DNA of 32,000 nucleotides from Edaphobacter aggregans. Its GTDB lineage: Bacteria > Acidobacteriota > Terriglobia > Terriglobales > Acidobacteriaceae. The position numbers and the translations under genes were made by a program. The stretch lies in contig NZ_RSDW01000001.1 in NCBI RefSeq assembly GCF_003945235.1, positions 1,350,001 through 1,382,000 of the forward strand, in the 5' to 3' direction. How positions within the stretch are numbered: position 1 is the first letter of the stretch; each line of letters opens with the position of its first letter. The notes beneath the pieces are model-generated. The model searched no databases. It was not told the DNA's origin and saw only the letters and a list, made by a program, of their open reading frames with translations. Of this stretch, positions 1 to 32,000 are shown one piece after another.

Positions 1-62
1 ATAGAAAGGATTCGTCAGATATGTCAAGCGTTTATTTCGAATTGTGTTCGTAGAGTGGACAA

Positions 63-127
63 CCACTGCTTCTAGAGAGGTCGACCACTGCAAACGCTAC
101 TTAGTTTCAGTGTTTCAAGGCCACTGC
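63..127. repeat. Three exact copies of the heptamer CCACTGC (63-69, 85-91, 121-127) in non-coding DNA downstream of the VWA gene
   Basis: Read directly as aaCCACTGCt, gaCCACTGCa and ggCCACTGCt, with start-to-start spacing of 22 and 36 nt. On the minus strand (GCAGTGG) they lie upstream of a perfect TTGACA hexamer (complement of 22-27) that points out of the left window edge. Confidence 0.5.
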
Positions 128-213
128 TGATAGCAATCAGGAATGCTGGCATCGTCCATAAATCCCACTCTTCGACGTTCGCTGGCGATCTACGTGATCG
201 TTTTTCATCTTTG

Positions 214-2379
214 TCACCGTATCAGCATGATTGAGCCTTGCCAAAACGCGACTTTCTGCCCCGTCGGGTCGAGGACGTTTACTTGACACTCATACCGTCC
301 GAGCGCAAGTTCACCGAGCCTGATATTGAAGCCGATTGGTGTTACGCCTAGCCGACTACCCGGTTGTGGTGTCACAGCAATTGGGCCAGTCTCAAACGCC
401 TTCTTCTGATCCCGATAGAAACTTACAAAGGCGATCAGTGGCGCGACGGGTTTTGCAGGCGCGGGGTTCGCGGCGGTTGCTATTGTGCTGCTTGTTGGGT
501 TGCCTTCATACGCCTGTAGATATACATAAAGTTCACGGTCTGTGCTGAAGACCCGCGTCACGCTTGGAATCAGTTTGAGACCATCTTTCACGAGTGGATT
601 GGCCGCATCGTTCTTAGCCGCTTCCTTCCCCTTGGTCGCGTTATAGAGGGCGTCCTTCATGTCGACGCGCTGGTTGCTTAGCACAACCGAACTGATGGGA
701 ACACGCTTTGTTTCCTTGTTTAGGTTCGGGATGATGAAGGTTGTCTGATAGGTGCCGATTCGTCCCGTCTCGTCGTCGCGCGCTAAAAATTTGACCGAGT
801 ATCTTCCGGGAGTGAGAGTGAATCCGGCGTCGTACTCGATCGGTCTTCGAGCCAACTCCGCGGCTGTGGAATCACTCAGCTTGATGTTGACGTTGTCCCG
901 AACATTGGTGACAGTTACGCCACCTACCTCGTCTTTGATCTCGCAAACGAAGTCGATCAGCGTGTGCTCTGCTCCGAAGCGTTTCGCCAAGGCGAGTTCG
1001 CCTCCGGGAATCTTCACAACAATGGGCACGAAGTATTCAGCGCGATTGAGCTGAAAATAATTGATCTCCATCGCGATCGTGAGATCTGTAATCGGGTCGC
1101 CCAGCATTAAGGCGTCCTCGAGCTGTCGCTCCTTGTCGGTTGGCGTGAAGTGGCTGAACTCTTTATTCGCGTAGTAGCCCTGGCGGTATTCGAGGTTGGC
1201 TTCGAGCGCGGAATCGACAGTTATCTTTACCTTCCGAAACCGTCCATTCTGCGCGGTGTTGGTCGTATAGTAGCCCACGATGTAATAGTCCGAGATTGCG
1301 CGCTGTGCTTGTACCACTCCTTTTGTGAGGTCGTTGTTGTCGAAGAGCGCTTTGCCTCCGGTATCGGCAGCCAGTGCGAACATTGTGTCCTGCGACCGCT
1401 GGAACTTGTCGGTTACAGCTTGTGCGGCCGCGCCGGAATACATTCCCTGATTGCCAGGCGAGCCCTGAGTCGCATCTCCGAGAGGAGCCTGCGCTACCAG
1501 GCCGCGCGCATCTATCGGCCAGAATGAAACTCCTGCCCGTATTGCAGCATCGATGGTTGCGTGCAGTTGCGCCTGATTATCGACGCCATTCAGGCGCAGG
1601 CCACTCGCGAAGTAGATGAGAGATTTTTTCTCGCTCATTTGGCCGAGCATCTTCGCAGCGGTTTGTAGTGCGGAGAGCTGGCGGTCCGTGTTGAAGATGT
1701 TGAACTCGCTGTCATCCTGTCCGAAGGCTGCCCCTGTATCGGCGCTACTGGCATCATCGATAGAGTCTGCGGAGCCCTGGCCTTCGCCGATGACCAATGT
1801 CTGCAGGATGCTCAGTAGCCGGTTGCGGTCCGCTGTAAAATCCTGCAGCACATCGACGGATCCACCGCCGTAACGCAGAATCGAGATGAGGTCTGCAGGG
1901 GTCATCTGCGTTCGCACAAACTTTTCCGCCGCGGCCAGAGCGCGAACCTGGTCTTGAGGCGGCATGGCCGTCATGTCGAAGTAAAGGGCCAGCAGGCGAT
2001 GATTCTTATACTGTGTGCGACCCGGATCTTCTGGTGCAATCTGCGTGTGGGTCAGCCGCTTGTAAAGGGTGATTTGTTCCTCGTCCGCTGGTGTTATCGG
2101 CAATGGATCGGCTGTAAGAGGCAGCTCCTGATGGTCGCAGAAGCGGATTGTCTGAGGCGTACCGTCTTCGGTTACGGTGAAGTCTTTGGCCGTTAGTCCG
2201 TTGATGAAGTTGCCCTTTTTGTCTTTCACGACGACGGTCTCAACTACTAACTGCGATTTGACCGAAAGGGTGTAGGCGCCGTTTTGAGTGGGTGTTGCAT
2301 TGGTGCCGATCTGCTGAGCAGCACCAGACTGTCCAACTCCAAGAGCCGTGGCAAGCAGCAATCCTTTCAACAGACGCAT
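214..2379 (-). CDS. Secreted VWA (von Willebrand factor A) domain protein, acidobacterial VWFA-related (TIGR03436-like) family
   Basis: The ORF is 721 aa with a signal peptide (MRLLKGLLLATALGVGQSGAAQQ). The N-terminal stretch LVVETVVVKDKKGNFINGLTAKDFTVTEDGTPQTIRF is typical of this family, and a VWA-like core follows. The expected MIDAS position reads LLALYFDMTAM (DxTxM, non-canonical). The ATG lies 2 nt after the stop of the upstream barrel gene. Confidence 0.8.
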   Translation of the reverse strand: MRLLKGLLLATALGVGQSGAAQQIGTNATPTQNGAYTLSVKSQLVVETVVVKDKKGNFINGLTAKDFTVTEDGTPQTIRFCDHQELPLTADPLPITPADEEQITLYKRLTHTQIAPEDPGRTQYKNHRLLALYFDMTAMPPQDQVRALAAAEKFVRTQMTPADLISILRYGGGSVDVLQDFTADRNRLLSILQTLVIGEGQGSADSIDDASSADTGAAFGQDDSEFNIFNTDRQLSALQTAAKMLGQMSEKKSLIYFASGLRLNGVDNQAQLHATIDAAIRAGVSFWPIDARGLVAQAPLGDATQGSPGNQGMYSGAAAQAVTDKFQRSQDTMFALAADTGGKALFDNNDLTKGVVQAQRAISDYYIVGYYTTNTAQNGRFRKVKITVDSALEANLEYRQGYYANKEFSHFTPTDKERQLEDALMLGDPITDLTIAMEINYFQLNRAEYFVPIVVKIPGGELALAKRFGAEHTLIDFVCEIKDEVGGVTVTNVRDNVNIKLSDSTAAELARRPIEYDAGFTLTPGRYSVKFLARDDETGRIGTYQTTFIIPNLNKETKRVPISSVVLSNQRVDMKDALYNATKGKEAAKNDAANPLVKDGLKLIPSVTRVFSTDRELYVYLQAYEGNPTSSTIATAANPAPAKPVAPLIAFVSFYRDQKKAFETGPIAVTPQPGSRLGVTPIGFNIRLGELALGRYECQVNVLDPTGQKVAFWQGSIMLIR

Positions 2380-2381
2380 CG

Positions 2382-5300
2382 CTAAAACCTCAGGCGGCCC
2401 GTCAACTGCAGGCTCCGCATGGAATTGGCCGCACTCGGCAGCCCAAAGGTCGTGCTATTCACCGTTGTGTTCCATGAGGTGAAGACTGTGTGGTTCAACA
2501 AGTTTGTAGCATCCATCCGAACGTCGAGATGAAGCGGATCGCGAAGCCGAAATGTGCGCTGCAGCGCTGCATCGAGGCTGAACTGGCTTGGGCCAGTGAT
2601 GGAGTTTCGTCGTGCGGTTCCCCACTGTCCTACAACCGGCGCGCTGTACGCCGCCACATTCAGAAAATATCCAGCTGAAGCCTGATAGATTGGCGCTCCC
2701 GTAAGGTCTGGCCTGATCGTTCCGGTTACCCCCGTTCGCGGCACGATTGCCAGGTAGACCGGCGTCTCTGGTAAACCACTGCCGGCCGAGATCTGTGTCA
2801 GCACAGTCCACTGCTTCAGCAGCGTTCCTCTCCATCCGCTCAGCAGCGTCCCGCCGCCCATTCCCATCCCGCTTGTGTACTGAATCTGTGCCTTCACGAG
2901 GTGACGCTGATCGAGGGTAGAGAGCCCTCGCTCGGCACGCAGATCAAGCCAGTTTTGTGCGATGGTGGGCGGCGGTGCGCTTGGCTGGCTTTCCGCTCCC
3001 GCTGTCGTTGCTGTCGCTGTCACATGCCCTGTCGCGCCAACCTGCGAATCGTTGTCGAGCGCCTTCGCGAACGTGTAGTCCACAGTCGCGGTAAAACCGC
3101 TGCGAAGTCTCCGCCTTAACTGAATTTGTCCGGATTGTCGCGTCGAGTTTCCGTTCGACGTCCTATAGATAAAGCCAACCGGGCAGTCCAGGCAGGGGTT
3201 CTCGGCACCGATGGGATACGTGTTCGGCAAAAACTCCTGCATCCCATGGGTGCCCTTGTTCCCGAGGTATGTCGCAGTCATCACCATCGCTCCGGGGAGA
3301 TCTCGCTGCGCAATCAACTGCCACGTCTGCACGTAGCCCACTCGCAGATTTGGATCGACCGCAAAGGTGTTTGCCGTAGTTCCTGCACAGTTGATGAAAC
3401 CGTTCGCGAGCGTCAACGGGCACCCCGTGCTATTCGCTGCGCTGACGCTCGTCGAGAGCGGCGACTGTTGCGACATCGATTCGGCGCTCGATAGGTATAT
3501 CGAAGTATCGCGATAGATGCCGTACCCTCCTCGTATTACCAGCGTCGACGCTGGCAGAGGCCGCCACGAGATACCGATCCGTGGCTCAAATCCTCTCTTA
3601 TCCGGACGAATGAGCGAGCTTGGATACTCAGTGCCAGTCCGCAGGCCAGTGGGGCTACTCCCTAACACAGGCGCAATCGCCGTGAACCCAGGTGTGATAT
3701 CCAGATTTACAAGCCTGCCATACAGTTCGGTCATCGGGGCACCGTACTCCCAGCGCATGCCAGCGTTGATCGTGAGCTCCGGTCGCAGCCTCCAGTCATC
3801 GGTGATGTAGGCGTCGTACGCGGATTGCCGAAAGTACTTATCGGGATTGCCGTATGCTACGGCACTGGTATCGGGAACGCCAAAGAGGAAGTCCGCCAGA
3901 TCGGAACCGCTTGCCGTGGCAGGGGTTGCCGATGTGCTGCCTCGTGCCTGCGTCGCCGCGCCGGTAAACGTAAACGACCCGCGAGGGTTCTGCTGCGAAA
4001 ACTCGTTGAACTCCTGCCTGCGAAAGTCTCCGCCAAAGGTAACGGTATGGTGTCGTTGCGTGGTGGATATGTTCAGCGACACTGCATCTGTTCGGTTGCG
4101 ATTGAACAGACTCTGAGCGTCGGTGAGCGTTGCTATTCCGCCTGAAAACATGAGGCTCGGCGGTCCCCAGTTCATCGGATCTTGATCGTTGCCTGTTATG
4201 CCGGCATTGCCTGAGATGTTTTCGCGTCCCTGGAACTCGGGCCGTACTTCTGTTCGTAGGCGGCTAAAGCGATATCCCAGCAGTGCGAAATATTGATGAC
4301 GAAACCGGTGTGACCAGTTCATGTTTGTGTCGATTCCTAACGTGTTTGTCGTATCGCGAAAGTTGAACAGGTTTGCGGAGTCGCTACGCAAGCTGCGAAA
4401 TCCAAAGCCGCCGTACACCTGATCTTTTCGTCCGATCGTCTTGTCCAGCCGCGACTGCAACGCATCCGCATGTGTATTGTTCAGCACCTGCGTCTGGTAG
4501 TTGTAGCGGGAATTGTCCGCGAGGTTCGGCAGTGGATAGAGCTTCAGCAGCGACTGCGCTTGCGCGCTGACCGGGATCAGTCCAGTAAACGGCAAGCCGT
4601 TCGTAGGGTTGTATATCTTCACCGGCTGTCCCTGCGCGTCCAGGAGGCCAGAGAGATCGCCGTTCCTCTCCGCCGCAGTCGGCACCAAGCCGGACTCGAT
4701 TACCGCATCGTGGTTCCGCGTCCCCTGGTATCCGACGAAGAAGGTCGGTCCGTGATACATCAGGTGTGGAATGTTGAGCGGGCCTCCTAGCGTGAACATC
4801 GTCGTCAAACGACTGTATGACGCTTTTGGCAAAGGCAGCCCCGCCAGTGCATAGGGCCGCGCGTCAAAGATGGAGTTGCCGACGGTTGCACCGATTCCCC
4901 CGGTGTAGAGGCTCTTCGTGCCTGGTCGGCGATTGCCGAATGCAGGCGTCAACGAGTACTTCGAGGTTGCAGCATTACTCTCACTGCCATTAATCAACAG
5001 TCCGTCGCTCGGTCGATCTACGGTGCCATCCTGTGGACGCGGGGCTTCCGGAACGCTCGCCTCGTCCTGCTTTGGCGCGTCCTTCCGTATTGCTTCACCT
5101 GTATCAGGGGGCCGAGTCTTGAGCGGTTGCTTGCTCTCTGACGTCGTTACCCCTATCTCGGCCAGCATCTGGTCGAGCCCGAGAAGTTTCAACTCCCATG
5201 AATCCTGTGGGGCATCCGCGGCCACCTTGACTTCGCCCTCAAGCGCCGAGAAGCCGCGCATCTCGATCCGGATCTTCCACGTTCCATCGGGAAGGTCTGC

Positions 5301-5504
5301 GAACTCATACAGGCCCTGTCGGTCAGTAACGGTCGAAAAGCGATTGGTGCCCTGCGTCATAAGCACCGTAGCTCCGGGCACAGGTACGCCGCCGCAGAAG
5401 ACCTGCCCGTGGAACTCCGAGGCTTCTGCCAGCGGTGCAACGTACAAAAGAGCGCAGGCACACAGAAGCCTCAACCCTCGGAGCCTTTGCCGTCGCGACT
5501 GCAT
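2382..5504 (-). CDS. Outer-membrane beta-barrel, CarboxypepD_reg-like domain plus TonB-dependent-receptor-like barrel (Oar-like)
   Basis: I place the start at Met24 of the tracked ORF, which gives a signal peptide (MQSRRQRLRGLRLLCACALLYVAPLAEA). A CarboxypepD_reg-like fold follows (FHGQVFCGGVPVPGATVLMTQG...DRQGLYEFADLPDGTWKIRIEMRGF), then a long Gly/Asn/Tyr-rich barrel ending in a C-terminal aromatic (..LTGRLRF). This start lies 4 nt after the blaR1-like stop, whereas the 5573 start would overlap that gene by 65 nt. Confidence 0.8.
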   Translation of the reverse strand: MQSRRQRLRGLRLLCACALLYVAPLAEASEFHGQVFCGGVPVPGATVLMTQGTNRFSTVTDRQGLYEFADLPDGTWKIRIEMRGFSALEGEVKVAADAPQDSWELKLLGLDQMLAEIGVTTSESKQPLKTRPPDTGEAIRKDAPKQDEASVPEAPRPQDGTVDRPSDGLLINGSESNAATSKYSLTPAFGNRRPGTKSLYTGGIGATVGNSIFDARPYALAGLPLPKASYSRLTTMFTLGGPLNIPHLMYHGPTFFVGYQGTRNHDAVIESGLVPTAAERNGDLSGLLDAQGQPVKIYNPTNGLPFTGLIPVSAQAQSLLKLYPLPNLADNSRYNYQTQVLNNTHADALQSRLDKTIGRKDQVYGGFGFRSLRSDSANLFNFRDTTNTLGIDTNMNWSHRFRHQYFALLGYRFSRLRTEVRPEFQGRENISGNAGITGNDQDPMNWGPPSLMFSGGIATLTDAQSLFNRNRTDAVSLNISTTQRHHTVTFGGDFRRQEFNEFSQQNPRGSFTFTGAATQARGSTSATPATASGSDLADFLFGVPDTSAVAYGNPDKYFRQSAYDAYITDDWRLRPELTINAGMRWEYGAPMTELYGRLVNLDITPGFTAIAPVLGSSPTGLRTGTEYPSSLIRPDKRGFEPRIGISWRPLPASTLVIRGGYGIYRDTSIYLSSAESMSQQSPLSTSVSAANSTGCPLTLANGFINCAGTTANTFAVDPNLRVGYVQTWQLIAQRDLPGAMVMTATYLGNKGTHGMQEFLPNTYPIGAENPCLDCPVGFIYRTSNGNSTRQSGQIQLRRRLRSGFTATVDYTFAKALDNDSQVGATGHVTATATTAGAESQPSAPPPTIAQNWLDLRAERGLSTLDQRHLVKAQIQYTSGMGMGGGTLLSGWRGTLLKQWTVLTQISAGSGLPETPVYLAIVPRTGVTGTIRPDLTGAPIYQASAGYFLNVAAYSAPVVGQWGTARRNSITGPSQFSLDAALQRTFRLRDPLHLDVRMDATNLLNHTVFTSWNTTVNSTTFGLPSAANSMRSLQLTGRLRF

Positions 5505-5508
5505 GATC

Positions 5509-7626
5509 TTAGTTCTCGGAGGGCTTCTCGACGTGGTCGAGCACAAGTACCTCAACCGATGCCTTACCCGCATCCAGCTTTAGCCCGATCTGCTCCTGAA
5601 TCGCCGTAAACAGTGGCGGAGGTGCATCGGCGGCATCGCTGGGTGGCGGTACCTTGATGCCCATGCCACCAAACTGTGATTCGTCAGGCGTCCACTTGAG
5701 TAGAAAATTCCACTTGCCCGCCAGGCCAGTCTGATCCACCACAGGACGATCGAGTACGGCGGACTGCAACAGTTGGGAGAAGTCTGCCATGGTGGCGTTT
5801 TGCACCGTGAGTACTCCCAAACCTCTAAAGAACAGAGCGGGCAGACCGTTTGGATCACCGTCACTCTTCTTGAGCTTTGATCCGCTCTTCGCCACGGTAA
5901 GAACATACGCGGAGAGCTCTTTCTTGTCGCGGTGGAACTTCAACTGGAACCGGTCGGCGAGCAACTTCTGCACCATGGTTCTCAGCTGTACGCGGTTCGG
6001 CGAACCTGGCGTATCAGGCTGGGCATCGATATCGAACTTCTCCGTCGCCATCCAATCCGGGCCGCCGATTACTTGCTTTGCCTGAACGTCGTAGGCGAAC
6101 GAGATAAGATCGCTCAATCTCGTGTTGATTGTCTTGAATCTGGCGGCCCGTACGCCAAACATTTTGCCCGGCTGATCGGGCTTGCTCGGTTTGATCGTCG
6201 CTACTTCAAAGCTCGGGTTGGCGTCGGCGGCCATCGGCGGAAGCTTCGGTGCAGGCTCGGGAATAGCCCACGCGGTCTCCGCCGTGGTCCGTTCGAAGAC
6301 GAGCGGTAGCGGTTTCGATCCCTGCGTCACTGAACCGGTGATCGACTTGCCATCCGAAGACATCTTGCCCTCGTATGTGAGGTCGAGCATCTCAATCGAA
6401 TACTTCAACACGGAACCTTCGAAGGTGGCGGTCGTGGCCGAAAGGGGCTGACCACCCTGATCGATGCTGTACATCGTGGCTTTAAGCGCGCCTGCGTCTG
6501 TCTTTGTGATCTTCAGCACGGTGCGCAGATCTTTCTGAGGGGCATGAAGCGTCCCCTGCCACGTATCGTCGATGCCTGTCTTCTCAGCAGCGGTCTGCGC
6601 ATACACTTCGCGCACATGGATCAGGCCAAAGACAACCGGCGCCGCCAACGCCAGCACCGCCGCCAGACCCAACAGCAGCTTTCGCCTCAGATCCAGCTCG
6701 CGTACTGCCTGGTTGGCCATAATGCGGACGATCCGCTTCTTCAGATCAGAGCCTGTCACTCCCGAAACACACGTCAAGGGTGCCTCCACATAGAACTTGC
6801 ATACATTTAGAATTCCTTCTGCATACGCGAGGGCTTCGCGGCTCGATTCGAGGACGGACTCATCACAGGCCCGTTCCCGTTCTTCGACAAGCCCAGTTCG
6901 TATCCACCAAACAGCTGGATGGAACCAAAATAAGGACTCCACAACCATGTGCAAGGCCGCAGTCAGGTTGTCTCGCCGCCGCACATGGCATAGCTCATGC
7001 GCAAGAATAGCATTCAGCTGTGGCGTACTTAGCCGGTCTGTAATACCTTCGGGCAGCAGCAGAACTGGTCGCAGAATGCCGAAAACTCCAGGCTCCACGC
7101 GCGTTGACGTCGACAACACGAGTACACCGCCCACCTGCATCACGGGTGAAGCCGTACGCACGACAGCACAAAGCTGCCACCAGCTTCGTCCCCAGCTAAC
7201 AAGCAAAAATAGCAATCCGCAACCCCATACTCCCAACAACAGCAGCGCGAGCCAGTCTTCATGCTGTTTCGCCGCTACCGGTGCGGAAATGATAGGAGAA
7301 GCGATTCGAAGAACCGCAGAGCCTGCCTTTGCAACGCCCACGCTTGCGGAGAAGGGTCCAGCAATATCCCCTATCACCGTCGAAAACGCAGTCTGAGCGG
7401 GGACAAACATTCGTGTCTGCAACCATTCGCCCGCGACGATCAGGATCGAAAACGGCACAAGAAACTTCGCAGAGGCCAGCAGCCAAAGCAGGTATCGCGT
7501 GCGCGCCTGGTTGCGACGCAACATAAGTGTCAGCAGCCAGGCAACCACGGCACACACTGTTGACTGCCAAAGGTGATTGACCACATCCGCCATCCAATAT
7601 CCAAGCGACTGAACAGGAAAGACCAT
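5509..7626 (-). CDS. BlaR1-family M56 zinc-metalloprotease signal transducer with a C-terminal TIGR03435-like (soil-associated) extracytoplasmic domain
   Basis: The ORF is 705 aa with an N-terminal multi-TM region and an HExxH motif (AHELCHVRRRD, aa 210-214). A further TM follows (KLLLGLAAVLALAAPVVFGL), then a beta-rich module (DDTWQGTLHAPQKDLRTVLKITKTDAGALKATMYS...). The tail is TIGR03435-like (PSFEVATIKPSKPD...FAYDV...IGGPDW...FDIDA...LLADRFQLKFHRDKKEL.AYVLTVAK). Its ATG overlaps the blaI-like stop (TAATG). Confidence 0.85.
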   Translation of the reverse strand: MVFPVQSLGYWMADVVNHLWQSTVCAVVAWLLTLMLRRNQARTRYLLWLLASAKFLVPFSILIVAGEWLQTRMFVPAQTAFSTVIGDIAGPFSASVGVAKAGSAVLRIASPIISAPVAAKQHEDWLALLLLGVWGCGLLFLLVSWGRSWWQLCAVVRTASPVMQVGGVLVLSTSTRVEPGVFGILRPVLLLPEGITDRLSTPQLNAILAHELCHVRRRDNLTAALHMVVESLFWFHPAVWWIRTGLVEERERACDESVLESSREALAYAEGILNVCKFYVEAPLTCVSGVTGSDLKKRIVRIMANQAVRELDLRRKLLLGLAAVLALAAPVVFGLIHVREVYAQTAAEKTGIDDTWQGTLHAPQKDLRTVLKITKTDAGALKATMYSIDQGGQPLSATTATFEGSVLKYSIEMLDLTYEGKMSSDGKSITGSVTQGSKPLPLVFERTTAETAWAIPEPAPKLPPMAADANPSFEVATIKPSKPDQPGKMFGVRAARFKTINTRLSDLISFAYDVQAKQVIGGPDWMATEKFDIDAQPDTPGSPNRVQLRTMVQKLLADRFQLKFHRDKKELSAYVLTVAKSGSKLKKSDGDPNGLPALFFRGLGVLTVQNATMADFSQLLQSAVLDRPVVDQTGLAGKWNFLLKWTPDESQFGGMGIKVPPPSDAADAPPPLFTAIQEQIGLKLDAGKASVEVLVLDHVEKPSEN

Positions 7627-8009
7627 TATTTCTTCCCCTTTCTCGCCACTTTCTGCAATACCTTTTCCGCTTCCTTCACGTCCTCCAGCGACAGCTTGCC
7701 CGATTCGATAAGGTGGGCCATCACCGGCTGGCTGTTCCCTCCGAAAAAGCCCAACAGATCGTCGATCAGCCGCCGCTGTACCGACTCACGAGAAATCGCA
7801 GCAGCGAAGACGTGGAAATTTCCCACCTTCTTCACCCTGCGAACAATCTCCTTCGCCTCCATCCGATAAACGGTCGTCTGAATGGTCGTATAGGCGGGGA
7901 CTTGTTTAGCCGGAAACGTCTCCTGGATCTCACGAATAGATAAGTCTCCCCGGCTCCACAAAGCCTCCATGATCTGGAATTCAAGCTTCGACAGTTTGTT
8001 GTCAGGCAA
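7626..8009 (-). CDS. BlaI/MecI/CopY-family winged-helix transcriptional repressor
   Basis: The ORF is 127 aa. The N-terminus LSKLEFQIMEALWSRGDLSIREIQETF...AYTTIQTTVYRMEAKEIVRR matches the penicillinase-repressor family pattern. It uses a TTG start preceded by AGGAGA with about 5-6 nt spacing, and it sits immediately upstream of the M56 protease gene. Confidence 0.85.
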   Translation of the reverse strand: MPDNKLSKLEFQIMEALWSRGDLSIREIQETFPAKQVPAYTTIQTTVYRMEAKEIVRRVKKVGNFHVFAAAISRESVQRRLIDDLLGFFGGNSQPVMAHLIESGKLSLEDVKEAEKVLQKVARKGKK

Positions 8010-8033
8010 GGGAGTCTCCTACGGTTGTCCTAT

Positions 8034-8062
8034 TTTCTACTACACATGTTTGCGCATGGCAA
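8034..8062 (-). promoter_or_regulatory. Candidate sigma70-type promoter of the blaI operon with an embedded BlaI/CopY-type operator (TACAnnTGTA-like)
   Basis: On the minus strand the sequence reads TTGCCA (8062-8057), a 17-nt spacer, then TAGAAA (8039-8034). The spacer contains the plus-strand TACACATGTT at 8041-8050, which matches TACAnnTGTA at 7 of 8 defined positions. The site lies about 30 nt upstream of the TTG start. Confidence 0.35.
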
Positions 8063-8164
8063 GACATTTAAAAATTGACTCCTTCATCAGGTCGGTTGGC
8101 GATAATCAATCTCTGGTCTTCTGGCGTCGCGTATAACTCAGTTACGTGAGCGCTCAGAAATAAA

Positions 8165-8209
8165 CCCAAGAAAAGAACGCCCTTCCTAGCCCAGGGGGGC
8201 GGAAGAGCG
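8165..8209 (-). terminator. Rho-independent terminator of the 8320-11574 barrel gene
   Basis: On the minus strand CGCTCTTCC (8209-8201) pairs with GGAAGGGCG (8186-8178), giving 9 bp with one G-U. The loop is 14 nt and is followed by TTCTTTTCTTGGGTTTATTT. The hairpin lies about 110 nt after the stop codon. Confidence 0.55.
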
Positions 8210-8319
8210 TCGAAAATAGTGAAGCGAGCTAGATTTAGTTCCCCGTAGCGGATGTGTTGAGGGGGAGCAGGAGTCTCAAGACGGGCAGCATGGAAGGCAG
8301 CGTTGCGTCGTTGTAGACG

Positions 8320-11300
8320 TTAGAACTGTAGCTTGAGCGCGAACTGCACGTTGCGAGGCTCACCGTAGCCAAGACCGGGAGCGCCGGCACCGTTGCGGGT
8401 CTGGGTGATACGGCCGAAGGTGGTGGCACTGTTAATGTTGGAGACCGACGGGTTGGCCAAGTTGGCCTGGTTCATGATGTTGAAGCACTCGATGCGGAAC
8501 TCCGACATAATGCGCTCGGTGATGGCCGTGTGCTTGAAGAGCGAAAAGTCGACAGCGCCGAAGCCGGGGCCGTAGAAGTTGTCGCGCTGCAAGTTGCCGT
8601 AGGTGCCGGGAGTCGGCGTGCTGAAGTACGCGGAACCCTGCAGCAGGTATTGGTACTGGCGCGTGCCATTGGCAGCGGTAATGACAGTGCGTCCGGCAAA
8701 GGGGTTGACACCAGTGAAGTTGGGGCGATCCTTCAACTGCTTCGTGGCACTGTTGTCAGTGCTGACGAGCGGGCTGATGGGGGTGCCCCCAGAGAAGGTG
8801 TAGAGTGCGTTGAGTTGCCATCCCTTGCTGACGCGGGGCATGACGTGGAAGAGTTGGGGGGCGTCGTAGTAGACGAAGCCAGTAACGGTGTTGCGAGTGT
8901 CGAAGGTGCTGTTTCCATAGTCCTGATGAATGTTGTAGCTGTTCATCGGAGTAGTAGTGGAGGAGTTGTCATCGAGCGAGTGAGCCCAGGTGTAGTTGAA
9001 GGTGGTTTGGATTCCGTGCCAGGGAGCTTGCTTGATGACAACCTGGAGAGAGTTAAAGTTGGAGTCGGCTGCGTTGTCCAGCTGGTTGATGCCGGCCAGC
9101 GACTTACCGGTGGTGATGGTCTGGCCTGGGAAGGAGAGCTGTTGGTAGGGACGGGCGCTGGCGGTTGATGTTCCGTTAGCAACAGGCTGATTGAGGTCGA
9201 GAAGCGCCAGAAGACGATGTCCCACAGTGCCAACGTATCCAACAGTGACGAGCGTGGACTTCGAAAGCTGCTGTTCGATGCCTAAGCTGTAGGTCTCCGC
9301 GTAGGGGGTCTTGATGTTGGGATTCACACCAAAGGCGCCTAGTTGCGGCGGGTTCGCGCCGACGAAAGGGTTGATGTTGGTTGCGAATGTGACATTGGAG
9401 GCGATGTAGGTGACGGCGGCGTGGGGGCCCGCGGGATTGTTTTGGGTATAGGAGTCACCGCCGTTAGTGGTTGTTCCACTGACCATAGCGCTCATGCCGG
9501 GAACGTCATAGAAGAGGCCATAGGAGCCTCGTATCACAGTCGTGTTATCGTCGAACGGCGAATAGGCAAAGCCAAACCGCGGTCCGAAGGAGCCGTAGTA
9601 GTTCTTGTAGAGCGGGACCTGGAAGGCGGGGGTAGTTCCAGGAACGAAGCTGTAGAGATCGTTGGCTGCGTCGTGCACGACACCGGGAACGGTATAGCGA
9701 ACGCCGAGGTTGAGGGTGAGCTTACGAGTGGCCTGGAAGTCATCCTGCGCCCAGCTGTCTATGGTGTTGAGAAGGAAGATGCGCTCGGCGTTGCCCTGGA
9801 GGAGCTTGGCTCCGGACGCGTTGGTGGGCATGCCGGCGAGAAAATCGCCGATGTAGCTTAATGAGGAGCAATTGGCGCTAAGGCCATTGGCGGCGCAATA
9901 TGCGTTGGCGGCCGGAGTGAGCGCGCCGGCGGCAGTGTCCCAGGGGCCACGCGTGCCGTCGAAGGAAAAACTGCCACGGGCGTTGGAGAAATAGAGGAGG
10001 TCGACGTCGGCGCGACGGAACTCACCACCGAACTTGAGGGCGTGGCGACCGAGGGTCCAGTGAAGATTATCGACGACGTGGCCGGTGACATCGGTGCGGC
10101 CGGAGGGTTGAGTGGCGCCCGTGATGTCGAAGCCGCTGACAGTGAGGGTGGGAGCTCCAGCGGCGATGATGCCGTTGAGTCCAAGGTTGAGACCAGCGTT
10201 CTGCTGGGGGTTGAAGTTCTGGTCAGCGTCGTTGAAGGTCTGTTTGAAGTAGTTAGTACCGAAGGTGATTATGTTCAATAGGTGGCTATTGAAGACAGAG
10301 GTCTGCACGATAGAGGCGTTGTGGATGTGCATGGGTGCAGTCTGGAAGTACTGTGCGTAGTCCGATCCGGTGGGTGCGGTCTGCTTGCCGGTGGTCCCGA
10401 TGTAGTGAAGAGAGATGGAGTACTTATCGGAGAACTTGTGGTCGAGCTTGATGACGCCATTGAAGCTGTTGTAGTTGGAGGCTCCGCTGGCGAAGTAGTT
10501 GTTAGCGGTCGCCGGGCCTGACTTGGAGTTGGCGGGGTAAAGTAGGTTATAGAGGTTCTGGCTGACAGGATTGACGGCGACGCCGAAGTTAGCCATGAAG
10601 CCCTTGGCCTGTGCGATCCAGGCATCGGTCAAGACGGTGTCGGTGAGCGCTACGTTGGCCTTAGCGACCTGGATCTCACCGGCGAGGAAGAGGAAGGTGT
10701 GATCCTTCCAGATGGGGCCGCCGAGGGTGAATCCACCCTGATGGTTGCGGATGAGGGGCTTGCGCGAGCCGACGGCAGCGAATGGCGAGATGGAGGCGAA
10801 GAACTCGTTGCGGTCGAAGTAGAACACATCGCCGTGGATCTTGTTGGTACCGCTCTTGAGGACCATGTTGGAGTTAGCGCCTGCGTTGCGGCCCTGGTCG
10901 GCTTCACCGCCGGACTGCATAGAGAACTGATCGATGGCTTCTATGGGGATGAGGCCGCCGGCGATAGATTGAATGCCGCCCTGGTTGGAAGCCACGATAC
11001 CGAGGTAGGCGTCGACGTTATCGACACCGTCCACCTGATAGTTGATACTGGCTGTGCGTGAGCCATTGACGGAACTGGAGATGTTTACGCCGGGGGCGAA
11101 CTTGATCATCTGGGTGAAGTTGCGTCCGTTCATCGGCATCTCCTGTACGGACTTGGAGTCGATGACAGTGACGAGGGCGGAGGAGGTGGTGTCTGTAGTG
11201 ACGCCGCTGGCATTGACGTCGACAATGGCGGCCTCGGCTCCGACGCTCAACTCGACTTTGAGATCGACAATCTTGGATACGGCGACATCGATGTTATCGA

Positions 11301-11574
11301 TTTTTTGGGTCCGGAAGCCACTGAAGGAGACGGTAAGTTGGTAGGTGCCGACGGGGAGTTCAGGAAAGAGGAAGTCACCCGTTTTGCCGGACTTCGCGTT
11401 CAGCGCGACACCAGTTGCCGGATTGACGAGCACGACGGCGGCGTCTGTAATCACGGCACCCTGTGTGTCCAGGACGGTACCGGAGACTGTGCCACGAAAG
11501 GTTTGGCCGAATGCTGGAAAGGCAATGAGGAAAGTGAGAAGAATTCGAAGGTGCTTTTTCCAGAACTGAGTCAT
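8320..11574 (-). CDS. Outer-membrane beta-barrel, CarboxypepD_reg-like domain plus TonB-dependent-receptor-like barrel (Oar-like), paralogous type to 2382-5504
   Basis: The ORF is 1084 aa with a signal peptide (MTQFWKKHLRILLTFLIAFPAFGQ). It carries a CarboxypepD_reg motif (TFRGTVSGTVLDTQGAVITDAAVVLVNPATG...KTGDFLFPELPVGTYQLTVSFSGF) and plug-like residues (DSKSVQEMPMNGRNFTQMIKFAPGV). The barrel ends in FALKLQF. Confidence 0.85.
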   Translation of the reverse strand: MTQFWKKHLRILLTFLIAFPAFGQTFRGTVSGTVLDTQGAVITDAAVVLVNPATGVALNAKSGKTGDFLFPELPVGTYQLTVSFSGFRTQKIDNIDVAVSKIVDLKVELSVGAEAAIVDVNASGVTTDTTSSALVTVIDSKSVQEMPMNGRNFTQMIKFAPGVNISSSVNGSRTASINYQVDGVDNVDAYLGIVASNQGGIQSIAGGLIPIEAIDQFSMQSGGEADQGRNAGANSNMVLKSGTNKIHGDVFYFDRNEFFASISPFAAVGSRKPLIRNHQGGFTLGGPIWKDHTFLFLAGEIQVAKANVALTDTVLTDAWIAQAKGFMANFGVAVNPVSQNLYNLLYPANSKSGPATANNYFASGASNYNSFNGVIKLDHKFSDKYSISLHYIGTTGKQTAPTGSDYAQYFQTAPMHIHNASIVQTSVFNSHLLNIITFGTNYFKQTFNDADQNFNPQQNAGLNLGLNGIIAAGAPTLTVSGFDITGATQPSGRTDVTGHVVDNLHWTLGRHALKFGGEFRRADVDLLYFSNARGSFSFDGTRGPWDTAAGALTPAANAYCAANGLSANCSSLSYIGDFLAGMPTNASGAKLLQGNAERIFLLNTIDSWAQDDFQATRKLTLNLGVRYTVPGVVHDAANDLYSFVPGTTPAFQVPLYKNYYGSFGPRFGFAYSPFDDNTTVIRGSYGLFYDVPGMSAMVSGTTTNGGDSYTQNNPAGPHAAVTYIASNVTFATNINPFVGANPPQLGAFGVNPNIKTPYAETYSLGIEQQLSKSTLVTVGYVGTVGHRLLALLDLNQPVANGTSTASARPYQQLSFPGQTITTGKSLAGINQLDNAADSNFNSLQVVIKQAPWHGIQTTFNYTWAHSLDDNSSTTTPMNSYNIHQDYGNSTFDTRNTVTGFVYYDAPQLFHVMPRVSKGWQLNALYTFSGGTPISPLVSTDNSATKQLKDRPNFTGVNPFAGRTVITAANGTRQYQYLLQGSAYFSTPTPGTYGNLQRDNFYGPGFGAVDFSLFKHTAITERIMSEFRIECFNIMNQANLANPSVSNINSATTFGRITQTRNGAGAPGLGYGEPRNVQFALKLQF

Positions 11575-11808
11575 TGTCGAGCTCCTGGTAATTTGTGGAG
11601 TTGCATTTTTTGAGGCGTAGAAATCCTTCGACCCATGGATGGGTTTTGTTGAAAGACAACATGGCGGACGACGTTATAAAACGTCAGAAGCCAGAAAAAG
11701 GGATAGTTTTTAGAAACTACTGTGAATATTGTGTGACGTCAACAAAATTTGTGAGGGTTCCACAAATCAGTGAGGTGAGCTACTAAATTAAGTGGTGTGT
11801 AGAAGTTG

Positions 11809-12966
11809 TCAGCCAGCAGTGCGCCCGAAATGGAAAGCCAGAAGCGTAATGTCATCCTCAGGTTCCCGCCCTAAAGCAAGATTCGACCATTGAGATAACG
11901 CTTCAAGAAGCTCATCGACGAATTGCCCCGTTGATAAGTCATGATTGTCCTGGAGAAATTGCTTGAAGCGATCTAGACCAAATTGCTCATCTGAAGGGTC
12001 GGTCATTTCCAGGATTCCGTCGGTGTAAAGGACGCCCCAGTCACCCGCTTTGAAAGGTATCTCCACCGCGGTGTAGGTGGCCTCCGGGAAGAAACCAAGA
12101 AACAAACCGTTCTCGACGAAGTCGCGTGCCTTCCCTGCCGAGTGGTCCATGAAAATGAGTGGTGGGTGTCCCGCACCTGCATAGAGAAGACTTTGCCTTT
12201 CCGTATCTACCACCACATACACCGCGGTGACAAAATGGCCCTGGAATTTTCCACACAACGTACGATTCAGGCCAGCCAACACGCGCGCAGGCTCCAAGGC
12301 ACATTTAATTTGACCGTCCAGTGCAATCTTGAGCATGGATGATATAAGCGCGGCGGGCATGCCGTGGCCAGATACATCCGCTACCAAAATGCCGATCCGC
12401 TTCTCGTCGATCGGGATAAAGTCGTAGAAATCGCCTGCCACCGCCGTCATGGGAAGATAACGGGCTGAAATGTCCAGACCCCTGATTACAGGGATTTCGC
12501 GCGGCAAGATAGACAATTGAATCTGTCGCGCAGTGTCCATTTCACACTGGATGCTTTGCAATTGGCGCGCTAGTTGTTCGCGTATACCGCGGAGCATAAG
12601 GTGTGTACGTACTCTGGCTTGTACGACTGCTGGCGAGAACGGTTTATGAATATAGTCGACCGCCCCGACCTCGAACCCCTTCGTTTCATCGTCAATCTCA
12701 GTTTGACCCGTTAGAAAGATCACGGGAATGTCCCGCGTATGGTCAGCAGACTTAAGACGGGAGCAAACTTCGTACCCGTCCATCTCGGGCATCATGACAT
12801 CCAGAAGAATCAGATCGGGAGCGGGAGTTTGATTTGCAAGTTCTAAAGCCTTCGCGCCACTTGTCGCAATACGAGTCTTGTAGATGTCTTTGAGAATCGA
12901 GTTCACAATCTGGATGTTTGCGGGCTCATCGTCTACGAGTAACAATGTCTTCACTTCGGCGTTCAT
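11809..12966 (-). CDS. Response regulator receiver fused to a PP2C/SpoIIE-type serine phosphatase (RsbU/HsbR-like)
   Basis: The ORF is 385 aa. REC motifs are LLLVDDEPANIQ, LILLDVMMPEMDGYEV, VIFLTGQ and DYIHKPF. PP2C/SpoIIE motifs are VAGDFYDF, LVADVSGHGMPAAL, LLYAGAGHPP and VLYTDGILE. Its first 41 nt overlap the end of the hybrid kinase gene. Confidence 0.9.
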   Translation of the reverse strand: MNAEVKTLLLVDDEPANIQIVNSILKDIYKTRIATSGAKALELANQTPAPDLILLDVMMPEMDGYEVCSRLKSADHTRDIPVIFLTGQTEIDDETKGFEVGAVDYIHKPFSPAVVQARVRTHLMLRGIREQLARQLQSIQCEMDTARQIQLSILPREIPVIRGLDISARYLPMTAVAGDFYDFIPIDEKRIGILVADVSGHGMPAALISSMLKIALDGQIKCALEPARVLAGLNRTLCGKFQGHFVTAVYVVVDTERQSLLYAGAGHPPLIFMDHSAGKARDFVENGLFLGFFPEATYTAVEIPFKAGDWGVLYTDGILEMTDPSDEQFGLDRFKQFLQDNHDLSTGQFVDELLEALSQWSNLALGREPEDDITLLAFHFGRTAG

Positions 12967-15900
12967 CCTTTACCTCCTTCCGATTCAGGCTATGTTCTCT
13001 GGCGATGTCGTCCAGCTTCAACAGGGCTCCGCTAAAATTGAAATCGTTTATATCTGCACCAAGTGCATCCAATAGCGCCTTATCAACTTGGCGGGCAAGA
13101 ACACTTCGTAGTACACGAAACGTCTCCTCTGAAGCGCCATCGCTGGCCTCGAGTTGGCTCCGCAACCGTGTGATTTCACATGAAGCTCCAGCGGGATCGA
13201 AGTTTTTTCTTGATTCGTTTTCGGACGTGGGTGTCGCTAACGTGCACAAAGCCTGCTCTATTGCCTCAATCTGAGCGCGCATGACTGAAATGAAATCCTG
13301 GAGCATCGTTGGAACTTCCGAATCGTTCTCGCGAATTGCTTTTTCTAATTTCTCCGCTGCGAATTGAACTCGCTTGATACCGATGTTCCCGGCGACACCT
13401 TTTACTGTGTGAGCAATGCGCTGAGCCAGTTCGCGATCTCCGCTCTGAAGAGCAGCTTTGACCAGCACGCCTGAGTCGTTGTGCTTCTCCGCAAACTTCA
13501 CAATCAGGCCCCGATACAATTGCCCATTGCCTCCCACTCGCTTGAGGCCATCCTTGATGTCTATACCTTCAATTTCAGGAATATCGGCGATATTTTGTGA
13601 AAAGGCCGTCTCAACCTTCTTACCTGGAGGCTCAGAGCTCAGGACTCGGCGTGGTTTTGCCCAGTGCACCAATGTCGCGAACATCGCGTCCGGATCAATT
13701 GGTTTACTCACATGGTCGTTCATCCCCGCTTGCCTACACAATTCGCGGTCCGCGTCCATCGCGTTGGCGGTCATAGCGATGATGGGCAGCCCACGGAAAC
13801 GTTGGTCAGACCTGATCGCTTTTGTGGCTGCGATTCCATCCATTACCGGCATTTGCATATCCATCAACACAAGATCGTAATCATGCTCGCTCACCATTTG
13901 GACCGCCACCTTGCCATTCTCAGCTATGTCGACGGACATGTGAGCGGCCCCGAGCAGTCCCATCGCGACTTCGCGATTAAGTTCATTGTCTTCCACCAGC
14001 AGCACTCGAACCCCATGTAATCGGTCAAGGTTTAAACTTGAATTGGCCGGAACTTCTGCGATTCTTTCGTCACCAATTCCCAGAGCTTCGACGGATGAAT
14101 CGAAAAGCATGGATGCCGTAACTGGCTTGACGAGAACGCTGGCGAAGGCATTGTCATCGGCTTGCTTTAGAACCTCCTCACGACCGTAAGCTGTAACCAT
14201 CACCAGACGTGGCGGAACGACAACATTCGGCAACGCCCGAATTCGTTTCCCCGTTTCAATGCCATCCATCTCTGGCATCTGCCAATCGACAAAAGCGATC
14301 TCGTACGGCTTGTCTAATTCGGCTGCTTTGCGAACCATTTCAATGCCTTCCTGTCCAGAGGCTGCCTCATCCGCAATGAAGGTCATACTTGTCAGCATGC
14401 TCGACAACACCTCACGTGCCTGTGAATTGTCATCGATAATCAGAACGCGTCGACCACGCAAGTCCGGCCGGGAGAGCTTCCGCAGTGGAGCTGTGCTCTT
14501 GCCGAGGCGAGCCGTGAACCAAAATGTGCTTCCCTTACCCAGTTCGCTGGCCACTCCGACATTACCGCCCATCAACTGTGCCAATCGCTTGGAGATAGCC
14601 AACCCAAGTCCGGTGCCGCCGAACTGTCTCGTCGTAGAAGTGTCCGCTTGCTCGAATGCCTGAAACAGTCGCCCCATTTGTTCCTCGGTAAGGCCGATGC
14701 CAGTGTCGCTAACCGAGAAGCAGACAAGTTTACTGTCCTCATCTTCCTCCTGGATCCGAACTTTGACGACGATCTCGCCCTGCTCTGTAAACTTAACGGC
14801 GTTGTTGCAGAAGTTGATCAGGATTTGGCCCAACCGCAGTGGGTCGCCCTTGAGTTGGGTTGAGACCGAGGGCTCAATGTCGAAGATCAGTTCCAAACCT
14901 TTGGACGAGGCCTTCTCGGAGAGAAGATTGCTGACGTTCTCCAACACTTTATCGAGATTGAAGTCAATGTTTTCTACAGACAGCTTGCCAGCTTCGATCT
15001 TCGAGAAATCCAGAATATCGTTGATGATGCCGAGCAGATGCTGGCCGGACTGTTGAATCTTCCTGACATAGTCTCTTTGACGATGGTCAAGTTCAGTCCT
15101 CAATGTCAAATGCGACATGCCAATGATCGCATTCATCGGTGTGCGAATTTCATGGCTCATATTGGCCAGGAAATCGGACTTCGCCTTCGTGCCCGCTTCC
15201 GCTACCTCCTTGGCCTCAAGGATCGCCGCCTCTGCCCATTTACGTTCTGTGATGTCCTTAACATTGGCTACGATAATCTGCTGGTTCATATAGTCTGCAC
15301 AGTACAAAGTGACCTCAGCATCGAATACGCGCCCATCTTTAGCACGATGTTTTGACTCTCGAGTCAGAACAGGTTTATCCCGAAGAAGCTCTATGACTTC
15401 TTTCAGCTTGTCGGGGCCAAACTCAGTGATTTCGCTGATGGGAGTAGCCAGCAATTCCTCTCTCGTGTAGCCAAGGCTCCGACTAGCCTCCTCATTGACA
15501 TATTCCAACCCTCCATCTGTTGTACGAATCCAGAAAACCGCGTCGGCTGCGTGGTCCACCGCATATTGTGTGAAGCGAAGGCGCTGCTCGACCCGTTGAC
15601 GCTCTGTAATGTCTTCGTGCAACGAGATAACGTATTGCGGCTTACCCTGGGCATCCCGGATAAGTTTGAATCTTCCACTCGCAACGATGATGCTGCCATC
15701 AGGCCGGATGAAGCGTTGTATATACTCATCCTCATCGCGCTTCCCTTCAATAAGATCGGCATACCTCCTTGCTCCCTCGGCGCGGTCATCTGGATGAATG
15801 ATCTTGTCCCATTTCTTCGTGTCGTTCAATTCTTCCGCGCTGTAGCCCAACTGCTCAAGTTGAGTGCGGTTGCTTAAATGCTCCCTCGTATTGATGGCAT

Positions 15901-17677
15901 AGATGCCGATTCCAATCTGCGCATTCTCGAAAATGGAACGGAACCGCTTCTCGCTTTCCTGTATAGCTTGTTCACTTCGTATTCGCTCTGTTATGTCTTG
16001 GATCGCCACAACTGCCCCCACAACCTGATCTCCCTTCCGAATTGGCGTGGTGCTGTATTCTACGCAGAGGCAACTTCCGTCCTTCTTCCAGAGGACTTCG
16101 TCCGAAGATACGTGGCGTTGCCCGTCGTGGGCGGTCTTGGACATCCAACAATCTTCTGCAGGGTATGGCGATCCATCGGGATAGGCGTAATGAACGGCTG
16201 CATGCATCGGCTGGCCAATGAGTTCCTCCGGCTCATAGCCCAACATTCGAGCGCCTGCAGGATTCACAAATGCAACCGTCCCATCTGCGCTGAGTCCCCA
16301 GATGCCATCCGCCACTGACGACAAGATTAGGCGAGACCTTTCCTCCACCGCTGCCAGAGTCTCTGCCTGCTGCTGAGTGTGTTCGAGCAGCTTTCTGGTC
16401 TTGATGTTGGCGGACAACATCTCCGAGTTCATCGCCAAAACAGGCATGAGTGCTTCAAGCAGAACCTGTTGGCGGTCCGATAGTGCTAAAGTCGGTGCTA
16501 GTTCGAGGACTCCCATCACAACGTCCTGGTGTACTACCGGCATTAGGAGGAGAGTGCGAGGCTTGAGCGTTCCGCTCCCGCTCAAAATACTGAGCTTATC
16601 TTCCTCGTTTGCGGAAACCACTAGTGTCCGCCGTTCCACAGCCGCCTGGCCGATGAGTCCCTCTCCAAAAATAAATTCCCGGGCCTCATCTGGACCATCA
16701 AGAGCAAATCCTCCGACACGAGCCAACCGAGCGTGACTTTCATCGGCAACATAAAGAGCGCCGTAGAGCAGCGGGATGGACTCAGAGAGGCGCGAAAATA
16801 AACATCTCCCGAATTCTGCAAAATTCACGGAAGATTGCAACTCCTCCGCGATATCCGAAACCTCAGCCTTCACCCAATGCTGGATTGCGCGTTCGCGAGC
16901 ACTATCCTGTAGAGTGCGCAATGCTCGGCTGATCGCGCCTATTTCGTTCGTCTGGTTGAGGTAGGGGATCATTTGATCCAGCTGTCCGTCGGCAAGAGCC
17001 TGGACGCTACCGCGCACGGCCAATAATTCGCCGATAACTTCGGTCTGGACGATATAAAGGGTGAAGGTTAGAGTCGCCGCAAGGCCGAGGCAGACGACAA
17101 GCCATGTGATCAGAATGGCGCGGTGAGTTTTTCTCGTGAGATCGTCAGATTGCCGGTCTACAGTCGTTCGCAATTCGTCCACCGAGTCGATGGCAGCCTG
17201 CCTCGCCTGCTGCAATTCCATACCCGCGTCCCCGCGTATCAAACTCAGGGCCTTTTCGGTATTGTTCGCCAATGCTGAGGCACGAATAGGACGTGCATCT
17301 GACATCGCCTTATCGAAAAGGGCCGCGGTGGCCTTGATTGCCTTGGCGTGATCTGGACTCTGAGCCATTGCTTCCGCCATACGCGTTTGAAAATCAGCGT
17401 AGATCTTGTCTAGCTCTCCATCGATTTTTACCCTCCTATCGGGGTCAGGCTCGGTAACCTCCTCATAGAGGAAAAGACCAACTCGATTCGCGTGTGCTCG
17501 AGCCACCGAGAGGCTCTGCAACGTCTTGACGTCATGGTCGATCATATTGCTATAGTGGGCATCGATCTGCCTACTTGTGATCGACGAATATAGTGTCGCT
17601 AGGACCACCATCAGCGCCAGTGGCAGCACTGTGAGAAGCAACTTGGCTCGAATTCTCAGATTTGCTAATAGAGCCAT
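12926..17677 (-). CDS. Hybrid sensor histidine kinase: TM, periplasmic helical (4HB_MCP-like) sensor, TM, HAMP, GAF, three PAS, HisKA, HATPase_c, two REC and Hpt
   Basis: The ORF is 1583 aa with two TM helices flanking a helical region of about 150 aa. The H-box is FLANMSHEIRTPMNAIIGM and the G-boxes are SDTGIGL and GGTGLGLAISKRL. The two receivers are VLIIDDN...FVDWQMPEMDG...VKPV and VLLVEDN...LMDMQMPVMDG...VSKPI. The C-terminal Hpt motif is AHTVKGVAGNIG. PAS signatures include repeated DITERxxxE boundaries. Confidence 0.9.
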   Translation of the reverse strand: MALLANLRIRAKLLLTVLPLALMVVLATLYSSITSRQIDAHYSNMIDHDVKTLQSLSVARAHANRVGLFLYEEVTEPDPDRRVKIDGELDKIYADFQTRMAEAMAQSPDHAKAIKATAALFDKAMSDARPIRASALANNTEKALSLIRGDAGMELQQARQAAIDSVDELRTTVDRQSDDLTRKTHRAILITWLVVCLGLAATLTFTLYIVQTEVIGELLAVRGSVQALADGQLDQMIPYLNQTNEIGAISRALRTLQDSARERAIQHWVKAEVSDIAEELQSSVNFAEFGRCLFSRLSESIPLLYGALYVADESHARLARVGGFALDGPDEAREFIFGEGLIGQAAVERRTLVVSANEEDKLSILSGSGTLKPRTLLLMPVVHQDVVMGVLELAPTLALSDRQQVLLEALMPVLAMNSEMLSANIKTRKLLEHTQQQAETLAAVEERSRLILSSVADGIWGLSADGTVAFVNPAGARMLGYEPEELIGQPMHAAVHYAYPDGSPYPAEDCWMSKTAHDGQRHVSSDEVLWKKDGSCLCVEYSTTPIRKGDQVVGAVVAIQDITERIRSEQAIQESEKRFRSIFENAQIGIGIYAINTREHLSNRTQLEQLGYSAEELNDTKKWDKIIHPDDRAEGARRYADLIEGKRDEDEYIQRFIRPDGSIIVASGRFKLIRDAQGKPQYVISLHEDITERQRVEQRLRFTQYAVDHAADAVFWIRTTDGGLEYVNEEASRSLGYTREELLATPISEITEFGPDKLKEVIELLRDKPVLTRESKHRAKDGRVFDAEVTLYCADYMNQQIIVANVKDITERKWAEAAILEAKEVAEAGTKAKSDFLANMSHEIRTPMNAIIGMSHLTLRTELDHRQRDYVRKIQQSGQHLLGIINDILDFSKIEAGKLSVENIDFNLDKVLENVSNLLSEKASSKGLELIFDIEPSVSTQLKGDPLRLGQILINFCNNAVKFTEQGEIVVKVRIQEEDEDSKLVCFSVSDTGIGLTEEQMGRLFQAFEQADTSTTRQFGGTGLGLAISKRLAQLMGGNVGVASELGKGSTFWFTARLGKSTAPLRKLSRPDLRGRRVLIIDDNSQAREVLSSMLTSMTFIADEAASGQEGIEMVRKAAELDKPYEIAFVDWQMPEMDGIETGKRIRALPNVVVPPRLVMVTAYGREEVLKQADDNAFASVLVKPVTASMLFDSSVEALGIGDERIAEVPANSSLNLDRLHGVRVLLVEDNELNREVAMGLLGAAHMSVDIAENGKVAVQMVSEHDYDLVLMDMQMPVMDGIAATKAIRSDQRFRGLPIIAMTANAMDADRELCRQAGMNDHVSKPIDPDAMFATLVHWAKPRRVLSSEPPGKKVETAFSQNIADIPEIEGIDIKDGLKRVGGNGQLYRGLIVKFAEKHNDSGVLVKAALQSGDRELAQRIAHTVKGVAGNIGIKRVQFAAEKLEKAIRENDSEVPTMLQDFISVMRAQIEAIEQALCTLATPTSENESRKNFDPAGASCEITRLRSQLEASDGASEETFRVLRSVLARQVDKALLDALGADINDFNFSGALLKLDDIAREHSLNRKEVKDERRSEDIVTRRR

Positions 17678-17761
17678 CTTTTCTCCGTGGCTAACAGAGG
17701 AACTTATCTGCGTTCCTGCGAGGAGAACCTATCATCCTCGAACTCAATTCAAACCACTCTA

Positions 17762-18436
17762 CTACTCGTTGAATCCACGCTCCAACCCTATCGCTTTTTG
17801 CGATCTGTGAATTTCAAAAATACTTTCAGGACTTGCGGCAGAATTTGCCGAGAAATATTGGTTGAGCCCGGCAGCAACCTCTTTCAGTCCCCGATCGAGA
17901 TTGGTATCCAGCGCCGCCACGACCGCGGAGATTTCCTTGCCTTGTATGGGTTCAGATTGGGAATAGAAATGCTTCCAAACAATCTTGCCCGATTTCCGGT
18001 CATAGAGTTCAAACTCCATAGACACGAGTCCCTCGATATTCGCGCCGTCGACTTCTTCAAAGTTGTAGAGCCTGCCTCGAATCACGAATTGTCCGCCCGA
18101 ATTGCTCCCAAGGCCGCTAACAGACTGATAATCGCCTGAAGCACTCAGCACGCGTATTAATTTGCTCTTGATCAATTCGACCGGAGGCTCCACCCAACGG
18201 CTATGCTGGTACGCGCCAATCTGGTTGGTGCCGATGCGATACAAGATCGGCGTGTCCCGAAATACTTCCGCTCCTCCGATGCCTCCAACTAATAAAGATA
18301 CGGGGTATGCGCTTGTCGTAAGTGTGGGTGTTCGAGGGCTCTGTACTGTGTAATAGTGGATGGGCTTGCCCCCGCCACACCCGCTTAGACTCAAGGCGAG
18401 CGGTGATATCAAAACGAGTCGGGCCATTCGATGCAT
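17762..18436 (-). CDS. ABC-transport auxiliary lipoprotein (PqiC/YmbA, DUF330/ABC_trans_aux-like)
   Basis: I place the start at MHRMARLVLISPLALSLSGCGG, which gives a lipoprotein signal with an LSGC lipobox. The size and position, directly downstream of an MCE gene, fit the auxiliary lipoprotein family. The 18493 TTG start in the track adds 19 aa before the signal peptide and has an SD that sits too close. The functional call rests on context and overall pattern. Confidence 0.65.
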   Translation of the reverse strand: MHRMARLVLISPLALSLSGCGGGKPIHYYTVQSPRTPTLTTSAYPVSLLVGGIGGAEVFRDTPILYRIGTNQIGAYQHSRWVEPPVELIKSKLIRVLSASGDYQSVSGLGSNSGGQFVIRGRLYNFEEVDGANIEGLVSMEFELYDRKSGKIVWKHFYSQSEPIQGKEISAVVAALDTNLDRGLKEVAAGLNQYFSANSAASPESIFEIHRSQKAIGLERGFNE

Positions 18437-18574
18437 AGGAAACCTCTTCCGTAGGGCACTAGATATTGCTTTAAAGACCTGCTCTTGTATCAACTCCTCC
18501 CGTCTACCCTCTTTGCTCCGCGGAGAACTAGCCGTTAGAAATAGTCATTGGTCATCCCCGTGGAGATCCTTGCC

Positions 18575-19537
18575 TTACTTCTCGCCGGGTTTTCGATCTT
18601 TCCCATTGTTTCCACGAATAAGCACTGCAGGGTTGGTCTTCAACGAATCCGTCAGTATTTTCATGTTTTCGCTTGTAATGCGGATATTCTCGAGGATTTG
18701 GTCGATGTTGTCCGTGTTGTTGTCCGTCGTATTTTTTAGCTGCTCGATAAGAGCTTGTGCGTTGAGCATGGTCTCTTTTAGCTCGACGACTATTGTCCGA
18801 ATGTCCTGGCGATTCTCAACCACGAGAGCGTCAACGTGCGACAAGGTCTCGTTTGCCTGATTCATGGTTGACTTAAGGTCATCTAGCAAGGGTACAAGCT
18901 TGGCACTCGCGACCTGTACGTTCGCTAAGCTCCCTGATATCTTCGGACGGTTTTCAGCGAGTATGGCATTCAAGTTTCCTAGACTGTTGCCTATGTTCTC
19001 GCGGTTCTTGTCGTTCAGCAGATCGTTGACGCGGGCCAGTGTCACCTGCAGTTCCGTGAGGCGTTGGTTCAGGGTTTGCATAACCTGATTGACAACGGGG
19101 GTGAGGCCTCCAATCATATCGCCTAGATCACCAATTCCCACTGTCTCGACGGACTTCAGTTCGCTGCCGGGTGCTGCAAGTTGGCCTCCTTTTGTTCCGG
19201 TTCCGATCTCCACATAGTTATCGGAAAGCGCCCCCAGGCTGGAAATTTTCGCGATACTATCGGTCTTTACCGGGATGTCACGCTGTACACTAAAGTCGAT
19301 CTCAATGCGGGTCGAGTCTTTGGGATCCACCCGTACAGCCTCGACCTTGCCGGCTTTCATACCTCCGTAGCGAACTGCGGCACCAGGCAAAAGACCGCCG
19401 GCCGACTTAAAATAGGTATGATGTGCGACCCCGCCCGAAGCAAAAGTGCCGGACACAGCCAAGATTGTCCCAATTAGCAGTGCCGCCGCAACTATTACAA
19501 AAAAACCCACTGCGGCCTGCTCGCGTTTGCTGTTCAT
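18575..19537 (-). CDS. MlaD/MCE-domain protein with a long C-terminal helical extension
   Basis: The ORF is 320 aa with an N-terminal TM anchor (AAVGFFVIVAAALLIGTILAV). The MCE core is YFKSAGGLLPGAAVRYGGMKAGKVEAVRVDP...IEIDFSVQRDIPVKTDSIAKISSLGALSDNYVEI. About 170 aa of Leu/Asn/Gln-rich helical sequence follows. Confidence 0.85.
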   Translation of the reverse strand: MNSKREQAAVGFFVIVAAALLIGTILAVSGTFASGGVAHHTYFKSAGGLLPGAAVRYGGMKAGKVEAVRVDPKDSTRIEIDFSVQRDIPVKTDSIAKISSLGALSDNYVEIGTGTKGGQLAAPGSELKSVETVGIGDLGDMIGGLTPVVNQVMQTLNQRLTELQVTLARVNDLLNDKNRENIGNSLGNLNAILAENRPKISGSLANVQVASAKLVPLLDDLKSTMNQANETLSHVDALVVENRQDIRTIVVELKETMLNAQALIEQLKNTTDNNTDNIDQILENIRITSENMKILTDSLKTNPAVLIRGNNGKDRKPGEK

Positions 19538-19567
19538 ACTGTCCTCATCTTCAAGGTCTCCAAACTT

Positions 19568-20386
19568 TCAATCCTTCGCGGTCTTGCGGTCCCCCGTGAG
19601 CATCTGCAGATAGTCGAGTTCATCGAGGACCTCAGGCTCCGGCACTCGATCCAAAAACTGGCGCACCCTCGGATGAGTACTTGCTTGGAACTCCTCTTTG
19701 GTTCCCAGCGCTATGATGTGGCCACGATCGACATAGACCATACGGTCTGCGATTAGAAATGCACTGGCCAATTCGTGGGTTACCACGACCATTGTTATGG
19801 CATAGGCTTTCTTTAGATTCATGATTAGTTCATCGAGTCCCGCAGCAATGATGGGATCCAGCCCTGCGGAGGGTTCATCGAAAAACAGTATCTCCGGATC
19901 CATGGATAATGCGCGCGCGACAGCGGCACGCTTCTTCATTCCGCCGCTTAATTCCGAAGGCATGTAGTCTTCGAAATTGCTGAGCCCAACTTGTCCGAGC
20001 TTGATCCTCACCATAATCTCGATGGTGGAGTCTTCAAGATTGGTGTGTTCGCGCAATGGCAACGCAACGTTCTCGCCAACGGTTAACGATCCGAATAACG
20101 CCGAACCCTGGAACGACATACCCATTTTCTTGCGAATCACATCCATCTCTCGCTCGGAAATATTTGCGATATTCACACCTTGAATCCACACTTCACCTGA
20201 ACTCGGCTTTTCCAAACCGACTAATGTTCGTAATAAGGTACTTTTCCCTGAGCCTGACCCACCAAGAATCACCATAGTTTCCCCCCGACGGACGTCAAAC
20301 GTAATCCCATGGAGGATTTCGCGTTCACCGTAAGACACACTAAGGTTAACCACTGAAATGGCCGCATCGCTAGCATCATTAGTCAT
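19568..20386 (-). CDS. ABC transporter ATP-binding protein, MlaF-like
   Basis: The ORF is 272 aa. It has Walker A GGSGSGKST, signature LSGGMKKRAAVARAL, Walker B ILFFDEPSAGLD and H-loop VVTHEL. It lies between the MlaE-like and MlaD-like genes. Confidence 0.9.
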   Translation of the reverse strand: MTNDASDAAISVVNLSVSYGEREILHGITFDVRRGETMVILGGSGSGKSTLLRTLVGLEKPSSGEVWIQGVNIANISEREMDVIRKKMGMSFQGSALFGSLTVGENVALPLREHTNLEDSTIEIMVRIKLGQVGLSNFEDYMPSELSGGMKKRAAVARALSMDPEILFFDEPSAGLDPIIAAGLDELIMNLKKAYAITMVVVTHELASAFLIADRMVYVDRGHIIALGTKEEFQASTHPRVRQFLDRVPEPEVLDELDYLQMLTGDRKTAKD

Positions 20387-20496
20387 TTTGGGGTCCTGTT
20401 GCCGCGACTGGTTTACTAACTAACCGTACATAAAAACGGTTCTAACTCCGTGATCGGCAGATTGTGAGACATCATACGTGCTATCCTTCTCCTGCG

Positions 20497-21321
20497 TTAG
20501 GTGGGATTAATAAAATAAAACAGGCTTGTAAACACAAGGTCGACAACAATCACAAGAGCTATCGAGGTTACGACTGCCGCCGTTGTCGAGCGTCCGACCT
20601 CCTCAGCTCCGGCTCCCGTTGAAAAACCCTCTTTGCACCCAACGGCCGTGATGACCAATGCGAACAGCGCGCTCTTGATGAGACCTGTGTAGATATCGCG
20701 CGCGAGGATAGCCTCTCGCGTTGCTTGGAAATAGGAGGCGATAGTAAAGTCGGCGCCAGTGACGCCGAAGACACATCCCCCTACAATGCCCATGAAGTCA
20801 GCCCAGACTGTAAGACACGGCATCATCACCAGCATTGCCATAAATTTAGGTGCGACAAGGAAGGCCACAGGATCGAAAGCCATCGTTCGGAGAGCATCTA
20901 CCTCCTCAGTCACCTTTTTAGTGCCGATCTCCGCGGCGAAAGCCGATCCCGAACGACCGATGACGACGATGGCTGTAAGTAACGGTCCAAGTTCTCGTAG
21001 AATAGAAATAGCCACGGTGCCCGCCACCAGTTGCATCGCACCTAACCGACGCAGTTCATAGGCACTCTGCAGTGCCATGATTAAACCAACGAAGAAGGTA
21101 ATCAGCGAGATAATAGGTATAGCTTCAACGCCGACGGCCATAGCCTGATGGATTGCTCGATTGGGGCGTAGACGCTGACCCTCGAAAGGGCCCACAAAGG
21201 TAACATGGGCGGACTGGCCCGCGAGGGTAGCTAGATCCCCTATGTAAGCAAAGCCGCTCATCGTCCAGAGGCCGACAATTCCTGGTACAGCTGCGAACTT
21301 TTCCGTCACTTTCAACGACAT
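20497..21321 (-). CDS. ABC transporter permease, MlaE/YrbE family
   Basis: The ORF is 274 aa and polytopic. Family-typical stretches are LRELGPLLTAIVVIGRSGSAFAAEIGTKKVTEEVDALRTMAFDPVAFLVAPKF and KSALFALVITAVGCKEGF. Confidence 0.9.
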   Translation of the reverse strand: MSLKVTEKFAAVPGIVGLWTMSGFAYIGDLATLAGQSAHVTFVGPFEGQRLRPNRAIHQAMAVGVEAIPIISLITFFVGLIMALQSAYELRRLGAMQLVAGTVAISILRELGPLLTAIVVIGRSGSAFAAEIGTKKVTEEVDALRTMAFDPVAFLVAPKFMAMLVMMPCLTVWADFMGIVGGCVFGVTGADFTIASYFQATREAILARDIYTGLIKSALFALVITAVGCKEGFSTGAGAEEVGRSTTAAVVTSIALVIVVDLVFTSLFYFINPT

Positions 21322-21399
21322 ATGCTTCCGCTCCAGAGAACTGTCCCAGCGGTATTCCGAACGGCCATCGACGAAAAGCCTGATGCGGGATATGCAATT

Positions 21400-21744
21400 T
21401 CAAGCAATAAGTGCTTGCTCCTCGGTTTCGCATATTTCAAAAACACCAGTTAGATGCGTAAGTTGTAGTACTTGAAGGACAGCACCACTTACCCCAAACA
21501 AGACAAACCGCTTATTGGAATTACGTGCTTCTTTGAGGACCTCCAGAAGTGAGGCGATCCCGGAGCTATCGATATACTTTACTGCGCTCAGGTTTATAGC
21601 TACACTTTTCGTTCCATTCAATGATTCCAAAAGTGTCTTGCGAAGGATTGGCGAACTTCCGAGGTCTATCTGACCTACTACGTCAACGATCGTGACCCCT
21701 CTTTCAATCCGTGTCGAAGAACCCATCTGTCTGTCCATATCCAT
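21400..21744 (-). CDS. STAS-domain protein (anti-sigma-factor antagonist RsbV/SpoIIAA-like, and positionally MlaB-like)
   Basis: The ORF is 114 aa with a conserved phosphorylation-loop motif YIDSSGIASL. I verified DSSG at nt 21570-21559. It lies between an RsbW-like kinase gene and mlaE. The start could be Met1, Met3 or Met7. Confidence 0.85.
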   Translation of the reverse strand: MDMDRQMGSSTRIERGVTIVDVVGQIDLGSSPILRKTLLESLNGTKSVAINLSAVKYIDSSGIASLLEVLKEARNSNKRFVLFGVSGAVLQVLQLTHLTGVFEICETEEQALIA

Positions 21745-21832
21745 CCCCTATGTAGGCTAAAACAGAGATAGCCGTTGATCCTTCAGTGTCCACGACTAAC
21801 AACTCCATTATGCGTATGAAGATTTTTCATAA

Positions 21833-22279
21833 TCAATGCGGCACCGATCCGTCATTATCGATTCTCCCCTTATCAGATGACAGGTGCTTAACTAGCCTTA
21901 CTCGATTGCCCCCTGGAACTCGCTCGTAATACACCTCATCCATGATCGCCTTCATTAGATGGGTTCCGCGTCCAGTCAGCGAAACGTCATCCAACGGCTG
22001 CCCGCATATCCTGGCCAGATCTGGTGGCTCGCCCCAATCAAGAAGCGTAAAAACTATCCGATTAGAATCAGTCTGACAGTTCAATTCGATCTCCTGGTCA
22101 TAACGGTTTCTGTAGGCATGTCGGATAATATTGGCTAAGCCCTCATCAACGGCCAAAGTGACTCCTCGGCACAACTCCTCCGACAATCCGCAAATCGCAC
22201 TTACCTCGCTCACCGCGGCGCGGGCAATCGATAAGAAGCGAGGATCGCTTGGCACAATAAGTTTCAAATGAAAGTCCAT
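21833..22279 (-). CDS. RsbW/SpoIIAB-like anti-sigma-type serine protein kinase (HATPase_c_2)
   Basis: The ORF is 148 aa. It has an N-box-like EGLANIIRHAY, a DxG motif (LLDWGEP) and a G2-like TGRGTHLM. It sits directly upstream of the STAS gene. Confidence 0.8.
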   Translation of the reverse strand: MDFHLKLIVPSDPRFLSIARAAVSEVSAICGLSEELCRGVTLAVDEGLANIIRHAYRNRYDQEIELNCQTDSNRIVFTLLDWGEPPDLARICGQPLDDVSLTGRGTHLMKAIMDEVYYERVPGGNRVRLVKHLSSDKGRIDNDGSVPH

Positions 22280-22888
22280 TTAGCTTGGCTAGGCGCCTCC
22301 ATTTGGGACGATGCACCAAGAAGTCTTTTTAGCTGTAGTTCGCTACGTCCAATTTACTAGGCCGATAGAATGTAAAAAATCCAGCTTCAGACGCATCGCA
22401 TTGAGAAATGCAAGCTTGAGGGTATTCCATAGCGTCGGGCCCGCCACAGCGCTCTACCATTAGAGTGTTGTGGTTAGGGAAGGCACGAAAGACTTATACT
22501 TGCTTATTTCGTCCCCACCCTCTATTCCGTTTGAAACGCAACGACTCAATATAACTCTTGTTCGTTGATAGCGCTAGCTCAGAAAAGTATTAAAGGGCTT
22601 ATGGGCACTTCCGTCTCTCTGTTTTTTTTGAATACAGCAGTAGTCCCAGAGAGATCGAGTTTCTGTTCTCAGTAGGCCCAAAGATAATTTGAAAGGGAGC
22701 CTCTAGTTTGATCTCCCCCATCCTGCGTTATCACCGGACCGGGGCTGGCGGCAAGGATCATCTCTTTTATTTTGTTTAGGCTACCAAAGGGCCAGGCCGG
22801 GGGTCGAAGGCCCAATGCGTGCTTGTTCTGTCGTGACAATCGAGAAAGCGGGCAACCTACGACAGCCTCGCAAGACTCAAAGCCACCC

Positions 22889-23728
22889 TTAATACCTTTC
22901 CGGGATGAAGCGATATGGATAGTCTGGCTCTACGTACCCTTTCGATTTCTGTCTGAGAGGAAGACTCACCTTTTCGAGTTCGATCTCTTCGTAAGGGATT
23001 AGGCTAAGGAAATGTGAGATGCAGTTCAATCGAGCGCGCCGTTTGTCGTCTCCGTTAACGACGTACCATGGCGACCTCTCGGTGTCTGTAGCCGCGAACA
23101 TCGCATCTCGCGCTCGCGAATAGTCGTACCAACGACGGTGCGATTCCAGATCCATGCCGCTAAGCTTCCAGATTTTCCTAGGATCGTTGATGCGTTCGCA
23201 GAATCTGCGGGTCTGTTCCTCCTTGCTCACTTCGAACCAATATTTGATCAGTATTACACCGGCTTCGATGATATCTCTCTCCCAGGCCGGACATACTTTG
23301 AGGAATCTCTCGTATTCTTCGTCCGTGCAAAACCCCATCACCCTCTCAACGCCGAGACGGTTATACCAACTTCGGTCAAAAATAACGATCTCGCCTCCTG
23401 CTGGGAGATGCTCGAAATATCGCTGAAAATAAATTTGTGTGCGCTCTCGCTCGGACGGAGCGGGAAGAGCAACTACCCGAAATACGCGGGGGCTCACTCG
23501 TTCAGTGATCCGTTTGATGACGCCGCCTTTGCCAGCCGCGTCTCTGCCTTCAAAGATAACTGCAACTTTCGCTCCCGTATGCTTCGCCCACAATTGCAGT
23601 TTGACTAGTTCTGCATGAAGCTTGGCGATTTGCTCTTCATATTCTTTGCGCTGGAGCTTTGGCTTGTCAGTTGATTTTGCCTGTAAGTTTTGAATCTTGC
23701 CGGGCTGACTCTTTCGCTTTTTGTCCAT
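22889..23728 (-). CDS. ppk2: Polyphosphate kinase 2 (single-domain PPK2)
   Basis: The ORF is 279 aa. It has a PPK2 Walker A (VIFEGRDAAGKGG), the stretch YFQRYFEHLPAGGEIVIFDRSWYNR, and WKLSGMDLESHRRWYDY. Its ATG lies 3 nt after the stop of the upstream Na/Pi cotransporter gene. Confidence 0.9.
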   Translation of the reverse strand: MDKKRKSQPGKIQNLQAKSTDKPKLQRKEYEEQIAKLHAELVKLQLWAKHTGAKVAVIFEGRDAAGKGGVIKRITERVSPRVFRVVALPAPSERERTQIYFQRYFEHLPAGGEIVIFDRSWYNRLGVERVMGFCTDEEYERFLKVCPAWERDIIEAGVILIKYWFEVSKEEQTRRFCERINDPRKIWKLSGMDLESHRRWYDYSRARDAMFAATDTERSPWYVVNGDDKRRARLNCISHFLSLIPYEEIELEKVSLPLRQKSKGYVEPDYPYRFIPERY

Positions 23729-23731
23729 AAC

Positions 23732-25417
23732 TCACCCATCGATTTGTTGTGTCACAACGGTCTCGTAATCTCTGACGATTCGTCTAGCGAAGTAAGCAAT
23801 TTGCTTGCATTGCTCGATCATGTCCGTGGCTATACGGAAAGCCTGGACATCTTTCTTATCTGCCAATTGAAGCTTCTCCATGAGACTCTTGCGGGTCGCG
23901 GCCGCCAGATCCTCAATCTCTCTTTTCGCTGCGATCACTTCTGCCATGTCGCTCGCGTTTGGGTGGTCTATTGTTTGGATTGCTTGTTCGAGATTTCGCA
24001 TAACGGCGCTAACAAATCGAGACGTGGTCTCGTCTCGCAACCGCGCCAAATCGATACTCTCCACAATTCGTTGTTGGCCCAGAGAAACCAGTTTGGTTGT
24101 TATGATATCGCTAACGCTCTCCAGATTATTGGCTGTTTGCGCGAGGCCAACCATTTGCTGGCCGTCTTCTTGTGTATGCTCTCCCTGCGACAGTCGGCCA
24201 ATATAGACGAGAATCGCAGCTTCCAACCGATCCACTTCCTCATGCTCGCTGAGCAGGGTCTGGAGATCCTCCAGCCGCCCGTCAACCACAGCCGCCGGGG
24301 CGCGCCGAACCAATGCCAGGACCAGTTCGCCTAGCCGTGTCAATTCCAAAGAAACTCTCTGAAGTCCAACCGAAGGTATCTCTAACGCTGATTCATCAAG
24401 ATAAAGCGGCTCACCGACGCTCTTAGTTTTTTGGCGGCGAGCCGGGACAATGCGCTGCGCAAGTTTGGCAAGCGGTCCGACAAACCAGATCAAAATAAAT
24501 GTACTCGAAACGCTGAAAACGGTATGGGCGTTTGCTATTTGGCGCGGTGTTTCGGCCGCCAGTCGCGCGGTACCTTCCAAGTCCGGATGGCTAGGTGAGA
24601 TATGCCTGACTAGGTCACCTAACTGAGGGATGAAGAAGACCCAGAACAGCACACCCAGGACGTTGAACAGAAGATGAACAACTCCGACTTGAACCGACTC
24701 GGCGGATTTACCAATACCGGCCAGCATTGCCGTCAAGCAAGTCCCGATGTTCGCTCCGAGCACAACGGCTATACCGGCCTCCAAGGGAATAAGACCTTGA
24801 CTTGCTAACGCAATCACGACAGCCAACGTGGCTGCAGAGCTTTGAACAACAGCCGTAAAAATGGCTCCCGCAAGAATTCCTAATAGCGGATTCTTCATCT
24901 CCTGCATGGCCTTAATAAATGGCTCAAACGTCCGCAAGGGACGGGTGGCATCGCCCATAAACTCAATTCCAAGAAAGAGTAGTCCAAGGCCGAGGACGAT
25001 GCCACCGAGCTGCCGAAGAAGTTGGCGCGTTCCAAATGCGTGGAACAGGAATCCAATCGCCAGCATGAATGGTACGAGCGCCTTCACATTGAAGGCCATG
25101 ATTTGTGCAGTAAACGTAGACCCGACATTGGCGCCCATGATCATTGGGACGGCCTGACCCAAAGTCATCAAGCCCGCAGAGACAAAGCCAACCATCAGTA
25201 CAGTGGTAATCGTAGAGGAATTTAGCACGGCTGTGACGAATGCACCCGATATCAGCCCCAAAAATCGATTGGCAGTGAGTTTGGCCAGGGCCGATTCCAA
25301 GCTCGCTCCAGCGACGGCCTTGAGACCGTTAGTCATCAATTCCAGACCGAAGAGAAAGAGGGCGAGACCACCAGCGAGCAGCCCCAGCATTTCGAGTAGA
25401 TTTATATCGTTTGGCAT
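23732..25417 (-). CDS. Na/Pi cotransporter family protein with C-terminal PhoU-like domains (YjbB/NptA-like)
   Basis: The ORF is 561 aa. The N-terminal polytopic half contains the repeated Na_Pi_cotrans signature (VLNSSTITTVLMVGFV... and AVVQSSAATLAVVIAL...). The C-terminal soluble half, about 220 aa, is helical and PhoU-like. Confidence 0.85.
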   Translation of the reverse strand: MPNDINLLEMLGLLAGGLALFLFGLELMTNGLKAVAGASLESALAKLTANRFLGLISGAFVTAVLNSSTITTVLMVGFVSAGLMTLGQAVPMIMGANVGSTFTAQIMAFNVKALVPFMLAIGFLFHAFGTRQLLRQLGGIVLGLGLLFLGIEFMGDATRPLRTFEPFIKAMQEMKNPLLGILAGAIFTAVVQSSAATLAVVIALASQGLIPLEAGIAVVLGANIGTCLTAMLAGIGKSAESVQVGVVHLLFNVLGVLFWVFFIPQLGDLVRHISPSHPDLEGTARLAAETPRQIANAHTVFSVSSTFILIWFVGPLAKLAQRIVPARRQKTKSVGEPLYLDESALEIPSVGLQRVSLELTRLGELVLALVRRAPAAVVDGRLEDLQTLLSEHEEVDRLEAAILVYIGRLSQGEHTQEDGQQMVGLAQTANNLESVSDIITTKLVSLGQQRIVESIDLARLRDETTSRFVSAVMRNLEQAIQTIDHPNASDMAEVIAAKREIEDLAAATRKSLMEKLQLADKKDVQAFRIATDMIEQCKQIAYFARRIVRDYETVVTQQIDG

Positions 25418-25550
25418 CCCGCACCTTCTGATCGCAGTTTTTTGGATGCAAGCAAAATATCGTCGTGAACTCGTGTTTCTCTATTTCCAGCTACAGCCAG
25501 AGACCTCAGCCATCGCCGATAATCAGGCTGTCCTTGGAACAGCGAAACGT

Positions 25551-28304
25551 TTACGGTGCCGATTCAGTGCCCAACGGCGTTTTACGTGCGCGACGCAACA
25601 TGCGAATAATAATCTTTTCTACCTCCACGAGAAGGAAGAATATGAAGCCGCCGAGGATGAGCTTTGGCCAAATCCGGAGCGGTATCGGCTCAGTGTCGAA
25701 TAGTGCCTGGAGTGGCGGCGCATAGGTGAAAAGCAATTGCAGCACCACGACAGCACCGATACCCAACGGCAAGTATTTGTTGTCGAGGTGCGCCTTGAGC
25801 GACAACGATGAGCCCACCTTGAAGCGGCTGTTGAGAAGGTAAAAGACCTGACCAATAACTAACGTGTTCACTGCGACAGCCCGCGCCAGGCCGTCGGAGG
25901 CGTCATACGATTTCATCCGGAAGAATGCCCATAGCGTAAGTCCGAGCAGCGCTAATCCGACGAAAATAACGCGCCAGACTCCGAAGCCATCCAGTATCGG
26001 ACGCTCGACTGCACGTGGCGCTCGTTGCATAACATCGGGTTCGTGCGGTTCGAAAGATATCACCAGCCCGAGCGCGACGGAGGTCACCATATTCACCCAG
26101 AGGATTTGTGGCGCGGTGATCGGCGCGGTGAAGCCCACGATAATGGCTACTAGGATGACGAGTGCCTGAGCGACGTTTGTCGGCAACAAGAAGAGTATGG
26201 CTTTCTCGATGTTGTTGAAGACTGTACGCCCTTCTTTGACGGCCGCTGTGATCGAGGCAAAGTTGTCGTCGACGAGCACCATCGAGGCGGCCTCCTTTGT
26301 AACCTCGGTGCCCTTGATCCCCATAGCGACCCCGATGTCAGCTTTCTTTAGTGACGGCGCGTCATTGACTCCGTCACCTGTCATCGCCACTATCTGCTTA
26401 TTCGCCTGAATCGCCTTAACCAGACGCAGCTTGTGTTCGGGGCTCGCTCGTGCGAAGACGTCGACATCACGAACCTTCTCCTGCAGCATGGCCGTATCCA
26501 TCTCTTCAATCTCGGCCCCGGCGATTGCGGTCTTGCCATCGCCGATACCCAGCATCTTGGCTATCGCTGCAGCAGTAATCTTGTGATCTCCAGTTATCAT
26601 CGTTACTCGAATGCCGCCGGCGTGACATTCCTTGACGGCTTCGATCGCCTCTTTGCGCGGTGGGTCAAGCAACCCGATCAAACCAACGAGGACGAGATTC
26701 TTTGGGAGATCCGCTGGCCCTAAGCTTCCTGCGCTGATGCTCGGTTCTTCGAGCCAAGCCAGCCCCAACACGCGCTCGCCCTGCGATGCGAGCTTGTCCG
26801 AAGCTTTAAGGAAATAGTCGAGATCGAGCGGCACAAGCTCCCCACTTGTGACCGCCTGATGCTTGCAATTTTCAAGGATGACTTCCGGCGCGCCTTTGAC
26901 GAGAATCATCCGCTTGCCGTCGGCGTCCTTATGCAGCGTGGCCATGAACTTGTGTTCCGATTCGAATGGGATCGCATCGATCCTGGGATATGTATCCCGC
27001 GCGGCCTTCCGATCGAGCCCGAGCTTATTTCCGAATGGGTATAGGGCTCCTTCGGTTGGGTCGCCTTCAACTTTCCATAGGCCTTCTTCCTGACGGATCT
27101 CCGCGTCGTTGCACAGCATGGAGACCTGTCCCATAAGTTTGAGCACGGGATCTTTGCCTGCGGGTTGACCGTCTTTCAGTACCTGACCTTCGGGTGCGTA
27201 ACCATCGCCTGTCACAACATAAGCCGATTCGCCCGTAACCGCTGACACCACCATCATCTCCATTAGCGTTAGCGTGCCGGTCTTGTCGGAGCAGATGCGT
27301 GAGACCGAACCCAGAGTTTCCACCGCTGGAAGGCGCCGGATGATTGCGTTGCGCTGAGCCATGCGCTGTACGCCTATCGCGAGCGTGACAGTGATGAGTG
27401 CAGGCAATCCCTCAGGAATCACCGACACTGCGATGCTGACAACCGCCTGGAAGATGTTCACGAAGGGCATGCTCCTAACCCATCTGCCGTAGGCAAACAC
27501 GAGGACGGAGACGATCCCAATGATCGCGGTGATGGAATAACCGAAGTTCTTGATCTGGCGCAGTAGAGGTGTCTCGAGCGTGCTGACCGAGGCCATCATC
27601 TGATTGATGCGACCTAGTTCGGTTTCCGGGCCAGTAGCGACCACGATCCCGGTACCGCGTCCGGACACGACCAGCGTTCCTGAGAACGCCATGCCCTCTC
27701 GATCCCCGATCGTAGCCTTGTTGGACACCGCGTTTGTGGTCTTGTCGACGGGCACCGACTCGCCCGTAAGCGCAGCTTCCTCTGTCCGCAGGTTTTTGAC
27801 CTCGACGAGACGAAGGTCCGCCGGGACCTTGTCACCCGATTCGAGAAGCACGACATCGCCCGGCACCAGTTCCTCGGACAGGATCAAACGAATCTCCCCG
27901 CCGCGCAGCGTCCTAGCCTCCGCGGACAGCATATTGCGGATTGAATCGAGCGCCTTCTCGGCCTTGCCTTCCTGAATGAAGCCGAGCAGCGCATTGAGAA
28001 CGACAACGCTCAGAATGATCGCCGAGTCGAGCCACAAGCCGACCATCATCTTGACGAACCCGGCTCCGAGCAAGACATAAACCAGAATATTGTTGAACTG
28101 CTGCAAGAACTTTATAAACGCCGACTGCTTCTTTCCCTCCGGCAGGCGGTTGGGGCCGTATTTCGCCAGGCGCTGTGAGGCCTCGCCTGCGTCGAGGCCT
28201 TTCGCGGGGTCCGTTTGGAGCCGCTTGGCTACTTCGTCTACGGCTATGGCGTGCCAGACCGTCGTTTCACTTGCTGGGGCAGTCGCTGCTGTATTCATCT
28301 GCAC
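25551..28304 (-). CDS. Cation-transporting P-type ATPase, P2 (Ca2+/Mg2+/Na+-type) subfamily
   Basis: The ORF is 917 aa. It has a Cation_ATPase_N motif (VDEVAKRLQTDPAKGLDAGEASQRLAKYGPNRL), TGES, M4 PEGLP, the phosphorylation site CSDKTGTLT, and the hinge motifs MITGDH and TGDGVNDAPSLKKADIGVAMG. Ion specificity cannot be read from the sequence. Confidence 0.9.
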   Translation of the reverse strand: MQMNTAATAPASETTVWHAIAVDEVAKRLQTDPAKGLDAGEASQRLAKYGPNRLPEGKKQSAFIKFLQQFNNILVYVLLGAGFVKMMVGLWLDSAIILSVVVLNALLGFIQEGKAEKALDSIRNMLSAEARTLRGGEIRLILSEELVPGDVVLLESGDKVPADLRLVEVKNLRTEEAALTGESVPVDKTTNAVSNKATIGDREGMAFSGTLVVSGRGTGIVVATGPETELGRINQMMASVSTLETPLLRQIKNFGYSITAIIGIVSVLVFAYGRWVRSMPFVNIFQAVVSIAVSVIPEGLPALITVTLAIGVQRMAQRNAIIRRLPAVETLGSVSRICSDKTGTLTLMEMMVVSAVTGESAYVVTGDGYAPEGQVLKDGQPAGKDPVLKLMGQVSMLCNDAEIRQEEGLWKVEGDPTEGALYPFGNKLGLDRKAARDTYPRIDAIPFESEHKFMATLHKDADGKRMILVKGAPEVILENCKHQAVTSGELVPLDLDYFLKASDKLASQGERVLGLAWLEEPSISAGSLGPADLPKNLVLVGLIGLLDPPRKEAIEAVKECHAGGIRVTMITGDHKITAAAIAKMLGIGDGKTAIAGAEIEEMDTAMLQEKVRDVDVFARASPEHKLRLVKAIQANKQIVAMTGDGVNDAPSLKKADIGVAMGIKGTEVTKEAASMVLVDDNFASITAAVKEGRTVFNNIEKAILFLLPTNVAQALVILVAIIVGFTAPITAPQILWVNMVTSVALGLVISFEPHEPDVMQRAPRAVERPILDGFGVWRVIFVGLALLGLTLWAFFRMKSYDASDGLARAVAVNTLVIGQVFYLLNSRFKVGSSLSLKAHLDNKYLPLGIGAVVVLQLLFTYAPPLQALFDTEPIPLRIWPKLILGGFIFFLLVEVEKIIIRMLRRARKTPLGTESAP

Positions 28305-28346
28305 GCTCCGTTTCGCCCCGCTTCGCGTTGATTTGCTACCGCGGCT

Positions 28347-28517
28347 TTAAGAACACGATGTAGAAGTAGAACGGGCCCTCCAGAACCTCCAAGAAAGCGG
28401 CACGACGTAGGCCACGACAAGTGCGATCGGCAGTCCTAATTTCACGGAGTCCATAAACTTGTATCCATAGGGCCCCACATCGTCAGGTTCACTGGAGCCG
28501 CGAACAGTGTTAGCCAC
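28347..28517 (-). CDS. Hypothetical 56-aa single-pass membrane micro-ORF in the leader of the P-type ATPase gene
   Basis: This ORF is below the track cutoff and was translated by hand: (GTG)MANTVRGSSEPDDVGPYGYKFMDSVKLGLPIALVVAYVVPLSWRFWRARSTSTSCS. It has one hydrophobic helix flanked by Lys/Arg, a G-rich SD-like GGGGG upstream of the GTG, and its stop lies 42 nt before the ATPase ATG. I recognise no homology, so it could be a chance ORF. Confidence 0.25.
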   Translation of the reverse strand: MANTVRGSSEPDDVGPYGYKFMDSVKLGLPIALVVAYVVPLSWRFWRARSTSTSCS

Positions 28518-28902
28518 TCACACCCCCGGACTAGCGACAAGGCTTTGTATATGCCAATAGCGCCTCGTTACTACCTGCGAGCATCTTGGGCTAAACACCC
28601 TAACAGAAAAAATATCAGATAACAAATGGCTTTGTTGAGTTGCCTCTCCGGAGACTTTTAGGCCAATGGCCTCTACGTCCACCTTATAGACAATGGCAGC
28701 ATCACTCCCACCATTACATGCTCCAGATGGAGAATACTGATAGCTTGGGACGCTTGGTCAAAAACTTCATTTGCTGAATCGGCTCATAGCATTGGATAGG
28801 ACGTATGCATTCTCCCTCCCTAGGACTGACCGAAACCTCGCAAAGTGGACGGATTACGCCTGCCATTTCCAATATGATTGTTGTTGCCAACGACAGTCCG
28901 AA

Positions 28903-29006
28903 GATGTTCATGTCGATATGGACGCGTTCTATGCATCGGTAGAGCAACGGGGCGATATCCGTCATTGCGGGGCAAACCCGTTGTCGTAGCATATCAAGGC
29001 AACCGT
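28903..29006 (+). pseudogene. dinB: N-terminal fragment of a Y-family DNA polymerase IV (dinB-like), frameshifted and truncated
   Basis: It translates as DVHVDMDAFYASVEQRGDIRHCG. After a 1-nt frame slip near 28969-28971 it continues GKPVVVAYQGNR. This matches the hallmark DinB N-terminus (VDMDAFYASVEQR...GKPVVV...GNR). There is no plausible start codon just upstream, and similarity ends at about 29006, where a tRNA-Leu-like fragment begins. The remaining roughly 300 codons are absent. Confidence 0.7.
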
Positions 29007-29017
29007 TATTCATTTAC

Positions 29018-29075
29018 TGGGTGTCCGAGGAGACTTGAGCCCACTGCGACCGGTTAAGATCTGCGGATTCTAAGG
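29018..29075 (-). repeat. Diverged copy of the 3' half (anticodon loop to 3' end) of a tRNA-Leu gene, a candidate att-site remnant
   Basis: The plus-strand tgggtgtccgaggagacttgagcccactgcgaccggttaagatctgcggattctaagg aligns with tRNA-Leu at 31036-31092. The core 29047-29069 matches 31065-31087 at 22 of 23 nt. The T-arm and acceptor part is degraded and no longer base-pairs. The orientation is the same as the intact tRNA. Confidence 0.75.
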
Positions 29076-29595
29076 ACGATTTTTGGTTTATGCGTGCTGT
29101 AATTCACTCTGCCACACTAGTAAGGACAAAATCTATATTTATCGCTACAAATCGGGGCGCTAAATTTTTAATCACCATCGGTCTAGCTCCGGAGGAGCCT
29201 TGCTGCCGGTAAGTGAGGACCTCGACGAATTAGAGCACCGCAGACTTATGCATCCACTAAAGCCCTCCAGTCGGAGCACTGGGGAACTCCCCGCCGCGAC
29301 CTTTCTCCAACTGAGTCTACGACTGATTCGTGAGTTGCTAAACAGCATCTAAATTTCGGAACAAGATTTTCCCAGTGGTACCTGAGCAATTTGTTATTGT
29401 CTAGCCATAGACGGCAGTCGATTATCACGCTGTGCACCAATCGTGCCCTGCAATGGCTCTGATCAAAAGGAAATCGCACACGCCATACTCCCAGCGTGAA
29501 CCTAATCGATTTAAGTTGCGGTTTCAAAAGGCTACTTATATTCTGCGTCTGCCACAGCACGTTCGAGGTGGCAATCTCATACCAGGAGAACACTA

Positions 29596-29766
29596 ATGTC
29601 CTTACCGAACCGCGAAGTGTCCATAGGTCACCCGATCTCAAACCAGGAGCCACGCATCGAACTGGACCTCAGCGTTGAAGAAATGGAAGCTCTAAAGCAT
29701 TTACGGAGCAGAACTGGAAAGCTGTCAAATAAAGTCGAGCATATGCGCATCATTTTTCCTGTATAA
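29596..29766 (+). CDS. Hypothetical 56-aa protein with a ribbon-helix-helix (CopG/Arc-like) pattern
   Basis: This ORF is below the track cutoff and was translated by hand: MSLPNREVSIGHPISNQEPRIELDLSVEEMEALKHLRSRTGKLSNKVEHMRIIFPV. AGGAGA lies 6 nt upstream of the ATG. The pattern is a beta-strand (RIELDL), helix (SVEEMEALKHL), a G-x-S turn and a second helix, which resembles RHH proteins. This is pattern-level evidence only. Confidence 0.35.
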   Translation: MSLPNREVSIGHPISNQEPRIELDLSVEEMEALKHLRSRTGKLSNKVEHMRIIFPV

Positions 29767-29853
29767 GCACCGGTAATATGCCCCGTGGATAGGAGTCGTA
29801 CTAGGCTCCTGTTCTTTGGGGTAACCTTGGAAAAATAATAGGAGCTTTCCTGC

Positions 29854-30564
29854 ATGGGCACAGTCGAGTACCTTTCAGCCGCCGAACCTGTAATTAATGA
29901 TCCGACTCACAGCCAGATACTTTGGAATAAAATCCGAGCTGCAGAAAACAGACTAAACTCATCGGGCGATCGATTTTGGAATCACCCTAATCTCGTGGAG
30001 CTTTATCCACAGTTCCTCATACAGATGCATCACACAATGCTCGGTGGCCTTGGACTTATGGACTTCGCAGCCTCGCGCGCAAAGGCCATGCCCCACGATC
30101 CTGTCGCGCAAATTGTTGCTCCATATCTCACTAGGCACCTTACTGAAGAGCAGGACCACATAGAATGGGTTCTGGCTGATCTTGCCGTGCTCGGGGTGGA
30201 TGCCAAGACGGTTCGAGGAACAGCACCAGCAGCCCAAGTGGTCTCGCTCATTGGCGGACAGTATTATTGGATTAATGCCGGTCATCCAGTGGCTTTGTTC
30301 GGATATCTCATCTTACTTGAAGGGTTTGCCCCAATCCCCCATCAGTTAGACTCGATAATGGAGCGTACTGGCCTACCCTCTAGTTCCTTCAGTTGCTTGC
30401 GTGGTCATGCCGAGGACGATCCATCTCATCTCGCCGACCTGAATCATATTTTAGATAGTATGCCACTGACTGCAGAGCAAACTAAGCGAGTAGGATTGAG
30501 CATGTTCAACACCGTCGATACCGTGTCTTCATTGTTAGACGATTTGTCCACACAGGCTAGCTAG
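29854..30564 (+). CDS. Heme-oxygenase-like diiron oxidase/oxygenase (HDO, Haem_oxygenas_2-type iron-containing redox enzyme) candidate
   Basis: The ORF is 236 aa and all-helical, with TAGGAG 9 nt upstream of the ATG. Its ligand-like motifs are spaced as in UndA/CADD-type HDOs: ExxH (TEEQDH), a helix-3 Glu (LILLEGFAP) and HxxxDxxH (GHAEDDPSH). A hairpin terminator follows. Confidence 0.55.
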   Translation: MGTVEYLSAAEPVINDPTHSQILWNKIRAAENRLNSSGDRFWNHPNLVELYPQFLIQMHHTMLGGLGLMDFAASRAKAMPHDPVAQIVAPYLTRHLTEEQDHIEWVLADLAVLGVDAKTVRGTAPAAQVVSLIGGQYYWINAGHPVALFGYLILLEGFAPIPHQLDSIMERTGLPSSSFSCLRGHAEDDPSHLADLNHILDSMPLTAEQTKRVGLSMFNTVDTVSSLLDDLSTQAS

Positions 30565-30609
30565 TTTGGCAACCCCACCAGATCCGGTCGTGCCCTAATC
30601 TAAATTGAA

Positions 30610-30655
30610 AGCCCACCGCCTCTGACTAAGAGAACGGTGGGCTCTATTGCTTTCT
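30610..30655 (+). terminator. Probable rho-independent terminator after the HDO-like gene
   Basis: AGCCCACCG (30610-30618) pairs with CGGTGGGCT (30635-30643). The loop can extend the stem by a further CTCT/AGAG pairing. A moderately T-rich tail (ctattgctttct) follows. The hairpin lies 46 nt after the stop. Confidence 0.45.
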
Positions 30656-31035
30656 GCCTGTCGTGAGCAAAATGAAGGTAGAAGGCTGTACAGAAAATAT
30701 CTGCCTGTCCATCGCCACCGATGTAACTGTCCCGGTTGTGCCGTTGATTGTCAGCAGCGTCGGATATCCAAAAGGAGCGGATCATCCATCTGCCCCATTC
30801 TGTCAACAGAGCAGAACCCCACGAAGGACATGTCTGAGATTTCTACGGCAGTACGATCAAACTTTGTCGAATCGACTAAGCACACGGCCGAGCTAGAGGT
30901 GGGAAATGATCGAAAGAAGAGGACAATCAAACAAACCCTTGATACCATAGGGGTCCAATATTGTGATCGTTGGATAAAAAGCCGACGAGGCTCACTCCGA
31001 TCACGCAGCTTTCAAATTATTCATTATTGCTTTAC

Positions 31036-31124
31036 TGGTGCCCGGAGGGGGACTTGAACCCCCACGACCGGTTAAGGTCTGCGGATTTTAAGTCCGCTGT
31101 GTCTGCCGATTTCACCATCCGGGC
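31036..31124 (-). tRNA. tRNA-Leu, anticodon UAA, class II with long variable arm and encoded CCA
   Basis: I folded the cloverleaf by hand on the minus strand. The acceptor is GCCCGGA/UCCGGGC and the D stem is GUG/CAC. The anticodon stem GCGGA/UCCGC carries loop CUUAAAA, giving anticodon UAA. The variable arm is AGACCUUAACCGGUCGU and the T arm is GGGGG-UUCAAGU-CCCCC, followed by the discriminator A and CCA. Total length is 89 nt. Confidence 0.92.
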
Positions 31125-31248
31125 ATGCGAGAGGCAAGAGAACTCGCTACCTCATCTTATTGCATGCCACGCCTCTTCTCCCAAAGGAACCTTCTCCGTC
31201 CATGCTACGTATAGAAACACACTGCTCCTGATCAGCGGTCATGACTTT

Positions 31249-32000
31249 ATGCCTATACGGGAAATCTTGAAACAGACTCTATCAGCGCTTTGGGAGTCGA
31301 AGCTTCGCAGCTTTCTGACGATGTTCGGCATTGTCTGGGGCATTACGTCGGTAATCCTGCTGGTAGGGCTGGGCATCGGATTCAGCGTTGACCAAAAGGA
31401 GCACCTAAAGACTATAGGCACAGATATCGCCATTATCTTCGGAGGAAAAACCGGTGCGCAGGCCGGCGGTTATGCTGCCGGTCGCGATATTCGCCTGACG
31501 ATCGGTGACGCCATTGCGATCCAGCAGCAGGCTAATCTGGTAAAGACGGTAAGCCCGGAGCTGCGCCGAAGCGTATCCGAAGTCAGCCAGTGGAACGCCG
31601 CCAGTCGCCCGGTGCGTGGTGTGTGGCCCGAGTATCAGCGGTTTCGCTCGCTGACGGTGGAGCAGGGACGCCTGATGAACGAGCAGGACGAGGCCAACGG
31701 CGAGCGCGTGATTCTGCTCGGTGCCGAGGCCAACCGCCAGCTCTTTCCAGGCAAACCGGTCATCGGGCAACCCCTGATGGTCAACGGCTACCAGTACACA
31801 GTCATTGGAGTGCTCGCCAAGAAGAAGCAAAACGGCAGCTACGGCAGCGGCCCGGACAACACACAGCTTTTTACGACGTATTCTGCGATGGCACGTGACT
31901 TCCCTCCCCCTGAGCAGCCGGGAATCATTCGTGGCTTCGTGAACAATATCGTTGTTGAGCCGGTTTCACCAGAGCTGCATGAAAAGGCTCTGGACCAAGT
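31249..32000 (+). CDS. ABC transporter permease, MacB/FtsX family (N-terminal TM plus MacB_PCD periplasmic domain), partial and running off the window
   Basis: This is not in the track because the window contains no stop. Translated by hand it reads MPIREILKQTLSALWESKLRSFLTMFGIVWGITSVILLVGLGIGF...IRLTIGDAIAIQQQANLVKTVSPEL...RVILLGAEANRQLFPGKPVIGQPLMVNGYQYTVIGVLAKK. This is the typical MacB-like N-terminus and periplasmic core domain. Confidence 0.85.
   Translation, partial: MPIREILKQTLSALWESKLRSFLTMFGIVWGITSVILLVGLGIGFSVDQKEHLKTIGTDIAIIFGGKTGAQAGGYAAGRDIRLTIGDAIAIQQQANLVKTVSPELRRSVSEVSQWNAASRPVRGVWPEYQRFRSLTVEQGRLMNEQDEANGERVILLGAEANRQLFPGKPVIGQPLMVNGYQYTVIGVLAKKKQNGSYGSGPDNTQLFTTYSAMARDFPPPEQPGIIRGFVNNIVVEPVSPELHEKALDQ

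Follow-up and report, generated by a model that had tools for sequence, protein, structure and literature searches.

A sigma-less partner-switching module that may act on the lipid transporter of its own operon

What does a partner switch control when its genes flank a lipid transporter and no sigma factor is encoded beside them? The question is raised by a locus of the soil bacterium Edaphobacter aggregans, on the minus strand of the 32-kb stretch of DNA that was analysed (the window). Between positions 11809 and 22279, eight genes in the same orientation encode, in order, an RsbW-like kinase, a STAS protein, MlaE, MlaF, an MCE protein, a PqiC-like lipoprotein, a hybrid histidine kinase and a REC-PP2C phosphatase (Table 1). 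An earlier note on this DNA had proposed that the output of the switch may be the ABC lipid transporter itself. Our results support that proposal on three counts, namely synteny, the existence of STAS::MlaE fusions, and the alignment of Ser60 of the STAS protein with Thr52 of E. coli MlaB. With confidence a little better than even, we favour a model in which the locus encodes a partner switch that dispenses with a sigma factor and has the Mla/Mpc-type lipid ABC transporter of the same operon as its output. The literature that we searched contained no description of a partner switch with a lipid transporter as output.

Table 1. Features of the locus, with positions in the window
Feature	Position	Strand	Basis or remark
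RsbW/SpoIIAB-like serine protein kinase, 148 aa	21833..22279	-	Pfam HATPase_c_2, E=1.8e-27
Single-domain STAS protein, 114 aa from ATG at 21744	21400..21744	-	Pfam STAS, E=5.8e-20
Ser60 codon (AGC), predicted phospho-acceptor	21565..21567	-	DSSG motif
MlaE-family ABC permease, 274 aa	20497..21321	-	Pfam MlaE, E=4.6e-75
MlaF-like ABC ATPase, 272 aa	19568..20386	-	Pfam ABC_tran, E=4.7e-33
Long MCE protein, 320 aa	18575..19537	-	Pfam MlaD, E=2.8e-17, residues 40-112
PqiC-like outer-membrane lipoprotein	17762..18493	-	ABC_trans_aux PF03886, E=4.7e-12
Hybrid sensor histidine kinase with Hpt, 1583 aa	12926..17677	-	Pfam
REC-PP2C phosphatase, 385 aa	11809..12966	-	Pfam Response_reg, E=1.6e-27; SpoIIE, E=3e-48
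Non-coding region, presumed operon promoter/leader	22280..22888	.	609 nt, upstream of the kinase gene

The layout reported in the earlier note was reproduced in full. Coordinates and domain content agree with an eight-gene same-strand cluster, and recomputation from the ORF coordinates gave exactly the gaps that had been claimed: 88, 78, 110, 30, 81–138 and 84 nt in gene order, followed by a 41-nt overlap of the hybrid kinase gene with the start of the REC-PP2C gene. The fifth gap is a range because the lipobox LSGC stands after an internal Met of the lipoprotein ORF; this Met, giving MHRMARLVLISPLALSLSGC, is the probable start. The claim that the cluster holds no convincing internal terminator also stands: minus-strand terminator-like hairpins fall within coding sequence only, and their number (9) was not in excess of that in shuffled sequences (11.1 ± 3.6). 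Judged by their spacing, the eight genes would form a single operon. The presumed leader wholly contains no ORF of at least 60 aa (an ORF at 22772-23002 extends into the PPK2 gene), matches no Rfam family and has only short repeats at chance level; no promoter was identified there.

The transporter genes resemble those of Mla systems. The permease, identical in sequence to RSL15632.1 of Edaphobacter aggregans, scores 236 bits against TIGR00056, over the cut-off. The ATPase has an LSGGM signature, among solved structures it is closest to MlaF chains from Mla complexes (E=1e-61 to 4e-54), and its top NCBIfam match is the MlaF model, under the curated cut-off. It ends in a C-terminal extension of about 25 aa with DYLQMLT as its last residues, and a D-Y-L-x-x-L-T motif is kept in nearly all of the kinase-linked loci described below. 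E. coli MlaF reads GDYHADLL at this position; in sequence, the motif resembles the E. coli residues Y261, L265 and L266, which dock in the MlaF/MlaB groove. In the MCE protein, an N-terminal membrane anchor and the MlaD domain are followed by an extension of about 180 aa that looks helical from its sequence, with weak coiled-coil-type Pfam matches (Apolipoprotein, Mce4_CUP1) over residues 137-297. Brucella MpcD has 331 aa, against 320 aa here (PMC12436622). The ABC_trans_aux family, to which the lipoprotein belongs, is the former DUF330/PqiC family.

By sequence and predicted fold, the STAS protein is of the SpoIIAA/RsbV type and stands outside the MlaB family. It scores 72.8 bits against the NCBIfam anti-sigma factor antagonist model (cut-off 53.45) and fails the MlaB model (27.4 bits; cut-off 90), and it matches TM1442 with E=1.7e-14 and MlaB with E of about 0.1. 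The top fold matches of its AlphaFold2 model (pLDDT 93.2) are TM1442, RsbV and SpoIIAA (TMq 0.80–0.88), with MlaB at 0.61–0.66. Identity to the STAS domains of fused STAS::MlaE proteins is 10–16%. Because the resemblance to MlaB is only remote, an equivalence of the two proteins rests on gene position and not on homology. Met3 or Met7 may also be the true start. The DSSG motif to which the earlier note had drawn attention is present as D59-S60-S61-G62, and in the model Ser60 is the first residue of helix 60-75. Ser60 is invariant in the 25 closest cluster representatives and aligns both with MlaB Thr52 and with a Thr of the fused proteins. The MlaF–MlaB interface has Thr52 at its centre, a T52E substitution reduces MlaF binding, and the authors of that study considered phospho-regulation of MlaB possible, though no kinase was known (PMC7367683).

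The motifs of the kinase, PP2C, REC, HisKA and Hpt domains are all intact. The best solved relative of the RsbW-like kinase is B. subtilis RsbW (6m36_A, E=7e-9), with which its N-box (DEGLANIIRHAY), G1 (DWG) and G2 (GRGTHLM) all align. The hybrid kinase, with the architecture TM-4HB_MCP-TM-HAMP-GAF-PAS x3-HisKA-HATPase_c-REC-REC-Hpt, has an H-box (SHEIRTP), both REC acceptor Asp residues and an Hpt motif (HTVKG). The phosphatase, identical to E. aggregans RSL15627.1, has D12/D13/D56/T86/K108 in its REC domain and GDFYD, DVSGHG, TDG and EDDIT in its PP2C domain.

We compared 80 loci with the closest STAS relatives (44–79% identity). They were chosen by STAS similarity and a DSSG-containing pattern, so that conservation of the Ser across them is true by construction, and the counts describe one orthologous group. 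The loci come from orders of Acidobacteriota (Terriglobales, Bryobacterales and Acidoferrales-type MAGs) and from Alpha- and Gammaproteobacteria, and include the isolate Terasakiella pusilla DSM 6293. In all 79 loci counted, STAS is the gene immediately before mlaE, and in 74 of the 79 the kinase gene immediately precedes STAS; mlaF (75/76) and the MCE gene (74/75) are conserved in order, and a lipoprotein gene follows the MCE gene in 68 of 73. The earlier note had made its proposal depend beforehand on synteny in related genomes, and the order rsbW-STAS-mlaE-mlaF-mlaD-lipoprotein is indeed conserved there. A PP2C gene lies within 10 kb in 35 of 58 loci, and none was found within that distance in 19 of the 51 full-flank loci that have the kinase. 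Five loci lack both kinase and PP2C but retain STAS-mlaEFD, and the transporter is therefore the constant partner of the STAS protein. None of the six genes flanking the cluster in the window recurs next to the module in other loci, and the PP2C and histidine kinase genes are upstream, downstream, divergent or convergent depending on the locus, or even placed between mlaF and the MCE gene (L050, L059 and L061). The linkage is thus selected, as opposed to residual colinearity. By gene order, a partner switch is tied to lipid-transporter genes in many bacteria of at least two phyla. In Azospirillum B510 and on Ruegeria plasmids, the order is STAS::MlaE-MlaF-MCE-lipoprotein, without a kinase. The STAS domain of Brucella MpcE is likewise fused to the permease, in a kinase-free operon (PMC12436622).

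The input side is more variable. Seven Terriglobales-type loci (L001-L007) have a hybrid kinase gene no more than 10 kb from the transporter, in at least four arrangements, and among the compared loci the HK/Hpt to REC-PP2C input is limited to Terriglobales. L007 bears a Verrucomicrobiia label. The PP2C proteins of other lineages have PAS, GAF, HDOD or no sensor domain, and alphaproteobacterial relatives have kinase and PP2C fused in one protein.

Our observations suggest a STAS subunit of the transporter that is switched on and off by serine phosphorylation. The STAS protein would have the role that MlaB plays in E. coli and that the fused STAS domain plays in MpcE. The RsbW-like kinase would phosphorylate Ser60, at the start of helix alpha-2, and phospho-STAS would be released and the transporter switched down; release is proposed because the equivalent MlaB position is the centre of the MlaF interface. 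The PP2C would take the phosphate off again. In Edaphobacter and other Terriglobales, PP2C activity would be set by the REC domain, itself fed by the Hpt of the adjacent membrane-bound hybrid histidine kinase with its periplasmic 4HB_MCP sensor; elsewhere, PAS, GAF or HDOD domains, or no sensor domain, would take this place. An envelope signal as the input is a guess prompted by the 4HB_MCP domain.

A conventional anti-sigma switch, in which the kinase sequesters a sigma factor encoded elsewhere, the STAS protein is a mere antagonist and the transporter belongs to the same stress response but is not controlled at the protein level, is unlikely. The STAS protein and kinase are closest to RsbV/RsbW and SpoIIAA/AB pairs in sequence and fold, and our inspection of the genome covered 32 kb. 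However, the earlier note had seen no sigma-like ORF in or beside the cluster, and this holds for all ORFs of at least 40 aa across the window (phmmer with six sigma queries, all E>0.1); a Pfam scan of its 18 large ORFs likewise found no sigma factor. A sigma-like gene lies within 10 kb in only 7 of 81 loci. In three loci an ECF sigma gene immediately precedes the PP2C gene, with a 4-nt overlap in L031 and L069 and a 22-nt gap in L065, an arrangement that favours the anti-sigma reading, but the three sigma factors belong to two unrelated ECF groups. To our knowledge, ECF sigma factors are not the class usually bound by RsbW-type kinases. Moreover, the five kinase-less loci still have STAS beside mlaE, and co-regulation alone does not explain an invariant cross-phylum adjacency that mirrors the STAS::MlaE fusions.

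It is improbable that the transporter simply takes the place of the sigma factor, with the RsbW-like protein inhibiting MlaF/MlaE and unphosphorylated STAS capturing the kinase without ever touching the transporter. This would follow canonical RsbW/SpoIIAB logic and suit a STAS protein of SpoIIAA rather than MlaB type, and in 74 of 79 loci the kinase gene is linked to the operon as tightly as STAS. Yet the sole precedent, among structures, for a contact with MlaF involves a STAS domain (PMC7367683). Five loci have STAS without the kinase, and the fusion partner of the permease is STAS and not the kinase, whose own fusion partner, in Alphaproteobacteria, is the PP2C.

Targets outside the locus have a precedent in HsbA, which binds FlgM or HsbD. 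Sigma-less STAS outputs do exist, and the target of unphosphorylated SypA is unknown (PMC8256260). It is nevertheless highly improbable that the STAS protein here has an unlinked target, be it a c-di-GMP enzyme or anti-sigma factor in the manner of HsbA or an unknown one in the manner of SypA, with the transporter as a bystander. Such a target would explain neither the STAS::MlaE fusions nor why STAS adjoins mlaE in 79/79 loci, in different phyla and with flanks that are not conserved.

The favoured model, a switch acting on the transporter of its own operon, combines features of several known systems. As in E. coli MlaFEDB, there is an MlaE permease, an LSGGM MlaF with a C-terminal extension, an MCE protein and a co-encoded small cytoplasmic STAS protein with a conserved hydroxyl residue where helix alpha-2 begins (MlaB Thr52; Ser60 here). 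Unlike MlaB, for which no kinase is known, the STAS protein has a dedicated kinase and phosphatase and retains a complete C-terminal strand and helix, absent from MlaB in the alignment. The locus also differs in its long MCE protein and PqiC-like lipoprotein, in gene order (STAS-E-F-D as against F-E-D-C-B), and in that a scan of 18 ORFs of the window shows neither MlaC nor MlaA. The order (STAS)-permease-ATPase-MCE protein of about 320–330 aa-PqiC-like lipoprotein is shared with the Mla-Pqi chimeric MpcEFDA of Brucella abortus and with Azospirillum and Ruegeria (PMC12436622). In Mpc, however, the STAS domain is at the permease N-terminus, has a D-T-x-G site and has no adjacent kinase or phosphatase, whereas here a free STAS protein with DSSG adjoins its kinase; the Mpc-associated MlaF also lacks the D-Y-L-x-x-L-T tail.

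Like RsbU/RsbV/RsbW and SpoIIE/SpoIIAA/SpoIIAB, the locus encodes a triad of STAS protein, HATPase_c_2 serine kinase and PP2C with all motifs. The pairing of a hybrid histidine kinase with a REC-PP2C that it would feed also matches RsbK and RsbY of B. cereus (PMC9912610). Unlike these switches, the locus has a membrane transporter as the conserved neighbour, with no sigma factor in the cluster or near it. As in SypE-SypA of Vibrio fischeri and HptB-HsbR-HsbA of Pseudomonas aeruginosa, the proposed output is the phosphorylation state of a STAS protein, and a REC domain accompanies the kinase and phosphatase. The relay from Hpt to REC-PP2C resembles HptB-HsbR. The proteobacterial relatives share an HsbR-like PP2C-kinase fusion, whereas in Edaphobacter kinase and phosphatase are separate proteins. 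The genes for SypA and SypE sit within the cluster of machinery that they control (PMC8256260). The targets differ, being unknown for SypA and FlgM or HsbD for HsbA, and neither system is linked to an ABC/MCE transporter, as the switch described here is.

The eight genes of the cluster (listed in the table below) were recovered as consecutive same-strand genes on the minus strand of the window at 11809-22279, by ORF listing and by Pfam and NCBIfam scans, in agreement with the earlier note. The intergenic gaps and the 41-nt overlap reported there were recomputed exactly from the ORF listing, and we infer an operon structure from this spacing. That the cluster holds no convincing terminator also stands: the coding-strand hairpin-plus-T sites all lie within genes and are not enriched relative to shuffled sequences. 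Promoter and terminator consensus scans gave counts no higher than those of shuffles, the sigma-70 consensus being of doubtful relevance in Acidobacteriota, and neither Rfam nor repeat scans found anything in the 609 nt upstream of the rsbW-like gene. The claim that no sigma factor is encoded in or beside the cluster held when six sigma queries were run with phmmer against window ORFs of at least 40 aa (best E=0.19).

Genes of the transporter and partner-switch cluster, in gene order
Product	Position (nt)	Strand	Domain or motif
RsbW/SpoIIAB-like kinase	21833-22279	-	HATPase_c_2 (PF13581) E=1.8e-27
Single-domain STAS protein	21400-21744	-	STAS E=5.8e-20
MlaE, 274 aa	20497-21321	-	MlaE E=4.6e-75
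MlaF-like ATPase	19568-20386	-	ABC_tran E=4.7e-33
MCE protein, 320 aa	18575-19537	-	MlaD E=2.8e-17
Lipoprotein, ABC_trans_aux (PqiC family)	17762-18493	-	lipobox LSGC
Hybrid histidine kinase, 1583 aa	12926-17677	-	4HB_MCP-HAMP-GAF-3xPAS-HisKA-HATPase-2xREC-Hpt
REC-PP2C	11809-12966	-	Response_reg + SpoIIE (PF07228) E=3e-48

The regulatory proteins appear to be intact. The N-box of the kinase (DEGLANIIRHAY), including residues E46/N50/H54, and its G1 (DWG) and G2 (GRGTHLM) boxes align with those of B. subtilis RsbW (6m36_A) and SpoIIAB. The RsbW and SpoIIAB equivalog models score far under their cut-offs (58 vs 145 bits), and the kinase is thus a member of this family rather than an ortholog of either protein. 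The STAS protein carries the motif D59-S60-S61-G62, with Ser60 at the start of helix 60-75 in an AlphaFold model (pLDDT 93.2), and this Ser is invariant in an alignment of about 24-25 of the closest full-length STAS representatives. The protein scores 72.8 bits against TIGR00377, over the cut-off of 53.45, and its top fold matches are the phosphorylatable antagonists TM1442, RsbV and SpoIIAA (TMq 0.80-0.88), with MlaB ranked 36th and lower (TMq 0.61-0.66). In the phosphatase, the acceptor residue Asp56 of the REC domain is present, as are the metal-binding PP2C motifs GDFYD, DVSGHG, TDG and EDDIT. In the histidine kinase we see the H-box, two REC acceptor sites and an Hpt domain (E=9e-10) with the motif HTVKG, and two hydrophobic segments flanking 4HB_MCP imply a periplasmic sensor. 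An Hpt-bearing donor and a REC-PP2C acceptor are encoded together with the STAS protein and its kinase. The window MlaE and REC-PP2C are identical to E. aggregans RSL15632.1 and RSL15627.1, which places the window in a cultured Terriglobales bacterium. Both proteins are present in a 15-billion-protein collection from which the exact 114-aa STAS translation is absent. Because of this absence, and because STAS homologs are mostly 112 or 108 aa long, the true STAS start is probably Met3 or Met7 rather than the ATG at 21744, which would shift the residue numbers used here by 2 or 6.

The order rsbW-STAS-mlaEFD-lipoprotein, whose conservation in Acidobacteriota and elsewhere had been raised in the earlier note, is kept in nearly all of the related loci. 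An exhaustive HMMER search with the STAS protein returned 10,282 clusters at E<=1e-3, and an alignment of the 24 closest full-length representatives served to retrieve loci from a set with a single genome for each GTDB species; ORFs were called in all loci and then searched with the window proteins. Among the best 80 of 590 confirmed matches (44-79% STAS identity), counted over loci with sufficient flanking DNA, mlaE lies directly 3' of the STAS gene in 79 of 79, followed by mlaF (75/76), the MCE gene (74/75) and the PqiC-like lipoprotein gene (68/73), the kinase gene lies directly 5' in 74 of 79 (71 scored by script plus three ORF-merging artefacts), and a PP2C gene is found within 10 kb in 35 of 58; these loci were chosen by STAS similarity via a DSSG-containing pattern, so that the percentages describe one orthologous group and are no measure of how many Mla systems are regulated in a partner-switch manner. 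The loci come from Terriglobales, Bryobacterales/Solibacteraceae and Acidoferrales-type metagenome-assembled genomes (MAGs), and from Proteobacteria, namely Alphaproteobacteria (Terasakiella pusilla DSM 6293, Magnetospirillum and Rhodospirillales MAGs) and a Gammaproteobacteria MAG.

MAGs labelled Verrucomicrobiia, Dormiibacterota, Eremiobacteraceae, Limnocylindria or Eisenbacteria were rejected as evidence of phylum breadth because their loci are Acidobacteriota-like, and Cybelea or Udaeobacter labels likewise sit on MAGs with Acidobacteriota-like module proteins and arrangements. The odd-label loci (L007, L015, L016, L022, L024, L032, L034, L036, L045, L049, L056 and L065), for example L007 with 70% STAS identity and a full Terriglobales-type HK/REC-PP2C set, suggest mislabelled or mis-binned contigs. 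STAS and MlaF show higher identity across phyla than the other module proteins, but this was rejected as a sign of co-constraint, the loci being STAS-selected. Residue co-variation between STAS and MlaF was likewise rejected, since some 76 pairs fall far short of what is needed and the signal is confounded by phylogeny. Single ORFs joining kinase and STAS (L030:9563-10330 and L039:9491-10294) or STAS and MlaE (L073:9812-10654) are either real fusions or frameshift/indel errors of long-read MAG assemblies. A tblastn search of plasmids with the STAS protein gave only generic anti-sigma antagonists, and the match on a Rhizobium jaguaris plasmid (L082) is a STAS and PP2C pair without Mla genes.

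None of the window's six flanking genes was found again beside the module in related loci. The same strand carries, upstream of the cluster at 22889-28304, genes for a polyphosphate kinase 2 (PPK2), a PhoU-domain Na/Pi cotransporter and a P-type cation ATPase, which may form a phosphate/cation unit 609 nt from the rsbW-like gene. The other large ORFs include a minus-strand pair encoding a BlaI-like repressor (7626-8009) and, at 5509-7626, a BlaR1/M56 protein whose C-terminal domain is DUF3738, flanked by two giant minus-strand CarboxypepD_reg-OMP beta-barrel genes (2382-11574 in all), one of 1084 aa (CarboxypepD_reg/OMP_b-brl_4; 8320-11574) and a paralog of 1063 aa (2382-5573). Plus-strand GC skew is +0.23 to +0.26 at 8001-11000, across the 1084-aa gene, and stays within about +/-0.16 elsewhere in the window, the paralogous gene included. 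Two minus-strand ORFs of 721 aa (214-2379) and 135 aa (29246-29653) match no Pfam family at E<=1e-3, and a tRNA-Leu (anticodon TAA; 31036-31124, minus strand) is the sole Rfam/ARAGORN match in the window.

Around the constant core, the signalling genes move. The Terriglobales pair of histidine kinase (HK) and REC-PP2C genes lies downstream on the same strand in the window, L005 and L006, is reordered in L007, split across strands in L003, and upstream and divergent in L001 and L004, with patatin and other genes intervening in L001; despite this rearrangement the pair is kept in six of the seven Terriglobales-type loci, the remaining one (L002) having the HK only. The intervening patatin-like phospholipase gene (743 aa; L001:7055-9286, on a 1.38-Mb contig, before the rsbW-STAS-mla operon) places a lipid-active enzyme beside a lipid transporter, which may or may not be meaningful. 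In Bryobacterales a short PP2C gene lies 5' of the kinase gene, and Acidoferrales-type loci have a convergent PP2C gene beyond the lipoprotein gene. In three Acidiferrales-type MAGs (L050, at 12115-17154, L059 and L061), mlaF is separated from the MCE gene by genes for a CHASE3-PAS histidine kinase, a stand-alone REC protein and a REC-PAS hybrid kinase, and no PP2C was seen within 10 kb of the module in these three. In the alphaproteobacterial loci scanned or scored (L078-L080), as in L072, the PP2C is fused to the kinase, and in Terasakiella pusilla DSM 6293 the 644-aa product has the Pfam architecture GAF-PP2C-HATPase_c_2 (L080:8068-10002), with GAF and not REC as its input domain; the genes there overlap or lie a few nt apart, so that in this cultured strain the module resembles a single compact operon. 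The gammaproteobacterial MAG encodes an HDOD-PP2C (L077:1042-2754). A functional module whose inputs can be exchanged would be expected to show just this combination of a constant core and mobile signalling genes.

Four lines of evidence point to the STAS protein as the component in contact with the transporter. First, five loci without the kinase and without a nearby PP2C (L032, L048, L066, L068 and L070) keep STAS-mlaEFD, three of them having STAS as the first gene past a divergent neighbour. Second, the plasmid collection yielded kinase-free operons of the same gene order from Azospirillum sp. B510 and Ruegeria, whose MlaE proteins (391 and 374 aa) carry an N-terminal STAS_2 domain. Brucella MpcE is likewise STAS-fused (PMC12436622); its 'Mla-Pqi chimeric' system, MpcEFDA, includes a PqiC-like lipoprotein and an MCE protein of 331 aa. 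The position of the free STAS gene is therefore exactly that of the fused domain. A homologue search with the window MlaE gave only close, unfused Terriglobales relatives and revealed no fusions. Third, Ser60 aligns with the Thr of the fused STAS domains (D-T-x-G) and with Thr52 of E. coli MlaB, which lies at the centre of the MlaF-MlaB interface; a T52E substitution weakens MlaF binding, retention of MlaF on the complex requires MlaB, and phosphorylation of MlaB was termed an intriguing yet untested possibility (PMC7367683). Fourth, the Mla-specific LSGGM signature is present in the window MlaF, whose tail of about 25 aa contains a D-Y-L-x-x-L-T motif kept from Edaphobacter to Terasakiella. 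The counterpart in the E. coli tail is GDYHADLL, where Y261/L265/L266 dock in the MlaF/MlaB groove (PMC7367683). The motif is missing in the MlaF proteins of the fused-STAS operons examined.

These observations also bear on other readings of the cluster. A conventional anti-sigma switch acting on an unlinked sigma factor would fit proteins that are SpoIIAA- and RsbW-like in both sequence and fold, and in three loci an ECF sigma gene lies directly 5' of the PP2C gene, with a 4-nt overlap (L031:3006-3596 and L069:6413-7264) or a 22-nt gap (L065:6186-7112). However, these are the sole sigma genes adjoining the module among 81 loci and fall into two unrelated groups (those of L065 and L069 are 52% identical, and that of L031 is unrelated to both, at 25%), no sigma-like gene occurs within 10 kb in 74 of the 81, and such a switch would explain neither the kinase-less loci nor the STAS::MlaE fusions; we consider it unlikely. 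That the kinase itself inhibits the transporter is, in our estimate, quite improbable, given that STAS-mlaEFD persists where the kinase is missing and that the kinase is fused to PP2C, not to a transporter subunit. An action of STAS on an unlinked target, like that of SypA or HsbA, would leave the invariant STAS-mlaE adjacency unexplained and can be given very little credence.

We lean slightly towards the following mechanism as a whole, in which the transporter itself is the output, as the earlier note had proposed. Unphosphorylated STAS would bind MlaF and support its assembly and activity, the kinase would phosphorylate Ser60 and thereby release STAS, and the PP2C would reverse this phosphorylation; in Terriglobales, the Hpt domain of the adjacent membrane kinase would control the PP2C through its REC domain in response to a presumed stimulus. 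On a broader reading, for which we judge the chances to be evenly balanced, the operons would represent a widespread class of partner switch without transcriptional output that gates an envelope-spanning MCE/Mla-type lipid transporter post-translationally, STAS being both a kinase/PP2C substrate and a dissociable subunit of an ABC ATPase. The proposal bears on how bacteria make fast adjustments to lipid traffic between their two membranes, and we know of no kinase for MlaB. In this operon family, a kinase, a phosphatase and sensory inputs have stayed beside a STAS-dependent Mla/Mpc transporter across at least two phyla, and its cultured carriers Edaphobacter aggregans DSM 19364 and Terasakiella pusilla DSM 6293 make the question of MlaB phospho-regulation directly testable. 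If the mechanism is correct, it would be a natural case of the phospho-regulated 'MlaB' left as a possibility by Kolich et al. (2020), with two-component/Hpt, PAS, GAF or HDOD modules as interchangeable sensory inputs, and would extend the few known non-sigma outputs of partner switches to an ABC transporter.

A full-text literature search, with incomplete coverage, found no description of a kinase/PP2C partner switch linked to an Mla transporter; one part of it turned up just the MlaFB paper, an A. baumannii Mla paper, an H. influenzae review and unrelated work. Neither Mla nor ABC transporters come up in a 2021 review of STAS-only proteins, and the available passages of a 2023 Mla phylogenomics paper score MlaB only as a STAS protein in synteny and are silent on kinases. 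The transporter shares with E. coli Mla the presence of MlaE, MlaF (LSGGM signature and C-terminal extension) and the MCE protein MlaD in one operon, but is an Mpc-type rather than an E. coli-type Mla/MCE system, because the window has no MlaC or MlaA and the STAS protein fails the MlaB model. Neither MlaC (PF05494) nor MlaA (PF04333) is among the 18 large ORFs of the 32-kb window scanned with Pfam, and STAS reaches 27.4 bits against a cut-off of 90 for the E. coli MlaB family (NCBIfam NF033618), with phmmer E=0.04-0.1 against MlaB chains. The order of permease, ATPase, long MCE protein and PqiC-like lipoprotein matches that of Mpc (PMC12436622) and of the plasmid loci L083 and L084. In Mpc, STAS is fused to the permease N-terminus, whereas here it is a separate gene 78 nt 5' of an unfused MlaE. 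Mpc is further defined by an envelope-spanning complex that moves phospholipids.

The regulators, in turn, are a bona fide STAS/RsbW/PP2C triad, but the linked sigma factor of classical partner switches is absent from the window. They resemble RsbV/W/U and SpoIIAA/AB/E in having a phosphorylatable STAS protein (its phosphorylation here being predicted from sequence), a HATPase_c_2 Ser kinase and a PP2C, and the Hpt donor and REC-PP2C acceptor encoded with them are an input of the HptB-HsbR-HsbA or RsbK-RsbY type, although in HsbR the kinase domain is fused to the REC-PP2C and in the window the two are separate genes. In function, the closest precedents are SypE-SypA (PMC8256260) and HptB-HsbR-HsbA, each with a STAS output and no sigma factor, together with RsbK-RsbY (PMC9912610) for the input.

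Follow-up and report, generated by a model that had tools for sequence, protein, structure and literature searches.

The MlaFEDB system of Escherichia coli (PMC7367683, PMC5016091) resembles the locus under study in that an MCE-type lipid ABC transporter is encoded in one operon with a small, single-domain STAS protein. In E. coli this protein is MlaB, a minimal STAS domain without the fifth strand and the last helix (PMC7367683), whose Thr52 is located at the N-terminus of helix α2, as is the equivalent Ser60 in the protein described here. Thr52 sits at the centre of the interface with the ATPase MlaF, and the T52E substitution weakens binding (PMC7367683). Phosphoregulation of MlaB has indeed been proposed, and left as an open question, by the authors of the MlaFB structure, no kinase being known in E. 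coli (PMC7367683). MlaF in turn has a C-terminal extension with a D-Y...L motif, as found here, in which Tyr261 and Leu265 are the 'handshake' residues docking between MlaF and MlaB (PMC7367683). The two systems also differ. MlaB has only 97 residues, carries the motif DTGG, has no known kinase or phosphatase and has its gene at the end of the operon, whereas here the STAS gene comes first, preceding mlaE, flanked by a kinase gene and linked to PP2C genes. Moreover, unlike in E. coli, the STAS protein is here a full-length one of RsbV type with a DSSG motif, no MlaC and MlaA genes are found alongside the transporter genes, and besides a long MlaD there is a PqiC-like lipoprotein. Among diderm bacteria MlaB is sparsely distributed; most of them have MlaEFD without any STAS, and the ancestral core of the system is MlaEFD (PMC10665443).

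The combination of MlaE, MlaF, an MlaD of about 320–330 residues and a PqiC-like lipoprotein is shared with MpcEFDA of Brucella abortus (PMC12436622) and with homologues on plasmids of Azospirillum and Ruegeria. As in the Brucella system, the STAS module stands immediately N-terminal to, or 5' of, MlaE; in the Brucella protein and in the closest plasmid homologues (Azospirillum, Ruegeria) the module is however fused to the N-terminus of MlaE, and the module of this transporter type is MlaB/STAS_2-like (LDTGG), whereas here it is a separate protein of RsbV type. The Azospirillum and Ruegeria loci have no annotated kinase or phosphatase, in contrast to the dedicated kinase and PP2C phosphatase found here.

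In respect to regulation, the nearest described systems are the partner-switching modules RsbV-RsbW-σB and SpoIIAA-SpoIIAB-σF, which have in common with this locus an HATPase_c_2 kinase, a DSSG-containing STAS substrate and a PP2C phosphatase, the STAS proteins being superimposable with TM scores of 0.8–0.9. The closest match to the input side is the Bacillus cereus pair in which the hybrid kinase RsbK acts on the REC-PP2C phosphatase RsbY (PMC9912610, PMC4574943), a layout repeated in the window (the whole 32-kb stretch of DNA analysed). Unlike in these systems, a lipid transporter occupies the position of the sigma factor, and neither the operon nor its surroundings contain a conserved sigma factor gene. 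Control of a non-canonical target through STAS phosphorylation has precedents in HptB-HsbR-HsbA of Pseudomonas (PMC5085249, PMC6482189), which also has a His-Asp phosphorelay as input, and in SypE-SypA of Vibrio fischeri (PMC10120452, PMC4517449); in both, a dedicated kinase/phosphatase acts on a STAS protein that serves as the output of the module. The outputs of these two systems are FlgM, a diguanylate cyclase, RpoS and biofilm polysaccharide, none of them an ABC transporter, and HsbR and SypE each combine the kinase with the phosphatase in a single protein, whereas here they are encoded by separate genes. No paper that connects Mla/MCE transporters with partner switching, with a kinase or with a phosphatase turned up in our literature searches.

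Gene content of the locus

The genes of interest are all on the minus strand, and are listed below in the order in which they would be read.

21833 to 22279, minus strand: RsbW-like serine protein kinase, 148 aa, HATPase_c_2 (Pfam and NCBIfam)
21400 to 21744, minus strand: STAS protein, 114 aa, of RsbV/SpoIIAA type by family scores, fold and motif
20497 to 21321, minus strand: MlaE-family ABC permease, 274 aa (Pfam MlaE, TIGR00056)
19568 to 20386, minus strand: MlaF-like ABC ATPase, 272 aa (PF00005, NCBIfam MlaF)
18575 to 19537, minus strand: long MlaD/MCE protein, 320 aa (Pfam MlaD, PF02470)
17762 to 18493, minus strand: PqiC-like outer-membrane lipoprotein, ABC_trans_aux (Pfam PF03886)
12926 to 17677, minus strand: hybrid sensor histidine kinase, 1583 aa (Pfam domains)
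11809 to 12966, minus strand: REC-PP2C (SpoIIE-type) serine phosphatase, 385 aa (Pfam Response_reg and SpoIIE)

The original prediction placed the STAS gene directly downstream of an RsbW-like kinase, and indeed a gap of 88 nt separates it from the gene of an HATPase_c_2 protein, while mlaE follows 78 nt downstream. It had also pointed out that a phosphorylatable serine coexists here with a kinase and a phosphatase, and all three are found (Ser60, the HATPase_c_2 protein and the REC-PP2C protein), the latter gene not being adjacent to that of the STAS protein: the histidine kinase gene lies in front of it, with a 41-nt overlap between these two. All ORFs of 50 aa or more in the six frames of the 32-kb window were screened with two HMMs, one of RsbV type and a small one for MlaB/fused STAS. 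The 21400–21744 ORF is the only match of either model, so that, as had been anticipated, this is the sole STAS gene by mlaE and mlaF, and no second STAS or mlaB gene is present in the window. Simple promoter and terminator scans between 11.5 and 23 kb returned matches not above those in shuffled sequence, and no intergenic terminator, and are uninformative on operon structure. The only Rfam match is one tRNA, and the gap of 600 nt on the upstream side of the kinase gene contains no RNA family.

For the transporter genes, PF00005, PF02470 and PF03886 all exceed their cutoffs. The permease scores 252 bits with Pfam MlaE and 236 bits with TIGR00056 (cutoff 212), and has no fused STAS domain, this being encoded by the separate upstream gene; its closest plasmid-borne homologues (40–45% identity) carry an N-terminal STAS_2 domain. 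The top NCBIfam match of the ATPase is MlaF (228 bits, under the equivalog cutoff of 441), and its best solved relatives are MlaF chains. The Pfam MlaD domain covers residues 40–112 of the MCE protein, the remainder being long and helical with weak coiled-coil-like matches; in length and layout the protein is similar to Brucella MpcD (331 aa). The lipoprotein matches PF03886 with 46 bits and has a lipobox-like LSLSGC at its N-terminus, its true start probably lying downstream of the listed TTG. From these assignments, the transporter is classified as an envelope lipid ABC transporter of the Mpc (Mla/Pqi-like) type, comprising MlaE, MlaF, a long MlaD and a PqiC-like lipoprotein. Such a transporter need not depend on a STAS protein, since most diderm bacteria run a STAS-less MlaEFD. 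The earlier claim that the STAS protein sits where an MlaB would be expected was overstated, given the sparse occurrence of MlaB and the MlaEFD core (PMC10665443).

The MlaF-like ATPase has a C-terminal extension, around residues 250–272 (nt 19571–19639), with a motif DYLQML that is near-invariant across Terriglobia and whose D-Y...L aligns with D-Y261...L265 of E. coli MlaF. A C-terminal extension of MlaF is reported too in Veillonella, which has no MlaB (PMC10665443), and for this reason the conserved DYLQML is only suggestive of STAS docking.

Family and predicted fold of the STAS protein and of its putative regulators

The translation of the STAS ORF (21744 to 21400, minus strand) includes AVKYIDSSGIASLLEVL. 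Residues D59-S60-S61-G62 are encoded by GAT AGC TCC GGG at 21570–21559, in exact agreement with the 114-aa ORF and the DSSG position originally given, the Ser60 codon being 21567–21565. The protein scores 71.5 bits with Pfam STAS PF01740 (cutoff 22.6) and passes the anti-sigma factor antagonist model TIGR00377 (72.8 bits, cutoff 53.45). It fails the SpoIIAA equivalog TIGR02886 (41.5 bits vs 114.75), which rules out that it is SpoIIAA itself, as well as the mlaB_1 model NF033618 (27.4 bits vs a cutoff of 90). By sequence, TM1442, SpoIIAA and RsbV are the nearest of its relatives with a solved structure, and its DSSG aligns with that of SpoIIAA; the MlaB chains of the PDB are weak matches (E 0.04–0.1).

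The structural predictions are in agreement with this. The AF2 model (pLDDT 86.4) has strands at residues 8–14, 17–26, 47–58, 79–83 and 103–105 and helices at 31–42, 60–75, 87–95 and 108–113, thus including both the fifth strand and the terminal helix that are absent in MlaB. In Foldseek comparisons the model yields TM scores of 0.81–0.89 to SpoIIAA, TM1442 and RsbV and of 0.56–0.67 to MlaB, which ranks 32nd or lower in the list. Both the sequence and the predicted fold therefore place the protein with the RsbV/SpoIIAA type and not with the MlaB type, and its identification as MlaB was rejected. Since it lies below the mlaB cutoff and has a non-MlaB fold, in the role of MlaB it would be a functional replacement rather than an orthologue.

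Ser60, at the N-terminus of helix α2 in the model, is the predicted phospho-acceptor. It is invariant both in a 68-sequence alignment of the STAS family and among 37 orthologues, and the whole of DSSGIA is invariant among the 37 Mla-linked orthologues. The kinase that would phosphorylate this residue matches Pfam HATPase_c_2 with 96 bits, and its top NCBIfam match is RsbW (58 bits, under the equivalog cutoff). Within 39 orthologues its N-box (A.DE..N..RHAY) and G1 motif (D.Ge) are invariant, with conservation of the G2 motif (grgth) at 90% or above.

The phosphatase side is more variable. In the window the predicted phosphatase of the phosphorylated STAS protein is the REC-PP2C protein, and its presumed input is the hybrid histidine kinase, in which Pfam recognizes 4HB_MCP, HAMP, GAF, three PAS, HisKA, HATPase_c, two REC and an Hpt domain. 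At least 14 genome loci have an orthologue of the REC-PP2C protein (65–93% identity) in the vicinity of the cluster, and orthologues of the histidine kinase are found within 10 kb of it in many Terriglobales loci, in variable position and orientation. PP2C proteins of three architectures recur beside the cluster, the REC-PP2C with the hybrid histidine kinase being replaced in other lineages by an FHA-GAF-PP2C or by a stand-alone PP2C, the gene of the latter standing either immediately upstream of that of the kinase (Bryobacterales/Acidoferrales) or immediately downstream of the auxiliary lipoprotein gene. The PP2C input differs between lineages and the output is constant.

Taken on their own, the passing of a curated anti-sigma-antagonist model, the proximity to TM1442, SpoIIAA and RsbV in both sequence and fold, and RsbW as the best family match of the kinase would suit a conventional partner switch. 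In such an arrangement the kinase would be an anti-sigma factor, or the inhibitor of another transcription regulator whose gene is elsewhere in the genome, with the STAS protein as its antagonist; the mla genes would be co-transcribed or constitute the main regulon, and the STAS protein would never contact the transporter. The many diderm bacteria with MlaEFD and no STAS (PMC10665443) add to its appeal. It is the genomic context, considered below, that leads us to regard this explanation as unlikely.

Linkage of kinase, STAS and transporter genes across Terriglobia

Linkage was analysed in a genome scan with one genome per species, comprising the Terriglobia loci whose STAS protein is at least 60% identical (n = 38), and in 80 metagenome loci picked by STAS similarity only. 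In 38/38 genome loci the STAS gene has the kinase gene immediately upstream and in 37/38 it has mlaE downstream, the exception (L032) still having a 56-aa mlaE remnant; a further apparent exception (L036) was dismissed, the contig end cutting that locus just where mlaE begins. Except in one decayed locus, kinase, STAS, mlaE, mlaF, mlaD and auxiliary gene are colinear on one strand. In the metagenome set, mlaE is the next gene after STAS in all 73 loci with enough downstream sequence, and among the 70 loci whose upstream sequence is long enough, 68 have the kinase gene immediately before the STAS gene. Median intergenic gaps across the loci amount to 20–74 nt, and in two of them (L062 and L050) there is an overlap of the STAS stop with the start of mlaE. 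Since loci retrieved by STAS similarity alone have this arrangement in common, it is far beyond chance.

The Mla-linked STAS proteins form one clade. We rejected the idea that only the window's close relatives have the link, as it reaches Bryobacteraceae, Sulfopaludibacter and Acidoferrales; rejected too was its extension to the whole wider RsbV-like neighbourhood, the nearest outgroups at 48–54% identity (L040, L049, L047 and L041) having no neighbouring mla genes. That kinase-STAS pairs occur in these outgroups in non-mla contexts indicates a portable regulatory unit, which speaks in favour of the conventional switch. Across three orders of Terriglobia, gene order persists even where STAS identity falls to 47% and that of the kinase to 35%, and it is also kept in paralogous duplicate clusters of one genome. 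Both observations make it highly improbable that phospho-module and transporter are adjacent by historical accident, without functional coupling, even though the genes in the window are separated by gaps of 30–110 nt instead of overlapping, and the simple promoter and terminator scans lent no support at the level of the operon. Gene linkage by itself fits equally well a STAS protein that is a transporter subunit and regulatory genes co-transcribed with their regulon, and cannot distinguish between the two.

Three further sets of observations bear on this choice. First, a conventional switch is at odds with the scarcity of sigma factor genes: none is present in the 32-kb window, the 174 ORFs flanking 34 non-redundant loci include only two ECF sigma genes, none of them conserved across these flanks, and no group-3 sigma family appears among the matches listed for the flanking ORFs. 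Secondly, in a sister clade (P0123, P0124 and P0128) the YIDSSG motif is kept and the STAS gene lies directly on mlaEFD-aux with no adjacent kinase gene, which indicates that the STAS protein itself is tied to the transporter. Thirdly, STAS-MlaE fusions exist within the same transporter type, and along with the stop-start overlaps in some lineages these also count against a STAS protein that never contacts the transporter.

The kinase-less sister clade and the fused proteins, the latter pointing to a direct relation between STAS and transporter, argue as well against a literal partner switch, which we consider rather improbable, more so than the conventional one. In this case the RsbW-like kinase would bind and inhibit MlaF/MlaE, and the unphosphorylated STAS protein would sequester the kinase, acting as an anti-inhibitor and not as an MlaB analogue. 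In its favour are the gene order, which mirrors rsbV-rsbW-sigB with mla standing where the sigma gene would be, the presence of the kinase gene immediately upstream in almost every locus, and an extra upstream PP2C-STAS-kinase tier, resembling rsbU/S/T, in some paralogous clusters. A further point against it is that no HATPase_c_2 protein is known to bind an ABC ATPase.

Possible control of lipid transport by phosphorylation

The explanation that we favour, by a modest degree of confidence, is that an RsbV-type STAS protein was re-purposed as an MlaB-like subunit and that phosphorylation of Ser60 gates the transporter. The original prediction had left a choice between a dual-role and a re-purposed STAS protein. 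Re-purposing is supported by the comparative evidence, namely the linkage, the recurring PP2C genes, the lack of a conserved sigma gene nearby, the sister clade and the fusions. The single clade of Mla-linked STAS proteins, the conserved kinase motifs with the invariant DSSGIA, and the E. coli precedent of Thr52 also speak for it. There is no support for a dual role in which the protein would also act on an anti-sigma/sigma pair. With STAS protein, kinase and phosphatase built into its operon, the transporter of these soil Acidobacteria is probably switched by phosphorylation.

What the analysis shows directly is the gene content, the motifs, the fold and the conserved linkage of kinase, STAS, PP2C and mla genes across Terriglobia; the binding of the STAS protein to MlaF, the phosphorylation of Ser60 by the kinase, the direction in which the switch works and the kind of signal are what we infer. 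An RsbV/SpoIIAA-type STAS protein would have come with a serine kinase and a PP2C phosphatase of its own. In its unphosphorylated form it would bind the helical subdomain of MlaF, as does E. coli MlaB, stabilizing or activating the MlaFE ATPase complex. The RsbW-like kinase would phosphorylate Ser60, which at the N-terminus of helix α2 would lie in the MlaF interface, and this would result in release of the STAS protein and in a transporter that is off, until the PP2C phosphatase undoes the modification. In the lineage of the window, this phosphatase would be a response regulator that receives its input from a hybrid histidine kinase in the membrane, whose sensor is a periplasmic four-helix bundle, so that an envelope signal could turn lipid transport on or off post-translationally. 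A genuine partner switch, in which the MlaF ATPase stands in for the sigma factor, the STAS protein alternates between kinase and MlaF, and the phosphorelay or other PP2C inputs directly switch lipid transport post-translationally, is a reading that we put forward tentatively, at slightly less than even chances. If it is true, this would be the first natural, dedicated serine-phosphorylation switch on an MCE/ABC lipid transporter, and a natural system to answer whether STAS subunits of MlaB type are phosphoregulated.

Caution is warranted with the automatic label 'anti-sigma B factor antagonist' for the Mla-linked STAS family. As the Terriglobia operon encodes STAS protein, kinase and phosphatase with the transporter, it renders the question of MlaB phosphoregulation testable, and the kinase-less sister clade and the fused STAS-MlaE forms are natural variants useful as a contrast. 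If control of the transporter by phosphorylation is confirmed, it would mean that an RsbV-type STAS protein is able to replace one of MlaB type and that ABC transporters join the outputs of partner-switching modules, and one of the most abundant groups of soil bacteria would have regulated envelope-lipid trafficking.

Gene row and its surroundings

The kinase, STAS and transporter genes, followed by those of a hybrid histidine kinase and a phosphatase, make up an unbroken row on the minus strand, in which the successive intergenic gaps from the kinase to the histidine kinase are 88, 78, 110, 30, 81 and 84 nt.

Genes of the minus-strand row, beginning with the kinase
22279..21833, minus: RsbW-like kinase, 148 aa, HATPase_c_2
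21744..21400, minus: STAS protein, 114 aa, containing AVKYIDSSGIASLLEVL
21321..20497, minus: MlaE (permease)
20386..19568, minus: MlaF (ATPase)
19537..18575, minus: MCE/MlaD protein, 320 aa
18493..17762, minus: ABC_trans_aux (PqiC-like) lipoprotein, here aux
17677..12926, minus: hybrid histidine kinase, 1583 aa, with 4HB_MCP, HAMP, GAF, three PAS, HisKA, HATPase_c, two REC and Hpt
12966..11809, minus: REC-PP2C phosphatase, with a 41-nt overlap with the histidine kinase stop

By the names of its near-identical homologues, the window comes from Acidobacteriota, order Terriglobales. An operon structure is probable, judging from gene spacing and conservation, and the 41 nt common to the last two reading frames (12926-12966) suggest translational coupling of the sensor with the phosphatase. 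The STAS motif DSSG is encoded at 21570..21559, exactly where the original prediction had placed it, and the statement that the cluster holds no separate mlaB is correct, since a search of all six reading frames of the window, using one RsbV-type profile and a small MlaB/fused-STAS profile, matched the STAS ORF alone and revealed no second STAS or mlaB.

The region 5' of the kinase gene (22280-22888) is a gap of about 600 nt without long ORFs, mostly unconserved and devoid of Rfam matches. It contains a 20-nt block, AATTGGACGTAGCGAACTAC (22335-22354, minus), about 56-75 nt before the kinase start codon, which recurs almost unchanged in three close relatives (L003, L004 and L075) and may be a promoter or operator.

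Other features of the window
22889-23728, minus: PPK2 polyphosphate kinase, upstream of the cluster
23732-25417, minus: Na/Pi cotransporter with PhoU domain, upstream of the cluster
25551-28304, minus: P-type cation ATPase, upstream of the cluster
31039-31124, minus: tRNA gene, the sole Rfam match in the window
7626-8009: BlaI-like repressor
5509-7626: BlaR1/M56 sensor-protease with C-terminal DUF3738 domain
2382-5573 and 8320-11574: a pair of outer-membrane proteins (about 1060-1080 aa), both containing CarboxypepD_reg and OMP_b-brl_4
214-2379, minus: ORF of 721 aa, no Pfam match at E up to 1e-3

The upstream genes (22889-28304) have the look of a group for phosphate/cation handling; at the other loci PPK2 is not kept beside the cluster, being found at L019 only, far upstream. 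The BlaI-like and BlaR1/M56 genes are flanked on both sides by the outer-membrane protein genes (2382-11574).

Type of the STAS protein and conservation of the linkage

The STAS protein passes the anti-sigma-factor-antagonist model TIGR00377 with 72.8 bits (cutoff 53.45) and scores only 27.4 bits with the MlaB model, against a cutoff of 90. Comparison with the sequences of solved structures points the same way, with E-values of 1.7e-14 for TM1442, about 2e-6 for SpoIIAA and 2e-5 for RsbV, and of 0.04-0.1 for MlaB chains. The AlphaFold2 model (pLDDT 86.4) has the complete SpoIIAA topology with the fifth strand and the last helix, both of which are absent from MlaB, a minimal STAS (PMC7367683), and places Ser60, the predicted phospho-acceptor, in the first turn of helix alpha2. 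SpoIIAA, TM1442 and RsbV take the top Foldseek ranks (TM normalised to the query 0.81-0.89), and MlaB appears from rank 32 on, with TM 0.56-0.67. By all these sequence and fold criteria the protein is a predicted kinase substrate of RsbV/SpoIIAA type; its identification as a MlaB orthologue was rejected on model score, PDB E-values and fold.

RsbV-like proteins in the broader sense make up a very large family of 10,282 representative clusters (E up to 1e-3), in which the Mla-linked orthogroup is a narrow branch, forming a single clade in a neighbour-joining tree; its nearest outgroups, 48-54% identical, lie in contexts unrelated to mla.

Genome loci were picked on STAS similarity alone, by a pattern scan of a one-genome-per-species collection, and neighbouring genes were located by tblastn with the window proteins. 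The scan yielded 42 loci, Acidobacteriota except for two weak cyanobacterial matches. The kinase lies immediately 5' of the STAS gene in 38/38 loci whose STAS has 60% identity or more, and in these, where the contig permits, same-strand mlaE-mlaF-mlaD-aux lies 3' with one exception: at L032 (1204-1784, a Terriglobia MAG contig) kinase and STAS are followed by a 56-aa N-terminal mlaE remnant and then by unrelated genes, pointing to decay of the locus or to an assembly chimera. A metagenome scan seeded by a more distant STAS clade returned 80 loci, with mlaE immediately 3' of STAS in all 73 with enough sequence and the kinase immediately 5' in 68 of 70. This set includes a deep clade from Bryobacteraceae, Candidatus Sulfopaludibacter and Acidoferrales (STAS identity about 50%, kinase identity 35-47%), whose operon comprises seven genes, PP2C, kinase, STAS, mlaE, mlaF, mlaD and aux, as at L062 (8783-13594), with overlapping STAS stop and mlaE start.

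Two complete paralogous kinase-STAS-mlaEFD-aux clusters occur per genome in the pairs L021 and L023 (one 4.8-Mb contig, CAVPBA010000002.1) and L022 and L044 (one MAG); one cluster goes with an FHA-GAF-PP2C and the other with an opposite-strand hybrid histidine kinase. Duplication has here involved the entire module, which is retained as a unit.

Inputs, and the transporter as proposed output

Across 39 orthologues of the kinase the N-box and G1 motifs do not vary, and conservation of the G2 motif is 90% or more; among 37 Mla-linked STAS proteins DSSGIA shows no variation. The PP2C gene beside the cluster recurs in three architectures. The first, that of the window, is REC-PP2C with a hybrid histidine kinase, in varying position and orientation (at least 14 genome loci). 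The second, in some Terriglobales (L021, L022, L024, L028 and L112), is an extra tier preceding kinase-STAS-mlaEFD-aux; in the L022 cluster, which as a whole covers 6673-13878, this tier consists of an FHA-GAF-PP2C (577 aa), a second STAS (170 aa) and another HATPase_c_2 kinase (173 aa). The gene order is reminiscent of rsbU/S/T plus rsbW/V in the Bacillus subtilis sigB operon, with the mla genes in the position of sigB. The third, a stand-alone PP2C (about 260 aa), lies immediately 5' of the kinase or immediately 3' of aux. A variable input attached to a constant kinase-STAS-mla core is as expected if the transporter is the output. Among 174 ORFs flanking 34 non-redundant loci there is no conserved sigma factor, and two ECF sigma genes only.

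The nearest non-Mla outgroup kinase-STAS pairs, at L040 (1703-5979) and L049 (317-3978), adjoin an opposite-strand protein of roughly 370 aa without Pfam match and then a small histidine kinase. An NtrC-type sigma-54 activator follows at L040; at L049 the next gene is cut at the contig end, and its N-terminus alone resembles a receiver domain. This neighbourhood may represent a different, uncharacterised output of the same kind of switch.

A relation of the STAS itself to the transporter is indicated by a sister clade (P0123, P0124 and P0128; L050 820-4523, L048, L132 1201-3831 and the P0124 contig), whose STAS is about 50% identical, retains YIDSSG and abuts or overlaps mlaE, to which it would be translationally coupled, followed by mlaF-mlaD-aux, with no kinase or PP2C in the 600-1100 nt upstream or in a 7.9-kb contig. 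The window encodes a Mla-Pqi chimeric (Mpc) transporter, a type that in Brucella comprises MlaE with a STAS domain fused at its N-terminus, MlaF, a long MlaD of about 330 aa and a PqiC-like lipoprotein (PMC12436622). Operon and fusion alike recur with the closest plasmid-borne MlaE homologues, those of Azospirillum and Ruegeria (40-45% identity), in which the STAS_2-type domain reads LDT(G/V)G, similar to VDTGG in MlaB. The separate Terriglobia STAS gene occupies exactly the position of the fused domain, and such fusions were read as a sign of functional linkage already in 2007 (PMC1810536).

Kinase-less sister clade and STAS-MlaE fusions both speak against a conventional partner switch that targets an unlinked sigma factor or other regulator and has the mla genes as its regulon or as passengers, which we regard as unlikely. 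They also argue against a literal switch, with the kinase bound to the transporter and STAS as the anti-inhibitor, to us a rather improbable arrangement; to coincidence we give hardly any credence.

The Terriglobia MlaF has a nearly invariant C-terminal extension, EELDYLQMLTGD, whose D-Y...L aligns with D-Y261...L265 of E. coli MlaF, the region of the 'handshake' helix docked in the MlaF-MlaB groove (PMC7367683). As a sign of a STAS-transporter relation this is only suggestive, because the MlaB-less Veillonella has a short extension too (PMC10665443).

In E. coli MlaB docks with its helical face onto the MlaF helical subdomain, Thr52 being at the centre of the interface; T52E weakens binding, T52A abolishes function, and without MlaB MlaF is not retained on the complex (PMC7367683). 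The mechanism that we propose builds on observed gene content, motifs, fold and linkage. Unphosphorylated STAS would bind MlaF and support the ATPase complex, the adjacent kinase would phosphorylate Ser60 and so release STAS from MlaF, and the PP2C would reverse this and restore STAS; in the window lineage, a phosphorelay from the membrane hybrid kinase, with its periplasmic four-helix-bundle sensor, would control the PP2C. Carried over from E. coli MlaB-MlaF, this switch is in our judgement somewhat probable, with Ser60 phosphorylation, MlaF contact, sign of the switch and signal as its conjectural parts.

Relation to known systems

In its working the predicted system is like RsbU/V/W-type partner switching, but a sigma factor is absent from its neighbourhood. 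The closest input logic is that of Bacillus cereus RsbK-RsbY, and the use of STAS as output is similar to the HsbA and SypA modules of Pseudomonas and Vibrio fischeri. As a transporter it resembles MlaFEDB and MpcEFDA, although its STAS falls outside MlaB. The literature searched contains no account that links a kinase or phosphatase to a Mla/MCE transporter. We read the system as a putative phospho-switch module built firmly into an MCE lipid transporter operon, in which an RsbV-type STAS stands in for the MlaB type. Phosphoregulation of MlaB was explicitly left open by the authors of the MlaFB study (PMC7367683), and the main value of the present finding is that it turns this question into a set of straightforward experiments.
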